A DNA stretch of 64,000 nt from Gemmatimonadota bacterium (GCA_965116475.1 OZ220691.1:2080001-2144000); one strand, 5' to 3'. Positions 1 to 64,000 are shown, counted from the first letter of the stretch. Made by a program: numbers and translations. The notes: generated from the sequence alone by a model not told the origin.

Positions 1-148
1 CGCCCCGGCCGCGGCCCTTGCGCGGCGCGGATCCGATGATGACCGGCTTGCCGCGCAGCGACGGGTCCTCGCGCACCTCGACGGCGGCGTAGAAGGCGTC
101 CATGTCCACGTGGAGGATCGTCCGGGGCCGCGTCTCAGGCTGCGGCAT
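1..148 (-). CDS. dinB: DNA polymerase IV (Y-family), N-terminal part, runs off window edge
   Basis: Manual translation: [48 protein letters not shown] is the DinB/IMS motif. Confidence 0.93.
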
Positions 149-971
149 GTACTCCCGCGCCTCCCTCCGCGTCCCGCTCGTCCAGGATCCGGCGGGCTCG
201 CCCCGGTGCGTCGCTCACGAGGCCGTCCACGCCCCAGTCCAGCAGGCGCCGCATGTCGTCGGGGTGGTTCACGGTCCACACGAAGACGCCCATGCCGTCG
301 GCGTGGGCGCGGCGCACGAAGCGCGGCGTGACGATGCGCAGAGCGCCCTGCCGTTCCGGCAGCATGGCGGCCGCGCAGCCGGCGGGGGCGAACCGGCGGC
401 CGAGGCCGATCTTGCCGAGCAGGACGTAGGTGCGGAGTTCGTCCTGGTAGGCGCAGTGCCAGCGCGCGTGCCGACTCGCGGGCTCCACCTCCTCGCGCTC
501 GAAGCCGCCGACCAGGATCCGCTCCCGGTCCGCGCGGTTCCGGCTCCGCTGCAGCCACGCGCCCAGTTCGTGCCCCGCCGCGGCCGACTTGATCTCGGCG
601 ATCACCGGCAGATCTCCCACCGCTTCGAGCACCTCTTCGAGCGTGGGGATGTCGACTCCCTTTCCCCGGAAGGGGAAGGTCTTCCCGTGGTCCGTCGTGA
701 AGCGGTATCCGGCGTCGAAGGCGCGCAGTTCGTCTCGCGTCAGCGCCTCGATGTCCCCCGTTCCGTCGGTCGTGCGAGGGAGGCTCGAATCGTGGATGAC
801 GATGAGGCGGCCGTCCGCGCTCCGGTGCAGGTCGAGTTCCACCGCGTCGGCCCCGACCCGGACGGCGTGCTCGAAGGACGGGAGCGTGTTCTCTGGCGCG
901 AACGCCGCCGCCCCCCGGTGGCCGATGACGCGCAGCGGGGAGCCGGGACCGAAGAGATCGTCGGGCAGCAC
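135..971 (-). CDS. Glycerophosphodiester phosphodiesterase family protein
   Basis: [40 protein letters not shown] motifs. Confidence 0.92.
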
Positions 972-978
972 CGGCGGC

Positions 979-2397
979 TCAGGCAGCCACGCGCCGTGCC
1001 TGGGCCCGCCCCAGCGCGATGGAGAGGACGATCCACATCCCGGCCAGCGGCGCCGTGGACATGGCGACCCACGCCAGCGCCAGGCCGAGCATCGCGAACA
1101 GACTGTCGATGCCGGCGCCCGCGAGGTCGCCGCCCCGGTACAGGAAGACGTCGACGATCGGCTTCCCCTTGTACTTCTCCGCGGGTGGCACGACGGAGAA
1201 CAGCGTCTCGCGCGAGGGCCGGGAAATCGCGTACCGCGTCGCGCGGTGCACGGCCTGGAAGATCATCATCACCCCGTACAGGGGCCACACGGCGAGCACG
1301 ACGAACCCGAGCACGGTGACGAGCGGCAGGATGGCGAGCGTCCACCCGACGCCCAGCTTCCGGATGAGGTGGGTGGTGATGAAGATCTGCGTCAGCAGGG
1401 TTCCGAACTGCGCCAGCGAATCGAAGTCGGCGAAGCTCCCCACCCGCTGGCTGAAGGTGTCCGTAGCCTCGAGAATGACGTTCGCCTGGGTGAAGTAGAT
1501 CAGGGTGTTCGAGATCGCCATGAACACGACCCAGAGGCCGACGCCGAGCAGGTAGGGCGAGGTGAACACGGCGCGCAGCCCCTCCAGCGCCCCGCCTCCG
1601 ATGCGCGTGCCTCCATCGCCTCGCCGCCGGGGTCCGGTTTCGGCCGCCCCGCCGTCCGACGCTCCGTCGTCCGCCGCCGCCGGTCCGCCCGGCGAGCCCG
1701 CGCCGAGTCGGGAGAGGTCCGAGGCCCCGGCCCCCCGGTCGAGGATCAGCATGACGGCGATCGCGAGCGCGAAGCAGCCGGCCCCGATCAGCATGAAGCC
1801 GGCGGGCAGGTACGGACTCTCGGTCAGTCCGCTGACGAGGCTCGCGCCGCGCCCCCCGGCAAGCGCCCCCAGCGTCCCGCCGATCCCGATGAAGGGGAAC
1901 ATCCGCTTCCCCTGGTCGACGTCGAACACGTCGACCATGAAGGCCCAGAATACGCTGGTCGAGAACAGGTTGATGACGCTCAGCCACACGTAGAACGTGT
2001 AGCCGACGCCGCGCGCGAGGCCGGTCTCCGCGTCGGTGCCGATGAGGCCGCCGCCCGCCCGCACGTCCTGGATCAGCAGCGTTGCGAAGCCGATCAGGCA
2101 GGCGATGACGAACAGGTACGCGATCGGGATGAAGCGCCGCCGGTTCGTCCGCGCCACGACGCCCCCGAAGACGAGGACCGCGAACAGGGAGGCCACCGAA
2201 GTCACGGCGAAGAGCCAGCGCAGGTCGTCCATCCCGCGGGCGACCCCCATCGCCTCGCGCACGGGACGGAGGAAGAAGTAGCCGCAGAGGACGAGGAAGA
2301 AGAAGAGCGCGGACAGTACCGCGAGACTGAATTCGCCCCGCCTCATGTTGAGGGCCCGGCGCGCGACGCCGAGGAAGGATTCCAGCAAGCTGGCCAC
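979..2397 (-). CDS. MFS transporter, NTP/NDP exchange (AAA/TLC-like) family
   Basis: YFFLRPVRE, FYVWLSVINLF, FWAFMVDVF, KYKGKPIVDVFLYRGGD; ~12 TM segments; GTG start at 2397 chosen from GGGAG RBS. Confidence 0.85.
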   Translation of the reverse strand: MASLLESFLGVARRALNMRRGEFSLAVLSALFFFLVLCGYFFLRPVREAMGVARGMDDLRWLFAVTSVASLFAVLVFGGVVARTNRRRFIPIAYLFVIACLIGFATLLIQDVRAGGGLIGTDAETGLARGVGYTFYVWLSVINLFSTSVFWAFMVDVFDVDQGKRMFPFIGIGGTLGALAGGRGASLVSGLTESPYLPAGFMLIGAGCFALAIAVMLILDRGAGASDLSRLGAGSPGGPAAADDGASDGGAAETGPRRRGDGGTRIGGGALEGLRAVFTSPYLLGVGLWVVFMAISNTLIYFTQANVILEATDTFSQRVGSFADFDSLAQFGTLLTQIFITTHLIRKLGVGWTLAILPLVTVLGFVVLAVWPLYGVMMIFQAVHRATRYAISRPSRETLFSVVPPAEKYKGKPIVDVFLYRGGDLAGAGIDSLFAMLGLALAWVAMSTAPLAGMWIVLSIALGRAQARRVAA

Positions 2398-2501
2398 GTT
2401 CGCTCCCACCGTTAGGTTCCGAGATCTTCTGAAGAGAATCCCTTTCTCCATCGACCGGCAAGCAGAACCACGATGAAGCGCCACCCCGGAGCTTCCCCCG
2501 G

Positions 2502-3872
2502 ATGACCCCGTCCCGGGAAAGCGAGCCGCGCACGTTCGCGGCGTGGCTGACGGGCGCCCGCCCGGAAGAGGCCGGGCTGGTGCTTCTGTCGGCCCTCTAC
2601 TTCTTCTTCATCCTGTCGGCGTACTACGTGATCCGGCCCATCCGCGAGGAGATGGCGGTGGCGGGCGGGGTCGAGAACATCCCGTGGCTCTTCACGGGCA
2701 CGCTGACGGCCATGCTGCTCGTACACCCGATCTTCGCCGCGGTCGTGTCGCGGTGGACCCGCAAGCGGTTCGTGACCCTCACGTACCGCTTCTTCATGCT
2801 GAACCTGCTGGTCTACTTCGTGCTGCTGAGGATCGTGACCGACGGCGACGCTTCGGTGTGGATCGGCCGCACCTTCTTCGTCTGGATCAGCGTCTTCAAC
2901 CTGTTCGTGGTCTCCGTCTTCTGGTCGTTCATGACCGACATATTCCGGGAGCGCCAGAGCCGCCGCCTGTTCGGTCTCATCGGGGTCGGCGGCACCTTGG
3001 GGGGGATCGTCGGGTCCGCGATCACCGCGTTTCTCGTCGGATTCCTGTCGCCCGCGACGCTCCTCCTGTTCTCCGTGCTGCTGCTCGAGGGCGCGGTCAC
3101 CTGCCTCAAGGCGCTCGATTCGCGCTGCGCGACCTCCCCCCCGGTCGCGGCCGAAGGTTCGGCGGGCGGCCCGGGCCACGGTTCGGGTGACGGCGGCGCG
3201 ACGGACGAGGTGATCGGGGGGTCGGCGCTGGAGGGGATCCGGCGGGTGCTGGCGTCGCCCTACCTGCTGGGGATCGGCGCCTTCATGCTGCTGTTCACGA
3301 TCGGTTCCACCTTCCTCTACAACATCCAGGCGGACATCGTCTCGCGCACCTTCGCGACGGGGGCGGAGCGGACCTCGGTCTTCGCGCGCATCGACCTGTC
3401 GGTGAACATCCTCACGCTCTTCACCCAGCTCTTCCTGACGGGCCGCATCCTGAAGTGGCTCGGTGTGCGCCTCGCGCTCGGGATTCTGCCCGTGCTCAGT
3501 GTCCTCGGCTTCCTGGCGCTGGGAGCGGCGCCGGTCTTCGCGGCGTTCGTCGTGTTCCAGGTGCTGCGGCGGGCGGGGAACTTCGCGCTCGCGGTGCCCA
3601 CGCGCGAGGTGCTCTACACCGTCCTTCCGCGCCGGGACAAGTACAAGGCGAAGAACTTCAACGACCTGTTCGTCTACCGGGCGGGCGACCAGATCGGGGT
3701 GTGGTCCTTCGCCGGACTGCGCGCGCTCGGACTCGGAAGCTCCGCGCTGGCGCTGACCATGGTCCCGCTCGCCGGACTGTGGCTGCTGATCGCGCTGTGG
3801 TTGGGAAGGAAGCAGGCCGCGCTGGCCCGGAGGCCCGCCGCCGGCCAGGCGGAAGTAGCCGCGGCCGGCTAG
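2502..3872 (+). CDS. MFS transporter, NTP/NDP exchange (AAA/TLC-like) family; paralog of the divergent gene
   Basis: YYVIRPIRE, FFVWISVFNLFVVSVFWSFM, KYKAKNFNDLFVYRAGD. Confidence 0.87.
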   Translation: MTPSRESEPRTFAAWLTGARPEEAGLVLLSALYFFFILSAYYVIRPIREEMAVAGGVENIPWLFTGTLTAMLLVHPIFAAVVSRWTRKRFVTLTYRFFMLNLLVYFVLLRIVTDGDASVWIGRTFFVWISVFNLFVVSVFWSFMTDIFRERQSRRLFGLIGVGGTLGGIVGSAITAFLVGFLSPATLLLFSVLLLEGAVTCLKALDSRCATSPPVAAEGSAGGPGHGSGDGGATDEVIGGSALEGIRRVLASPYLLGIGAFMLLFTIGSTFLYNIQADIVSRTFATGAERTSVFARIDLSVNILTLFTQLFLTGRILKWLGVRLALGILPVLSVLGFLALGAAPVFAAFVVFQVLRRAGNFALAVPTREVLYTVLPRRDKYKAKNFNDLFVYRAGDQIGVWSFAGLRALGLGSSALALTMVPLAGLWLLIALWLGRKQAALARRPAAGQAEVAAAG

Positions 3873-3879
3873 CGGGGGT

Positions 3880-4783
<904 letters not shown>

Positions 4784-4791
<8 letters not shown>

Positions 4792-5713
4792 CGAGCGCGT
4801 CGAGATGCTCGTAGCTGGCGCGCACCGACCCCATCGGATCGCCCGGCGTGTCGTGCTCCACGAAGTAGTGGATGAGCCCCGCTTCTTCCGAGCGCTCGAA
4901 GATGGCGGCGAAGTCGATGACGCCGGCGCCCACATCCACCATCTCTCCCTCGGGGGTCCGATCCTTCACGTGGCAGAGTTCGAAGCGGCGGGGATACCGG
5001 TCGATGTAGTCGAACGGGTCGCCGCCGCCGTGGACGAGCCAGTAGAAGTCGACCTCGTAGGTGACGAGTTCGGGGTCGGTGTTCTCGATCATCACGTCCA
5101 GCAGGCGGAGACCGTCCACTTCCTCGAGTTCGAAGTCGTGGTTGTGGTAGGCGAACGCGAGCCCCGCCTCGCGGCACCGCGCCCCGAACGCGTTGAATTC
5201 GTCCGCGAGCCGCCGGTATCCGTCCACGAGCGCCGATCCCGTGGCGCCGTCGTTCCCCGGCCGCTCGGGACCCGCGAGGTAGGGGACGACGAGGTACCGG
5301 TGGCCGATCTCGGCGGCCGCGGCGGCGGCCTCGTCGAAACCCGACCGCAGCTCCTCGAGCGACAGGTGGGCCGCGGGGGCCGTGAGGCCTTCCGCCTCCA
5401 GCGCGCTCCGGATCTCGGCCGGGGAGCGGCCGAAGTAGCCCGCGAACTCGACCTCGCCGTAGCCGATGCGGGCGACGGACGCCAGCGTGCGCTCGACGTC
5501 GCGCGCCATCAGCGACCGCACCGTGTAGAGTTGGAGCCCCCACGCCTCGGGGAGCGTCCGGGCCCCGGGGAGGGTCCGGGCCCCGGGGAGGGTCCGGGCC
5601 TCCGGGAGCGTCCGGGTCCCCGCGGCGGCCGCGCGACCCGCGCATGTGAGAACGAGTCCGGCGCCGAGCGAGTGCCGTACGAATCTGCGTCTGTCCATGC
5701 TCAGCCTGTGCAT
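4784..5713 (-). CDS. Tat-exported sugar phosphate isomerase/epimerase (AP_endonuc_2 TIM barrel)
   Basis: DRRRFVR Tat motif; GLQLYTVR, YHNHDFE, EVDFYW, HVKD, YFVEHD; start 5713 or 5698. Confidence 0.88.
5544..5615. repeat. 4 x 18-bp in-frame tandem repeat encoding (RTLP[E/G]A)4 linker
   Basis: GCCTCGGGGAGCGTCCGG / GCCCCGGGGAGGGTCCGG x2 / GCCTCCGGGAGCGTCCGG. Confidence 0.9.
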
Positions 5714-5895
5714 GCTGCGTCTTTCCATGCGCGCAATATGTCGCGCCCTGTGGCCGCCGTCGAACCGCAGCTCGCCGGGCTGCGGCGCCGGTTGAACCCT
5801 GCGGGGCTTTTGCCGCGGGCTGCCGAGCCTATTATGCGGGGCGCGGCGGCGCTTCCGCCGTCCGCGCACGTCGATGCCGGCCGGGAGGACCGACT

Positions 5896-6537
5896 GTGAG
5901 ACGGCGCAGGGCTCTCGAGATCATCGGTGTGGCCGCGGGCGCGCCGCTGCTGGCGCCGGGGAGCGCGGTGGCGGAGGCCCTGGCGCTCGGGCAGCGCATC
6001 CGGTCGGTGGCCGGCCCGGTCGGCGGCGCGCCGCCCGCGACGCTCACGCCCGCGCAGGCCCGGACGATGACGGCGCTCGCCGAGGTCATCATCCCCCGGA
6101 CGGACACGCCCGGCGCGAGCGAGGCGGGCGTTACCGCATTCGTCGATGCCCTCCTGACCGGTTGGCTGGACGCGTCGGACCGCGACCGTTTCCTCGCCGG
6201 CCTGGACGCCGTAGACCCCATCGCCCGGGCTGCTCACGGCGCCGACTTCGCCGACTGTACCCCGGCCCAGCAGACCGCCCTCGTGGCGCGGATGGACGAG
6301 GACCTCGACCGCCGCCGCCGGGCTCCCGAAGTCGACGAGACGCAGACCTTCTTCTACGACATGAAGCGCTTCACGCTCGCCGGCTACTTCACCTCGCAGC
6401 CGGGCCTGCGCTCGCTGGGATACCGGATCATCCCGGGCGCCTTCGAGGGGTGCGTCATCCTCGACCAGTACGGCACCGGCGAAGGCCGGCCGGGCGCACG
6501 GCGCGGGCGGCAGAGCCGTTCGGGAGAGCAGGCGTGA
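5896..6537 (+). CDS. Gluconate 2-dehydrogenase subunit 3 family protein (LacC-like)
   Basis: RRRAL Tat-like start; IIPRTDTPGA, FVD, FF..MKRFTLAGYFTS. Confidence 0.88.
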   Translation: MRRRRALEIIGVAAGAPLLAPGSAVAEALALGQRIRSVAGPVGGAPPATLTPAQARTMTALAEVIIPRTDTPGASEAGVTAFVDALLTGWLDASDRDRFLAGLDAVDPIARAAHGADFADCTPAQQTALVARMDEDLDRRRRAPEVDETQTFFYDMKRFTLAGYFTSQPGLRSLGYRIIPGAFEGCVILDQYGTGEGRPGARRGRQSRSGEQA

Positions 6538-8225
6538 GCCGCCGGCAGGAGGTGTGGGACGCGATCGTCGTCGGCTCGGGGATCACCGGCGGCTGGGCCG
6601 CCAAGGAACTCACCGAACTCGGCCTCCGCACGCTCGTGCTCGAAGCGGGGCCCATGATCGTCCCGGAGCGGGACTACACCGAGCACGTGCCACCCTACCG
6701 CATGCCCTACCGCGGCTGGAACGACCGCAAGGCGCTCGCCGCCGAGCAGCCCGTGCAGCGCGAGTGCTACGCCTGCGACGAGATGGGCCGGAAGTTCTTC
6801 GTCAACGACATCGAGAACCCGTACACGACGCCCGACGAGAAGCCCTTCCTGTGGATCCGGGGCCGCCAGGTCGGCGGACGCTCGATCATGTGGGCGCGCC
6901 AGTCCTACCGTCTCAGCGATCTCGACTTCGAGGCCAACGCGCGCGACGGGATCGGCGTCGACTGGCCGATCCGCTACGCGGACCTCGCGCCCTGGTATTC
7001 GTACGTCGAGGAGTTCGTCGGCATCAGCGGCCGCGTGGAGGGCGTCCCACAGTTGCCGGACGGCGTCTTCCTGCCGCCCATGCAGATGACGTGCGTGGAG
7101 AACGCGGTGAGGGAGGCGATCGCGCGCGCCTTCGGCGACACGCGGATGATGACGATCGGGCGCACCGCTGTCCTCACCCGCGATCACAGGGGGCGGAGCG
7201 CCTGCCACTACTGCGGTCCCTGCCACCGCGGCTGCCGTACCAGGAGCTACTTCAGTTCGCTCAGCGCCACCCTCCCCGCCGCCGAAGCCACCGGGCGCAT
7301 GACGCTGCGGCCGGACAGCGTCGTGCACAGCGTGATCTGGGACCCCGCCCGCGGCCGGGTCACGGGCGTGCGCGTCATCGACCGGCAGACGGGAGAGGAC
7401 CTGGAGTTCCAGGGGGAGATCGTCATGCTCGGCGCCTCCGCGCTCGAGTCGACCCGCATCCTCCTCCACTCGACCTCCGCCGACTTCCCGGACGGCCTCG
7501 CGAACTCCAGCGGGGTCCTCGGCCGCTATCTCATGGACCACACCATGAGCACCGGCGCGAAGGCGAAGTTTCCCGGCTGGGAGAACCACGGCTATACCGG
7601 CGAGCGCCCGAACGGGATCTACATCCCGCGCTTCCGGAACGTGACGGAACCCTCGCCCGACTTCATCCGGGGCTACGGCTACCAGGGCTGGTCGACGCGG
7701 CAGGGCTGGAGCCGCGGTCTCGGCATGCCGGGCTTCGGCGCCGACTACAAGCGCCGGCTCACCGAACCCGGCGTGTGGGAGTTCGAACTCGGCGCCTTCG
7801 GCGAGTGCCTCCCGCGCGAGGAGAACTACATCGAACTCGATCCGGAGCGTGTCGACGCGTGGGGGATCCCCGCCCTCCGCATCCACTGCGAGTGGGGCGA
7901 CAACGAGCGCCTGATGATGCGGGACAGCGCGGACCGCGCCGCGGAAATGCTGGAGACCGGCGGCGGAACGGACATCGAGTTGCTCACGGATCTCACGGCG
8001 CCGGGGCTAACGATCCACGAGATGGGGACGGCGAGGATGGGGCGTGATCCGGCAACCTCCGTCCTCAACGGCTACAACCAGGCGTGGGACGCGCCGAACC
8101 TGTTCGTGATCGACGGGGCCGCCATGCCCTCATCCGCCTGCCAGAACCCGTCCCTTACCTACATGGCCCTCACGGCCCGCGCCTGCCACTACGCCCTCTG
8201 GGCAAAGAACCGCGGCGAACTCTAG
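6534..8225 (+). CDS. GMC family FAD oxidoreductase (LacA / glucoside 3-dehydrogenase-like)
   Basis: DAIVVGSGITGGWAAKEL, GGRSIMW, C..CGPC..GC, HEMGTARMG, QNPSLTYMALTARA; GTGA overlap start. Confidence 0.92.
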   Translation: MSRRQEVWDAIVVGSGITGGWAAKELTELGLRTLVLEAGPMIVPERDYTEHVPPYRMPYRGWNDRKALAAEQPVQRECYACDEMGRKFFVNDIENPYTTPDEKPFLWIRGRQVGGRSIMWARQSYRLSDLDFEANARDGIGVDWPIRYADLAPWYSYVEEFVGISGRVEGVPQLPDGVFLPPMQMTCVENAVREAIARAFGDTRMMTIGRTAVLTRDHRGRSACHYCGPCHRGCRTRSYFSSLSATLPAAEATGRMTLRPDSVVHSVIWDPARGRVTGVRVIDRQTGEDLEFQGEIVMLGASALESTRILLHSTSADFPDGLANSSGVLGRYLMDHTMSTGAKAKFPGWENHGYTGERPNGIYIPRFRNVTEPSPDFIRGYGYQGWSTRQGWSRGLGMPGFGADYKRRLTEPGVWEFELGAFGECLPREENYIELDPERVDAWGIPALRIHCEWGDNERLMMRDSADRAAEMLETGGGTDIELLTDLTAPGLTIHEMGTARMGRDPATSVLNGYNQAWDAPNLFVIDGAAMPSSACQNPSLTYMALTARACHYALWAKNRGEL

Positions 8226-9544
8226 ACGGAAGTGGCGAGGGCATCGGCGATTTGCTCCATCTCCGCCATCGTGTTGTACATGTGCGGGCAGAGACGGATG
8301 CCCGGGAACACCCCCCGGCGGAGCGCTCCCGCGACGCCGTGTTCCTCGTAGATCCGGTTGTAGATCTCCGTGTGGTCGTCGACCCCCAGCTCGGCGATGA
8401 CCACGCCGCCGCCGAGGCCCGGCACGTCGGACGTGTGGAACTTCACGCCGGGGATCCGTTCGCGGATCGCCGACTTGAGCCCCGTCGCGAGGGCGCGCAT
8501 GCGGGCCTCGATCGCCGCCGCCCCGATCGCCTCGTGGAACTCCACCGTCGTCCCCACGCCCGCCACCGCCGCGTCGTCGCGCTGGCCGTACGTGCCGAAC
8601 TTGTCGGCTCCGCCTCCGGCGACCGCGCCCTCCCAGCCCACGCCGACGTCGCTCGGCCACAGCTCCGCGACCCGGTCGGCCCGAACGTAGAGGACTCCGG
8701 CTTCCTTCGGCCCGCAGAACCACTTGTGGGCGCTCCCGGTGTACGAGTCGCAGCCCATGGCGTGGAGGTCGACTTCCACCGCGCCGAAGCTCTGCGCCCC
8801 GTCCATGTGCACGTAGATGCCGCGGTCGCGCGCGATGCGGCACAGGCGCCGCGCCGGCAGTTCGACCCCCGAGATGTTCGAGATCTGCGTCACCGCGAGG
8901 ACGCGGGTCCGGTCGGTGAACGCGCTCACGAAGGCGTCGATCAGTTCGTCCTCCGTCTCGGGCGCCGGCGGCGTCGTTACGCGGATCACCTTGTAGCCCC
9001 AGCGGTCGGCGCGGACATCCCACGCCACGTTGTTCGTGGGATGGTTCTGGTCCCACAGCACGACCTCGTCTCCCGCGCCCAGCGTGAGCCCGTTGATGAC
9101 GGTGTTGTTGCTTTCGGAGGTGTTGCGGGTGATGACGATCTCCTCGGGCGAGGCGCCCAGCAGCCGCGCGAGCGCCTCCACGGACTCGGCGGCGAGCGCG
9201 TTGAACTTGGCCCGGTTGTGGAACGAGGCGTCCCGGTCGATGTCGCGCGTGTAGCCGAACACCGCCTCCTGCACCGACCAGGGCGAGGGGCAGAGGTTCG
9301 CCGCGTTCACCAGGATGAGTCCGGGGCGGAGCGGGAACTGGGACTTCACCATCTCCCAGAAGGACTCGTCCTCCGTCCCCATGAAGTCTCGCCGCGCCGA
9401 CAGTTCCCCCAGGCCGAGACCGGGCTTCGATGGCGCCCGCGTCCAGGCCGGGGTTGCCGCGAGGGCGGCTCCCGCCGCGGCGCGCTTGAGGAACCGGCGG
9501 CGGTCGGGCATGCGGGTCGCGTCGGTGGGCGTGCGAGTCGTCAC
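8222..9544 (-). CDS. Tat-signal class V PLP-dependent aminotransferase (isopenicillin-N epimerase/cysteine desulfurase-like)
   Basis: DRRRFLK, RNTSES, DGAQSFG, GSAHKWFCGP; GTG start with GGGAGG RBS. Confidence 0.88.
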   Translation of the reverse strand: MTTRTPTDATRMPDRRRFLKRAAAGAALAATPAWTRAPSKPGLGLGELSARRDFMGTEDESFWEMVKSQFPLRPGLILVNAANLCPSPWSVQEAVFGYTRDIDRDASFHNRAKFNALAAESVEALARLLGASPEEIVITRNTSESNNTVINGLTLGAGDEVVLWDQNHPTNNVAWDVRADRWGYKVIRVTTPPAPETEDELIDAFVSAFTDRTRVLAVTQISNISGVELPARRLCRIARDRGIYVHMDGAQSFGAVEVDLHAMGCDSYTGSAHKWFCGPKEAGVLYVRADRVAELWPSDVGVGWEGAVAGGGADKFGTYGQRDDAAVAGVGTTVEFHEAIGAAAIEARMRALATGLKSAIRERIPGVKFHTSDVPGLGGGVVIAELGVDDHTEIYNRIYEEHGVAGALRRGVFPGIRLCPHMYNTMAEMEQIADALATSV

Positions 9545-9728
9545 GGAAACCTCCCGTCCTGTGGGCCGCCGCATCCCGCGCGATGGCCGCGGTCGTTCAC
9601 TGACGCAACATAAGACGCGCAACTTCGGGCGGCATGGGGGGGCGCGCCGCCACTCACGCGGTCTATGCACGCGGCGAGGCACATCCCATGTTCCAAAGAC
9701 CCGGCGCTCATCAACCCAGGAGGTACCC

Positions 9729-11867
9729 ATGGACACGCGCGCCCCCGTCTCCCCCCGCGTCTCCCTCCGAGGCTTCTTCCGGAGCAGCCTCTTCCGGAAT
9801 CTCGCCCCCCTCGCGGCGCTGTTCGCACTTGGCGCAGCCGGCAGCCTCGCCCTCCCCGGCTCGACGCTCGTCGCGCAGCAAGCGAACGGCGCCCTCGCGC
9901 TCGAGTCCTGGCTCGACTGGGAGCGGGTCCAGGATCCGCGGATCTCGCCGGATGGCGGCTCCGTGGTATACGAAAGTCTGTGGGTCGACAAGATGAACGA
10001 CGCGTGGGAGTCGTCGATCTGGATCGTGAATTCGGACGGCAGCCGCCCGCGCCACCTCGTCAACGGGTCCTCGCCGCGCTGGTCTCCCGACGGCAGCCGG
10101 CTCGCGTTCCTCGCGCCCGACGACGAGGGGAACACGCAGATCTTCGTCCGCTGGATGGATGCCGAGGGCGCTGTCTCCCAGGTCACGCGGCTTACGGACA
10201 GCCCGTCGAACATCGCCTGGTCTCCCGACGGGACGCGCTTCTCGTTCACGATGCGGGTGGGGGCGGAGCAGCCGACGGCGCGGCACTGGTCCCTCTCGCT
10301 CCCCAAGCCGGAAGGGGCGACGTGGACGCCGGGGCCCCGGATCATCGAGCGCCTCGTTTACCGGCAGGACCGCATCGGATTCCTGGGCGACAAGTACCAG
10401 CACATCTTCGTCGTCCCCGCCGAGGGCGGTACCGCGCGCCAGCTCACCGAGGGCGACTTCAATTTCGGCGTCCCCGTCTGGGAACCCGGCGGAGGGTCGC
10501 TCCTCTTCAGCAGTCTCGTCGCGGAAGACGCGGTGTACCGGTGGCAGGAGACCGAAATCTACCGGCTCGACGCGGCGTCCGGCGAACTGAGCCAGGTCAC
10601 GACGCGCAAGGGTCCGGACAACCGGCCGGTGCCGTCTCCGGACGGGCGCATGATCGCCTATGTGGGGCACGACACGACGACGTTCGACTACATCGAGTCC
10701 GCCGTCTACGTGATGAACGCGGATGGGTCGAATCCGCGCGCCCTGACGGCCGAGATGGACCGCAGTCCGGGGGCGCTGCACTGGGCCCCGGACGGCGGCG
10801 GCGTCTACTTCGACGCTTCGGCGGACGGCTATCGCAACATCCACTACGCCTCGGTGGACGGAGACGTGCGGGCTATGACCGAGGGCCCGCAGATGTTCGG
10901 CATCAACGATGTGAGCGGCGGCGGCATGGCGGTCGGGATGTGGGGCGATGCGCACGAACCCGGCGACATCTACGCCTTCCCCGTGGACCGGCCCGACCGG
11001 CGCACGAGGCTGACGGATGTGAACGCCGACGTGCTCGCGGGCGTGACGCTGGGCGAGGTCGAGCAGGTGTGGAGCGAGTCCTCCCACGACGGACTCCCGA
11101 TTCACGGCTGGGTCATCAAGCCCCCGGACTTCGACGCGTCGCGGCAGTATCCGCTCATCCTCGTGATCCACGGCGGCCCGCACGGCATGTACAACGGGGG
11201 GTTCAACTTCTCGTGGCAGGAGCACGCCGCGAACGGCTACGTCGTCCTCTACACGAACCCGCGCGGAAGCTCCGGCTACGGGACGGAGTTCGGGAACGCG
11301 ATCCAGTACGACTACCCGAACCACGACTTCGACGACCTCATGTCGAGCGTGGACGAGGTCATCTCACGCGGCTACGTGGATGACGACAATATGTTCGTCT
11401 ACGGGTGCTCGGGCGGAGGCGTCCTCACATCGTGGGTCGTCGGGCACACGGACCGCTTCCGGGCCGCGTCGGCGAACTGTCCGGTCGTGAACTGGTTCAA
11501 CTTCCCGAACGAGGTCGACGGCAACTACCTCCGCTGGTACGCGGACTTCCGGGAGTTCCCCTGGGTGGACCCGAGCGAGCACATCCGCCGCTCGCCGATC
11601 ACCTACGTGGGCAACGTGACGACGCCGACGATGCTGATGACCGGCGTCCTCGACCTGCGGACCCCGATGTCGCAGACGGAGCAGTTCTACCAGGCGCTCA
11701 AGGCGCAGAACAAGCCGACGGCGATGGTCCAGTTCGAGGGCGAGTGGCACGGCACGTCGCGCCTGCCGTCCAACTTCCTGCGCACGCAACTCATCCTCAG
11801 GAAGTGGTTCGAGCGCTGGGGCACGCACGACGACGACCGCACCGCCGCCACCCAGGCCGGGTCGTAG
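9729..11867 (+). CDS. S9 family peptidase (acylaminoacyl peptidase-like, PD40 propeller)
   Basis: WSPDG repeats, IHGGPH, NPRGSSGYG, GCSGGG nucleophile elbow, DLRTP, EWHG. Confidence 0.93.
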   Translation: MDTRAPVSPRVSLRGFFRSSLFRNLAPLAALFALGAAGSLALPGSTLVAQQANGALALESWLDWERVQDPRISPDGGSVVYESLWVDKMNDAWESSIWIVNSDGSRPRHLVNGSSPRWSPDGSRLAFLAPDDEGNTQIFVRWMDAEGAVSQVTRLTDSPSNIAWSPDGTRFSFTMRVGAEQPTARHWSLSLPKPEGATWTPGPRIIERLVYRQDRIGFLGDKYQHIFVVPAEGGTARQLTEGDFNFGVPVWEPGGGSLLFSSLVAEDAVYRWQETEIYRLDAASGELSQVTTRKGPDNRPVPSPDGRMIAYVGHDTTTFDYIESAVYVMNADGSNPRALTAEMDRSPGALHWAPDGGGVYFDASADGYRNIHYASVDGDVRAMTEGPQMFGINDVSGGGMAVGMWGDAHEPGDIYAFPVDRPDRRTRLTDVNADVLAGVTLGEVEQVWSESSHDGLPIHGWVIKPPDFDASRQYPLILVIHGGPHGMYNGGFNFSWQEHAANGYVVLYTNPRGSSGYGTEFGNAIQYDYPNHDFDDLMSSVDEVISRGYVDDDNMFVYGCSGGGVLTSWVVGHTDRFRAASANCPVVNWFNFPNEVDGNYLRWYADFREFPWVDPSEHIRRSPITYVGNVTTPTMLMTGVLDLRTPMSQTEQFYQALKAQNKPTAMVQFEGEWHGTSRLPSNFLRTQLILRKWFERWGTHDDDRTAATQAGS

Positions 11868-11959
11868 CGTCGCACCCGGAAGACTGGCGTGGTCGCGCTG
11901 CGTCAGGACGCTTCGGGTTGCCGCTTGTATGTAGGTAAAAATGCGGCTATTTTACCCAC

Positions 11960-13126
11960 ATGTACGAAAGAATGTTGCATCCTCATCTGCGGTCCACGCG
12001 TCGCAGCGCCCTCGTGCTGGGGCCGCGACAGGTGGGGAAGTCCACCCTCCTGTCCTCGCTCGAGCCTGATCTTTCGCTGAATCTCGCGAACCCGCGAACC
12101 TTCCGGGATTACGCGGCGCACCCCGAGCGATTGCAGCGGGAACTCGACGCGGCGGCTCCGGCCGTGAAGACGGTCTTTCTCGATGAAGTGCAGAGGATAC
12201 CCGCTCTGCTCGATGCGGTGCAGGTCTGCCTCGATGACAAGCCTGGCCGCTTCCGGTTTCTGCTCTCGGGATCGAGCGCGCGCAAACTCCGTCGGGGGCA
12301 GGCGAACCTCCTGCCGGGACGCGTCCACGTGCATCACCTGCACCCGCTTCTCGTTGCGGAACTCGGACGGGACTTCGATCTCACCCGCGTCCTCGCCCAC
12401 GGGACGCTGCCGGGCATCTACTCCGAAGGCGACCCCGCGACCCGCGCCGCCGATTTGCGCAGTTACACGGACACCTATCTCCGGGAGGAAATCCAGGCGG
12501 AAGCGCTGGTACGAAACATCGGCGGCTTTGCGCGGCTGCTGGATCTGATGGCCGCCGCGTCGGGCCGCATCCTCAACGTGCAGGCGCTGTGCCGGGACGC
12601 GGGTCTCGGGTACGAGACGGCGCGGCGATACGTCGATGTCCTGGAGGACACGCTCGTGATGTTCCGGGTGCCGGCATGGAGCGGGCGACGCGGGTCGAGC
12701 CGCGCGAGTTTCGTCCGGCACGCGAAACTCTTCTTCTTTGATCCGGGAGTGCGCAACGCGTTGCTTCGGCGGCCGCTGGATGCGCCGCTTCCCGACGAGC
12801 GCGGCATTCTGCTTGAACACCTGATCGCCTGCGAGCTGTACCGAAGGCTGGGGACGCTCTGGCCGGAGGCCGCGCTCTACCACTACCGGACCCGGCACGG
12901 CGCCGAGGTGGATTTCGTGCTGGAGGTCGGGCGTGAGGTGTGGGGGATCGAGGTCAAGGCGAGCCGCCGAGTGAGCCGGCGCGCGCTGAGTGGCCTGTCA
13001 TCGCTCGCCGACCGCTGCGACCGCCTCGCGCGCCGCATCGTCGTGTTCCTCGGTGAGCGCCCGCAGCGGCTCGACGGCGCGGACGTGCTCCCGCTCGAGC
13101 ACTTCCTCGGGCAACTCCCAAACTGA
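11960..13126 (+). CDS. AAA_14 ATPase with DUF4143 and C-terminal PD-(D/E)XK-like domain
   Basis: GPRQVGKST Walker A, FLDEVQ Walker B, SGSS, KLFFFDPG, EVDFV..IEVKAS. Confidence 0.9.
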   Translation: MYERMLHPHLRSTRRSALVLGPRQVGKSTLLSSLEPDLSLNLANPRTFRDYAAHPERLQRELDAAAPAVKTVFLDEVQRIPALLDAVQVCLDDKPGRFRFLLSGSSARKLRRGQANLLPGRVHVHHLHPLLVAELGRDFDLTRVLAHGTLPGIYSEGDPATRAADLRSYTDTYLREEIQAEALVRNIGGFARLLDLMAAASGRILNVQALCRDAGLGYETARRYVDVLEDTLVMFRVPAWSGRRGSSRASFVRHAKLFFFDPGVRNALLRRPLDAPLPDERGILLEHLIACELYRRLGTLWPEAALYHYRTRHGAEVDFVLEVGREVWGIEVKASRRVSRRALSGLSSLADRCDRLARRIVVFLGERPQRLDGADVLPLEHFLGQLPN

Positions 13127-13142
13127 AAGCGTTCCCCGGCCC

Positions 13143-16100
13143 TCAGGGCAGGAAAGCGGTTTCGGAGAGGATCTCGTCGAGACCTGAGATCAGGAGATCG
13201 GCGTCGCCCTCGGAGAAGACGAGCGGGGGCTTCATCTTGATCACGTTGTGGTCCGGGCCGTCCGTGCTGAGGAGGATCCCCCTGTCCCGCATCCGCTGGA
13301 CGGCGGCGTCGGCGAGGTCGGCGGCCGGCGCCAGATCGTCGCCCTCCCGCACGAACTCGATGCCGGTGAACAGGCCGCGGCCGCGGGCGTCGCCCACCGG
13401 GGCGTGACGGTCGCGGAGGTATTTGAGGCCGGCCAGCAGGCGCGCCCCGACCCTCGCCGCATTCTCCCGTAACCCTTCTTCCTCGATCACATCCAGGACG
13501 GCGAGGCCGATGGCGCAGGAGACGGGGTTCCCGCCGTAGGTGTTGAAGTACTCCATCCCGTTGGCGAAGGACTCGGCGATCTCGCGCGTGGTGACGACCG
13601 CGGCGAGCGGGTGGCCGTTCCCGATCGGCTTGCCGAGGGTGACGATGTCGGGGACGACGCCGTGCTCCTCGAAGGCCCAGAAGTGCGACCCCACGCGGCC
13701 GAAGCCGACCTGTACCTCATCGGCCACGCACACGGCGCCGTGCTCGCGGGCCGCCGCGTAGGAAGCCGCGACGTATCCGGCCGGGAGCGGGATCTGGCCG
13801 CCGCAACTGAGGATCGACTCGTGGAAGAAGGCGGCCGCGCCGGGTGGGCGGTCCCCGAACCAGGTGGGCTCCGTCTCGAGCGCCCGCGCCGCCTCGCCGA
13901 CGCAGGCCGCGTAGAGCGGTGCGATCTCGTGGTCGGGCCCGCGGTGGAGACCGCGGAAACGGTCCGGCATCGGCGCCATGCGAACCCAGGGGCGGAGCCC
14001 TTTCCCGCCGGAGCCGTTGAACTTGTAGGGGCTCAGGTTGACGACCGAACTCGAGTTCCCGTGGTACGCCCCGTCGAGGACGACTGCGCCCACCTTGCCG
14101 GTGTGCGTCCGCGCCATGCGCAGGGCGAGTTCGTTGGCCTCGGTGCCGGAGCAGACGAGGAAGCACACGTCGAGCGGGGCCGGGAAGAGGGCCGTCAGCC
14201 GCCCGGTGTATTCGAGGATGGTCTCGTGCAGGTAGCGCGTGTTCGTGTTGAGGGCGGCCATCTGGCGGCGCGCCGCCTCGTTCACGCGCGGGTGCGAGTG
14301 TCCCACGTGGGCGACGTTGTTCACGCAGTCGAGGAAGGGCTGGCCGTCGATGTCATAGAGCCATGCGCCCCGCCCCCTGACGATGTGAAGGGGTCGCCGG
14401 TATGAGAGGCTCAGCGAGGGCCCCAGCCGGCGGTTCCGATCCTCGACCAGGGCGGCGTGGCTGCGCGGTCGCGGGGCCGCCGCCTCGCCCGGGAGGCGGA
14501 GCAGGTGGTTCGGGTCGGGGCTCACGGCCGTCCACAGGCCGCGGGCGCTCGGGGCGGCGACCCCCGGGAAGGTTCCCTCGTAGTCCAGGGGATCGACAAA
14601 AACCTGGAAGTGAAGGTGCGGGGCCCAGTCGCCGTTGGCCGGCGGGGCCCCGATCCAGCCGATCGTGCCGCCCGCCTCCACGATCTCGCCGGGGGCGACG
14701 TTCGGCAGGGATTCGGGCGACAAGTGCCCGAACAGCGTCCGAAATCGCACGGGTCCGTCGACGTCACCCGCCGGGTCCTCGAGTTCGTGTTCGAGGATGA
14801 TCGTGGGGCCGTAGTCCAGGCGGTCGGCGTTGTCGCGCACGGAGACGACGCGACCGCCGAGCGGCGCGAGGACGGGCATCCCCGGCTCCGCGAACAGGTC
14901 GACGCCGAGGTGAACGGTCCGCCACTCGTCCATCTCGTTGCCCGGCGCGCGGAAGGCTTCGCCCGTGTACCACCAGCGCACCTCGTCGTAGCGCCCGATG
15001 CCCACCGCCGCGCCCGCGTCGCGCATTTGGTCGAACAGTCGTTGCGAGAACGCCGCATGATCCGTGGGATCGAAGGTTCCGCCGTCGTCCCCCGACTCGA
15101 CGCTCAGGTCCAGCGTCACGGTGGGCGCCGCGCGGGGGTCCGGATCTAGCACGGGCGCCGCTTGCGGGGCGGCGCGCTCCAGTGCCGCGATGACCCCGGC
15201 GGTCGAGGGACAGGGCGCGTGCCCGCAAGCCTCCCGCAGCCGGTAGCGCCCGAGGTTCGCGGGCGTGGCGTGCAGCCGCTCGAGCACCTCCCAGGCGGGG
15301 GCCTGGCTCACGAGCAGGTACTCGTTGTCCGGCTCCTGGGCGCCCCGGACGGACGAAATGGTCACGCTCAGGGCGAGCCGCAGCCGCGCCAGTTCGTAGA
15401 GGACGTCCGCTTCCGCCTCCACGACCTCGTGCTCCGCGACGTAGCCCCGCGCCACATCGCAGAAGGCGGCCACCGGATCGCGCGTCCCGAACCCGGCGTA
15501 GGCGCAGGCCACGGCGAGGTTCGCCACCGTCCACGAGCGGACCGTGTCGCCGAAGTCCACCATGCCCACGACGTGCGGCGCTCCGTGCTTCATCCGCCCC
15601 GGATCCACGTGGATGTTGGCCGGGTTCGCGTCGTTGTAGATCAGGCTCTCGCGCAACTCGCGGGCCCGCGGTCGCACGACCGCCGCGTATCGCTCGAGGA
15701 CTCGGGCGACCACTTTGCGCCGGCCCGGTTCCCGGATCGCGCCCAGGTTTTCCGCGATGAGCGAGGCGGCGCCGCGAAGATCCCAGATCATCGGACGGTC
15801 CGCGCCCGCCAGCCGCGACGAGGAACGGTCGAGGATCCCGGCGAGGCGTCCGATCTGCCGGCGCAGCTCGGGTCCGTGCGGCCGGAAACCGTCCAGCGGA
15901 ATGCCCGGGACCGGTTCCAGGAAGCGGGCGAAGTGGGTGCGCCCGCCGATCGCGTGCTCGACGAGACCCACGCCCGCCGACGTACCCGCGGACGCCGGGG
16001 CCTCGCCGTTGTTCGCCCTGTCGCTCCTCGCGGCGGGGCGCCAGTGCGGAAGCGCGAAGCAGGCCTGGGACTCCGAGAGGGCCGCAAGCAGGGCCGCTTC

Positions 16101-16349
16101 CTCCTCGAGCACCGCGCGGTCTTCGAGCGCGTTCGAAACCTTCAGGTATCCGCGGACTCCGGACCCGCGGGAAGTCTCGCGCGAGGGAGGGGGCGAGGCA
16201 GGGTCCGAAATCTCGAACACGCGATCCCGCTCACTCGCGCATTCGCGGGCTTGTCCGTCCACGCCCCAGTGGGCCTGGACGAGCTGCGCCGCTGCTTCCT
16301 CCGAGAGCGATGGCCTCCCGGCCGCATATCCGGCGTCGAGCGTTTCCAT
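13143..16349 (-). CDS. Fusion: aminoglycoside-phosphotransferase-like kinase + M23 peptidase-like + class III aminotransferase (phospho-lyase-like)
   Basis: [14 protein letters not shown] kinase; HLGVDLF, HLHFQ M23; [37 protein letters not shown]. Confidence 0.9.
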
Positions 16350-16399
16350 GATGGGCGAAGCTCCCACCCGGCAAAGGTTCGGTCAACCACGCTGCGCTG

Positions 16400-16436
16400 T
16401 TGCCGCGTATTGCCGCGTATTGCCGCTTATTGCCGC
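16400..16436. repeat. 10-bp tandem repeat (TTGCCGCGTA) ~3.7 copies in divergent intergenic region
   Basis: ttgccgcgta ttgccgcgta ttgccgctta ttgccgc. Confidence 0.85.
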
Positions 16437-16514
16437 CCGCGCCGGTCGAAACGAGCTTTCGATCCCGGTTCGATCGCCTGGTCGCACGATCGCTTTGCCA
16501 CATGGAGGAGAATC

Positions 16515-18452
16515 ATGTCGCTCCGCTTTGGGCTCATCGCTTCCACCTTCGTCCTGGGTGTCGCGGGCTCGCCGGCCGTCCACGCGCAGGAGCGGGTGTA
16601 CGCGGTCGCTTCGCCGGCTGAGCTGGAACTCGAGGTCGGGGCGTCCTACCAGCTCACCGCGGAGATCCAGGGAACCGCGGACGAAGGCGCCGCCTCGGAG
16701 GTGCGCTGGTTCGCGGCGGACGACGGCGTGACGGTAACGGACGACGGCATCGTGACGGCGGTGCGGTCGGGCGAGTCGCGCGTGGCGGCGATGTTCCGCG
16801 GCCAGCCGAGTTGGGTGACGATCCGCGTGCCCCGGCTCGAGCCCGCCCGCATCGAGGCCCGCGTGGTCGGTCCCGTCCATGCGGGCGCGACCGCGGCCCT
16901 GCACCTCGCGGCCTACACGGAACCGGGCGACGCGGTGGACGACGCCGAGTTCACGTTCGCCTCCGCCGACCCGGGCGTCGCGACGGTGGATGTGGCCGGA
17001 CGCGTGCTCGGCCACGCGCCGGGGCAGACCGTCATCACCGTCTCCGCGGGAGATGCCTCGACCCGAATCGACGTGACCGTCGAGCCGAACACCGCCGAGG
17101 AATACGAACTGGTGGCTGCCGGCGATGTGAACGCGCTTTCGACGGGAGATGTCGCGGCCTTCCGGCTGGCGGGCCGCGACGCCGGGGGCGGCGAGATCCC
17201 TCTCGCGCCGCTGTGGAGCGTGACGCCGAGCGGGGCGAGCGTCGAACCCGTCGACGGACGTGGGCTCTTCGTGGCGGAGGAGCCCGGCACCTACCACGTG
17301 ACCGCGGTCGCGGGCCCGGCCATCGCCCGCACTGTTTCCGTCCGCGTCGGCCGCCGCCGCCACACGGCGCGGCTCGAACTCGTGGGGAGCGGGATCACGT
17401 CCACGCACCGGGCCGGCGACACCTGGGTGTTCGAGGGCGTGGACGGACGCGACTACGCCTATCTCGGCACCTTCTACCACGACTGGATGAAGGTGTGGGA
17501 CGTGACGGATCCCGCGCAGCCCGTCCTCACCGACTCGATCCAGCTCGATGCCCGCCGCATCAACGACGTGAAGATCCACCCGAACAACCGCCTCGGGATC
17601 GTCACCCGCGAGGGAGCCTCGAGCCGGCGCAACGGGATCGTCCTCCTCGACCTCTCGAATCCCGCCCACCCGGAGATCCTCTCCGAGTACACGGACACGG
17701 TGACGGGGGGTGTGCACAACGTGTGGATCCTGGGGGACGAGGACCTCGTCTACGCCTGCCACAACGGGACGAGCGAGATCGTCATCATCGACATCTCCGA
17801 TCCGGCGAACCCGCGCGAGATCAACCGCTGGGCGCACGACGAACCGGTCCGCAGCCTGCACGACGTGATCGTCCAGGACGGGTACGCTTACGCATCGTTC
17901 TGGAACGAGGGCATCTACATCCTCGATGCGGGAGCGGGCACGCACGGGGGCACGGCCCGCGATCCGAAGCTCGTCTCGCGGTGGGTGTCCGGGCAGGGGA
18001 ACACGCACGTCGCCTGGCGTCACGGCAAGTACCTGTTCGTGGCGGCCGAGATCTATCCGTCCGACTGGGATCCGAACGTGTTGGGCCCCATCGAGGCGCG
18101 GGGCTACGTGGAAGTGCTCGACATGACCGACATGGACGACCCGGTGAAGGTCGCCCACTACACCGTGCCGGAAGCCGGGGCCCACAACCTGTGGAGCGAC
18201 GACCGCGACCGGCTCTACGTCGGCTACTACCAGGCGGGGCTGCGGGTGCTGGACATCTCGGGCGAACTGCGCGGCGACCTCTACCGCCAGGGCCGCGAGA
18301 TCGGCGCGATCAAGACATCGTCGCCGGATGCCGCGGTGCCGAACTGGTCGATGACGTGGGGCGCCCAGCTGTTCAAGGGCCGGATCTTCACCTCCGACCT
18401 CCACTCCGGCCTGTGGATCGCCCGCCTCGTCGAGGAGGAACTCGTCCCATGA
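16515..18452 (+). CDS. Secreted Ig-like (Big_2) + LVIVD-repeat beta-propeller protein
   Basis: GGAGGAG RBS, signal peptide ending AHA-like VHAQ, Ig-like SADPGVATVD, LVIVD-like IVLLDLSNP, IVIIDISDP, LRVLDIS. Confidence 0.82.
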   Translation: MSLRFGLIASTFVLGVAGSPAVHAQERVYAVASPAELELEVGASYQLTAEIQGTADEGAASEVRWFAADDGVTVTDDGIVTAVRSGESRVAAMFRGQPSWVTIRVPRLEPARIEARVVGPVHAGATAALHLAAYTEPGDAVDDAEFTFASADPGVATVDVAGRVLGHAPGQTVITVSAGDASTRIDVTVEPNTAEEYELVAAGDVNALSTGDVAAFRLAGRDAGGGEIPLAPLWSVTPSGASVEPVDGRGLFVAEEPGTYHVTAVAGPAIARTVSVRVGRRRHTARLELVGSGITSTHRAGDTWVFEGVDGRDYAYLGTFYHDWMKVWDVTDPAQPVLTDSIQLDARRINDVKIHPNNRLGIVTREGASSRRNGIVLLDLSNPAHPEILSEYTDTVTGGVHNVWILGDEDLVYACHNGTSEIVIIDISDPANPREINRWAHDEPVRSLHDVIVQDGYAYASFWNEGIYILDAGAGTHGGTARDPKLVSRWVSGQGNTHVAWRHGKYLFVAAEIYPSDWDPNVLGPIEARGYVEVLDMTDMDDPVKVAHYTVPEAGAHNLWSDDRDRLYVGYYQAGLRVLDISGELRGDLYRQGREIGAIKTSSPDAAVPNWSMTWGAQLFKGRIFTSDLHSGLWIARLVEEELVP

Positions 18453-19389
18453 GAACGAAAGAGAGCACCATGAATCACGCTGCCGCGACGGTCGCCGCCG
18501 TCCTCATATCGGTCTGCCCGGCTTCCGTCGCGCAGGCCCTGGCCCAGGAGACCCCTGCGCCGGCCCCCGGACAGCCTGTGACCCTGGTCACCGGGGCCAC
18601 CTCCGGCCTCGGCCGCGAACTCGCCCTGCGGCTGGGCGCGCGGGGCGATCACGTCATCGTCCACGGGCGCAACGAGGAGCGGGGAGCGGCAGTCGTCGCC
18701 GCCATCAACGCGGCGGGACCCGGGAGCGCGCGCTTCTACCGTGCCGACTTCGCGTCGCTGGGCGAAGTGCGGCAGTTCGCCGAGACGCTGCTGGCCGACT
18801 ACGACCGGATGGACATCCTGATCAACAACGCGGGCTTCGGGTCGGCGCCGGACGAGCGCTGGGTCACGGAGGACGGGCACGAGTACCGCTTCCAGGTGAA
18901 CTACCTCTCCACCTTCCTGCTCACACACATGCTGATGCCGCGCCTGCTCGACAGCACGCCGTCGCGCATCGTGAACGTGTCGTCGGGCGCGCAGGCGCCG
19001 ATCGACTTCGACGACGTGATGATCGAGAACGACTTCAGCGGGCGCCGCGCCTACGCGCAGAGCAAGCTCGCGCAGATCATGTTCACGCACGACCTGGCCG
19101 AGGAGCTGGCCGGCACGGCATCGTGGTCGGCTCACTCCACCCGGCGACCTACATGCCGACCGAGATGGTGCGGCGGCTGGGGGCGACGCCGCGCGCCACG
19201 ATCGCCGAGGGGGCCGACGCCGTCATGCAGGTCGTCGATTCCGACGATTTCGAGAGCGGGCAGTACTTCAGCGGACTCACTCCGACCCGCGCGAACGCCC
19301 AGGCCTACGACCCGGACGCGCGTGCCCGCCTCCGGGAGTTGAGTGAGGAACTGACCGGTCTCACCTGCAGCATGGGCCGCTGCCGATAG
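18449..19389 (+). pseudogene. SDR family oxidoreductase with -1 frameshift near 19117 (probably assembly error)
   Basis: TGATSGLG, NNAG, YAQSK in frame from 18449; C-terminus VGSLHPATYMPT continues in ORF 19123..19389; one extra G (ACG GGC ATC) restores GTGIVVGSLHP. Confidence 0.8.
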
Positions 19390-19414
19390 CCTGACAGTTC
19401 GCCAGGGCTCGGCT

Positions 19415-20101
19415 TTAGGGCTGCTCCAGGGCTTCGAGCGCGGCCAGGATGTCCGCGTGCTCGGGGCGGACGCGGTAGTCCACTTCCGTGAAGCTCCAGC
19501 GCACCGTGCCGTCCCTGTCGATCACGTAGGTCGTGGGGTGCGGGATCCGGCGTCCGCGCCCGTCCTCCTCGTTCAGGAGGCCGTAGCGGTACGTGATCGC
19601 CGAGCCGTCATCGGACAGCAGCGGGAAGTCGAGGGCGTAGTCGTAGTCCTCGAGGACGCGGTCCACCATGAGTCCGATGTCCTCGGGGCTGTCCGGGGCG
19701 ATCGCCAGGAGCTGGGTCCGTTCGCGCTGTTCGGGCGTCATGAAGTCTCGCAGCTCTCCGAGCTGCTTTGCGCAGTACGGTCACCAGTGGCCGCGGTAGA
19801 AGAACAGGATGACGTCCTTCTCTCCGCGGTAATCCGAAAGCGTGATCGGCTCGCCCGTACTCGAGAGGGCGGTGAAGTCGGGCGCGGGGCTGCCGGCGAG
19901 CACGCGCTCGAGGTCTGCCGGGGGCAGGTCATGCCCGTCCACGGGGCCGAGCACCATCGGAGCCGCCTCCTCGGCCGCCGCGGCGACGTCGGGTTCTTCG
20001 GTGTCGTCGGTGTTTCCCCGGGGTGCGCAGGCGGTCGACCCCACGGCCAACGCAAGTCCCGCCGCCCAAAATCGGACGTAACGCGCGTCCATCATCCGCA
20101 T
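19415..20101 (-). CDS. Peroxiredoxin-like (AhpC/TSA/redoxin) lipoprotein, selenoprotein with UxxC (TGA 19781-19783 = Sec)
   Basis: ORFs 19781..20101 and 19415..19741 are in the same frame; read-through gives APDFT...FFYRGHW-U-PYC-AKQL...PTTYVIDRDG; lipobox STAC. Confidence 0.88.
19750..19766 (-). promoter_or_regulatory. Putative bacterial SECIS hairpin
   Basis: mRNA UGA + 14 nt + GCAGCUC-GGA-GAGCUGC, a perfect 7-bp stem with a G-first apical loop. Confidence 0.75.
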
Positions 20102-20282
20102 CTTCCAGTCTCCCTTTTTCTTTCGTGTGCGCCCGCGAACGCCGCTGCCGTCCGCCGACCCGGCAACCCTATCGTACCGGGGGCGCGCGCGACAGCAGCG
20201 GCGGCCGTGAGCGGATGCCGGCCTGGCCCAGAGGTCGGCGAGGGGGTCCGGCGCGTCTTGCGTGCATCATCGGCGGTTCGGA

Positions 20283-20338
20283 CTATGCCACCGTAGCCAT
20301 GCCACGGTAGCCATGCCACGGCAGCTATGCCACGGTAG
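20283..20338. repeat. 4 x 14-bp tandem repeat (CYATGCCACGGTAG) in divergent intergenic region
   Basis: ctatgccaccgtag ccatgccacggtag ccatgccacggcag ctatgccacggtag. Confidence 0.88.
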
Positions 20339-20386
20339 TCCGGATCCCGGTTTACGCGACCTCGGTCATCAGCTGGAGCCCGTACA

Positions 20387-22871
<2,485 letters not shown>

Positions 22872-22875
<4 letters not shown>

Positions 22876-23666
22876 GCGCCGCCGCGGAGGTCCCGCTCCT
22901 GGTCGAGGCGGAGGGTCCCGTCCGGATCCTCCGCCTCAACCGTCCCCACCGTCTCAACGCCGTAAGCCTCCCCATGTACGAGGCGCTGGAGGCCGAACTC
23001 GCGCGCATCGGAGCGGACTTCGAGACGCGCGTCGTCATCGTGACGGGGACGGGACGGGGGTTCTGCTCCGGGGCCGACCTCAAGGCGCATCGCGACCACG
23101 AGGCGTCGCGGGCGGAGCGCCACGCCTACATCGAGACGAGCCAACGCGTGTTCCGCGCGCTCCAGACGCTGCCGCAGCCGGTCGTCGCGGCCGTGAACGG
23201 ACACGCGATCGGGGCGGGCTGCGAACTCGCCCTCTCGTGCGATTTCGTCATCGTGGCGGAGGAGGCGAAGCTCCGCATGCCGGAGGTCGCGCTGGGGACC
23301 TTCATCGGCGGCGGCACGGCCTACACGCTGCGCCGGCGCGTCGGACACGCGCGCGCCGCCGAACTGATCCTGCTCGGCCGCTACTTCACCCCGGAGGAGG
23401 CCGGCGCATGGGGACTGGCGAACCAGGTGCTCCCGGCGAAAGAGGTCCTCCCCGCCGCGCTCGACCTGGCCGGACAACTGGCGCGCAACGCCCCGATCTC
23501 CATGCGCCTCGCCAAGCAACTCCTCGACCGGGCGGAATCCATCGACCCGGAGGAAGCGCTGCGCCTGGAGGCCGAGGCGCTCTTCACCTGCATGGCCTCC
23601 GACGACTGGCGAGAGGGCCTCGAAGCCTTCGCCGAGAAACGCGCCCCCGCCTACCGCGGCAGGTAG
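22872..23666 (+). CDS. Enoyl-CoA hydratase/isomerase family protein (possible CTG start)
   Basis: LRLNRPHRLNA, GFCSGADL, AAVNGHAIGAGCELALSCD, PEVALG, EGLEAFAEKRAP. Confidence 0.88.
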
Positions 23667-23792
23667 CCGTCACGCCCGGGACGTTCCCGCGGGAACGCCC
23701 GGAGGTCCGTCCACCCGCCATTGCCCGCCGACGGATTCGCGCCGCACGTTTCACGGACGTGTTGACGCAGTCCGCGCCAGGCAGAGGAGGAT

Positions 23793-25196
23793 ATGATGGA
23801 TTCCGCCCGCCGCTCCGCCCGACTCACCGGGGTTCTCCCGGTCGCGATCTTCGCCGCGCTCCTCGGGGTCCCGCCCGCCGCCGCCCAGGAAGGGACGATC
23901 GCGCTGGTGGGAGGCCAGTTGCTGGACGGATACGAGGTGCCCCCGATCCATCACGCGGCCGTCGTCATCGAGGGGAACCGGATCGTCGCGGTGGGGCCCG
24001 CGGCCGAGATCGAGATCCCGCCGGACGCGGAGGTCATCGACACCCGGGGCAAGACGATGATGCCCGGGATGGTCGATGCGCACGTACACATCATGATTCT
24101 CGGCCACGGCGACTACAGCCAGTGGTTCCCGTGGTTCGAGGGGAACGACGACCTCGTGTACGAGACGTCCGCCAGGCAGTTGCTCGCGGCGGGCGTGACC
24201 GCGGGGGTCGACCTCGCGGCGCCGATGTCGAGCCTCGCCTTCCGCGACCGGGTCAACCGCAACGAGGTGCCGGGTCCGCGCCTCCTCGTGAGCGGACCCT
24301 GGGTCACGCGTTACGCCTGGGACTTCCTTCCCGACGAACTTCGCGTCCTGCACCGCACGCCAGAGGAGGCGGCGGAGCGGACGCGGATGCTGATCAACGC
24401 GGGGGTCGACGTCATCAAGACGTGGATCGGCACGACCGAGGAGGACATGCGGGCGATCAAGGCCGTGGCCGGTCCGGCGGGCGTCCCCATCCACTGCCAT
24501 GTCTACGAGGAGGAGGTCGTGTGGGGGGCGATCCGCGGCGGTTGCGACGTCCTCCAGCACGCGGGTTCCGGCGGCAGCGTCCCCGCCTACTCGCAGGAAC
24601 TCGTCGACCACATCGCGATGGAGGGGATCCCGGTCGTACAGACGATTTCGCACCGGATCTGGATCTATCCGGCCACGCTCGAGTTCCCGGAGCGGCTGTG
24701 GGACCCGGACATCATCAACAGCTTCCCCGAGCCGATCCGGGAGCAGGTGCTGAACTCCTACACGAAGGACGACTTCTGGCGGAAACCCTACTTCCGCAGC
24801 ACGCCGCGGCAGATCCGCAACAGCGAGCGGGCGTCGCGCCAGTTCATCGATGCGGACGCCCTCATGGCGATGGGCACGGACACCGGCTCCCCCCTCAACT
24901 TCCACGCGGAGTCCGCCTGGCGTGAGGTGTCGGCCCTCGTCGACATGGGAATGACGGAGATCGAGGCGATTTCGTCGGCCACCAAGGTCGCGGCGGAGGT
25001 GCTCGGGCTCCGCGAGACGGGGACCATCGAGCCGGGCAAGCTCGCGGATATCATCGTCGTGGACGGCAATCCGCTGTTCGACATCAACGTGCTCGGCTAC
25101 GTGACCGACGTGGTCAAGGACGGGATCATCTACAAGCGTGACGGCGTCCCGGTGTGGGAGATGGAGCGGGCGCAGACCAGCACGAGCGGGCGCTGA
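23793..25196 (+). CDS. Secreted amidohydrolase family protein
   Basis: PGMVDAHVH, GTDTG, GTIEPGKLADIIVVDGNP. Confidence 0.9.
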   Translation: MMDSARRSARLTGVLPVAIFAALLGVPPAAAQEGTIALVGGQLLDGYEVPPIHHAAVVIEGNRIVAVGPAAEIEIPPDAEVIDTRGKTMMPGMVDAHVHIMILGHGDYSQWFPWFEGNDDLVYETSARQLLAAGVTAGVDLAAPMSSLAFRDRVNRNEVPGPRLLVSGPWVTRYAWDFLPDELRVLHRTPEEAAERTRMLINAGVDVIKTWIGTTEEDMRAIKAVAGPAGVPIHCHVYEEEVVWGAIRGGCDVLQHAGSGGSVPAYSQELVDHIAMEGIPVVQTISHRIWIYPATLEFPERLWDPDIINSFPEPIREQVLNSYTKDDFWRKPYFRSTPRQIRNSERASRQFIDADALMAMGTDTGSPLNFHAESAWREVSALVDMGMTEIEAISSATKVAAEVLGLRETGTIEPGKLADIIVVDGNPLFDINVLGYVTDVVKDGIIYKRDGVPVWEMERAQTSTSGR

Positions 25197-26836
25197 TGCG
25201 CCGGATCCCGGCCGCGTTGGTCATCGCCGCGTTCGGCGCATGCGGCGCGCCGCCCGGATCGACCGGAGATGCCGCCTCCGCCCGCGCGGGGGACACCGCC
25301 TTCGATCTGGTCATCGTCGGCGGCACCGTCGTCGACGGGACGGGGGCCGACCGCTTCACCGCCGACGTGGGCATCCGCGACGGCCGCGTGGTGGAGGTCG
25401 CACGCGACGGCGGGCTCTCGGGGCAGGGGGCCGAGGAGATCGACGCCGCCGGGCTCATCGTCTCCCCGGGGTTCGTCGACCACCACAACCACGTCCAGAA
25501 CCAGGTCCACCGGCGGCCGCTGGCCGAGAACTTCATCCGCCAGGGGATCACGACGATCCTCCCCTCCCTGCACAGCGGCGACCAGCCGTACCCCCTGCGC
25601 GACTACATCGACGACCTCGAGGTCGCGCCCAACATCGGCTTCTTCGCGGGCCACACCTGGACCCGCGAGCAGGTGCTCGGCATGGAGGACCGGGCGCCGA
25701 CGCCGGAGGAACTCGACGAGATGCGCGACCTCGTGCGCGAGGCGATGGAGGACGGCGCGCTCGGGCTCGCGACCGGACTCCTCTACGTCCCGGCGAACTA
25801 CGCCGAGACCGAGGAGGTCATCGAACTGGCGAAGGTCGCGGCCGAATACGGCGGCATCTACTACACGCACATGCGGGACGAGGCGCGCGGTCTCCTGCCG
25901 GCCGTGCGCGAGGCGATCCGCATCGGCGCCGAGGGCGGACTTCCCGTCCACATCAACCACTTCAAGGCGATGGGAGTGGACAACTGGGGCAAGACCGTCG
26001 AATCCCTCGCGCTCGTGGACTCCGCGCGCGCCGAGGGGATCGACGTCAAGGTCGACCTCTACCCGTACATGGCGGGCAGCACGGGCTCCAGCGTGCTCTT
26101 CCCGCAGTGGGTGCTGGCCGGCGGCATCGATTCCTTCCGGGTGCGGGTGACCGACCCCGAGACCAGGGCGCGGGTGGAGCGGGAGACGGAGGAGTGGATG
26201 AACCGGGACTGGACGGGCGGGGACCTGTCACGCATCCAGTTCCGGACGCTCCGCGCCTACCCGGCATACAACGGGAGGCGGATGTCGGACCTCGCCGCGG
26301 ACCGGGGGCTCCCGAACAACGACGCCACCGGCGTCCAACTCGCGATCGAACTCCAGTTGGCGGGCGGGTTCAGCGCCATCTACCACTTCATGGACGAGGC
26401 GGACGTCATCCGCATCATGCGGCACCCGCAGGCGATGTTCGAGACGGACGGGGATCCGGTCGGCTACGGGCTCGGCTTCCCGCATCCGCGGAGCTACGGC
26501 ACCTTCCCGCGCATCCTCGGCCGCTACGTGCGCGAGATGGGTGTGCTCACGCTGGAGGAGGCGATCCGGAAGATGACCTCGCTGTCGACGGATGAAATCG
26601 GCCAGTCCGAGCGTGGCCGGATCGCGCCCGGCATGTGGGCGGACATCGCCGTCTTCGACGCCGACCGCATCATCGACCGGGCCGACTACGTGGACCCGCA
26701 CCGCTACTCCGTCGGCATCCACCACGTGATCGTGAACGGCGTTCCCGTCATCCTCGATGGCTCGGTCACCGGGGCGAAGCCGGGCCACGTGCTGAAGGGC
26801 CCCGCCCGCCACCTCACCGAAACCCGCGGCGGCTAG
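25196..26836 (+). CDS. N-acyl-D-amino-acid deacylase (D-aminoacylase) lipoprotein
   Basis: GGTVVDGTG, PGFVDHHNH, HMRDE, HPRSYGTFPRILG, RGRIAPGMWADIAVFD. Confidence 0.9.
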   Translation: MRRIPAALVIAAFGACGAPPGSTGDAASARAGDTAFDLVIVGGTVVDGTGADRFTADVGIRDGRVVEVARDGGLSGQGAEEIDAAGLIVSPGFVDHHNHVQNQVHRRPLAENFIRQGITTILPSLHSGDQPYPLRDYIDDLEVAPNIGFFAGHTWTREQVLGMEDRAPTPEELDEMRDLVREAMEDGALGLATGLLYVPANYAETEEVIELAKVAAEYGGIYYTHMRDEARGLLPAVREAIRIGAEGGLPVHINHFKAMGVDNWGKTVESLALVDSARAEGIDVKVDLYPYMAGSTGSSVLFPQWVLAGGIDSFRVRVTDPETRARVERETEEWMNRDWTGGDLSRIQFRTLRAYPAYNGRRMSDLAADRGLPNNDATGVQLAIELQLAGGFSAIYHFMDEADVIRIMRHPQAMFETDGDPVGYGLGFPHPRSYGTFPRILGRYVREMGVLTLEEAIRKMTSLSTDEIGQSERGRIAPGMWADIAVFDADRIIDRADYVDPHRYSVGIHHVIVNGVPVILDGSVTGAKPGHVLKGPARHLTETRGG

Positions 26837-26854
26837 CGCGCCGGGAAGCGGCGG

Positions 26855-27370
26855 CTAGCCGGCGGGGTCGGCCTCCGGGTCGCCCGTCCTCTGGCCCAGC
26901 TCCGTCTCGAGCATGAGCAGGGCGGACTTGTCGTCGCCCCCGAGCCGCAGCCGGTCGACGATGTCGGAGATCGTCTTCTCCTCTTCCACCTGCTCGTTGA
27001 CGAACCACTGCAGCATGACCTGGGCCGGATAGTCCGCCTCGTCCATCGCGAGGCGGTAGAGGTCGCCGATCATCCCGGACACCTTCCGCTCGTGCCCGAG
27101 CGCCTCTTCGAACACCTCCCGCGGCGTGCCGAACTCCGCGGGCGGGGCCGCGATCGCCCCGAGGGAAACCTGTCCCTCGCGGTCGTGCACGAAGTCGAAG
27201 ATGCGGAGCGCGTGCTCCCGCTCCTCCTCGGCCTGGGCGCGCATCCAGTGCGCGAAGCCCGGCAGGCCCTCGCCCTCGAAGTGCGCGCACATCGACAGGT
27301 AAACCTGGCTCGCGTACAGCTCCTGCGTGATCTGCTCGTTGAGCGCCGCCTGCATCCGGGTGCCGATCAT
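26855..27370 (-). CDS. ftnA: Non-heme ferritin
   Basis: LNEQITQELYAS..YL, QAEEEREHA, EEALGHE, LQWFVNEQVEEE. Confidence 0.93.
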   Translation of the reverse strand: MIGTRMQAALNEQITQELYASQVYLSMCAHFEGEGLPGFAHWMRAQAEEEREHALRIFDFVHDREGQVSLGAIAAPPAEFGTPREVFEEALGHERKVSGMIGDLYRLAMDEADYPAQVMLQWFVNEQVEEEKTISDIVDRLRLGGDDKSALLMLETELGQRTGDPEADPAG

Positions 27371-27615
27371 CTCGTCCGCCCGCTCCTCTCGTCTCGTCGG
27401 GGTTCGCGCGCGGCGGCGGAGATATGCGCCTCGCCCGCGCCGGTCCGAATCTCGTTTCCCGCGTGCCGGACCGCCAGCGACCGACGCCGGTCCCGGGGTG
27501 GAGGCGCGACAGATTGCTCGGCATTCCGAGCAGAATGACGCAGGATGCTGAGTAAACGGAGGCGACGATGGCGTGAGTCGACTACGAACGGGTCACGGGC
27601 TCGTAGGCGTATCGT

Positions 27616-28713
27616 TCACCGCCCGCCCGCGACGGTCGAGATGTCGTACCAGTCCACGCGGCGTTCCTGTACTACGCCGCCGCCATCCCGTACAACGAGG
27701 ACCGCGAGCGTGTCCCCGAGGACGTCCATCCCCACGACCTTGTCCGCCACCTGAAGCGCCAGCGCGTACTGAGGCCCAGCGTCCGTGAGGCGAAACAAGT
27801 CAATGTGGCTGAGCGATGGAGTTACGTCGGCCCCTGCGTCCCAATGGGACACCGCCCAAAACCGCCGCTGGTCGTCCAGAACCTTCGGCCCGTACCACGC
27901 CTTCGGCCTGGACCGAATCTGCCCCTCATCAGGAGCCCAAGGCGCCGAGCGCAGCGTCCCGAGCGTTGACGCCACATCCTCCTCGGTCGGGTATCGCTCG
28001 ACATACGTGGGAGACCGCACGATCGCGGCGGGCTCCTCCGCGTCCCGGTCCGCGTACCAGACCAGGAACTCGCCGTGGCAGGTCACGAACAGGAGGTCGC
28101 CGCTTCCATCTCCGTAGCCGAGCAGCAGCCGGGTGATCCTCCACAAAGGTGTCGAGCAACTCGCCACGTCCGCTTCGTACGGGAACGCCCGCGCCCATTC
28201 CACGCGGCCCGTCGCCACATCGATCTCCGCCTGCACGGCTGGCCGGTCGCTGTTTGAGTCCGACCTCCGGTACCAACCGGACACGGTCCCGTCCATCAGC
28301 TGGCGGCTGCGAAGGAAAAACTGCCCCGGAAACTCTCCCGTGGAAGCGAGGAACTCTCCCGACGCGGAGAACATGGACAGGCGGTCAAATCTCGAATCGA
28401 ATACCCCGATCGTATCCGATGCACCGCGAAGCAGGTGGGTCGGGAACGCGAACTCGCCCGGTCCTTCGCCCTCGGAGCCGAACTCGATGGACTCGCCGCC
28501 GGGATCGATGCAGTTCACGCGATGCTGGTACGAATCGATGACGCATGCCGCGCCGCTGGCCAGGAGAGCGATCTCATTCGTTGCGCTGAGGGGTGACGGC
28601 TCGGAAGCGAGCAGATCGAACTGGACGGGCGACAATGCGACATCGGCCGGCCCGCCGCACGCCGCCGCGAGCAACGTAGTGACGAGCGCGGCCCGACGAC
28701 GAGGACAGAGCAC
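27616..28713 (-). CDS. 6-bladed beta-propeller (NHL/TolB-like) lipoprotein
   Basis: Lipobox LAAAC; FGSEGEGPGEFAFP motif; DDQRRFW. Confidence 0.75.
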   Translation of the reverse strand: MLCPRRRAALVTTLLAAACGGPADVALSPVQFDLLASEPSPLSATNEIALLASGAACVIDSYQHRVNCIDPGGESIEFGSEGEGPGEFAFPTHLLRGASDTIGVFDSRFDRLSMFSASGEFLASTGEFPGQFFLRSRQLMDGTVSGWYRRSDSNSDRPAVQAEIDVATGRVEWARAFPYEADVASCSTPLWRITRLLLGYGDGSGDLLFVTCHGEFLVWYADRDAEEPAAIVRSPTYVERYPTEEDVASTLGTLRSAPWAPDEGQIRSRPKAWYGPKVLDDQRRFWAVSHWDAGADVTPSLSHIDLFRLTDAGPQYALALQVADKVVGMDVLGDTLAVLVVRDGGGVVQERRVDWYDISTVAGGR

Positions 28714-28967
28714 TAATAAGGTCCCTCGCAGAAGTACATGCAGTCGTTGAAGTGCGTTTCTGCCGCAGCCGAGGCATCTGCTTCTGAACGGTCATTATCG
28801 AGCCAGTCATTGTAGGTCCGGGAAGCCGCGAGACTGCACGCGTTCCAACAGGAGTTCATGTTGATCGTGACGACCACCTCCTGAGCGGCCACGGGAACCG
28901 TGCACAGCACAACAGCGAGCAGGGCGACTCGACGGAACCGCGCGTGGAAGGGGTTGAAACGGGACAT
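28713..28967 (-). CDS. Small secreted 4-Cys protein (84 aa)
   Basis: GGGAGG RBS; signal peptide ending VAA-Q; mature part has CWNAC...CMYFC; TAGTG overlap with propeller gene. Confidence 0.7.
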   Translation of the reverse strand: MSRFNPFHARFRRVALLAVVLCTVPVAAQEVVVTINMNSCWNACSLAASRTYNDWLDNDRSEADASAAAETHFNDCMYFCEGPY

Positions 28968-29160
28968 TTGCGCCTCCCGGGTTTGAGGGGTTCTGGATAT
29001 GACCCCATATCCTGGACACCCCACCTTTGTGACGTCTGACCGTCGACTTCAGCTTGAAGCTCCCAATCGTTCGGCGGCAGCGGTGATCCATGCGCCCAAC
29101 ACGCCAACTCCAAGCGTAACGCTGTTAGTAAGTTAGGGGTTCCACGACAGGCCGATAGGG

Positions 29161-29215
29161 CCGAAATCGATGAGTTTCTTGCCGAAATCGATGAATCTTG
29201 TACCGAAATCGATGA
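29161..29215. repeat. 3 exact copies of CCGAAATCGATGA at 21-bp period
   Basis: Copies start at 29161, 29182 and 29203; the 8-bp spacers differ. Confidence 0.9.
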
Positions 29216-29458
29216 CACGAAGGAGTGACGTCATCCGGTGGCGAAGGATCACTGATCCGTCGGCGGCTGGGCACCCGGTGGCGAACCCCAATGAGGCCTC
29301 AAACGGCCCGTGCGCTCCGCCGCCCGGTGATCTGGAGAGATCGGCGGACCAGCCTCACGCTTTGCCACGGGCTGCCGGGCACGGCTATCGTTGCGGCTCG
29401 CATTCCGAAGCCAAAATTCCGCCGCCGCGCCCAGCGCGAGCAGCCGTCGAAGATATCC

Positions 29459-30835
29459 ATGACCGACAACACGAATACGGATTCCGCCGCCGATTCGGGG
29501 CATCCGGCCGGCCTGATGGACAAGCTCGTGTCCCTCGCCAAGCGGCGCGGGTTCATCTTCCAGTCCTCCGAGATCTACGGGGGGGTGGGGTCCGTCTACG
29601 ACTACGGGCCGCTCGGCATCGAACTCAAGAACCGCATCCAGGAGCTGTGGTGGCGCGAGATGGTGTTCCGCCACGCGAACATCGTGGGGCTGGATGCGGG
29701 GATCCTCATGAACCCCGAGGTGTGGGTCGCGAGCGGGCACGTGGGGGCGTTCACGGACCCGCTCGTCGAGTGCCGCAGCTGCCACCGCCGCTTCCGCGCG
29801 GACGACCTGCCGCGGCTGGAGGCGGGCAAGCCCGAAGCCCAGCAGTGCGGGGTGTGCGGCACCACCGGCGAATGGACGGACCCGCGCCAGTTCAACCTCA
29901 TGTTCAAGACGTTCATGGGAGTGGTGGAGGACGAGGCCTCGACCGTCTTCCTGCGGCCGGAGACGGCGCAGGGGATCTTCGTCAACTTCCGGAACGTGCA
30001 GGAATCCGTGCGCCAGAAGGTCCCGTTCGGGATTGCGCAGGTGGGGAAGGCGTTCCGGAACGAGATCACGCCGGGGAACTTCATCTTCCGCACGCGCGAG
30101 TTCGAGCAGATGGAGATGCAGTTCTTCGTCGCGCCGGGGACGGAAGACGAGTGGTTCGAGACGTGGAAGGAACGCCGCATGGGGTGGGTCGAGACGCTGG
30201 GGATCCGGCCGGAGCGGCTGCGCTTCCACCGGCACGGGCCGGACGAGCTCGCGCACTACTGCAAGGACGCGTCGGACATCCAGTACCGGTTTCCGTTCGG
30301 GTGGCAGGAGTTCGAGGGGATCCACAACCGGACGGACTACGACCTCGGGCGTCACCAGGAGCACTCGGGGAAGAAGCTGGAGTACTTCGACCAGCCCGCG
30401 AACCGGAAGTACGTGCCGTCCGTGATCGAGACCTCGGCGGGACTCAGCCGGACGCTGTTGGTCGTGCTGGCCGATGCCTATGGCGAAGAGGAAGTCGACG
30501 GCCAGCCGCGCGTCGTGCTGCGGCTCAAGCCGGCGCTGGCGCCCTTCCAGGCGGCGGTCTTCCCGCTCGTCAAGAAGGACGGAATGCCGGAGATCTCGGA
30601 GAAGCTGGCCGATGATCTGCGCGGGCCCTTCAACGTGCTCCACGACATCGCGGGATCGATCGGAAAGCGGTACCGGAGGCAGGACGAGGCGGGCACGCCG
30701 TTCTGTCTGACGATCGATGGGCAGACGCTGGAGGATGAGACGTGCACGGTGCGCGACCGGGATTCGCTCGAGCAGACGCGCGTGCCGCTGTCGGGCGTCG
30801 CGGCGTGGCTCGGCGCCGCGGTCGGCGGCGGCTGA
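29459..30835 (+). CDS. glyQS: Glycine--tRNA ligase (alpha2 type)
   Basis: KRRGFIFQSSEIYGG, YDYGPLG, LRPETAQGIF, FRTREFEQME, GSIGKRYRRQDE. Confidence 0.97.
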   Translation: MTDNTNTDSAADSGHPAGLMDKLVSLAKRRGFIFQSSEIYGGVGSVYDYGPLGIELKNRIQELWWREMVFRHANIVGLDAGILMNPEVWVASGHVGAFTDPLVECRSCHRRFRADDLPRLEAGKPEAQQCGVCGTTGEWTDPRQFNLMFKTFMGVVEDEASTVFLRPETAQGIFVNFRNVQESVRQKVPFGIAQVGKAFRNEITPGNFIFRTREFEQMEMQFFVAPGTEDEWFETWKERRMGWVETLGIRPERLRFHRHGPDELAHYCKDASDIQYRFPFGWQEFEGIHNRTDYDLGRHQEHSGKKLEYFDQPANRKYVPSVIETSAGLSRTLLVVLADAYGEEEVDGQPRVVLRLKPALAPFQAAVFPLVKKDGMPEISEKLADDLRGPFNVLHDIAGSIGKRYRRQDEAGTPFCLTIDGQTLEDETCTVRDRDSLEQTRVPLSGVAAWLGAAVGGG

Positions 30836-30848
30836 CCGGGCGGGCCGC

Positions 30849-32339
30849 GTGCCGTTTCGCGTCGCGGAGATCCGCGACCGGGCCCAACGCCTGCAGAGCG
30901 CCCTGGCGCGCGCCTCGTATCGGCTTCGCAGCGGACTGGACGAGCGGTCGTCGCTCGCGTCGCTCTACCGGCACCATCGGCTTCTCCTCAGCCCCGGCGT
31001 GCTCCGGGCCATCCAGCGCGACCTGTCCGAGGCGCAGGGAGATGAGCGCCGGCGCCTGAAGACGCTCTTCAACTGGGTCGCGGGCCAGCAGATCGAGGCC
31101 GAACTCGCCCCGCTGGATGACGAACTGCGGTCGTGGGAGACGGGGACGACCGTGGCCCTCGCCGAGACGGAGATCCCGCTGAGGCGCGTCCCGGACTGGA
31201 TCGTGCGCGCGGAGGACCGGGGCGAACGGCTGGGGTGGGAAGCGGCGCGCCACCGGCGGATCGAGGAGGCCGCGGCGCTCCGGCTCGACGTCGTGCACCG
31301 GGGGCGCGAGGCGGTGGTCCAACTCGGACTTGGGGGATACACGGAGGCGCAGGAGCGGCTGGCCGGTCTGGACCTGCAGCGCCTGGAGCGCGATGCGGCG
31401 GCGATTCTGGAGGGTACGGAAGCGCGCTACCGGCAGATGTTCGCGGCAGAGGCGGAGTCTCGCCTCGATCCGCGCGAGGGGCCGCCTTCGCGGGCCGACG
31501 CCCGGTGGCTGATGGGGATGCGCTGGCTGGGGCGCCACTTCGAGATCGAGCCGTTCGCCGCGCGTCTGCGCCGCGCCATGGAGGCGATGGGGCTGGGCCG
31601 GGTGTTCGACCGCTCCGTGCGCGTCGACATCGACCGGCGACGGCTCAAGGACGAACGATCGTTCACGGCGGTCATCGACGTCCCCGGTGACGTGCGGCTC
31701 GTCGTGTGTCCGCTCGGCGGCTGGATCGACGCGCGCCGCCTGCTCCACGAAACGGGACACGCGCTCCACTACACGCACGCATCGGCCGCGCTCTCGTGGG
31801 AGGAGCGGGTGCTGGGCGACGATTCGATCGGCGAGTCCTTCGGCCTGGTGTTCGACTCGCTGACGCTGGATCGCGTCTGGGTGGAATCCGCGACGGGACT
31901 CGAGGGCGCCGCGCTCGAGGACTACCGGCAACTCGCGGGTTTCCTGAGGCTCTACCGCCTGCGCCGGGATGCCGCGCGCCTCCTCTGGGAGCTGGAGCTG
32001 GCGCGGGCGGAGCGGCCGGGCGAGCAGGCCGGTCGATACGCCGAGCTGCTGAGCGAAGCGACCGGGTTCGCGCACCATGCGGGCACCTTCCTCACCGACC
32101 ATCGCCGGGCTTTCCAGGCCGCGCGGCGCCTGCGGGGCTGGATGCTCAGCTCCATCATCATCGATCGCCTGAACAAGCGCTTCGGGGCCGAATGGCACCG
32201 CAGCGCCGCGGCGGGCAAGTTCCTGCTTGAAGTCCTCTCGGCGGGCCGGCGCGAGGACGCCGCGCAGCTCGCGCCCCAGTTCGGCGTGGAAGGACTCACC
32301 CCCGAGATGCTCCTGCCGCGCGTCGAGCGCTGGCAGTGA
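30849..32339 (+). CDS. Peptidase M3/M32-like zincin-fold protein
   Basis: LLHETGHALHY HExxH motif plus downstream GESFG..F; GTG start inferred. Confidence 0.65.
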   Translation: MPFRVAEIRDRAQRLQSALARASYRLRSGLDERSSLASLYRHHRLLLSPGVLRAIQRDLSEAQGDERRRLKTLFNWVAGQQIEAELAPLDDELRSWETGTTVALAETEIPLRRVPDWIVRAEDRGERLGWEAARHRRIEEAAALRLDVVHRGREAVVQLGLGGYTEAQERLAGLDLQRLERDAAAILEGTEARYRQMFAAEAESRLDPREGPPSRADARWLMGMRWLGRHFEIEPFAARLRRAMEAMGLGRVFDRSVRVDIDRRRLKDERSFTAVIDVPGDVRLVVCPLGGWIDARRLLHETGHALHYTHASAALSWEERVLGDDSIGESFGLVFDSLTLDRVWVESATGLEGAALEDYRQLAGFLRLYRLRRDAARLLWELELARAERPGEQAGRYAELLSEATGFAHHAGTFLTDHRRAFQAARRLRGWMLSSIIIDRLNKRFGAEWHRSAAAGKFLLEVLSAGRREDAAQLAPQFGVEGLTPEMLLPRVERWQ

Positions 32340-32375
32340 GCGGACAGCAGTGAGCGGACGGCGGAGCGGACGGCG

Positions 32376-33422
32376 GTGAGCGGGCCGGGCTGGCCCGGCA
32401 GGTTCGCGCTGGGCGCGGCGGCCGGGGTTGCGGGCGTCGCGTGGTGGCTCGCCATGACGCGCCGCAACGAGGCGCTCGTGCGGCCCCCCGTCCGGGACGG
32501 CTCCGGCGAGGCGCTCCCCGGCGGTGTCATCGAGTACTCCGACGGCGAGACGGTCGAGTACGTCGACGCGGGGTCGGGAGCAGGGTCGGGAGCGGGGTCG
32601 GGGGATGCGCTCGTCTGGATCCCCGGCGCGGACGGGCCGAAGGAGACGTTCCGCTATCAGCTGCCGAACTTCGCCCGGCGCCATCGCGTCGTATGCGCGG
32701 ATCTGCGGCGCGAGTTTGCGGTGACGGACGACTTCGACCGCCTGGTCGACGACGTGGCCGAACTCGTCGATGCGCGCGACGTCGACCGCTTCGTGCTCAT
32801 CGGAACGAGCCTCGGGAGCGCGATCGCGATGCGCTTCGCGAGCCGGTTTCCGGAGCGCGTGCGGGGGATCGTGCTGTGCAACCCGCTGGCGCGCGTCTCC
32901 TACCGCCACGTCGGCTTCAACCGGGCCGCGCTCATCCCCCTCGCCATGGTGACGACCCGATATCTCCCGACGGAAATCTCCCGCGGCCTCGCCCGGGTCT
33001 GGAGCCGTCTCGGCGTGTGGATCTTCGACGACTCGCCGGGTCGGGACGCCCTGATCGAGTACGCGCTCTTCACCGGGCCGCGAACCGTCCGTCCTACGGT
33101 CTCCGACCGCCGCGTCTCCGGCCTGCGGCGGGTCGATCTGCGGACGGACCTGGCGGGCATCGCGGTGCCCGCGCTCGTGGTGAAGGGTCCGCACGACGAG
33201 TATTGTCCGGTGGACTGGGCGCGCGAAATTACCGAACTGCTCCCCGACGCCGAGTACGTCCCCATTCCCGGCACGGGGCACTGCTCGCACATCTCGCGCC
33301 CCGGCGCCTTCAATGGAACGCTGGCGGATTGGTTCCGGCGGCTCCGGGCGCGCGAGGAAGAGGAACGCGAAGAAGAGGAACGCGCGGAAGAGGAAGTGTC
33401 AGTCGAGAGAGGCGACGCATGA
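32376..33422 (+). CDS. Alpha/beta hydrolase with N-terminal membrane anchor
   Basis: GTSLGS nucleophile, GPHDEY, GHCSH. Confidence 0.85.
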   Translation: MSGPGWPGRFALGAAAGVAGVAWWLAMTRRNEALVRPPVRDGSGEALPGGVIEYSDGETVEYVDAGSGAGSGAGSGDALVWIPGADGPKETFRYQLPNFARRHRVVCADLRREFAVTDDFDRLVDDVAELVDARDVDRFVLIGTSLGSAIAMRFASRFPERVRGIVLCNPLARVSYRHVGFNRAALIPLAMVTTRYLPTEISRGLARVWSRLGVWIFDDSPGRDALIEYALFTGPRTVRPTVSDRRVSGLRRVDLRTDLAGIAVPALVVKGPHDEYCPVDWAREITELLPDAEYVPIPGTGHCSHISRPGAFNGTLADWFRRLRAREEEEREEEERAEEEVSVERGDA

Positions 33423-34906
33423 CGAATCCCGTCTTCAGTTCCCGGGCCGCGATGATGCTGGCCATGCTCGGGATGGCCGTCGGAACCGGCAACATCTGGC
33501 GCTTCCCGCGCATCGCGGCCTCCAACGGCGGCGGCTCCTTCCTCGTCGCCTGGGTCGTGTTCCTCCTCCTCTGGTCCGTGCCCCTGATCCTCGCCGAGTT
33601 CGCCACCGGCAAGGCGACGCGCTCGGGACCGGTTGGAGCGTTCACGAAGCTGGGAGGGAAGAAAACCGCCTGGATGGGCGCCTGGATCGCCTTCATCTCG
33701 ACCGCGATCATGTTCTACTACACGGTCGTGATGGGCTGGACGATCCGGTATCTCGTCGGGGCCGTGACCGGAACCGTGCCGACCGCCCCCTGCGAGGCCG
33801 GGGCTGCGGCGTGCGTCGGGCCGCAGGAGTACTGGGACAGCTTCATCGGCTCCCCGTGGCCCATCCTCACGCACGCGATCGCGATCGCCCTTGCCGTGAT
33901 GGTCGTGCTGCGCGGCGTGAAGGGAATCGAACGCGCCGCGCGCTTCCTCATCCCGAGCCTGCTGCTGCTCGTCCTGGCGCTGACGATCCGGGCGGTCACG
34001 CTCCCGGGAGCGAGCGCGGGCCTCGCGTTCCTCTTCACGCCGGACTGGGCGCAGTTGGGCGATCCCACGATCTGGCTCGAGGCCTTGACGCAGAACGCCT
34101 GGGACACCGGCGCGGGCTGGGGGCTGATCACCGCGTACGCCGTCTACATGAAGAAGCGCGAGGACACGACGCTGAACGCCTTCATGCTCGGGTTCGGGAA
34201 CAACTCCGTGTCGCTGCTGGCCGGGATCATGGTGCTGTGCACGGTGTTCGCGATCCTGCCCAACGCGGCCGACCAGATCGTGGGGGCGGGGAACGAGGGG
34301 CTGACCTTCATCTGGGTGCCGCAACTCTTCGGGCTCATGCCGGGCGGTTCGGTGTTCATGGTCCTCTTCTTCCTCGCGCTCGTGTTCGCGGCCTGGAGCA
34401 GCCTGATCGCGATGATCGAGATGCCCACCCGCGTCCTCGCCGATGCGGGGATCGCGCGCCGGAAGGCGGTGCTGACGATCGGCGGCCTCGGGTTCATCCT
34501 CGGACTGCCGTCGGCGATCTGGATCGAGGTGTTCCGCAACCAGGACTGGGTGTGGGGCGTCGGGCTGATGCTGAGCGGCCTCTTCTTCTCGATCATGATC
34601 ATGCGCCACGGCGTGGACCGCTTCCGCACGCGGCTCGTGAACAGCAGGGGCAGCGATCTCGTGGTCGGAAGGTGGTGGAACGTCGTGATTCGACTCGTGG
34701 CTCTGCAGGCGGTCGTGATCACGGTGTGGTGGCTGTGGCAGTCCGTTGACCTGAACGACCTCGCCGGATCGTTCACGCTGTTCTCCGAGTTCAACGTCGG
34801 CACGGTGCTCATCCAGTGGGCGATCGCCATCGCCGCCTTCCTGGGCCTCAACCGCTGGCTGGCCGCGAACGCCGCGGGCTCGGCGGCTTCGGCGGAAGAC
34901 GCCTGA
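33419..34906 (+). CDS. Sodium-dependent transporter (NSS/SNF family)
   Basis: GMAVGTGNIWRFP, GGGSFL, GIERAA, GLTFIWVP. Confidence 0.93.
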   Translation: MTNPVFSSRAAMMLAMLGMAVGTGNIWRFPRIAASNGGGSFLVAWVVFLLLWSVPLILAEFATGKATRSGPVGAFTKLGGKKTAWMGAWIAFISTAIMFYYTVVMGWTIRYLVGAVTGTVPTAPCEAGAAACVGPQEYWDSFIGSPWPILTHAIAIALAVMVVLRGVKGIERAARFLIPSLLLLVLALTIRAVTLPGASAGLAFLFTPDWAQLGDPTIWLEALTQNAWDTGAGWGLITAYAVYMKKREDTTLNAFMLGFGNNSVSLLAGIMVLCTVFAILPNAADQIVGAGNEGLTFIWVPQLFGLMPGGSVFMVLFFLALVFAAWSSLIAMIEMPTRVLADAGIARRKAVLTIGGLGFILGLPSAIWIEVFRNQDWVWGVGLMLSGLFFSIMIMRHGVDRFRTRLVNSRGSDLVVGRWWNVVIRLVALQAVVITVWWLWQSVDLNDLAGSFTLFSEFNVGTVLIQWAIAIAAFLGLNRWLAANAAGSAASAEDA

Positions 34907-34933
34907 CGGGGGCGGCGACCGTTCGATCGCGCT

Positions 34934-35638
34934 GTGAACTTCAACCGATTCGAGACGGCGGCCCGCCGCATGTGGCACGAGATCCCCACGGACGCGCGCG
35001 AGGGGGTCGACGGACTGACGATCGAGCCGGAGTCCGCAAGCCACCCCGATTTCGGCTGGGTGTACACGATGGGGGAGTGCCTCACGGAGGCGTGGCCGAG
35101 CGGTGCCGGCGGGGACGGGGACGTGCGTTCCGAACTCGTCCTCTACCACGGCTCCTTCCGGGCGCTCGCCGAGGACGACCCCGACTTCGACTGGGAGGGC
35201 GAGCTGTGGGAGACGATCCTGCACGAACTGCTGCACCACCGGGAATCCGCCGCCGGGGAGGCCGGTCTGGATGAGGTGGACTGGGCGCACGAGCAGAATC
35301 TGCGCCGGCTCGCGGGAGAGCCCTTCGATCCGGACTTCTGCCGGGCGGTGCCGTCCGGCCCGGACGGCGTCGTGAAGCTGGAATCGGAGCTGTTCGTCGA
35401 GTCGGTGATCGCGGAAAACGCGGATGAAGCCGTCTTCGAATGGCGCGGGCGACGCTACGCGGTGGAGGCTCCGGTGTACGCGAACCGCGCCTTCGTGGAG
35501 GTGCCGAACCTGGCCGGGGGGCGCCTCTGCGTCATCATCCGCCGCCGCCCTCCATGGTGGCGGTTCGGGCGCGGGAAGAACTACCGGCCCGCGCAAGTCT
35601 CCCTCCCGGCGTACCCCCTGCCCGCCGACGACGGCTGA
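34934..35638 (+). CDS. Zincin_1-like metallopeptidase family protein
   Basis: LVLYHGSF, ELWETILHELLHH. Confidence 0.75.
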   Translation: MNFNRFETAARRMWHEIPTDAREGVDGLTIEPESASHPDFGWVYTMGECLTEAWPSGAGGDGDVRSELVLYHGSFRALAEDDPDFDWEGELWETILHELLHHRESAAGEAGLDEVDWAHEQNLRRLAGEPFDPDFCRAVPSGPDGVVKLESELFVESVIAENADEAVFEWRGRRYAVEAPVYANRAFVEVPNLAGGRLCVIIRRRPPWWRFGRGKNYRPAQVSLPAYPLPADDG

Positions 35639-36798
35639 TGCCGCTGTTCGGCAGCTTCCGGATCGGGCGCTGGTTCGGCTTCCCCATCCGGATCGACTAC
35701 TCGTGGTTCCCGATCGCGGCGCTCGTGATCTGGACCTTCACCACGCGCGAGTTTCCGCGCGCGCTGCCCTTCTACCCCTCATCCACGTACCTCGCGATGG
35801 GGACGGCGGCGGCGCTCCTCTTCTTCCTCTCCGTGCTCCTGCACGAACTGGGTCACGCCCTCGCGGGCCGGGCTCGGGGCGTGGAGGTCGAGCACATCAC
35901 GCTCTTCATCTTCGGCGGCATCGCGCAGGCGCGCGACGAGGCCCGGCGTCCGCTGGACGAGTTCCTGCTCACCGCGGCGGGGCCGCTGGCGAGCGTGGCC
36001 CTGGCCGGCGCGTTCCACGGAGGGCGGGTGGCGGCGGAGGCCTGGGCCGCCCCGGCGCCCGTGATCGAGGTGCTCGGGTTCCTGGCGCTCCTCAACTTCG
36101 TGCTCGCCGTCTTCAACATGATTCCCGGCTTTCCGCTCGACGGAGGCCGGATCTTCCGCTCCATCGTGTGGGCCGTCACCGGAGATCTCGTCAAGGCCAC
36201 GCGGTGGGCGACACAGGGGGGGCGACTGTTCGGCGGCGCGCTCATCGTGCTCGGGCTCTTCAACCTGACCCGGGGGCAGTTCATCTCCGGCGTGTGGGCG
36301 GCCTTCATCGGCTGGTTCGTGGTCAACGCGGCGTCGTCGAGCCTGCGGCACTTCGAACTCCGCACGCTCCTGCGCCGGATCCCGGTCGCGACGGTCATGA
36401 CCCCCCGCCCCCGCATGATCGAGGCGGCCATGACCGTGGAGCGGGCCATATCCGACTACTTCCTGCGCGGGCGGGAGGAGGCGTATCCGGTCGCGCGCGA
36501 CGGCAGCCTGGTCGGCGTCGTCGAGGCGCGCGCGGTCTCGGCGGTGCCGGAGAAGGTTCGCGCGACGACGCCCGTATCGGCGGTCACGCGACCCGCAGCG
36601 GAGTTCCCCTCGGCCCGTCCCGACGAATCTCTCGCCGACGCCCTGTTCCGGATTCGGGTCCAGGTGTCATACCTGCTCGTGATCGACAACGGGTTCGTGG
36701 TCGGTGCGCTCGACCCGCGGGAGGTCGGCGCCAGAGTGCAGCGGCTGCAGCGGATGGGGCTCGTGAGCCTCGGGTCGCCGTCCGCGAAGAGCGCCTGA
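35638..36798 (+). CDS. Site-2 protease (M50) with CBS domains
   Basis: HELGH, AGPL, FNMIPGFPLDGGR, C-terminal CBS pair. Confidence 0.92.
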   Translation: MPLFGSFRIGRWFGFPIRIDYSWFPIAALVIWTFTTREFPRALPFYPSSTYLAMGTAAALLFFLSVLLHELGHALAGRARGVEVEHITLFIFGGIAQARDEARRPLDEFLLTAAGPLASVALAGAFHGGRVAAEAWAAPAPVIEVLGFLALLNFVLAVFNMIPGFPLDGGRIFRSIVWAVTGDLVKATRWATQGGRLFGGALIVLGLFNLTRGQFISGVWAAFIGWFVVNAASSSLRHFELRTLLRRIPVATVMTPRPRMIEAAMTVERAISDYFLRGREEAYPVARDGSLVGVVEARAVSAVPEKVRATTPVSAVTRPAAEFPSARPDESLADALFRIRVQVSYLLVIDNGFVVGALDPREVGARVQRLQRMGLVSLGSPSAKSA

Positions 36799-36802
36799 TC
36801 CC

Positions 36803-37462
36803 GTGCCGCGGCCGCGTTCCTGGAAGGCTCGTTCGGAGTTGGCCGCGGCCCTGTCGCCGCGACTTGCCGCCCTCTACCCGGACCTCACCGTCTCGCTGGA
36901 CTGGGAGACGCCGCTCGAGCTGATCGTCGCGACGGTGCTCTCGGCCCAGTGCACGGACGAGCGGGTGAACCGCGTCACGCGCTCGCTGTTCCCGGCCTAT
37001 CCCGACGCCCGCGCGTACGCCGACGCGCCGCTGGAGGAGCTTCAGGAGGCCGTGCGCCCGACGGGGTTCTTCAACAACAAGGCGCGCCACCTGAAGGGAT
37101 TGGGCCGCCGTCTCGTCGATGTGTACGGCGGGGAGGTCCCGCGGACGATGGAGGAGCTGCTCACGCTGCCGGGCGTCGCCCGCAAGACTGCGAACGTCGT
37201 GCTCTCCAACGCGTTCGGGCTTCACGAGGGCGTGGTCGTGGACACGCACGTGAAGCGGGTCACGCACCGCTTCGGTCTCACGAACGAGGTGGACCCCCCG
37301 AAGGTGGAGAAGGATCTGATGAGGGTGCTGCCGCGCGAGGAATGGCACCCCTTCGCGTGGCGGTCGATCCTGCATGGCCGCACCGTGTGCCACGCCCGGA
37401 AGCCGCGTTGCGCCGAGTGTCCGGTGGCCGATCTGTGCGCGAGCGCCGGGAAGTTCGGGTGA
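36803..37462 (+). CDS. nth: Endonuclease III
   Basis: LSAQCTDERVN, LPGVARKTAN, VDTHV, C-X6-C-X2-C-X5-C. Confidence 0.96.
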   Translation: MPRPRSWKARSELAAALSPRLAALYPDLTVSLDWETPLELIVATVLSAQCTDERVNRVTRSLFPAYPDARAYADAPLEELQEAVRPTGFFNNKARHLKGLGRRLVDVYGGEVPRTMEELLTLPGVARKTANVVLSNAFGLHEGVVVDTHVKRVTHRFGLTNEVDPPKVEKDLMRVLPREEWHPFAWRSILHGRTVCHARKPRCAECPVADLCASAGKFG

Positions 37463-37463
37463 C

Positions 37464-38537
37464 GTGAGTGTCGCCCGCGATGCCGCCGCGCTGAAGCGGG
37501 ACGTGCGCGCCGCCGCGCGGTCCGCCGGGTTCGACCGGGTGGGGTTCGCTCCCGCGGCGCCCCCGGCGCACGCGGGCGTCTACGAGGCCTGGCTCGCCGA
37601 CGGCTACCACGGCGAGATGGCCTACATGGCGCGCGAGGACGCGGTCCGCCGCCGCCTGGACCCGCGAGAGGCCCTTCCCGGCTGCCGGACGCTCATCGTC
37701 GTCAGCCTGCAGTACGGACCGACGCACGCCGGCACGACGACACCGGCGCGGCGGCTGCCGGTCGTCGCCCGCTACGCGCGGGGCCGCGACTACCACGATG
37801 TGTTCGAGGAGCGGCTCGACGCGCTCTCCGCCGCCATCGAAGCGCTTTCCCCCGGCGCGCGCACGAAGCGCTACGTGGACTACGGGCCCGTGCTCGAGCG
37901 GGACCACGCGCAGCGCGCGGGCCTGGGCTGGATCGGCAAGAACACGATGCTCCTCCACCCCGACCTCGGGTCCTATTTCATGCTGGGCGAGTTGCTCACC
38001 GACCTCGAGATCGAACCCGATCCCCCCTTCGTCCCCGACCGCTGCGGCACCTGCCGCCGCTGCATCGACGCCTGCCCGACGGACGCGATTCTGGATGGCC
38101 GCGTTCTCGACGCGCGGCTCTGCATCTCCTATCTCACGATCGAACTCCGGGGTTCCATCCCCGAGGCGCTCCGCCCCGCGATCGGAAACCGTGTGTTCGG
38201 CTGCGACATCTGCCAGGAAGTGTGTCCCTGGAACGCCGACGCGCCCGTGCCCGCGAAGGCGCCGTTCGCGCCCCGCCCCGGCCAGCCGGTGCCGCCTGAC
38301 GACATGATCGCGTGGGCGGAAGAACTCGCCCCCCTCGACGCCGACGAGTTCCGGGCCCGCTACCGCGGCACGGCGTTCAGCCGCCCCGGCCGCGACGGAC
38401 TCCTCCGCAACCTCGCCGTCGGCCTCGGCAACGCCGGCGAACCCGCCGCCCGCCCGATCCTCGACCGACTGCGGGCGGACCCGTCCCCCCTCGTCCGCGA
38501 GCACGCCCGATGGGCGCTCGGCGTGCTCCAGAGTTAG
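37464..38537 (+). CDS. queG: tRNA epoxyqueuosine(34) reductase
   Basis: ARYARGRDYH, GLGWIGKN, CGTCRRCIDACPT, CISYLTIE, FGCDICQEVCPWN, C-terminal HEAT. Confidence 0.95.
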   Translation: MSVARDAAALKRDVRAAARSAGFDRVGFAPAAPPAHAGVYEAWLADGYHGEMAYMAREDAVRRRLDPREALPGCRTLIVVSLQYGPTHAGTTTPARRLPVVARYARGRDYHDVFEERLDALSAAIEALSPGARTKRYVDYGPVLERDHAQRAGLGWIGKNTMLLHPDLGSYFMLGELLTDLEIEPDPPFVPDRCGTCRRCIDACPTDAILDGRVLDARLCISYLTIELRGSIPEALRPAIGNRVFGCDICQEVCPWNADAPVPAKAPFAPRPGQPVPPDDMIAWAEELAPLDADEFRARYRGTAFSRPGRDGLLRNLAVGLGNAGEPAARPILDRLRADPSPLVREHARWALGVLQS

Positions 38538-38584
38538 GTTGGATCCGTCGCCAATCAAACGCAGAGAACCGAGGAGAATGACGC

Positions 38585-39667
38585 ATGCCAGGTTATGCCG
38601 TCCTGGGAGAACCGTGGTGGATCGCCCTCGTGTGGATCCTCGTCGCCGGCCACCTCACGAACATGGTCAACACCCTCTATCTGCACCGTTCGGCGACGCA
38701 CGGCGGCGTCGTGTTCCATCCGGTCGTGGAGCACGCGATGCGTTTCTGGTGCTGGCTCACGACCGGGATCGTGACGAAGGAGTGGGTCGCGATCCACCGG
38801 AAGCACCACGCCTATGCGGACCGTGAGGGCGATCCCCATTCGCCCACGCTCGAGGGTCTCGCGAACATCGCATTCGGCGGGCTCTTCTTCTACCGGAAGG
38901 CCGCGAAGGACGAGGTACTGCTGGAGAAGTACGGGAAGGGGACGCCCGACGACTGGGTCGAACGCCACGTCTACTCGAAGCGCCGCGGCCTGGGGCTCAG
39001 GATCATGCTTGTCCTCAGTCTGTATCTGTTCGGGATCATCCCCGGCCTCATCGTCTGGACATGCATGGTGTTCTGGATGCCGATCACGGGGAACATCATC
39101 AACGGCCTCGGACACGCGCTCGGCTACCGGACCTTCGGGACGCGCGACGACAGCCGCAATCTCTATCCGTGGGGGATCTGGATTCTCGGCGAGGAACTCC
39201 ACAACAACCACCACGCGGACCCGCGCTCGGCCAAGTTCAAGGCGCACTGGTGGGAGTTCGACATCGGGTGGTTCTACATCAGGGTCCTCAGCCTCCTTCG
39301 ACTCGCCAACGTGCTTTACGCGCGCACGGCGACCCCCCGGGAATTCGCCGCGAAGTTCTATCGCGATTCGGCGAACCGCGTGAACCGACGCCTCGACCGG
39401 GCGCTGTCGCGCATCCAGCGGACCCGGGAGGCCGGCCTCCTGCGCATCGAACGCGCCCGCGAGGAGCAGTCCCTCAAGCGGCTCGACCGTGCCGCCGCCA
39501 GAGCCCGCGCCCGGCTGGATCGGGTCCGAACCGGCAAGTTCGCGCGCGTCGCCCGGGCGAAGGCGGAAGCCGGCGCTGAACTGGACCGGGCTCGCGAATC
39601 CGCCCGCGCCCGCATCCTCCGTGCCGTGGAGGCGATGACCCTCGAAAGCCAGCCCGCCACGGATTGA
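38585..39667 (+). CDS. Delta-9-type acyl-CoA/fatty acid desaturase with Arg/Ala-rich C-tail
   Basis: His boxes HRSATH, HRKHH, GEELHNNHH; GDPHSP; WEFDIGW. Confidence 0.9.
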   Translation: MPGYAVLGEPWWIALVWILVAGHLTNMVNTLYLHRSATHGGVVFHPVVEHAMRFWCWLTTGIVTKEWVAIHRKHHAYADREGDPHSPTLEGLANIAFGGLFFYRKAAKDEVLLEKYGKGTPDDWVERHVYSKRRGLGLRIMLVLSLYLFGIIPGLIVWTCMVFWMPITGNIINGLGHALGYRTFGTRDDSRNLYPWGIWILGEELHNNHHADPRSAKFKAHWWEFDIGWFYIRVLSLLRLANVLYARTATPREFAAKFYRDSANRVNRRLDRALSRIQRTREAGLLRIERAREEQSLKRLDRAAARARARLDRVRTGKFARVARAKAEAGAELDRARESARARILRAVEAMTLESQPATD

Positions 39668-39687
39668 CCCCGCCCGCCACGGATTGT

Positions 39688-39711
39688 AATTTTTAGTCTA
39701 GGCTAAAAATT
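39688..39711. promoter_or_regulatory. DtxR/MntR/IdeR-family operator (AT-rich palindrome)
   Basis: AATTTTTAGTCTAGGCTAAAAATT, near-perfect inverted repeat resembling the TTAGGTTAGCCTAA core, 50 bp upstream of the MCO gene. Confidence 0.78.
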
Positions 39712-39760
39712 GGCCCGGGCCGCGGCCCGGACGGGTGTCGGCGGGAAATTCGGAGGACGA

Positions 39761-40867
39761 GTGAGGCCGGAGAGGTTGAGTCGGCGCGACTGGCTGAAGC
39801 TGGGCGCCGCGGGCGTTGCGGGCGTTTCGGGCGCGACGGTGCTGGATCTGGCCTCGCGGGGCGGCGCGCGCGAGGCCCTGGCGGCCAGCGGCGCCATGCC
39901 GCGCGGGCCTGGAGCGGATGGCGCCGTGGCGGGCTCGCACGCGGTGCACCAGGAGGCGATGGGGATCGTCGGCCTGCCCGGGCCCGACGGCGCGTTCGAT
40001 CCGGGGGCCTTCCTGACCGACTTCGACTACGGCGAGGTCACGACCCGGGCCGACGGGCGCGTCGTGCGCCGGTGGCAGATCGTGTCGCTCGACCGGGAGA
40101 TCGAGATCGCGCCCGGCGTCTTCTTCCCGGCGTGGACCTACAATGGGCAGGTGCCGGGCCCGACCCTGCGCTGCACGGAGGGGGACATCCTCCAGGTCGA
40201 GTTCACGAACGCGGGCTCCCACCCCCACACCATCCACTTCCATGGCACGCACCCGCCGGAGATGGACGGTTTCGAACCCATCGTGGAACCGGGGCAGCGT
40301 TTCACCTACGAGTTCGAGGCGAAGCCGTTCGGGCTCCACCTGTACCACTGCCACACGATGCCGCTCAAGCGGCATATCCATAAGGGACTGTACGGGACGT
40401 TCATCGTCGATCCGCCCGAAGGCCGGGAGCCGGCGCGGGAGATGGTCATGGTGATGAACGCGTTCGACAGCAACCTGGACGGCGACAACGAGGTGTACGC
40501 GGTCAACACGTCGGCCTTCTACTACCACCACCACCCGGTGCGCGTGGGCGTGAACGACCTGTGCCGCATCTATCTCGTGAACACGACCGAGTTCGACCTC
40601 ATCAACTCGTTCCACCTGCACGCAGGCATGTTCAAGGTGTTCCGGACGGGGACGCGGCCGGACCAGTACGAACTCACGGACACGATCATGATGTGCCAGG
40701 GCGAGCGGCATGTCCTCGAGTTCCGGCTCGAGAACCCCGGCGCGCACATGTTCCACGCGCACCAGAGCGAGTTCGCGGAACTGGGCTGGATGGGCTTTTT
40801 CGAGGCAGTCGAGCGGCTCGCCGCCAGCGAGGGCGTGCCCGTGGGCCCCGCGCCGCGCGATGTCTGA
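39761..40867 (+). CDS. Tat-exported two-domain multicopper oxidase (type C-like)
   Basis: SRRDWLK; HTIHFH, YHCH..HIHKGL (T1 Cys in domain 1), FHLH, FHAH (no Cys in domain 2); GGAGG RBS. Confidence 0.88.
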   Translation: MRPERLSRRDWLKLGAAGVAGVSGATVLDLASRGGAREALAASGAMPRGPGADGAVAGSHAVHQEAMGIVGLPGPDGAFDPGAFLTDFDYGEVTTRADGRVVRRWQIVSLDREIEIAPGVFFPAWTYNGQVPGPTLRCTEGDILQVEFTNAGSHPHTIHFHGTHPPEMDGFEPIVEPGQRFTYEFEAKPFGLHLYHCHTMPLKRHIHKGLYGTFIVDPPEGREPAREMVMVMNAFDSNLDGDNEVYAVNTSAFYYHHHPVRVGVNDLCRIYLVNTTEFDLINSFHLHAGMFKVFRTGTRPDQYELTDTIMMCQGERHVLEFRLENPGAHMFHAHQSEFAELGWMGFFEAVERLAASEGVPVGPAPRDV

Positions 40868-42098
40868 CGAGCGGTCCGGCGCCCAGCCGCGCCGGAGCGG
40901 CCCGGCGCGCTGGGTGCTGGGCCTCTTCCCGCTCGCGCTGCTGGCGGGGCTCATCGCGTTCTTCTTCGGTGCCGACCCCACGGCCCCCTTCCGCGACGCG
41001 TTCCCGCCCGTCGAGGACCTCACGATCGAGCGCGTGAGCTTCCCGGAGGGCGGCGTCATGCGCGTGCACGTCGTGAACGGCGGTCCGGAGGCGGCCACCA
41101 TCGCGCAGGTGATCGTCGACGATGCCTACTGGCAGTTCGAGATCGACGGCGATCCGACGCTGCCGCGTCTCGCCCGGGCCACGCTCGAGCTGGACTATCC
41201 CTGGGTGGAGGGAGAACTCCACGTCATCCGGCTCGTGACCTCCACGGGGCTCACGTTCGATCACGAGGTGGCGGTGGCGACGCTCTCGCCGCGCCCCAAC
41301 GCCCTCTACCTGACGACCTTCGGCCTCCTCGGCCTCTACGCGGGCGTGATCCCCGTCCTCGTGGGCCTGCTGTGGTACCCCTTCCTGCGCCGGATCGACC
41401 GCAAGTGGATCCACTTCTACCTCAGCCTCACCGTGGGCCTCCTCGCCTTCCTCGTCGTCGACGCGTTCGAGGACACGCTCAAGGCGTCGGCGCTCGTGCC
41501 GGAGGGATTCCAGGCGGCGGGGCTCATCGCCGTCGGCGTCATCGGCGCCATCGTCGGGCTCCGGGCGCTGGGGAACCTCGGACGCGGCCGGAGCGGCGGA
41601 AACTCCAAGGGCACGGGCGGCGGTGGGGGCGGCGGCGGGACGAGCCCGGGGCTCACGGTGGCGTACCTGATCGCCATCAGCATCGGGCTGCACAACCTCG
41701 GCGAAGGACTCGCGATCGGGGCGGCCTTTTCCCTCGGCGAGATCGCGCTCGGGAGTTTCCTCGTCATCGGCTTCGCGCTCCACAACACGACGGAGGGGCT
41801 GGCCATCGTCGCGCCCGTCGCGGACCGGCGGCCCGCGCTGCGGCACTTCGCCTTCATGGGCGGAATCGCCGGGCTGCCGACCGTCCTGGGGGCGTGGGCG
41901 GGCGGATTCTCCTACTCGCCGACGCTGGCAACCTTCTTCCTCGCCCTCGGGGCCGGAGCCATCCTGCAGGTGATCGTCGAGGTCACGCGGCTGATCCGGA
42001 AGAGCTGGCCGCAGGGCCTGTTCACCCCCCTCAACGCCACGGGCCTCCTCCTCGGCCTGCTGGTCATGTACGGTACCGCACTCATGGTGACCGCGTAG
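40860..42098 (+). CDS. ZIP family metal transporter with N-terminal extracytoplasmic domain
   Basis: IGLHNLGEGLAIG and ALHNTTEGLA ZIP signatures. Confidence 0.9.
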   Translation: MSDERSGAQPRRSGPARWVLGLFPLALLAGLIAFFFGADPTAPFRDAFPPVEDLTIERVSFPEGGVMRVHVVNGGPEAATIAQVIVDDAYWQFEIDGDPTLPRLARATLELDYPWVEGELHVIRLVTSTGLTFDHEVAVATLSPRPNALYLTTFGLLGLYAGVIPVLVGLLWYPFLRRIDRKWIHFYLSLTVGLLAFLVVDAFEDTLKASALVPEGFQAAGLIAVGVIGAIVGLRALGNLGRGRSGGNSKGTGGGGGGGGTSPGLTVAYLIAISIGLHNLGEGLAIGAAFSLGEIALGSFLVIGFALHNTTEGLAIVAPVADRRPALRHFAFMGGIAGLPTVLGAWAGGFSYSPTLATFFLALGAGAILQVIVEVTRLIRKSWPQGLFTPLNATGLLLGLLVMYGTALMVTA

Positions 42099-42114
42099 CA
42101 CCAAAGGAGGCGCG

Positions 42115-42546
42115 ATGCTCGGCGGCAGAAACCCCGGCCTCGGTCTGGCCATCCTCCGCGTCGTAATCGGACTGATCTTCGTGATGCACGGCTGGCCGAA
42201 GCTGGCCGGCGGCATCGAAGGCACCGCGGCGTTCCTCGGGTCGCTCGGAGTGCCGCTCTCCGGCGTCGTCGCGTGGGGGATCGCGCTGGCCGAGACCCTG
42301 GGCGGCGCCTGCCTGGTCGCGGGCCTGCTCGTGACGCCCTTCGCCCTGCTTCTCGCCGCCCACATGCTGGCGGGGATCTTCCTCGTGCACCTGGCCAACG
42401 GCTTCTACGTCGTGGGCCCGGGCCAAGGGGGCTACGAGTTCAACCTGCTCCTGGTCGCCGCCCTGCTGACCCTGGTGCTGGCCGGATCGGGGATCGCGAC
42501 GGCCAGGAGCCTCTTCACGAGCGACGTCGAGGTCGTCATCGACTGA
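42115..42546 (+). CDS. DoxX family membrane protein
   Basis: LRVVIGLIFVMHGWPKL, AETLGG, GGYEFNL. Confidence 0.9.
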   Translation: MLGGRNPGLGLAILRVVIGLIFVMHGWPKLAGGIEGTAAFLGSLGVPLSGVVAWGIALAETLGGACLVAGLLVTPFALLLAAHMLAGIFLVHLANGFYVVGPGQGGYEFNLLLVAALLTLVLAGSGIATARSLFTSDVEVVID

Positions 42547-42595
42547 GACGTTCCCGCGCATCGACACCGCGGACGGGGCCATGTAGACTGGAAGC

Positions 42596-42925
42596 ATGCG
42601 CCGATTCGCGATTCCCCTGCTTCTTGCCGCGCTCGTGCTTCCGTACGCGCGCGCCCCGCTGTGCGAGGCGGGGTCGCACGAGCACGGGGAGCACCACGCG
42701 ATGGCGGGATCGCCGACGCTCGTCGAGTCTCCGGTGGAGGGCGCGGACGCCGGCACGGACTGTCACTCGCTGATGGGTTGCGCCGTCGTGCTGCAGGCCT
42801 CGCTTCCGCTCGGCACGGCCGGCTTCCGCTCTTTCGCGCACGACGCGGACGCCGCGCCCGCCGGCGCCGCACTCCAACTCCGGTCCCGAGCCTCTCCCGA
42901 CACCCCTCCGCCCCAAACCGTCTGA
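42596..42925 (+). CDS. His/Cys-rich exported leader protein, CutF/CruR(DUF2946)-like
   Basis: Signal peptide, C..HEHGEHH, CHSLMGC, C-terminal PDTPPP; immediately upstream of cusCBA. Confidence 0.7.
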   Translation: MRRFAIPLLLAALVLPYARAPLCEAGSHEHGEHHAMAGSPTLVESPVEGADAGTDCHSLMGCAVVLQASLPLGTAGFRSFAHDADAAPAGAALQLRSRASPDTPPPQTV

Positions 42926-43014
42926 ACGGACGCACCCACAGGAGCGTCCCGGTCGCCGTTAGACGACGGCGACCCGTGGGCGAGTTGTCACCGTTCAGAT
43001 GAGAGGCATCTCAT
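42921..43014 (+). promoter_or_regulatory. Structured leader between uORF stop and cusC RBS
   Basis: TCTGAACGG(42921-29)/CCGTTCAGA(42991-99); GGTCGCCGT(42951-59)/ACGGCGACC(42966-74); ATGAGA-GGCA-TCTCAT (42999-43014) covers the SD and start. Confidence 0.6.
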
Positions 43015-44323
43015 GCCAGCCGTATACCATGCCGGCGTGTCCCGCAGGAAGGGCGGGATCCGCGGAGGCATCCGGCTCTTCGCGTGTGCCGTGGCGGCAG
43101 GCGGGGCCATGGCGTCTCAGTCGCGGGCGCAGGAGCGCGACACGCTCCACCTGGCCGACGCGGTCGCCGTGGCGCGCGGCGCGAACCCGATGCTGCGGGT
43201 CGCCCGCCTGCGAGCCGACGCCGCCCGGGCGCGCGTGCCGCAGATGGGCGCACCGCCCGATCCGGTCGTCGCGTTCCGCCTCGGAAACCGCCCCCTCGAC
43301 GGCTTCGGAGCGGGCGAGAGAATGACGATGAACACGCTCCAGTTCCAGCAGACGCTGCCCTGGCCGGGGAAGCTCGGGTTCGCGGAGGCGCGCGCGGCAC
43401 ACCTCGCGGGCGCCGAGGAACTGGCGGTCCTCGACGCCGAGGCCGCCCTCGTCCGGCGCGTGAAGGCGGTGTACTTCGAACTCGCCTTCGAAGACCGGGC
43501 ACTGGACATCATGCGCGACACGCGCGACCTCCTGCGTGAGTTTCTCGACGTCTCCAACACGCTCTACGCCGTGGGGGCCGGCCTGCAGAACGATGTCCTG
43601 CAGGCGCAGGTGGCCGTCGCCACGATGAGCGAGGACATCACGGCGGCGGAACAGACCCGGCTCGCCATGGCGGCCCGACTGAACGCGCTCCTGGGGCGCG
43701 AGCCCGAACGGCACGTGGGGGCGCTCGAACTTCCCGGTGCCGGCGAGCCGCTTCCCGGCGTGAAGGACCTCATGGCCCTGGCTGCCGAGAGACGGCCCGC
43801 GCTGCGCGCCGCCCGCGAGCGAATCCGGGCCGCGGAGTCGGCCTACGAGGGCGCCCGCCGCGCCCTGTACCCGGATGTGAGGCTCGGGGCCGACTACGCG
43901 CACCGGCCGCAGTTCGCGGACATGCTGAGTTTCAGCGTGGGAGTCAGCATCCCGCTATGGGCGGGTTCCCGCCAATTGCCCATGCGGGACGAAGCGTTCG
44001 CCCGCCGGGCCGCCGAGGAAGCCGCCGAACTCGAACTCCTGAACGAGACCTATGCCCGGATCGCGGAGGCGCGGGCCGAGTCGGACCGGGCGCTGCGACT
44101 CCACGACCTCTATGCCACGTCGATCCTCCCCCAGGCGCGGGCGGCGGTCGAGTCGTCGCTCTCCGCCTACCGCGTGGGTGAGGTGGATTTCATGACGCTC
44201 GTGCAGAGCGAACTCACCGTGAACCGCTACGAGATCGAACGCGTGAGACTCACCGCCGCCTATCACACGGCCGTCGCGGAGATCGAAGCGTTGCTGGGGG
44301 GCGAAACGGAGGTGATCCGATGA
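43013..44323 (+). CDS. cusC: TolC-family outer membrane factor (CusC-like)
   Basis: OEP repeats, QTLPWPGKL, VSIPLW, AYRVGEVDF; first gene of RND triad. Confidence 0.85.
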   Translation: MPAVYHAGVSRRKGGIRGGIRLFACAVAAGGAMASQSRAQERDTLHLADAVAVARGANPMLRVARLRADAARARVPQMGAPPDPVVAFRLGNRPLDGFGAGERMTMNTLQFQQTLPWPGKLGFAEARAAHLAGAEELAVLDAEAALVRRVKAVYFELAFEDRALDIMRDTRDLLREFLDVSNTLYAVGAGLQNDVLQAQVAVATMSEDITAAEQTRLAMAARLNALLGREPERHVGALELPGAGEPLPGVKDLMALAAERRPALRAARERIRAAESAYEGARRALYPDVRLGADYAHRPQFADMLSFSVGVSIPLWAGSRQLPMRDEAFARRAAEEAAELELLNETYARIAEARAESDRALRLHDLYATSILPQARAAVESSLSAYRVGEVDFMTLVQSELTVNRYEIERVRLTAAYHTAVAEIEALLGGETEVIR

Positions 44324-45546
44324 CGCGACTCAACCTCTTGCCGGCCGCGCGCGCCGGGGTCGGGCTCGTTCCGGTCGCAGCCGCGCTCTGGGCCTGCGGC
44401 GGCGGCTCCGAGATGGCGGAGATGCCCGGCATGGAAGGCGATCACTCCGCGCACATGCCCGCCATGGCCGCGCCCTCGGAACCCGACACGATGCCGGCGT
44501 TCGGGCGCGGCCTCGTGCAGCTTACGTCGGAGCAGGAGCAGGCGCTGGGCGTCACGTACACCGCCGTGGAGCGGATCTCGGCGGTGCGCGAGATCCGGAC
44601 CGTGGGCCGCATCGACGCCCCCGAGGGCAACATCGCCGACATCACGCCCAAGACCGACGGCTTCGTCGAAGAACTGCTGGTCGCGACGACGGGTGAGGCC
44701 GTTCGCCGCGGCGAGCCGCTGCTCACGATCTACAGCCCCGCGCTCGTGGCGGCCCAGGAAGAACTCCTGACCGCACGCCGGCTCGCCGCGCAGGTGGACC
44801 CGGCGGCCACCGAGGCATGGTCGGGCGCGCAGTCCATGCTCGAGGCCAGCCGCCGCCGCCTCGCCTGGTGGGATATCACCGAGGAGCAGATCGAGCGGCT
44901 CGAACAGACGGGAGAGGTGACCAAGACGATGCGTCTCGTCGCTCCCGTGAGCGGGATCGTGCTCGAGAAGGATGTCGTCGAAGGACAGCGGGTGACGCCG
45001 GGTATGCGCCTGTACCGGATCGCCGACCTGTCGACCGTTTGGGTGGAGGGAGAGGTATTCGAACAGGACCTCCAGTTCGTCGAGGTGGGTTCCCAGGCCC
45101 ATATCGAGGTCACCGCCTATCCGGGCGAACACATGATGGGGGCGGTGAGCTTCGTCTATCCCACCGTGGAGATCGCGAGCCGCACGAACCGGGTCCGGGT
45201 CTCCGTGCCGAACCCCGGCCTGCGCTTCAAGCCCGGGATGTTCGCCACCGTCTTCTTCGAGGTCGCGGCGATCCAGGACGAAATCGCGGTGCCGCTGGAG
45301 GCCGTCGTCGTCACCGGTGAGAGGAACCTCGTCTTCGTGCGCGACGAGACGGGACTTCTGATGCCGCATGAGGTGGTGCTGGGGGCGCGCGCCGGAGATC
45401 GCGTCCAGATCCTCAGCGGTCTCGTGGAAGGTGAGACGATCGTCGCCTCCGCGAACTTCCTCATCGATGCCGAGTCCCGCCTCGGTGCGACGGGCGGGAG
45501 CATGCCCGGCATGCAGCACGCGGGGCACGGAATGGAGGGACGATGA
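44320..45546 (+). CDS. cusB: RND efflux periplasmic adaptor (CusB-like), Met/His-rich termini
   Basis: Lipobox WAC, IYSPALVAAQEEL, IADLSTVWV, KPGMFA, ANFLIDAES. Confidence 0.88.
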   Translation: MTRLNLLPAARAGVGLVPVAAALWACGGGSEMAEMPGMEGDHSAHMPAMAAPSEPDTMPAFGRGLVQLTSEQEQALGVTYTAVERISAVREIRTVGRIDAPEGNIADITPKTDGFVEELLVATTGEAVRRGEPLLTIYSPALVAAQEELLTARRLAAQVDPAATEAWSGAQSMLEASRRRLAWWDITEEQIERLEQTGEVTKTMRLVAPVSGIVLEKDVVEGQRVTPGMRLYRIADLSTVWVEGEVFEQDLQFVEVGSQAHIEVTAYPGEHMMGAVSFVYPTVEIASRTNRVRVSVPNPGLRFKPGMFATVFFEVAAIQDEIAVPLEAVVVTGERNLVFVRDETGLLMPHEVVLGARAGDRVQILSGLVEGETIVASANFLIDAESRLGATGGSMPGMQHAGHGMEGR

Positions 45547-48500
45547 TCACGCGCGTCATCGCGTGGTCGATCCGGAACCGGCTCCTCGTGCTTCTCGGGA
45601 CCGCCGCGATCATCGGCGCGGGCCTTTGGTCCGTGCGTACGACGCCGCTCGATGCGATCCCGGACCTCTCGGATGTCCAGGTCATCGTCCAGACCGACTT
45701 CGCGGAACAGGCCCCGCAGATCGTCGAGGACCAGGTGACGTACCCGATCGCGTCCGAGATGCTGAAGGTGCCGGGCGCGCGCGTCGTGCGCGCATTTTCC
45801 TTCTTCGGGCTCAGCCTCGTGTACGTGATCTTCGAGGACGGCACGGACATCTACTGGGCCCGTTCCCGCGTGCTCGAATACCTGAACGGAATCCGGCGGC
45901 AGTTGCCGGAGAACGTCGAACCCGTGCTCGGCCCGGACGCGACGGGCGTGGGCTGGGTCTACGAGTACACGCTCGAATCCGACAGCCTGGACCTCGCCGA
46001 ACTGCGCACGCTCCAGGACTGGTACCTCCGCTATCAGCTGACCGCGGTGCCGGGCGTGGCCGAGGTCGCGAGCCTGGGCGGGTTCGTGAAGCAGTACCAG
46101 GTGGAAGTGAACCCGGAGCGGCTGCGCGCGTTCGACATCCCCGTCACGCGCGTGTCGCAGGCGATCGGCGACCACAACATCGACATCGGGGCTCGCGTCC
46201 TCGAGATGGGCGGGCGCGAATACATGATTCGCGGCCTCGGCTACCTGCGGGGGACCGTGGACATCGAGAACGTGGCCGTCGGATCGACGCCGAACGGCAC
46301 ACCGATCCGGGTGGCCGACGTGGCGATCGTGCAGGAAGGCCCGGCTCCCCGGCGCGGCGTCGCGGATCTCGACGGCCGGGGCGAGGTCGTGGCCGGGATC
46401 GTCGTCATGCGCTTCGGCTCGGACGCACTCGAGACGATCGAGCGGGTCAAGGAGCGGCTGGAGGAGATCAACGCGGGGCTGCCCGCCGGGACCCGGCTGC
46501 GGCCGGCCTACGACCGGAGCGACCTCATCCACCGGGCGATCGACACGCTACGCGAGAAACTCGTGGAGGAATCGCTCATCGTCGCGGCCGTGGCGCTGAT
46601 CTTCCTGCTCCACGTCCGCTCGGCGCTCGTCGCGATCGTGACGCTGCCCCTCGGCATCCTCATCTCGTTCATCGTCATGCGCTGGATCGGCGTGAACGCC
46701 AACATCATGAGCCTCGGCGGGATCGCCATCGCGATCGGGGCGATGGTGGACGCGGCCATCGTCATGGTCGAGAACATGCACAAGCATCTCGAGCGCGCGG
46801 CACCCGGCACATCTCGCTGGGACGTGGTCCTCGAGAGCGCGAAGCAGGTGGGTCCGCCCCTCTTCTTCTCCCTCCTCATCATCACGTTCAGCTTCCTTCC
46901 GGTGTTCGCGCTCGAGCAGCAGGAGGGCCGGCTGTTCAAGCCCCTCGCGTTTACCAAGACGTTCGCCATGGCGGGGTCCGCGTTCCTCGCGATCACGCTG
47001 GTTCCCGTGCTCATGGGGTATCTCGTGCGCGGGCGGATCCGTCCGGAGCGGGCCAACCCGGTGAATCGCGTCCTGCGCTGGCTCTATCGACCCTTCCTGG
47101 GCTTCGCGCTGCGCCGCCCATGGCTCGTGGTCTGCGCCGCCGTGGCGCTGCTCGGGGCCACGATCTTCCCGTGGCAGCGGCTCGGCAGCGAGTTCATGCC
47201 GCCGCTGCAGGAGGGGTCGATCCTCTTCATGCCGACCACCGTGCCGGGGGCGTCGATCGCCCAGGCGCGGGAGATCATGCGGTACCAGGACAGCGTCCTC
47301 GCGTCGTTTCCCGAGGTTGAGCGTGTGTTGGGGAAAGCGGGGCGCGCGGAAACCGCCACGGATCCGGCCCCGCTCGACATGTTCGAGACGACGATCACGC
47401 TGCGGCCGCCGGAGGATTGGCGCCCCGGCGTGACGTACGCCGGGCTGCTCGCGCAGATGGACGAGGCGGTCGCGCTCCCCGGCGTGACCAACGCGTGGAC
47501 GATGCCGATCAAGGGACGCATCGACATGCTCGCCACCGGCGTGCGCACCCCGGTGGGGATCAAGATCTTCGGACCGAATCTCGACACGCTGCAGGCGCTC
47601 GGGGAGGAGGCTGAGCGGATCGTGCGCCGGATCCCCGGGACGCGGAGCGCGTTCGCGGAGCGCGGGGTCTCCGGGTATTACGTCGACATCGATGTCGACC
47701 GGCCGGAGGCGGCGCGCTACGGCCTCAACGTCGGGGATGTGCACAACGCGATCATGGCGACCGTCGGCGGGATGAACGCGACGGTCACCGTGGAGGGGCG
47801 GGAGCGCTACGCCGTGAACGTCCGCTACCCGCGCGAACTGCGGGACGACCTGCAGAACCTGCGCGAGGTGCTGGTCCCGGTCCCCGATGGCACGCAGATC
47901 CCGCTCGGCCAGGTGGCACGCGTCGCGGCTGTCCAGGGGCCCATGGCCGTGAAGACCGAGAATGCCTTTCCCGTGACGACGATCTTCGTCGATATCGAGG
48001 GAGTGGATGTCGGGAGTTACGTGGACGAGGCCCGGCGCGTCGTCGCATCCCAACTCGAACTTCCCAGCGGGTACTCCCTCGTGTGGAGCGGGCAATACGA
48101 ATTCATGCAGCGGGTGCAGGAGCGTCTGCGCGTCGTGATTCCGGTCACGCTCGCCATCATCTTCCTGCTCCTCTACCTCAACTTCCGCGGCGTGGCCGAA
48201 TCGCTGATCGTCATGCTCGCCCTGCCGTTCTCGCTCGTGGGCGGCATCTGGTTCCTGTGGCTGCTGGGCTACAACACGAGCGTCGCGGTCTGGGTCGGGT
48301 TCATCGCGCTCGCCGGCGTGGCGGCGGAGACGGGCGTCGTGATGCTGATATACCTGGACGAGGCGTTCCGCCGCCGCCTCCGCGAAGGACGGATCGAGAC
48401 CGCCGCGGACGTGATGGCGGCGGTTCGCGAAGGGGCCCTGGAGCGGCTGCGTCCCGTGGTGATGACGGTGACGGCGATCACGGCGGGGCTGATGCCGATC

Positions 48501-48680
48501 CTGTGGAGTTCGGGCACCGGCGCGGACGTGATGAAGCGGATCGCCTCGCCCATGGTCGGAGGAATGATCTCCGCGACCGTCCTCACGTTGCTCGTGATCC
48601 CCGCCATCTACCTCCTGTGGCGCCGGTGGCAACTCCGGCGCCTGGCGGTCGCATCGACGCCGCCCGCTTCCCGGGCGTGA
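45543..48680 (+). CDS. cusA: Cu(I)/Ag(I) efflux RND permease CusA
   Basis: PLDAIPDLSDVQVI, GPDATGVGW, GAMVDAAIVMVEN, EFMPPL, DPAPLDMFET, RIDML, GADVMKRIASPMVGG. Confidence 0.95.
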   Translation: MITRVIAWSIRNRLLVLLGTAAIIGAGLWSVRTTPLDAIPDLSDVQVIVQTDFAEQAPQIVEDQVTYPIASEMLKVPGARVVRAFSFFGLSLVYVIFEDGTDIYWARSRVLEYLNGIRRQLPENVEPVLGPDATGVGWVYEYTLESDSLDLAELRTLQDWYLRYQLTAVPGVAEVASLGGFVKQYQVEVNPERLRAFDIPVTRVSQAIGDHNIDIGARVLEMGGREYMIRGLGYLRGTVDIENVAVGSTPNGTPIRVADVAIVQEGPAPRRGVADLDGRGEVVAGIVVMRFGSDALETIERVKERLEEINAGLPAGTRLRPAYDRSDLIHRAIDTLREKLVEESLIVAAVALIFLLHVRSALVAIVTLPLGILISFIVMRWIGVNANIMSLGGIAIAIGAMVDAAIVMVENMHKHLERAAPGTSRWDVVLESAKQVGPPLFFSLLIITFSFLPVFALEQQEGRLFKPLAFTKTFAMAGSAFLAITLVPVLMGYLVRGRIRPERANPVNRVLRWLYRPFLGFALRRPWLVVCAAVALLGATIFPWQRLGSEFMPPLQEGSILFMPTTVPGASIAQAREIMRYQDSVLASFPEVERVLGKAGRAETATDPAPLDMFETTITLRPPEDWRPGVTYAGLLAQMDEAVALPGVTNAWTMPIKGRIDMLATGVRTPVGIKIFGPNLDTLQALGEEAERIVRRIPGTRSAFAERGVSGYYVDIDVDRPEAARYGLNVGDVHNAIMATVGGMNATVTVEGRERYAVNVRYPRELRDDLQNLREVLVPVPDGTQIPLGQVARVAAVQGPMAVKTENAFPVTTIFVDIEGVDVGSYVDEARRVVASQLELPSGYSLVWSGQYEFMQRVQERLRVVIPVTLAIIFLLLYLNFRGVAESLIVMLALPFSLVGGIWFLWLLGYNTSVAVWVGFIALAGVAAETGVVMLIYLDEAFRRRLREGRIETAADVMAAVREGALERLRPVVMTVTAITAGLMPILWSSGTGADVMKRIASPMVGGMISATVLTLLVIPAIYLLWRRWQLRRLAVASTPPASRA

Positions 48681-48702
48681 CGGCCCGCCAGCCGGCGCGG
48701 CG

Positions 48703-49191
48703 TCAACCGCCCGGCGGACCCAGCGGGCTCGGCTCGCAGTTCTCCGTTTCGCGGGTGTAGGCGATGCTGGAGATCTTCCAGCCGTCTCCGCCACGAACGA
48801 GGCTCACCGCGTCGATCCCGCAGTGGCTGAACCGGCCGTCCACGTGGAAGTCGTAGGGCGTCCACACGACGGCGATCGGACCCTCGATCATCACGTGCGG
48901 GTCCCACATCCGTTCGAGCAGGGCGGGGCCCGGCTGGCCGATGGAGGCGGCGAACTCGGCGCCCGTGCTCTCCCGGACCTGAACTCCGTCTGGGGTCTCC
49001 GCCGTGGCCACGAAGGTGGCGCCTTCGGTCAGCAGGCCGCGGATCGCATCGCCGTCGCGGGCGGCCATGGCGTCGAAGAGGGCCTGCACGGCGGCGACCG
49101 CCCCCGCTTCGGCGTCATCCTGCCCGGCGGCAACCGCGGGCGTGGCGAGGATCGCCGCGGCGAGAAGGAACGTCGCTCCCAACTTTCTCAT
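48703..49191 (-). CDS. Secreted NTF2-like (SnoaL/lumazine-binding-like) protein
   Basis: Signal peptide; LFDAMAARD, ERMWDP, VWTPYDF, HCGID, WKISSI. Confidence 0.8.
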   Translation of the reverse strand: MRKLGATFLLAAAILATPAVAAGQDDAEAGAVAAVQALFDAMAARDGDAIRGLLTEGATFVATAETPDGVQVRESTGAEFAASIGQPGPALLERMWDPHVMIEGPIAVVWTPYDFHVDGRFSHCGIDAVSLVRGGDGWKISSIAYTRETENCEPSPLGPPGG

Positions 49192-49258
49192 GAGATTCTC
49201 CCGATTTCTGTCGTCGGTGGTCCTTCGTCCGGCCGGTCTCCATGACACGTCCGGACGC

Positions 49259-51049
49259 TCAGTACGCGGTGGTGCGGAGCACCGGCTGGAAAAGGGCCGT
49301 GCGGTGCGCGCAGACGGGGTCCGCGGGGCACGCCGCGCAGTCGGGTTCCGTCATCTCCGGGCACCGCGTCCGGTTCTGAAAGAAGAACCAGTCCACGGCG
49401 CCCATCGAGCGTCCGCTCAGGCGCCGGATCTCCCCGACCGCCTCGTAGCAGGCGGCGCGCACGGCCTCCTCCTCTTCCACGCTCACAACCTCCCGCTTCG
49501 CGAGCTTCGCGGCCAGCGTCTCGTCGACCGCGGAGACGACGCCGAGCCGGAGGCAACTGCGCTGGCAGTGGTAGTCGATGATCGGCGGCACGTCCGCGGC
49601 CTCCCCCAGCCGCAGGAAGCGCTCCGGCCGCTGGCTGAGGATCGCCGCGAGGAGGGCGGACTTCTTGCGCCACGGGTCCTCCTTGTAGCCGCCGACCGCA
49701 TCGAGGCGAGCGAGAAAGCGGACCAGGGGCCGCTCCGCGGCGTTGGCTTCGGCCAGGAGCGACGCCGGGGTCAGGCCGAGGCCCACCATGTCGCGGCCGT
49801 ATGCCCGCGCGCACGCCGGATGGAGAACGCCCGCGGGGAGCGGGTTGCGGCCTCCGTCGTCCCGGAGGCGATGGTCGAAGTCCGCGTCGTCGAGGCCGGC
49901 CTGGCCCGCGGGGGTGAGTTCGTCCGGCGCCTCGCGGGCCCAGCGCAGGCAGGCGGCCCACAGGTAGTCGCTGCCCTTGAGGGCCCGGCCCCCCAGCGAG
50001 GCGATCATCGGTTCCCCGTAGCGGGCCGCGCGCTCGTGCCAGAAACCGAACTGCTGCACGGTGCCGGCGAAGAAGAAATCGAGCGCCGCCGGATCGCCGG
50101 GTGCGGGGAAGCCGGAGCCCGTGAAGTCGAAGGCCGCGGCTTCGGGCGCCGTCGCGATGACCCCGGCCACGCGCCGAATGCGATCCCCGTTGAGGCGGAC
50201 CCGGGCATCTCGCGCCGGCGCCGCCGGCGGGTCGTCCGAGAGGAGGGGCGCCGGACCGATGCCGGTCACCGTGTGCGCGGCCCGGGCCGCCGCCACGCGC
50301 GCCGCGATGGCGGGGTGGTCTCCGGCCGCGAGCCGGGCCAGCGCCGTCCCGCAGAAGGTGTCGCCGGCGCCCGTCGGATCCACCTCCGCGACCTCGGGGG
50401 TGGGGATGTCGATCGCGTGGTCGCCCACGACGACGCGAGCCCCGCTGGGCCCCCGCGTGACGAAGACCGCGCGCCCCGGCGCGGCCGCCACCCGATCGAG
50501 CGACCCGAAGAGGAGACCGGCCTCCTCCTCGTTGCAGAAGAAGTAGTGGGACGTCTCCGCCACCCGCGCGACGACCTCCCGGTGCGCCCGGATCCCCGGC
50601 GCGTACGTCCCGCACCCGACGCGGACGCCCGCCGCCGACAGCCGCCGCGCGAACCCCAACTGCAGCTCCGGATCGAGGAGAGGGACGACGTACGCGAAGG
50701 CGCCCGGTCCCGCGTCGGGGATGTCGCCGTAGCGGATGTCCCCCTCGGAACCGCGCACCGCCCGGCGATAGACGGTGCGGCCATCGGGAAAGTACTCGAT
50801 CTCGAAGTGGGGGAGCGCCGAGGGCGGGACGGGCGGCCCGCGCCAGTCGAGGAGGCGGTCCGCCGGTTCGAGTTCCGCCGGCATGGGATCGGGCCGCGGC
50901 GCGACGACCGTCACTGCGGCTCCGGCCCGTTGCGCCGCGAGCGCCGTGTAGAGTCCCGCGCCCCCGGCGGACCGCACGGAGCGGCCGCCGAAGTGCAGGA
51001 GGTCCAGTGAGGGGCTCCCGACCACGAGGAGCCGTGGCCGGGTGCTCAT
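49259..51049 (-). CDS. PfkB-family kinase fused to Qng1/DUF2419 (queuosine salvage)-like domain with C-terminal 4-Cys Fe-S motif
   Basis: N-half GGAG, NEEEA, VTRGPSG, DPTGAGDTF; C-half QFGFW, GSDYL, DPWRKKSALL, IIDYH..R..LRLG, EEAVRAAC, VDWFFF, C-X7-C-X2-C-X5-C. Confidence 0.8.
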   Translation of the reverse strand: MSTRPRLLVVGSPSLDLLHFGGRSVRSAGGAGLYTALAAQRAGAAVTVVAPRPDPMPAELEPADRLLDWRGPPVPPSALPHFEIEYFPDGRTVYRRAVRGSEGDIRYGDIPDAGPGAFAYVVPLLDPELQLGFARRLSAAGVRVGCGTYAPGIRAHREVVARVAETSHYFFCNEEEAGLLFGSLDRVAAAPGRAVFVTRGPSGARVVVGDHAIDIPTPEVAEVDPTGAGDTFCGTALARLAAGDHPAIAARVAAARAAHTVTGIGPAPLLSDDPPAAPARDARVRLNGDRIRRVAGVIATAPEAAAFDFTGSGFPAPGDPAALDFFFAGTVQQFGFWHERAARYGEPMIASLGGRALKGSDYLWAACLRWAREAPDELTPAGQAGLDDADFDHRLRDDGGRNPLPAGVLHPACARAYGRDMVGLGLTPASLLAEANAAERPLVRFLARLDAVGGYKEDPWRKKSALLAAILSQRPERFLRLGEAADVPPIIDYHCQRSCLRLGVVSAVDETLAAKLAKREVVSVEEEEAVRAACYEAVGEIRRLSGRSMGAVDWFFFQNRTRCPEMTEPDCAACPADPVCAHRTALFQPVLRTTAY

Positions 51050-51059
51050 GCCGCCGGCG

Positions 51060-52445
51060 TCAGCCGCCCTGCTGGCCCTGCTGCTGGTCCGTCGTGATGC
51101 GCCCGGCCGCGCCCGCCGGCCCGTTGTCCCAGTCCTGGGCGCTGGAGATGTTCGGCACGCCCCAGTCCTCGCCGTTCCAGCCCTGGAAGCCCTCCATCCG
51201 GAAGGTCCACAGACCCGTCGTCATGTCGCTCACCACGATGAGTCCATCCTCGTTGCGGATGTCGACCCCGAACGTGCCGTTGAAGACGGGGGTCCGGTCG
51301 ACGTTCGGCGGCCCGAGGTAGGTGTCGTAGTGGCCCACCGTCATCGGGTTCTCCGGGTCCATCATGTTGAACACGACGAGTCCGTCCAGGTAGCCCGACA
51401 CGAACACGAGCGGCCAGCGCACCTCGTGGTTGTGGACGAGGTTCTTCCAGTTCGCCGTCCACGCCGCGATCGGGCGGTTGATGGCGGACACCTCGCCGTT
51501 CAGTCCCGGCCGGAGATCGAAGATCCTCAGCGGCGCGTACTGATACTCGGTCTCGGCGATCGCGAAGTTCCCGTCCGGCGTGGGCGTGAACGTGTGGCCG
51601 CTGCGAATCCCGGAGACCCCGACGATCTGCGTCAGAAGCTCGGGGCTCCCGAGATCCGTCACGTCGTAGATGTAGTAGCCGCCCGTGCCGCCGCCGTAGA
51701 AGCGGTCCGTCCCGGTTTCCGGGTGATAGCCGAGATAGAAATCGTGGTATCCCCGCCGCCGGTTCCCCTGCATCCCCTGATCCGGGACCGGAATCTGCGC
51801 CACCATCTCATCGCCCCGTCCCTCGACGAGCGCGCCGAGGTCGTAGACGGCCGCGTACGGTCCCGAGACCGTGGCGACGAGATACACGTTCATGTTCGAG
51901 TGCTTGTAGATGAAGATGTTGTGGAAGCCGCCCGGGAGATCGGGCTCCCTGATGCGGGCCACCTCACGCACCGTCGAGGCGTCCGGCAGGCCCGTGACGT
52001 CGAGGACCACGGCCCCCATGTCGGAGTCCGGGCCGCCCTGCCCGAACTGGAGCGACTGCACGACGTAGTAGCGGTCCCCCCACTTGAAGTGCTTCACGTC
52101 CATCCCGCCGGTGCGCTGGTGGAGGTCCTGGTCCTCGATCCGCCACTCGTAGAGCACCTCGGGGTTCTCCGGGTCCTCGATGGAGACGATGTCCAGCCCC
52201 TTTGGGCCCACCGGCCCGTACTGCATGCGCGCCACGTACGCGTAGGGCCGGTGCATCTCCTGCTCGATGTCCATGTCCGCGATGCTGAGCCGCGGGCCGA
52301 GCGGGACGTGTCCGAGCACTTCCATGTTCCGGCTGCCGCGCTCCACGACATCGATCGCCTGGGCGTCGAGTGCCGCCGGGGCGACGAAGACCGCTCCGAG
52401 CACGGCGAGCGCGGAGAGCGTCAGGGTCCGATTTCCAACCTTCAT
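51060..52445 (-). CDS. Secreted LVIVD-repeat beta-propeller protein
   Basis: Signal peptide; GLDIVSIEDP, VVLDVT, YYIYDVTD, LRIFDL, GLVVFNMMDP; GGAGG RBS. Confidence 0.8.
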   Translation of the reverse strand: MKVGNRTLTLSALAVLGAVFVAPAALDAQAIDVVERGSRNMEVLGHVPLGPRLSIADMDIEQEMHRPYAYVARMQYGPVGPKGLDIVSIEDPENPEVLYEWRIEDQDLHQRTGGMDVKHFKWGDRYYVVQSLQFGQGGPDSDMGAVVLDVTGLPDASTVREVARIREPDLPGGFHNIFIYKHSNMNVYLVATVSGPYAAVYDLGALVEGRGDEMVAQIPVPDQGMQGNRRRGYHDFYLGYHPETGTDRFYGGGTGGYYIYDVTDLGSPELLTQIVGVSGIRSGHTFTPTPDGNFAIAETEYQYAPLRIFDLRPGLNGEVSAINRPIAAWTANWKNLVHNHEVRWPLVFVSGYLDGLVVFNMMDPENPMTVGHYDTYLGPPNVDRTPVFNGTFGVDIRNEDGLIVVSDMTTGLWTFRMEGFQGWNGEDWGVPNISSAQDWDNGPAGAAGRITTDQQQGQQGG

Positions 52446-52479
52446 TCTTTCCTCCGTTTTCGAACTGGCGGCCCGCGAG

Positions 52480-54213
52480 CTAGCCGGGATCCACCGTGAA
52501 CACCATGGACATGCCGGCCTCCAGATGCTCCGCAATATGGCAGTGCGCCATCCAGCGGCCAGAGTTGGAGGCCTCGAGCAGGATGTCGAACGTCGACCCG
52601 ACCGGGATCACGACCGTGTCCTTCCAGGCGAGATTGTCCGACGGCACCCCGTCCTTCGAGAGCACGAGGAAGCGCTGGCCGTGGATATGGATCGGGTGCT
52701 GCATCGGGTGGAACGAGCGGCGCTGGTTGTGGATGCGGATCTTCCGCACGTCCCCCACCGTGAACCGCCAGTCGATGTCCCGGTTCTCCTGCCCCGTCCG
52801 CGTGTCGCGCAGGATCCAGGTCAGGTTCTCCGATGTCGAGAGGAAGTTCATCATCGGCATCGCGTCCGTCCACTCCACGGGCGGGAAGTACAGCGTGTCG
52901 ATCGCCATCACCGCGACGATGTCGCTGGGGAGGTTCCCCACCCGGACCGTGAGTTCGAGTTCGTGGTCGACCGGCCGGCCGAACTCGCCGCGGTAGCGGT
53001 CAATGTCCTCGATGACGTCCACGTGCGCGCGCAGAGTGGAGAACGCGTCCCCGTGGTCCTCCGCCACCGGTTCGTCGAGGACCGTGACGAGCCCGAGCGT
53101 ATCCGTCTGCGGATAGAAGCGGCCGTTGAAGTGGTCGATGGCCTGGATCGGGTTGAGGAGCGCGTACGTGCCGGGCTCGTCGAAGCGGGCGTCGACGATG
53201 TACCGCTGGGCCGGGGCGAGGACGACGTTGGAGACGAAGCTCTCGCGCTCGAACTTGCTCACGTCGGCGCCGACGAGCTTCATCTCCGCGCCCTCGAGGA
53301 CGAGGTTGAAGGTGCGCGTGTTGGCGACGTTCGTGAGATAGAGGCGGCGAACCTCGCCGCGGCGGACCGTCGCCTCCCAGCGCGGCTCGCCGTTCACGAG
53401 CAACTGGTTCCCGAACCGGCCCATGAGCGTCTGCACGGCGGCTTCGCGTCCCCAGGGGAAGAGTCCTCCCTCGTCGACGAGCAGGTCGTCGAGCATGAGA
53501 AAGTCCTCGCCGTTCGCGGGACCGTAGTAGTCCGCGGCGGAGGCGTCGACGAGCATGTTCCCGTACAGGCCGAGGTCCTGCTGGATGTCCTCGCGGTGAT
53601 GGGGGTGGTACCAGTAGAGGCCGGCGTCCCGGAAATGGACCCGGTACATGAACGACTCGCCGGGCTCGACCGGATCCTGGGTGACTCCGGGGACGCCATC
53701 GAACTCGTTCTCGAGCCGGACGCCGTGCCAGTGGACGGCCGTCGGCAGGTCGATGTGGTTCGTGAACAGGACGATGATCTCCGCGCCCTGCGGGACGCGG
53801 ATGAGGGGACCGGGATACTGCCCGTTGAAGCCGTACATCGTGAAGGTCCGCGTCCCGATCGTGCGCCGCACGAACCCGGCCTCGAGGCGGAGCGTGTCGC
53901 CGTCGGCCATCTCCACGACCTCGCGGAAGACCGCCTCCGGGAGCATCGCCGGATCGTGGCCGGGGTCGGGCAGGTACGGGGTCACTACGGGGACGGCGCC
54001 CATCAGGCCCGGAAGCATCATCGGCATCGGGATCGGCTGCGGCGGCATGCGCCACACGGCCCCCGTGCTGTCCGTCGCCATCATGTGGCCCGCGTGCTGC
54101 TGCCCCGATGCCGGTGCGCCGCCCAGCCACACCAGCGCCTGAAAGGCCGCGCCGGCCGCGAAGGTACGGGCTGCCCGGTTGCCCGGTCGGCTCCTCGCCG
54201 CGCGAGGCATCAC
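52480..54213 (-). CDS. Three-domain multicopper oxidase (CueO/CopA-like)
   Basis: HWHG, YWYHPH, HPIHIHG, HCHIAEHLEAGM; Met-rich N-terminus. Confidence 0.93.
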   Translation of the reverse strand: MMPRAARSRPGNRAARTFAAGAAFQALVWLGGAPASGQQHAGHMMATDSTGAVWRMPPQPIPMPMMLPGLMGAVPVVTPYLPDPGHDPAMLPEAVFREVVEMADGDTLRLEAGFVRRTIGTRTFTMYGFNGQYPGPLIRVPQGAEIIVLFTNHIDLPTAVHWHGVRLENEFDGVPGVTQDPVEPGESFMYRVHFRDAGLYWYHPHHREDIQQDLGLYGNMLVDASAADYYGPANGEDFLMLDDLLVDEGGLFPWGREAAVQTLMGRFGNQLLVNGEPRWEATVRRGEVRRLYLTNVANTRTFNLVLEGAEMKLVGADVSKFERESFVSNVVLAPAQRYIVDARFDEPGTYALLNPIQAIDHFNGRFYPQTDTLGLVTVLDEPVAEDHGDAFSTLRAHVDVIEDIDRYRGEFGRPVDHELELTVRVGNLPSDIVAVMAIDTLYFPPVEWTDAMPMMNFLSTSENLTWILRDTRTGQENRDIDWRFTVGDVRKIRIHNQRRSFHPMQHPIHIHGQRFLVLSKDGVPSDNLAWKDTVVIPVGSTFDILLEASNSGRWMAHCHIAEHLEAGMSMVFTVDPG

Positions 54214-54270
54214 GTGTTCACACCGGCACCGGTGGGATCGGATCGCGGACCGCGGCTCCGGACTGCCGTC

Positions 54271-54861
54271 TCAGAAATAGAGCTGGCAGTTCATGGCCTC
54301 GAACGGGCCGTGGCCGGCCATCGTGTGCAGCCGGCCGGAGGGGGACAGCCCCGTGAGCATGATCGGCCCCTGCCAGCGCTCGACATCGGCCGAGGCCTCC
54401 TCGCTCACGAAGATGAGGAACTGGTTCCAGGCGACCCGCGCCTCGAGCCCGTTCTCGTCCGACAGGGTGCCGAGTTGCACCCACTCGTCGAGTTCGGGCT
54501 TCGCGGCCCATACCACATAGACCGCGCCGCGCCGCTTGCGCATTTGGTCCACCTGGATCTCGATGTCGAAGGTCTGGAAGCCGCCTTCGTCCACGGTGAT
54601 CTCGAACGGCGACCCGGGCTGCGTGAGCGTCATCGACCCGCGGCTCCCGGGCGCACTCTGGGTGCCCGACAGCCGGACCACTTCGGGGGTGCGGAGGCAG
54701 GCGTCGACGGGAGGGGCCGCCCCCCACGGCGTCGCCCCCACCGGAGCCGGGATGCCGCGCGGTCCGGCGGCCCGTGCCTCGCCCGACACGAGCGAGCCGA
54801 GAGCGATCGCGAAGACGACGGTGGCGCCGGTCGCGCCGGCCTGCTGTTTCATGCTCTTCAT
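54271..54861 (-). CDS. Secreted hypothetical protein
   Basis: Signal peptide, good codon pattern, C-terminal HTMAGH; sits between dioxygenase and MCO. Confidence 0.65.
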   Translation of the reverse strand: MKSMKQQAGATGATVVFAIALGSLVSGEARAAGPRGIPAPVGATPWGAAPPVDACLRTPEVVRLSGTQSAPGSRGSMTLTQPGSPFEITVDEGGFQTFDIEIQVDQMRKRRGAVYVVWAAKPELDEWVQLGTLSDENGLEARVAWNQFLIFVSEEASADVERWQGPIMLTGLSPSGRLHTMAGHGPFEAMNCQLYF

Positions 54862-54935
54862 GCTCGAAAGGTCGAATCCGCCGCGCCGCCTTGCAAGCGG
54901 CCAGCGGCCGGGCGCGCGCGCCGGGCGATCGCCCA

Positions 54936-55766
54936 TCAGTCCGGCCCGGGCCGCCCGGCTCCCCCGCGCCTGCCGCTGCGGCCATCGGGCCGGCCGATCT
55001 CGGTATCCGTGAGATCGAGGCCCAGGTCGAAGGTGGCCGCGTATCCGTCGTCCGCCTCGCTCACCCGGGCCATCAGCCTCTCGCCACCGTCGCGGCGAAA
55101 GATGCCGTCGTCCGCGTTGCTCATGGGACGTTGTCCGCGCGCCGCGTACGGCGCCTGCGCGTGCACGCTGTCGGTGAGCGCCTCGTCGAAGTAGAGCTGC
55201 GAGGTGAACTCATACGGCTGGCCGGAGATGTCCGTGCGCACCTTGAAGTGTACGTGGACCGCCCGCCCGCGGTACCAGCCCGGATAGATCGTCGTGAACC
55301 GGGCCACGCCGTTCTCGTCCGTGTGCTGGTAGCCCCGGAGGAAGTGTAGTTCCTTCGCCGACTCGGGGGCTCCGTCGTCCTCCACGCCCGAGTACACGCC
55401 CTCGGCGTCGCACTGCCACACGTCGATCAGCGCGCCGGGCAGCGCCGAACAGTCGCCCTGCGCGATCTGCGAGACGTTGAACCTGAGCGTCAGCGGGATG
55501 CCCTCGCTCACCGTGCCGGTCGACGGATCGGACCGGATGTCCGAGCGTTCGAGCCGCGCGTCGACGAAGAAGGGCCCCTCGGTCTGCTCGGGCTTCGCCA
55601 CACAGGTCGGCAGTGGGCGGGCGATCCCGTCCGTCTGGGCGGCGAGAGAGGTGCCCGTTCCCAGAACCCACCGACCGGCGGCCAGCGCCCCGCCGCCGAC
55701 GCCGAGAGCGGCGAGCACCTCGCGCCGCGTCAGTACCCGACCTCGCTCAATGTCCTCGTGCCCCAT
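54936..55766 (-). CDS. Tat-exported intradiol ring-cleavage dioxygenase-like protein
   Basis: TRREVL; TEGPFF, DVWQCDAEGVYS, FLRGYQ, TIYPGWYRGRAVHVHFKV. Confidence 0.9.
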   Translation of the reverse strand: MGHEDIERGRVLTRREVLAALGVGGGALAAGRWVLGTGTSLAAQTDGIARPLPTCVAKPEQTEGPFFVDARLERSDIRSDPSTGTVSEGIPLTLRFNVSQIAQGDCSALPGALIDVWQCDAEGVYSGVEDDGAPESAKELHFLRGYQHTDENGVARFTTIYPGWYRGRAVHVHFKVRTDISGQPYEFTSQLYFDEALTDSVHAQAPYAARGQRPMSNADDGIFRRDGGERLMARVSEADDGYAATFDLGLDLTDTEIGRPDGRSGRRGGAGRPGPD

Positions 55767-55798
55767 TGCCGCACCTCCAGAGGGTTTGGGTCCGGGCG

Positions 55799-56323
55799 TC
55801 AGTCGCCTTCCGGATCGCTCTCCTCGATGATGATCTCCCGTGGGGAAGTCCGCGGCCCGCCGCTGCGACCCGACCGACCGGTCCCGGGGCGCGCCCCGAA
55901 GTTGCCGTACAGGCCGCTGAACCCGCCGCCGGATCCGCTCATCACCTGAATTGTGCCACGCTCGATCCCGGCGCTGAGCCGGTCCCGGACACGGGCGATG
56001 AGGCTCCGCCTCACCGGCGGGATGAGCAGCAGGATCCCGGCGATGTCCGTGATAACACCCGGGGTGATGAGCACGATGCCCGCCACGAGGATCAGGAGCG
56101 CGTGGACGAGTGATTCACCGGGGAGCGCGCCCCCCTGGAGTTCGTCCCGGACGGCGAGCCAGGCGCGCAGCCCTTCGCGCCGCGCGAGCCACGCGCCGGC
56201 GAACCCCGTCCCCATGACGAGCAGGAGCGTGGGGCCGAGTCCGAGCAGGCCTCCGACTTGAACGAGGAGCGCAAGCTCCACGACGGGGACGATCGTGAAC
56301 AGCAGGAACAGCCGCAGAAGCAC
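55799..56323 (-). CDS. fxsA: FxsA family membrane protein
   Basis: LFTIVPVVELALL, GIVLITPGVITDIAGILLLIPP. Confidence 0.9.
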   Translation of the reverse strand: MLLRLFLLFTIVPVVELALLVQVGGLLGLGPTLLLVMGTGFAGAWLARREGLRAWLAVRDELQGGALPGESLVHALLILVAGIVLITPGVITDIAGILLLIPPVRRSLIARVRDRLSAGIERGTIQVMSGSGGGFSGLYGNFGARPGTGRSGRSGGPRTSPREIIIEESDPEGD

Positions 56324-56359
56324 GGTCAGAACCGCGGGATCTTCAGAATCCGGACACCG

Positions 56360-56821
56360 TCAGAAGCCCATCATCGCCCGCACGGCCGGGTCGATCCTCT
56401 CGGGCGTCCAGAACGGCTTCCACACGAGGCTCACGACGGCCTCCTCCACGCCGTCCACCGTCTCCGCCGCATCCTTCGCGCCCCCGAGAATCTGTCCGCC
56501 GGCCGGGCAGCCGGGGCTCGTCAGCGTCATCGTGACCTTCGCCTCGCCCTCCTCGACCTCCACATCGTACACGAGCCCGAGATCCACGATGTTGATGCCG
56601 AGCTCCGGATCCGTCACGGTGCGAAGCGCGGTCCGCACCTGCTCTGCGATCTCCGGCGTCACTCCGGACGCCTCGTCGGCCGAGCCCGTGCCATCCGCCA
56701 TGCCGTCCGCCATGCCATCCGCCATGCCGTCCATCGGGTCCCTCGTATCCTTCGTGTCCTTCGTGTCCATAGGTTTCGTCACCTTTCGACGGTCTGCCTC
56801 GCCTGGCCCGCCATCCGACAC
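56360..56821 (-). CDS. Metal-sulfur cluster assembly factor (SufT/DUF59)
   Basis: DPELGINIVDLGLVY, MTLTSPGCP, VWKPFWTP. Confidence 0.92.
   Translation of the reverse strand: MSDGGPGEADRRKVTKPMDTKDTKDTRDPMDGMADGMADGMADGTGSADEASGVTPEIAEQVRTALRTVTDPELGINIVDLGLVYDVEVEEGEAKVTMTLTSPGCPAGGQILGGAKDAAETVDGVEEAVVSLVWKPFWTPERIDPAVRAMMGF
56690..56770. repeat. In-frame 12-bp (DGMA) and 9-bp (DTK) tandem repeats in DUF59 N-terminus
   Basis: Protein MDTKDTKDTRDPMDGMADGMADGMADG. Confidence 0.8.
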
Positions 56822-56826
56822 CTCGC

Positions 56827-58062
56827 CTATCCGACCAACTCGCCGGGGCGCACGCCCGGCTTCTCGAATTCCTTCAACAGATCCTCCACCGTGGGGCGCG
56901 CGCGCACCAGCGCCCGGCAGTCCTCCATCGCGCCGGTGGCGTTGATGAGGATCGTGCCGGTGAGCCGGTTGTCCGTCACGCAGTACACGATCGAGCGGCC
57001 GGAGCCGAGTTCGCCGGAGACGATCGTACGATCCACCGCGGCCGTCTCCCCGAACACGTTGATACTGAGATCGAACACGTGCGTGAAGAAATAGGAGAGG
57101 TGGTCGAACGCCTCCCGCGCGCCGGCCATGTTGCGGCCCGCGTGGCGGCCGTGCGCGCGGGCGTGGTCCCAGTGTTCGAGGCGCGAGAGCCCGCCCTCGA
57201 TGGGATCCGGGAAGCGGGCCACGTCGCCCGCCGCGTAGATGTGGGCCGCCGTCGTCTCGGCGAACCCGTCCACGACGATCCCGTCCCGAACCGCGAGGCC
57301 GGCCTGGGCGCCGAGTTCCTCGTTCGGCGACATCCCGACGCCTACGATCGCGAGGTCGGCGGAGATCTCCTCGCCGCTGTCGAGCACGACCCGCGCCAGG
57401 CGTCCCTCGCCTTCGAAGGCGGCCACGCCCGAGCCCATCATGAATCGCACGCCGCGCTCCTCGAAGTAGCGGCGGAGGAAACCCGCGATCGTCTCCGGGA
57501 AGACGCGCGCCCAGACGCGCGGCTCCACCTCCGCGACGATGGCATCGACGTCGAACTTCGACAGCGAGGAGGCCAGTTCCATCCCGATGAAGCCGGCGCC
57601 GACGAGCACGGCGCGCGACGCGCCGCGGGCCGTTTCGCGCAGTTGCTCGGAATCGGCGGCGGTGCGGAGCGTCGACACGCCGGAGAGGTGGCTTCCCGGC
57701 ACGTCGAGCCGCTTCGGCCGCCCTCCCGTCGCGATCAGAATGCGCCCGCCTCGAATCTCATCGCCCGCGGCCGTGTGGACGGTCATGGAGCGCGCGTCCA
57801 GGCGCCTCACCGGCGCGCCCGTGAACAGCTTGAGCCCGTCCGACTGCTCCTCGAACCAGCGCGCGGGCTTCACGTGCAGCAGGCTCCGCGGCGCCCCCTC
57901 CGCCTGCAGGAACTCCTTCGACAGGGGAGGTCGGTGATAGGGAGGGTCCGGCTCCTCGGCGAACATGGCGATCGAGCCGTCGCGGTCGATCTCCCGGATC
58001 CCGTCCACCGCCGAGACCGCCGCGAGGCCGCCCCCCACGATGACGTAGTCGAAGCTCCGCAT
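56827..58062 (-). CDS. FAD-dependent ferredoxin/monodehydroascorbate reductase-like oxidoreductase
   Basis: IVGGGLAA, PYHRPPLSK, ATGG, GAGFIGME, YAAGDVA, RLEHW. Confidence 0.9.
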   Translation of the reverse strand: MRSFDYVIVGGGLAAVSAVDGIREIDRDGSIAMFAEEPDPPYHRPPLSKEFLQAEGAPRSLLHVKPARWFEEQSDGLKLFTGAPVRRLDARSMTVHTAAGDEIRGGRILIATGGRPKRLDVPGSHLSGVSTLRTAADSEQLRETARGASRAVLVGAGFIGMELASSLSKFDVDAIVAEVEPRVWARVFPETIAGFLRRYFEERGVRFMMGSGVAAFEGEGRLARVVLDSGEEISADLAIVGVGMSPNEELGAQAGLAVRDGIVVDGFAETTAAHIYAAGDVARFPDPIEGGLSRLEHWDHARAHGRHAGRNMAGAREAFDHLSYFFTHVFDLSINVFGETAAVDRTIVSGELGSGRSIVYCVTDNRLTGTILINATGAMEDCRALVRARPTVEDLLKEFEKPGVRPGELVG

Positions 58063-58068
58063 TGGTCC

Positions 58069-58599
58069 TCAGCCTCCGGCGTCTTCGGCCGACTGGTCGT
58101 GGACGATGAGCCAGGCTCCCTCCACGTTCAGCAGCACGAGCGTGAACGGCCCCGTCGATGTGACGGTGCCGTCGCGTTCGAGGACGTAGCGCGCCGTCGC
58201 GACGCCGACCCGCTCATCCACTTCCCGGACCCGCAGGTCCTCGAAGCGAAGGCTGTCCCGCGCCGCGCCCTCCGCGAACCCCCGGGCGTATCGCTCCCGG
58301 ATTCCGTCGTAGCCCTCGATGAGTCCCGTGGATCCGATATAGGTCGTCGTCGGAGATGGCGAGTAGGCGCTCATGAAGCCGTCGAGATCGCCCGCGTTCC
58401 ACGCCGCCGCCTGCCGGTCGAGCAGGGAGGCGACCTGCTCGGCGAGGTCGGGCCCCTCGTCCGCCACCGGAACGCCGTTGCTGTCCAGCCGCTCGAGCTC
58501 GCAGCCCCCCAACGCGAGTCCGGCCAGGGCGACCGCCGTCGCCGCCGCGATCCCCGAGCTTCGCCTCCCGATGTGTCGATTTCGGGTCTTTCGTCCCAT
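58069..58599 (-). CDS. NTF2/DUF4440 family lipoprotein
   Basis: Lipobox LGGC; QAAAWNAGDLDGFM, GPFTLV, WLIVHDQS. Confidence 0.82.
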   Translation of the reverse strand: MGRKTRNRHIGRRSSGIAAATAVALAGLALGGCELERLDSNGVPVADEGPDLAEQVASLLDRQAAAWNAGDLDGFMSAYSPSPTTTYIGSTGLIEGYDGIRERYARGFAEGAARDSLRFEDLRVREVDERVGVATARYVLERDGTVTSTGPFTLVLLNVEGAWLIVHDQSAEDAGG

Positions 58600-58628
58600 C
58601 CCCCTGGTCTCTCTCAACCTGGCCTCTC

Positions 58629-59528
58629 TCAAGCGAGCGCGCGCGTGAACAGTTCGACCGAGGCGTCGATCGCCTCTTCGAGCTCCGGCGTCGTCCCCGC
58701 GAACGGGTGTCCGGCCTGAAACGTATGCGTACCTCCTTCTACCCCGACGAGCCGCGCGAGGTCGCCTGCCGCGTCGGCGATCCGCCAGGCGTCGCTGAAG
58801 GGCACGGACTCATCGCCCGTCCCGTGCACCACGGTGACCGGAATCCGCAGGCTCGCGGCGCTGGCGAGCACGTCGAGGCGGTCCCGGTTCGCGCGCATGT
58901 CGTCGAGCACATTCCGCTCGAGCGGCATGTCCTGCTTCGTGCGGGCGTTCGGGATGATCACGGTTTCCCCGGCGTCCCACCGGTCGGCGTAGCTCTCGTA
59001 GCGCGTGACCGAGGAGATCGAGGCCCACGTGACGAGCGCCCGGACCTGCGACCGCAGACCCGCCTTCAGGATGCAGGTGGCGCCGCCCCGGCTGTGTCCG
59101 AGCAGGCCGAAGCGCGTGGCGGACGGGACATCGAGGTCGCCGAGCCGGCCCGTCGCGAGTCCATCGAGGATGGCCTCCAGGTCCCACAGTTCGCGGGAGA
59201 AGGTGTTGTGGCTGAAGGCCTCCAGATCATCGAAGTCCGCGTCGCGCACGCCGGAGCCGTCGAAGTTGAAGGAGACGACGGGGATCCCGGTCCGCTCGGC
59301 GAGTCGTTCGCAGAGGTAGGGAAAGAACCCCCAGTCCCTGAACCCCTTGAAGCCGTGGCAGACGACGATCGCCGCGTCGCTCGAGGGGGAAGCGTCTTCC
59401 GCGGGAGAGGCGCCGTCGGCGGGAGCAGCAGTCGCCCAGTAGTCGCCGCGGAGGTCCGCGCCGGGCGGCGCGAGGCGGAACGGGGTGCGCGTCACGGTCG
59501 CCATTGCGTCTTCAGCGCCAGCCTTCAT
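58629..59528 (-). CDS. Alpha/beta hydrolase (dienelactone hydrolase/S9-like)
   Basis: CHGFKGFRDWGFFP, GHSRGG, HGTGDESV, HTF. Confidence 0.88.
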   Translation of the reverse strand: MKAGAEDAMATVTRTPFRLAPPGADLRGDYWATAAPADGASPAEDASPSSDAAIVVCHGFKGFRDWGFFPYLCERLAERTGIPVVSFNFDGSGVRDADFDDLEAFSHNTFSRELWDLEAILDGLATGRLGDLDVPSATRFGLLGHSRGGATCILKAGLRSQVRALVTWASISSVTRYESYADRWDAGETVIIPNARTKQDMPLERNVLDDMRANRDRLDVLASAASLRIPVTVVHGTGDESVPFSDAWRIADAAGDLARLVGVEGGTHTFQAGHPFAGTTPELEEAIDASVELFTRALA

Positions 59529-60115
59529 CCCGCTTCACCCCGCTGCCGCTGCGGTAGCCACATCGCGTCCTCGCGGCCGGCGCGGCGGTTCGCGGCCCGG
59601 GCGAGGGTGAACAGCAGGTCGGAGAGACGGTTGATGTAGGGGACGACGACTTCTCCGAGATCGGGCTGGCCATCGAGGAGAGCCGTGACGCCCCGTTCGG
59701 CCCGCCGACAGACGGTGCGCGCCACGTGCAACTGCGCGGCGAGGGGCGACCCGCCGGGCAGAACGAAGGCCTCGAGCGCGGGAAGCTCGGCGTCCAGCGC
59801 GTCGATCCACGCCTCGAGCGCGTCGATCCGGCCGGCGGAGAGCGTGGGAATCGTGCCCTTGCGCAGCAACCGATCGGGATTGGCGGCGGCGAGGCGGGCC
59901 CCGATCGTGAACAGGTCCTCCTGGACGGCTCGAAGCGCGGGCCCGGACTCGCCGAGCGTCGCACTTTCCGGATCGAGGGCGAGCGCCACCCCGACCGCGG
60001 CGTTGAGTTCATCGACGGTGCCGTATGCCGCGACCCGCGCGTCGTCCTTCGGGACCCGCGCGCCGCCGAGGAGCGTCGTCTCTCCTCCGTCCCCGCCTTT
60101 GGTGTATATCTTCAA
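59525..60115 (-). CDS. pduO: Cob(I)alamin adenosyltransferase, PduO type
   Basis: KIYTKGGDGGET, AYGTVDELN, FVLPGG, ARTVCRRAER, YINRLSDLLF. Confidence 0.93.
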   Translation of the reverse strand: MKIYTKGGDGGETTLLGGARVPKDDARVAAYGTVDELNAAVGVALALDPESATLGESGPALRAVQEDLFTIGARLAAANPDRLLRKGTIPTLSAGRIDALEAWIDALDAELPALEAFVLPGGSPLAAQLHVARTVCRRAERGVTALLDGQPDLGEVVVPYINRLSDLLFTLARAANRRAGREDAMWLPQRQRGEAG

Positions 60116-60181
60116 TTCTTCAATCGGGTTTGGCCGTAATCGGATTTGGCCGCATGCCGCGCGTCGAGCGCCACGCTGATG

Positions 60182-60218
60182 GGCGAACCCTGGTGGCGAA
60201 CCTTAGTGGGCGAACCTT
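60182..60218. repeat. 3 x GGCGAACC(C/T)T direct repeats in pduO/ggt divergent region
   Basis: Copies at 60182, 60195 and 60209. Confidence 0.7.
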
Positions 60219-60271
60219 AACAGCCCGCGCCGAAACGCCGCCACCGCGCGGCGCCAACAAGGAGTCGAAAC

Positions 60272-62050
60272 GTGACGATCGACGGAACCGACCTCCGGCC
60301 CGCGGATGTTCAGTCTCGGAGGGCCTTCATCGCCACGGCGGCGGCCGGGGTGGGCGCCGTGGCGGCGGGATCGCTCGGGGCGTGCCGTCCGGAGGCCGAG
60401 GAGATGGCCGCGAGCGCACCGGACAACGGGTCACGGGACGCCGGGGGCGGGATCGTCGTGGCGCGCGGGCCGATCGCGGTGGAGGCCGGGGTCGGGGCCC
60501 TCAGGCGCGGCGGCAATGCGATCGATGCGGCCATCGCGACGGCGTTCGCGCAGTTCATCACGACGCCGTTCTCGGCCGGGGTGGGCGGCTTCGGCTGCAT
60601 GGTCGTGTACGACGCGAGCACGCGGCGCGCCACGTCCATCGACTTCCACGGACGCGCGGGGAGCAGGGCCACGCCCGATATCTACCGCAGCGCGCTCGAG
60701 GGGCGGATCTACGGACACGCGGATCGCTGGAAGGTGCGCGGCGACATCAACCAGATCGGCTACAAGTCGGTCGTCACGCCGGGCACGATCGCCGGCCTGT
60801 GGGAGGCGTGGACCCGCTTCGGGACCCGGCCGTGGGCCGAACTGGTGGAGCCGGCGATCCGGCTCGCGTACGACGGGTTCGAGATCCCCGGCGCCCTCGC
60901 GCGCGGCTTCACGACGCGGACGGAGTCATCCTCGGGCGTGGTACCGTTCTTCACCAAGGTCCGGACCACGGAGGCCTCGGCGCGCATCTTCCTCAACGAC
61001 GGCGTGCCGTGGCGGGCGGGGGAGCGGCTCGTGCAGCGCGACTACGGCCGCACGCTCGAACTCATCGCCGAGGGTGGCGCGGACGTGGTCTACCGCGGGG
61101 AGATCGCCGAACGCATCGCCGCGGACTTCGAGCGCAACGGGGGTCTCCTCACGCTGGCCGACCTCGAGGCGTACACGCCCGACGTCTACGACCCGGTGCA
61201 CGGCACGTACCGGGGACACGACGTGTTCTCGAACGCCCTGCCGGGCAGCGGCGCCCAGGTCATCGAGATCCTGAACCTCCTCGAGGGCTACGACGTTCCG
61301 GGTCTCGAACACGGCAAGGCGGAGCACGTCGAACTCCTCGGCCGCGCCCAGATCCTCTCCTTCATCGACCGGCGCCGGTACCACGGCGACCCGAAGTTCA
61401 TCGACGACCCGACGGACATCCTCGTGTCGAAGGATCGCGCCGCCGAACTGAGGGGCTTCATCGACCGCCGCGAACTCCCCCCCGATGTCGTCGAGGAGCC
61501 GCCGGAGGGACCCGATACGACGCACCTCTCGACGGCCGACCGGGCCGGGAACTGCGTGGCGCTCACGCACACGCTCGGCTCCGCTTCCGGGGTCGTCACC
61601 GAAGGCCTCGGCTTCACGTGGAACAATTGCATGTTCCAGTTCAACCCGGTCGCCGGACGGCCGAACAGCATCGAACCCGGCAAGGCGCGCATCACGGGGA
61701 TCTCGCCAGCGATCGTGCTGCGGGACGGGCAGCCGATTCTGGTCACGGGCGCGGCGGGCGGCACCCGCATTCTCGGCGCCGTGCAGCACACGATCAGCAA
61801 CACCGTCGACTTCGACATGTCCGCGCTGGAAGCCGTCTCCGTCCCCCGCTGGCACTGGGAGGATCACCTGCTGGAGCTGGAGCCGCAGCTCTACCATCAC
61901 TTGAAGGAACAGCTGGAGGGACGCGGCCTGGAGGTCGCGAACGACGCCTTCGTCGCGCAGCTCCACGCGGTCGGCATCGACCCGGACACCGGCCGGCTCG
62001 CGGGGGGACCGGACCCGCGCGGCTGGGGCGGAGGATCGGCTACGGCATAG
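60272..62050 (+). CDS. ggt: Gamma-glutamyltransferase (Tat lipoprotein)
   Basis: SRRAFI..GAC; GGNAIDAAIA, TPGTIAGL, DTTHLS autoproteolysis Thr, GAAGGTRI, DPRG. Confidence 0.92.
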   Translation: MTIDGTDLRPADVQSRRAFIATAAAGVGAVAAGSLGACRPEAEEMAASAPDNGSRDAGGGIVVARGPIAVEAGVGALRRGGNAIDAAIATAFAQFITTPFSAGVGGFGCMVVYDASTRRATSIDFHGRAGSRATPDIYRSALEGRIYGHADRWKVRGDINQIGYKSVVTPGTIAGLWEAWTRFGTRPWAELVEPAIRLAYDGFEIPGALARGFTTRTESSSGVVPFFTKVRTTEASARIFLNDGVPWRAGERLVQRDYGRTLELIAEGGADVVYRGEIAERIAADFERNGGLLTLADLEAYTPDVYDPVHGTYRGHDVFSNALPGSGAQVIEILNLLEGYDVPGLEHGKAEHVELLGRAQILSFIDRRRYHGDPKFIDDPTDILVSKDRAAELRGFIDRRELPPDVVEEPPEGPDTTHLSTADRAGNCVALTHTLGSASGVVTEGLGFTWNNCMFQFNPVAGRPNSIEPGKARITGISPAIVLRDGQPILVTGAAGGTRILGAVQHTISNTVDFDMSALEAVSVPRWHWEDHLLELEPQLYHHLKEQLEGRGLEVANDAFVAQLHAVGIDPDTGRLAGGPDPRGWGGGSATA

Positions 62051-62109
62051 CCCCCTGCGCCCCCGGCTTGAAGCCGCGGGCCGGAGCCCCGCCGGAAGTC
62101 GTTTCGAGG

Positions 62110-62138
62110 TTGACACCTCCCGCACGCGTTTGTATCCT
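62110..62138 (+). promoter_or_regulatory. sigma70 promoter of tRNA array
   Basis: TTGACA (62110-15), 17 bp, TATCCT (62133-38), GC-rich discriminator. Confidence 0.8.
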
Positions 62139-62149
62139 GCGGGTCGCGC

Positions 62150-62223
<74 letters not shown>

Positions 62224-62228
62224 TCTCT

Positions 62229-62264
62229 CGCCTCGCCTCGCAAAGCTGCGGGGCGAGGCGTTTT
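62229..62264 (+). terminator. Intrinsic terminator-like hairpin after tRNA-fMet
   Basis: CGCCTCGCCTCGCA-AAGC-TGCGGGGCGAGGCG followed by TTTT. Confidence 0.65.
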
Positions 62265-62309
62265 GCTCTCCGATCCGTTTTGCGGAACGCTTGCGGGACG
62301 GGAGTACGA

Positions 62310-62382
62310 TCCGGGGTAGCTCAGTGGCCAGAGCGGGTGGCTGTTAACCACTAGGTCGTGGGTTCGAATCCCACCCCCGGAG
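62310..62382 (+). tRNA. tRNA-Asn (GTT)
   Basis: TCCGGGG acceptor, GGTGG-CTGTTAA-CCACT. Confidence 0.95.
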
Positions 62383-62417
62383 TAGGACAGCAGGGCTCTT
62401 GCCACGGGCTGTCAAAG

Positions 62418-62490
62418 GGCTGGGTAGCTCAGGCGGTAGAGCACGGCGCTGAAAACGCCGGTGTCGGCGGTTCGACTCCGCCCCCAGCCA
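62418..62490 (+). tRNA. tRNA-Phe (GAA)
   Basis: GGCTGGG/CCCAGCC, CGGCG-CTGAAAA-CGCCG. Confidence 0.95.
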
Positions 62491-62533
62491 TTTTGCCACG
62501 GGCCGCCAATGGCCGGTTCGCGGGAAGCGGCAA

Positions 62534-62606
62534 AGGGGCGTAGCTCAATTGGTAGAGCACCGGTCTCCAAAACCGGCGGTTGGGGGTTCGAGTCCCTCCG
62601 CCCCTG
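62534..62606 (+). tRNA. tRNA-Trp (CCA)
   Basis: AGGGGCG/CGCCCCT, CCGGT-CTCCAAA-ACCGG. Confidence 0.95.
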
Positions 62607-62609
62607 TCG

Positions 62610-62681
<72 letters not shown>

Positions 62682-62706
62682 TGGAGCAGCTGGAACGGGA
62701 TGGCGG

Positions 62707-62781
62707 GCGCCCGTAGCTCAGTTGGATCAGAGCACCGGCCTTCTAAGCCGGGGGTCCCAGGTTCGAGTCCTGGCGGGCGCG
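62707..62781 (+). tRNA. tRNA-Arg (TCT)
   Basis: GCGCCCG/CGGGCGC, CCGGC-CTTCTAA-GCCGG. Confidence 0.95.
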
Positions 62782-62827
62782 TGGCAGTCAGGCGACAACG
62801 GACGACATTCGGACGACAGCGGCACGA

Positions 62828-62899
62828 GCCCCCATCGTCCAACGGCTAGGACACCACTCTTTCAAGGTGGAGATAGGGGTTCGATTCCCCTTGGGGGTA
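62828..62899 (+). tRNA. tRNA-Glu (TTC)
   Basis: GCCCCCA/TGGGGGT, CCACT-CTTTCAA-GGTGG. Confidence 0.93.
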
Positions 62900-62917
62900 T
62901 GGACGGAGTTGAAGCGC

Positions 62918-62990
62918 GGGGCCGTAGCTCAGCTGGGAGAGCGCTGCAATGGCATTGCAGAGGTCAGGGGTTCGAATCCCCTCGGCTCCA
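62918..62990 (+). tRNA. tRNA-Ala (GGC)
   Basis: GGGGCCG/CGGCTCC (G3:U70), CTGCA-ATGGCAT-TGCAG. Confidence 0.95.
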
Positions 62991-63050
62991 CTTCGCGGCT
63001 GGAGCGCGACTTGCGGGCGCGAGTCCGTGAACCAGCTTGTGACGTCGTAC

Positions 63051-63123
<73 letters not shown>

Positions 63124-63140
63124 CTTCCCCCGCCTTACTT

Positions 63141-64000
63141 CTACCGGTTGTCGCCGCGCTCCTCCGCGCGGGCGCCGCGCAGGATGTTCTCCAGCGCGTA
63201 GTTCGCCTCGTGGCAGGCGTATTCGTAGAGGAGGTCGTCCATCCTTACGAACGGGACTTCGCCGCCCCACGGGTTCTCCCACGTGTCCGGGTCGTCGATC
63301 AGGAACTCGTAGTTGATCGTGTTCGCGTCCACGCGCGTGAGCCGTTCCGTGATCTTCATGTTCGGGCTCGCGCCGAAGAACTCGCGGTAGGCGGTGAGCT
63401 GCTGCGGGTTGAGCTTCGTCGTCTCGATGACGAGGGTGTCGTCCTCCCACCAGCCGCGCGAATCCCCGAACCAGGGCCGGATCGCGTCCGGGAACGACGG
63501 CGGGGCGCCGGCGCCGCCGGCCTCCCGGGCCTCGCCGGAGCCGGGAGCGACGCCGATCGGGATGATGCGCGCGTCGTGCACCATTTCCGTCATGACCATG
63601 ACGTGGTCCGGCGTCTGCACGATGGTGTAGTTGTTGTTGTAGAAGTAGTTGGGGAGCATGGGCGGGCCGGCGTTGGACCCGAACGAGACGATGCAGCGCT
63701 CGGACAGCGGCCGGTTCTCGGGGTTGTCGTACTCGCCGTGGCGGCCGCGGGCGGCCATGAGCTGGCCGAGCCGCTGCTGCGCCTCGGCGGTGCGCGCGGG
63801 GATGCGGCCGTCCTCCGGGATCGTGAGGAGGGAACTGCGGGGCTCGCCGTTCACCACGGCGACCTGATCTCCCCGGTCCAGGTAGAAGAGGTTGTAGCCG
63901 CCCGTGCCGCCGGCCGCCGCCTCGAGGATGAAGTCGCAGCCGATGGCGATGCCGCCCTCCGCCGGCGCGTCACGGTCGGGATCGCTGGACCCCGAGTGGG
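63141..64000 (-). CDS. Conserved hypothetical protein, C-terminal part (starts beyond window)
   Basis: Open frame to window edge; ERCIV, EMVHDARII, GDSRGWWEDDTLVIET, YEYACHEANY. Confidence 0.8.
   Translation of the reverse strand, partial: HSGSSDPDRDAPAEGGIAIGCDFILEAAAGGTGGYNLFYLDRGDQVAVVNGEPRSSLLTIPEDGRIPARTAEAQQRLGQLMAARGRHGEYDNPENRPLSERCIVSFGSNAGPPMLPNYFYNNNYTIVQTPDHVMVMTEMVHDARIIPIGVAPGSGEAREAGGAGAPPSFPDAIRPWFGDSRGWWEDDTLVIETTKLNPQQLTAYREFFGASPNMKITERLTRVDANTINYEFLIDDPDTWENPWGGEVPFVRMDDLLYEYACHEANYALENILRGARAEERGDNR

What the first reader, a model, noticed from the sequence alone, without database searches (positions are those of the whole stretch)
49259..51049. PfkB kinase fused to a Qng1/DUF2419-like glycosylase with an EndoIII-type Fe-S tail: candidate one-protein queuosine salvage
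Seen: aa ~1-270 are a PfkB/ribokinase domain (GGAG, NEEEA, TRGPSG, DPTGAGDTF). Aa ~275-596 carry QFGFW, GSDYL, DPWRKKSALL (KK at 49661-66), IIDYH (D at 49574-76), EEAVRAAC, VDWFFF and a terminal C-X7-C-X2-C-X5-C. Established: Qng1/DUF2419 has an HhH-glycosylase-like fold with NFSFW, KRAQ, ADY (catalytic Asp), EVEIR and D-F/Y-LW motifs, and prefers queuosine-5'-monophosphate. The EndoIII 4Fe-4S motif is C-X6-C-X2-C-X5-C (compare nth in this window). Inference: the PfkB half could phosphorylate queuosine (or another modified nucleoside) and pass the 5'-monophosphate to the hydrolase to release the base. That would be a Rosetta-stone pointer to a queuosine kinase, and the Fe-S tail would link the family to DNA glycosylases. 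queG and a Q-target tRNA-Asn(GUU) in the window show Q metabolism is present.
Basis: partly seen in the sequence, partly recalled or inferred. Interest (0 to 1): 0.8.

Follow-up and report, generated by a model that had tools for sequence, protein, structure and literature searches.

The report
Nucleoside kinase fused to iron-sulfur Qng1-like glycosidase
This gene encodes a widespread but unstudied two-part enzyme, a nucleoside-type kinase joined to a relative of the queuosine-salvage hydrolase Qng1 that carries four cysteines typical of an iron-sulfur cluster; it probably breaks a guanine-like nucleoside into base plus ribose-5-phosphate, and queuosine itself is not supported as its substrate.

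Summary
ORF 49259-51049 (-) encodes 596 aa. The N half is a PfkB kinase with every catalytic motif. The C half folds like Qng1/QNG1 (Foldseek TM 0.72-0.78, E 1e-12 to 1e-10) and far less like EndoIII/MutY (TM 0.44-0.49).

A family profile aligns to S. thermophilus Qng1 at E 3e-15. It places K462 on K199, D492 on D231, D553 on D298 and F557 on W302. The invariant C-terminal Tyr matches Y323. C563-X7-C571-X2-C574-X5-C580 is present in 63 of 65 relatives, stand-alone forms included.

The queuosine-specific parts of Qng1 are not conserved. Y93/W94 align to Ser/Asp, and the D69 and D207 relay positions align to Thr and Ile. The genome has queG, so it uses the preQ1 route. None of 100 flanking genes in 63 related loci is a queuosine gene, while 19 are nucleoside or nucleobase genes (CNT transporter, phosphorylase, nucleobase permease, 5'-nucleotidase and others).

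Best reading: a kinase-then-N-glycosidase enzyme that turns a guanine-type nucleoside into base plus ribose-5-phosphate. The substrate is unknown. I rate it a new variant of a known kind, of moderate to high interest.

The parts
49259..51049 (-). Whole ORF, 596 aa plus stop: PfkB kinase fused to an Fe-S Qng1-like N-glycosidase
   Evidence: Full-length AF2 model has pLDDT 94.3 and pTM 0.93. Full-length homologues occur in several phyla.
50240..51049 (-). N domain (aa 1-270), PfkB/ribokinase-family kinase
   Evidence: PF00294 E 4e-19, 69.5 bits against a 25.8-bit cut-off. The family profile's best PDB hit is 3kd6 at E 1.8e-24; ribokinases score about 1e-18. Foldseek names 3kd6 a C. tepidum nucleoside kinase, TMt 0.74.
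50960..50965 (-). GG dipeptide (G29-G30) of the PfkB substrate-binding lid hinge
   Evidence: G30 is invariant and G29 at least 90% conserved in 70 full-length relatives. The role of the motif is recalled from PfkB literature.
50522..50533 (-). NxxE motif (N173-E176) of PfkB kinases
   Evidence: N173 and E176 are at least 90% conserved. The role of the motif is recalled.
50360..50380 (-). DPTGAGD (D224-D230), the anion hole and catalytic base of PfkB kinases
   Evidence: D224 is invariant; P225 to D230 are at least 90% conserved. The stretch aligns to the same motif in 3kd6 and E. coli ribokinase.
50201..50239 (-). Interdomain linker (aa 271-283)
   Evidence: No secondary structure over about aa 271-283, and block 271-280 has the lowest internal pLDDT (85) in the full-length model. 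It is not covered by either domain's matches.
49262..50200 (-). C domain (aa 284-596), Qng1-like helix-hairpin-helix N-glycosidase fold
   Evidence: AF2 pLDDT 93.4. Foldseek to Qng1/QNG1: E 1.4e-12 to 1.2e-10, TM 0.72-0.78. Profile against StQng1: E 3.1e-15.
49967..49978 (-). K358-G359-S360-D361, the clade-specific 'KGSD' that replaces the 'GYW' (G92-Y93-W94) of Qng1
   Evidence: Alignment. Counts over 65 relatives: K 51, G 62, S 55, D 48 plus E 7.
49661..49666 (-). K462-K463; K462 aligns to the HhH-motif Lys K199 of StQng1 and K463 to R200
   Evidence: K462 is present in 61 of 65 and K463 in 60 of 65 relatives.
49568..49576 (-). D492-Y493-H494; D492 aligns to catalytic D231, Y493 to ribose-stacking Y232, H494 to phosphate ligand K233
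   Evidence: the register was checked with the D231N chain 7ulc, which shows N at that column. Counts: D 62, Y 58, H 62 of 65.
49379..49393 (-). D553-W554-F555-F556-F557; D553 aligns to base-recognising D298 and F557 to stacking W302
   Evidence: D in 60 of 65; position 557 is F in 30 and W in 30 of 65.
49310..49363 (-). C563-X7-C571-X2-C574-X5-C580, a putative [4Fe-4S] cluster loop inserted where the C-terminal tail of Qng1 begins
   Evidence: All four Cys are present in 63 of 65 relatives. C563 aligns to L308 of StQng1. pLDDT is 88-95 over the loop. Cluster binding is inferred, not shown.
49262..49291 (-). C-terminal tail F587-Y596 (FQPVLRTTAY), ending in a conserved Tyr directly before the stop
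   Evidence: All 80 related loci end ...FQP..R...Y-stop. Tyr is terminal in 60 of 65 relatives. In StQng1 the terminal carboxylate of Y323 is part of the active site.
48703..49248 (-). Downstream gene, 10 nt after the stop: DUF4440 protein (181 aa), a possible operon partner in Gemmatimonadota only
   Evidence: PF14534 E 4.8e-6. An ORF of similar size lies downstream in several Palauibacter loci.
51060..52535 (-). Upstream gene, ending 10 nt before the start: 491-aa protein, LVIVD-repeat / choice-of-anchor-B-like (lead only)
   Evidence: No Pfam hit. NCBIfam TIGR04312 E 7e-13, below cut-off. Atlas features score 0.88. It is conserved upstream in Gemmatimonadota loci.

Best explanation
The gene encodes a rigid two-domain enzyme.

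The N domain is an ATP-dependent PfkB kinase of the nucleoside/ribose type. The C domain is a divergent branch of the Qng1 (DUF2419) helix-hairpin-helix N-glycosidase superfamily that carries four cysteines.

Shown by alignment:
- The C domain keeps the Qng1 machinery for a free ribonucleoside or nucleotide: the HhH Lys, the catalytic Asp, the ribose-stacking Phe and Tyr, and the C-terminal carboxylate tail.
- It keeps the Asp that reads the Watson-Crick edge of a guanine-like base.

Inferred:
- The four-Cys loop binds a [4Fe-4S] cluster, as in EndoIII and MutY.
- The kinase makes a nucleoside 5'-monophosphate. The glycosidase then hydrolyses it to free base plus ribose-5-phosphate. The net effect is scavenging of a guanine-type (possibly 7-deazaguanine-type) nucleoside, without a phosphorylase.

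The queuosine-specific pocket and proton relay of Qng1 are replaced. A conserved acidic residue (D361) now sits beside the position-7 side of the base. I therefore think an ordinary N7-bearing purine nucleotide such as GMP, or a different 7-deazaguanine, is more likely than queuosine. The actual substrate is not known.
For: Kinase domain:
- PF00294 at E 4e-19.
- GG, NxxE and DPTGAGD are conserved in 70 full-length relatives.
- The best solved relative by profile is 3kd6 (E 1.8e-24; ribokinases score about 1e-18). Foldseek titles it a nucleoside kinase and gives it the highest TMt, 0.74.

Glycosidase domain:
- The AF2 model has pLDDT 93.4.
- Foldseek's top 11 hits are all Qng1/QNG1 (TM 0.72-0.78). 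The next hit is EndoIII at E 4.4e-3, TMq 0.49.
- The profile aligns to StQng1 at E 3.1e-15 over 288 positions. It maps K462 to K199, L466 to I203, D492 to D231, Y493 to Y232, E527 to E267, D553 to D298 and F557 to W302.
- The terminal Tyr is conserved in 80 of 80 loci and in 60 of 65 relatives.

Iron-sulfur motif:
- Four Cys are present in 63 of 65 relatives.
- There are weak hits to the Fe-S glycosylases ROS1 (E 0.007) and EndoIII.

Fixed architecture: full-length pTM is 0.93.

Against queuosine specificity and for a general nucleoside role:
- Y93/W94 align to S360/D361, D69 to T330 and D207 to I470.
- 19 of 100 flanking ORFs in 63 loci are nucleoside or nucleobase genes: CNT transporter 6, PNP/UDP-type phosphorylase 5, NCS2 permease 3, 5'-nucleotidase 2, amidohydrolase 1, xanthine-dehydrogenase-like 1, phosphopentomutase-like 1. 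None is a queuosine gene.
- Within 10 kb, DeoB and YjjG-type nucleotidase score above their cut-offs. UshA-like and XdhA-like proteins also occur but score below theirs.
Against: - No activity has been measured for any member.
- This protein itself gives no PF10343 hit, even at E 10.
- The order of the two reactions is not established. The neighbouring-gene signal appears in only 17 of 63 loci.
- That signal is absent in the window itself, where the flanks are an LVIVD-like protein and DUF4440.
- One of the 5'-phosphate ligands of Qng1 has no clearly conserved counterpart: R80 aligns to variable positions. K233 is replaced by His. Nucleotide preference over nucleoside preference is therefore inferred.
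- Pocket residues were mapped by profile alignment only. Model coordinates could not be inspected.
- Qng1 is the only characterised relative, and its only known substrates are Q and Q-5'MP.
- A transporter next to an Acidobacteriota qng1 imports preQ0/preQ1 (PMC11130926, passages). That keeps a 7-deazaguanine link open.
- Structural neighbours of the kinase domain mix ribokinases, nucleoside kinases and KDG kinase at similar scores.
Confidence: 0.5

Rival explanations
1. One reading: a one-protein queuosine salvage enzyme. The PfkB half phosphorylates queuosine to Q-5'MP and the Qng1-like half releases queuine.
For: - Superfamily membership and conservation of all general catalytic and ribose-binding residues.
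- Q and Q-5'MP are the only substrates known for this fold, and the kinase that makes Q-5'MP is unidentified (PMC9881137, passages and sections 22 and 27).
- 8 of 13 tested full-length homologues reach or nearly reach the PF10343 cut-off.
- The Asp that reads the guanine face is kept.
Against: - Two of the four conserved aromatic residues of the cyclopentenediol pocket (Y93, W94) are Ser and Asp here, and W299 is variable.
- Two of the three relay residues that couple catalysis to the secondary amine of Q (D69, D207) are Thr and Ile.
- queG is in the window. This implies the preQ1 route, for which free queuine is not the TGT substrate unless a queuine lyase exists (established knowledge; PMC11130926 introduction).
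- None of 100 flanking ORFs in 63 loci is a queuosine gene.
Confidence: 0.15
2. Reverse order. The C domain hydrolyses a nucleoside to base plus ribose, and the PfkB domain is a ribokinase that converts the ribose to ribose-5-phosphate.
For: - Ribokinases are the second-best profile hits (about 1e-18) and are among the top structural neighbours.
- Human QNG1 prefers Q-5'MP over Q only 1.7-fold (PMC9881137 discussion passage).
- The Qng1 phosphate ligand R80 is not clearly conserved.
- The net reaction is the same, so the genomic context fits equally well.
Against: - The best kinase relative by both profile and TM-score is a nucleoside kinase.
- The clade has several extra conserved basic residues around the predicted phosphate site: K358, H494, R560 and K463.
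- StQng1 prefers the 5'-monophosphate 12-fold.
Confidence: 0.15
3. Salvage of another 7-deazaguanine. The enzyme frees preQ1, preQ0 or a related base from its nucleoside or nucleotide. The base could then feed a canonical preQ1-type TGT.
For: - An Acidobacteriota transporter encoded next to a qng1 homologue imports preQ0/preQ1 but not Q. The authors found this unexpected (PMC11130926, passages).
- The window encodes queG, so it uses the preQ1 route.
- The smaller, acidic pocket residues (S360, D361) could suit an aminomethyl group (inference).
Against: - It is unknown whether that Acidobacteriota qng1 belongs to this Fe-S clade.
- No ureide-permease-type transporter and no queuosine gene is among the 100 flanking ORFs.
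- No environmental source of preQ nucleosides is established (my knowledge).
Confidence: 0.1
4. A DNA or RNA glycosylase of the Fe-S HhH type that happens to be fused to a kinase.
For: - The four-Cys loop resembles EndoIII/MutY.
- The next-best structural hits after Qng1 are all Fe-S HhH DNA glycosylases.
- ROS1 is hit at E 0.007.
- There are many conserved Arg and Lys residues.
Against: - TM to EndoIII/MutY is only 0.44-0.49, against 0.72-0.78 to Qng1.
- PF00730 is hit by 2 of 41 relatives, and only at E>=0.025.
- The Qng1-specific beta-hairpin after the FW motif is predicted.
- The invariant C-terminal Tyr tail is retained. In Qng1 it contacts the free 3'-OH, and the insertions block the DNA cleft.
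- Fusion to a small-molecule kinase and adjacency to nucleoside transporters also argue against it.
Confidence: 0.03

Closest known systems
Qng1/QNG1 (DUF2419, PF10343; S. thermophilus 7U07/7U91, human 7UGK), queuosine-5'-monophosphate N-glycosidase
   Same: - Same fold (TM 0.72-0.78).
- HhH Lys and Asp, ribose-stacking Phe and Tyr, the Glu and C-terminal Tyr carboxylate arrangement, the base-reading Asp, and the aliphatic and aromatic residues that sandwich the base all align.
   Different: - About 15-20% identity, and no PF10343 hit for this protein.
- Y93/W94 become S/D, and D69/D207 become T/I.
- K233 becomes His.
- An 18-residue four-Cys loop is inserted before the tail.
- It is fused to a kinase. 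Qng1 is described as metal-independent and monomeric.
Endonuclease III / MutY / ROS1 family (HhH-GPD DNA glycosylases with a [4Fe-4S] cluster loop)
   Same: - HhH Asp, followed about 70 residues later by a C-terminal C-Xn-C-X2-C-X5-C motif.
- They are the second-best structural class, with weak profile hits.
- The window's own nth shows the canonical motif.
   Different: - The first Cys spacing is X7, not X6.
- TM is only 0.44-0.49.
- It carries Qng1-type insertions and a C-terminal tail.
- Its context and fusion indicate small-molecule substrates, not DNA.
PfkB nucleoside kinases (C. tepidum 3KD6, M. jannaschii MJ0406 2C49, B. thailandensis BthNK 3B1N) and ribokinases
   Same: All PfkB catalytic motifs are present. 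The profile gives E 1.8e-24 to 3kd6 over the whole domain, and TMt is 0.62-0.74.
   Different: - The domain is shorter (about 270 aa), and only its C-terminal half matches Pfam in this protein.
- It is covalently joined to a glycosidase.
- Its substrate is unknown.
Nucleotide 5'-monophosphate nucleosidases of other folds (AMP nucleosidase Amn, PpnN/LOG family), recalled from the literature and not tested here
   Same: The proposed chemistry is the same: NMP plus water gives base plus ribose-5-phosphate.
   Different: The folds are unrelated, there is no Fe-S motif and there is no fused kinase.

Membership tests
PfkB/ribokinase kinase family (PF00294) | Pfam model match above the gathering score | tested here: met
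   69.5 bits against 25.8, E 4e-19, aa 157-267. Relatives match over the whole domain.
PfkB/ribokinase kinase family (PF00294) | GG dipeptide, NxxE motif, and a DxxGAGD anion hole with the catalytic Asp (motif definitions recalled) | tested here: met
   G29-G30, N173-E176 and D224-D230 are present. They are invariant or at least 90% conserved in 70 relatives and align to 3kd6 and E. coli ribokinase.
PfkB/ribokinase kinase family (PF00294) | Ribokinase-like fold | tested here: met
   Foldseek E about 1e-13, TMt 0.62-0.74 to ribokinases and nucleoside kinases.
Qng1/QNG1 (PF10343, IPR019438) | Pfam PF10343 match above the gathering score (25 bits) | tested here: not met
   No hit for this protein or its C domain, even at E 10. 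Among 13 homologues, 7 score above 25 bits, 1 scores 24.6, and 3 more hit weakly. 36 of 41 close relatives hit at E<=1. 43 of 55 distant representatives hit at E<=0.01.
Qng1/QNG1 (PF10343, IPR019438) | Two-lobe HhH fold with the Qng1-specific insertions | tested here: met
   The top 11 Foldseek hits are all Qng1/QNG1, TM 0.72-0.78. Profile E is 3.1e-15 to StQng1. A beta-hairpin region after the FW motif is predicted.
Qng1/QNG1 (PF10343, IPR019438) | HhH-motif Lys (K199) and catalytic Asp (D231) | tested here: met
   K462 and D492 align; the register was checked with the D231N chain. They are conserved in 61 and 62 of 65 relatives.
Qng1/QNG1 (PF10343, IPR019438) | Ribose cage: F75, Y232, E267, and a C-terminal Tyr whose carboxylate enters the active site | tested here: met
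   F336, Y493 and E527 align. Y596 is the last residue. The same ending occurs in 80 of 80 loci and in 60 of 65 relatives. Geometry was not inspected.
Qng1/QNG1 (PF10343, IPR019438) | 7-deazaguanine recognition: D298 H-bonds to the base, which is sandwiched by I203 and W302 | tested here: met
   D553 is present in 60 of 65 and L466 in 60 of 65 relatives. F557 is F in 30 and W in 30 of 65.
Qng1/QNG1 (PF10343, IPR019438) | 5'-phosphate pocket: R80, K233, Q306, Y232, and the Y93 backbone | tested here: inconclusive
   K233 becomes H494 (62 of 65). R80 aligns to variable positions. Q306 aligns to T561, which is flanked by R560 (59 of 65). A clade-specific K358 (51 K plus 7 R) lies two residues before the Y93-equivalent. 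By alignment only.
Qng1/QNG1 (PF10343, IPR019438) | Cyclopentenediol specificity pocket of conserved aromatics W48, Y93, W94, W299 | tested here: not met
   W48 becomes F309, Y93 becomes S360 (S in 55 of 65), and W94 becomes D361 (D or E in 55 of 65). The W299 position is variable: W 13, Y 12, A 7 and others. By alignment only.
Qng1/QNG1 (PF10343, IPR019438) | Proton relay D69-N72-D207 linked to the secondary amine of Q | tested here: not met
   D69 becomes T330 (T, V, C or I). N72 becomes Q333 (Q 37, N 12). D207 becomes I470 (I, A or V). By alignment only.
Qng1/QNG1 (PF10343, IPR019438) | Hydrolysis of Q-5'MP to queuine | not testable with these tools
   Needs an enzyme assay.
EndoIII/MutY-type Fe-S HhH DNA glycosylases (PF00730 + PF10576) | HhH-GPD Pfam match | tested here: not met
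   No hit for this protein. 2 of 41 relatives hit, and only at E>=0.025.
EndoIII/MutY-type Fe-S HhH DNA glycosylases (PF00730 + PF10576) | C-terminal C-X6-C-X2-C-X5-C cluster loop that binds [4Fe-4S] | tested here: inconclusive
   C-X7-C-X2-C-X5-C is present, against C-X6-C-X2-C-X5-C in the window's nth. Four Cys are conserved in 63 of 65 relatives. One relative hits PF10576 at E 0.006, below cut-off. Cluster binding was not tested.
EndoIII/MutY-type Fe-S HhH DNA glycosylases (PF00730 + PF10576) | Closest structural class | tested here: not met
   TMq is 0.30-0.49 and E at least 4.4e-3, far behind Qng1.

The most novel reading that the evidence does not exclude
The Fe-S Qng1-like clade may be the missing evolutionary link between iron-sulfur HhH DNA glycosylases and the small-molecule hydrolase Qng1. 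It would be the first [4Fe-4S]-bearing nucleotide N-glycosidase. Its obligate fusion partner would then mark one PfkB lineage (relatives of the C. tepidum nucleoside kinase) as the long-sought kinase type that makes 7-deazaguanosine or queuosine 5'-monophosphates. The fused enzyme would salvage Q, preQ1-riboside or a related 7-deazaguanine nucleoside taken up by CNT-type transporters.
Probability: 0.15. Interest if true: 0.8.

Novelty: new variant of a known kind. Interest (0 to 1): 0.6.

Why it matters
Qng1 is the only characterised member of its fold that works on a free nucleotide. The kinase that supplies its substrate is still unidentified (PMC9881137).

This finding shows a large, phylogenetically broad bacterial clade of Qng1-like proteins. 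It was found in 289 GTDB species genomes by one pattern scan. These proteins carry an EndoIII-type four-Cys motif and are mostly fused to a PfkB kinase.

If the proposed coupling is right, it defines a new kinase-plus-nucleotidase route from nucleoside to base plus ribose-5-phosphate. It gives a testable candidate kinase family for (7-deaza)guanosine nucleosides. It also puts an Fe-S cluster into a small-molecule glycosidase, which bears on what such clusters do in DNA glycosylases.

One practical point concerns annotation. Databases label these proteins 'carbohydrate kinase family protein'. Transferring 'queuosine salvage' from PF10343 would probably be wrong, because the Q-specific residues are missing.

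Tried and rejected
- Direct Pfam and PDB sequence searches with the C domain alone found nothing. Only family profiles and structure comparison gave the link.
- The search for related loci with the broad alignment A2 failed because no stretch was conserved enough. It was repeated with A1. The 80 loci fetched are therefore all of the fused, closer type. Neighbourhoods of stand-alone forms stayed unchecked.
- Greedy ORF calling in high-GC loci displaced some true genes. The flanking-gene count was redone with the target ORF fixed.
- No universal operon partner exists. The best recurrent cluster is in 8 of 61 non-Palauibacter loci.
- tblastn of the C domain against plasmids found no match. The phage collection was not searched.
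- The last homology search, with stand-alone P0306, gave only 3 proteins of 325-335 aa on contigs up to 14.7 kb.
- Literature searches found no description of this fusion or of an Fe-S Qng1:
  - 'Qng1'+'kinase'+'fusion': 5 papers, none relevant by listing.
  - 'queuosine'+'nucleoside kinase'+'salvage': 1 paper, irrelevant.
  - 'queuosine'+'PfkB': 8 papers, 5 listed. The one PfkB passage I read concerns QueC neighbours.
  - 'queuosine kinase': 0 papers.
  - 'PF10343': 1 paper, irrelevant.
  - 'Qng1'+'bacteria'+'iron-sulfur': 0 papers.
  - 'Qng1' since 2023: 34 papers.
- Zallot et al. 2014, the first DUF2419 paper, is not held and may mention bacterial fusions.
- The supplement of PMC11130926 is held only in part, cut when stored. 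A search there for PF00294, PfkB, PF10343 and PF07662 found nothing. Its main text has no occurrence of 'kinase'.
- I considered complex prediction for the two domains and did not run it. The full-length model already gives pTM 0.93, and the report does not rest on an interface.
- Model coordinates cannot be read, so all pocket statements rest on profile alignment.


Full report
**Observation**

The ORF at 49259-51049 on the minus strand is open from an ATG and encodes 596 residues. Its third-codon-position GC is 0.92 in a window of 69.7% GC. The codon coordinates it gave for the Lys pair (49661-49666) and the Asp (49574-49576) are correct. The terminal cysteine motif is C563-X7-C571-X2-C574-X5-C580. 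The window's own endonuclease III (36803-37462 +, TIGR01083 E 6e-73) has C-X6-C-X2-C-X5-C.

The gene is conserved. 445 proteins match at E<=1e-3 among the 8000 candidates scored. The closest, at 88-91% identity, are named as Candidatus Palauibacter / Gemmatimonadota 'carbohydrate kinase family protein'. Full-length relatives of 51-57% identity occur in Acidobacteriota and Anaerolineae.

A pattern scan of one genome per GTDB species gave 289 confirmed relatives among 342 candidate stretches. The taxa are Gemmatimonadota, Acidobacteriota, Chloroflexota, Woeseiaceae and other Gammaproteobacteria, Polyangiaceae, Spirochaetota, Zixibacteria and Caldithrix.

**N-terminal half**

Pfam PF00294 (PfkB) matches aa 157-267 at E 4e-19. 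NCBIfam gives only sub-threshold hits to many PfkB equivalogs, so it assigns no specific kinase.

In an alignment of 70 full-length relatives, the following are invariant or at least 90% conserved:
- the N-terminal G11/S14/D16;
- the GG dipeptide (G29-G30);
- N173/E176 (NxxE);
- D224-PTGAG-D230.

A profile of this alignment finds 3kd6 best (E 1.8e-24, covering positions 5-267). Ribokinases follow at about 1e-18 and adenosine kinases at 1e-14 to 1e-8. Foldseek with the full-length model titles 3kd6 'nucleoside kinase from Chlorobium tepidum' and gives it the highest target-normalised TM (0.74). Ribokinases, KDG kinase, AIR-riboside kinase and other nucleoside kinases score similarly, however. 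The kinase therefore looks catalytically competent and of the ribose/nucleoside type. Its substrate cannot be read from these data.

**C-terminal half**

Alone (aa 275-596) it has no Pfam hit at E 10 and no PDB sequence hit. Its relatives do have hits:
- 7 of 13 full-length homologues exceed the PF10343 (Q_salvage) gathering score and one is at 24.6 bits.
- 36 of 41 C-domain relatives hit PF10343 at E<=1.
- 43 of 55 distant representatives hit at E<=0.01.

A profile of 41 close relatives hits human QNG1 at E 1e-6, over the N lobe only. A profile of 65 broader relatives hits S. thermophilus Qng1 at E 3.1e-15 over 288 positions.

An AlphaFold2 model built on the alignment has pLDDT 93.4 and pTM 0.93. 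Its 11 best PDB neighbours are all Qng1/QNG1 entries (E 1.4e-12 to 1.2e-10, TM 0.72-0.78). The next class is the Fe-S HhH DNA glycosylases EndoIII, NTHL1 and MutY/MUTYH (E at least 4.4e-3, TMq 0.30-0.49). AGOG and OGG1 come later.

**Residue mapping**

I used the alignment printed. The D231N mutant chain shows Asn in the expected column, which fixes the register. The roles of residues come from Hung et al. 2023 (PMC9881137; I read passages, sections 22 and 27, and passages of section 23 and the discussion).

Conserved positions, with counts:

| This protein | StQng1 | Role in Qng1 | Conservation |
|---|---|---|---|
| K462 | K199 | HhH Lys | 61 of 65 |
| K463 | R200 | - | 60 of 65 |
| L466 | I203 | base sandwich | 60 of 65 |
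| D492 | D231 | catalytic Asp | 62 of 65 |
| Y493 | Y232 | ribose stacking | 58 of 65 |
| F336 | F75 | ribose stacking | 61 of 65 |
| E527 | E267 | partner of the terminal Tyr | 55 of 65 |
| D553 | D298 | reads the guanine-like edge | 60 of 65 |
| F557 | W302 | base stacking | F 30, W 30 of 65 |

The protein ends in Tyr directly before the stop. So do all 80 fetched loci and 60 of 65 relatives. In Qng1 the carboxylate of the terminal Tyr contacts the ribose 3'-OH, and C-terminal tags kill activity. This argues for a free nucleoside or nucleotide substrate rather than a polymer.

Positions that are not conserved:
- The queuosine side-chain pocket. Y93-W94, which follow the invariant Gly, are S360-D361 here (S 55 of 65; D or E 55 of 65). 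W299 is variable, and W48 is Phe.
- The proton relay. In the D69-N72-D207 relay, which Hung et al. link to the secondary amine of Q, D69 is Thr/Val/Cys/Ile, N72 is Gln/Asn, and D207 is Ile/Ala/Val.
- The phosphate ligands are partly changed. K233 is His494. R80 has no clearly conserved counterpart. Clade-specific basic residues K358 and R560 lie next to the aligned phosphate-site positions.

These statements rest on profile alignment. I could not read model coordinates.

**Iron-sulfur motif**

The four Cys are present in 63 of 65 relatives, including stand-alone proteins of 22-45% identity. C563 aligns to L308 of StQng1, just before the 15-residue C-terminal tail of that enzyme. The loop is therefore an insertion of about 18 residues at the base of the tail.

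Supporting observations:
- The loop is modelled with pLDDT 88-95.
- The profile weakly hits the Fe-S glycosylase ROS1 (E 0.007, from the HhH Asp through the Cys loop) and EndoIII (E 0.37-0.9).
- One relative hits PF10576 below threshold.

Cluster binding is a reasonable inference but is not shown. Qng1 itself is described as metal-independent.

**Architecture**

The full-length model has pLDDT 94.3 and pTM 0.93, which implies a confidently fixed arrangement of the two domains.

The exhaustive representative search with the C domain (339 proteins at E<=1e-3) lists fused forms of about 600 aa. It also lists many proteins of 310-340 aa that align from their first residues to the terminal Tyr. Some short forms sit on long contigs: P0132 at 41 kb, P0192 at 244 kb, and P0386 and P0387 at 14 kb. 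Stand-alone forms therefore very probably exist, although I could not inspect their loci.

One representative (P0335, 554 aa) carries a GTP cyclohydrolase II domain in place of the kinase. It keeps the RKK, VDYH, four-Cys and FQP motifs.

**Genomic context**

In the window the gene lies between two other genes, with 10-nt gaps on each side. Upstream is a 491-aa LVIVD/choice-of-anchor-B-like protein. Downstream is a DUF4440 protein. Around them are a CusCBA-like RND efflux operon and a multicopper oxidase. None of these is informative about the enzyme.

Across 63 loci (61 non-Palauibacter loci plus 2 others), I scanned the 100 ORFs lying within 400 nt of the gene against Pfam.

| Flanking gene family | ORFs |
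|---|---|
| CNT/NupC nucleoside transporter (same strand, 1-27 nt away) | 6 |
| PNP/UDP-type phosphorylase | 5 |
| NCS2 nucleobase permease | 3 |
| 5'-nucleotidase | 2 |
| TRZ/ATZ-type aminohydrolase | 1 |
| Xanthine-dehydrogenase-like | 1 |
| Phosphopentomutase-like | 1 |
| ADP-ribosylglycohydrolase | 2 |
| Second PfkB kinase | 1 |
| Any known queuosine gene (TGT, QueA, QPTR and others) | 0 |

Within 10 kb, the Woeseiaceae and gammaproteobacterial loci form a nucleoside island. It contains:
- a UshA-like 5'-nucleotidase;
- DeoB (567 bits against a 256-bit cut-off);
- a YjjG-type nucleotidase (193 against 160);
- an aminohydrolase;
- a phosphorylase;
- a permease.

Chloroflexota loci carry an XdhA-like protein (743 bits against a 780-bit cut-off). 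The signal covers 17 of 63 loci. It is suggestive, not universal.

**Queuosine**

queG is in the window. QueG reduces epoxyqueuosine, which arises only after preQ1 insertion and QueA action (established knowledge). The organism therefore uses the bacterial preQ1 route. Free queuine would be useful only with a q-accepting TGT or a queuine lyase (introduction of PMC11130926). By contrast, S. thermophilus, the source of the characterised bacterial Qng1, lacks the de novo genes.

One published result keeps a 7-deazaguanine link alive. A ureide-permease-family transporter encoded next to an Acidobacteriota qng1 imports preQ0/preQ1 but not Q. The authors called this unexpected (PMC11130926, passages). 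I could not determine whether that qng1 belongs to this clade.

**Conclusion**

The most likely function is a coupled nucleoside kinase and nucleoside-5'-monophosphate N-glycosidase that acts on a guanine-like base. It would serve nucleoside scavenging and yield base plus ribose-5-phosphate. An Fe-S cluster loop is inherited from, or shared with, the DNA-glycosylase branch of the fold.

Queuosine specificity is not supported and is disfavoured by three of the defining Qng1 features. The conserved Asp/Glu at the W94 position may act as general acid toward N7 of an ordinary purine. That is inference.

Rivals are the reverse reaction order (hydrolase, then ribokinase), true queuosine salvage, salvage of another 7-deazaguanine, and, unlikely, a nucleic-acid glycosylase.

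I found no description of this fusion or of an Fe-S Qng1 in the held literature. Zallot et al. 2014 was not available, and the supplement tables of PMC11130926 are held only in part.

Noticed in passing
P0335 (a protein, not in the window): A 554-aa representative joins a GTP cyclohydrolase II domain (PF00925, E 4.5e-38) to the same Fe-S Qng1-like domain. It keeps the RKK, VDYH, four-Cys and FQP motifs. This second fusion partner also handles a guanine nucleotide.
   Followed up: partly
window 36803-38537 (+): nth (endonuclease III) and queG are adjacent. As called from the first start codons they overlap by 89 nt. The QueG model match begins at residue 45, so the true queG start is probably further downstream.
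   Followed up: no
window 62150-63124 (+): A tight array of nine tRNA genes: Met-CAT, Asn-GTT, Phe-GAA, Trp-CCA, Thr-GGT, Arg-TCT, Glu-TTC, Ala-GGC and Lys-CTT.
   Followed up: no
window 42115-48680 (+) and 52480-54213 (-): A copper-handling neighbourhood: an HvfX-family Cu-binding protein (weak hit), a CusCBA-like RND efflux operon (OEP, CusB-type HlyD_D23, AcrB family) and a three-domain multicopper oxidase.
   Followed up: no
window 13143-16367 (-): A 1074-aa protein matches NF004799 (PRK06148) over its whole length at 1078 bits, just under the 1128-bit cut-off. It has a class-III aminotransferase C-terminal half and an uncharacterised N-terminal half of about 630 aa.
   Followed up: no
window 51060-52535 (-): The gene directly upstream of the fusion has no Pfam hit. 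It has a weak choice-of-anchor-B match and LVIVD-repeat look-alikes (features score 0.88). It is conserved upstream of the fusion gene in Gemmatimonadota loci.
   Followed up: partly
L027, L038, L057, L061, L062, L064, L074, L078 (about 10 kb around the match): Woeseiaceae and gammaproteobacterial loci share a nucleoside-catabolism island around the fusion gene. It holds a UshA-like 5'-nucleotidase, a Zn-alcohol dehydrogenase, an SSADH-like aldehyde dehydrogenase, a 190-aa protein without family, a uridine/purine phosphorylase-like protein, a TRZ/ATZ aminohydrolase, DeoB, an NCS2 permease and a YjjG-type nucleotidase.
   Followed up: partly
L039 11021-11980, L047 10970-11926: In Acidobacteriota loci the order is CNT transporter, fusion gene, carbamate kinase (arcC, above cut-off). 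This may link the gene to nitrogen-rich ring catabolism.
   Followed up: no
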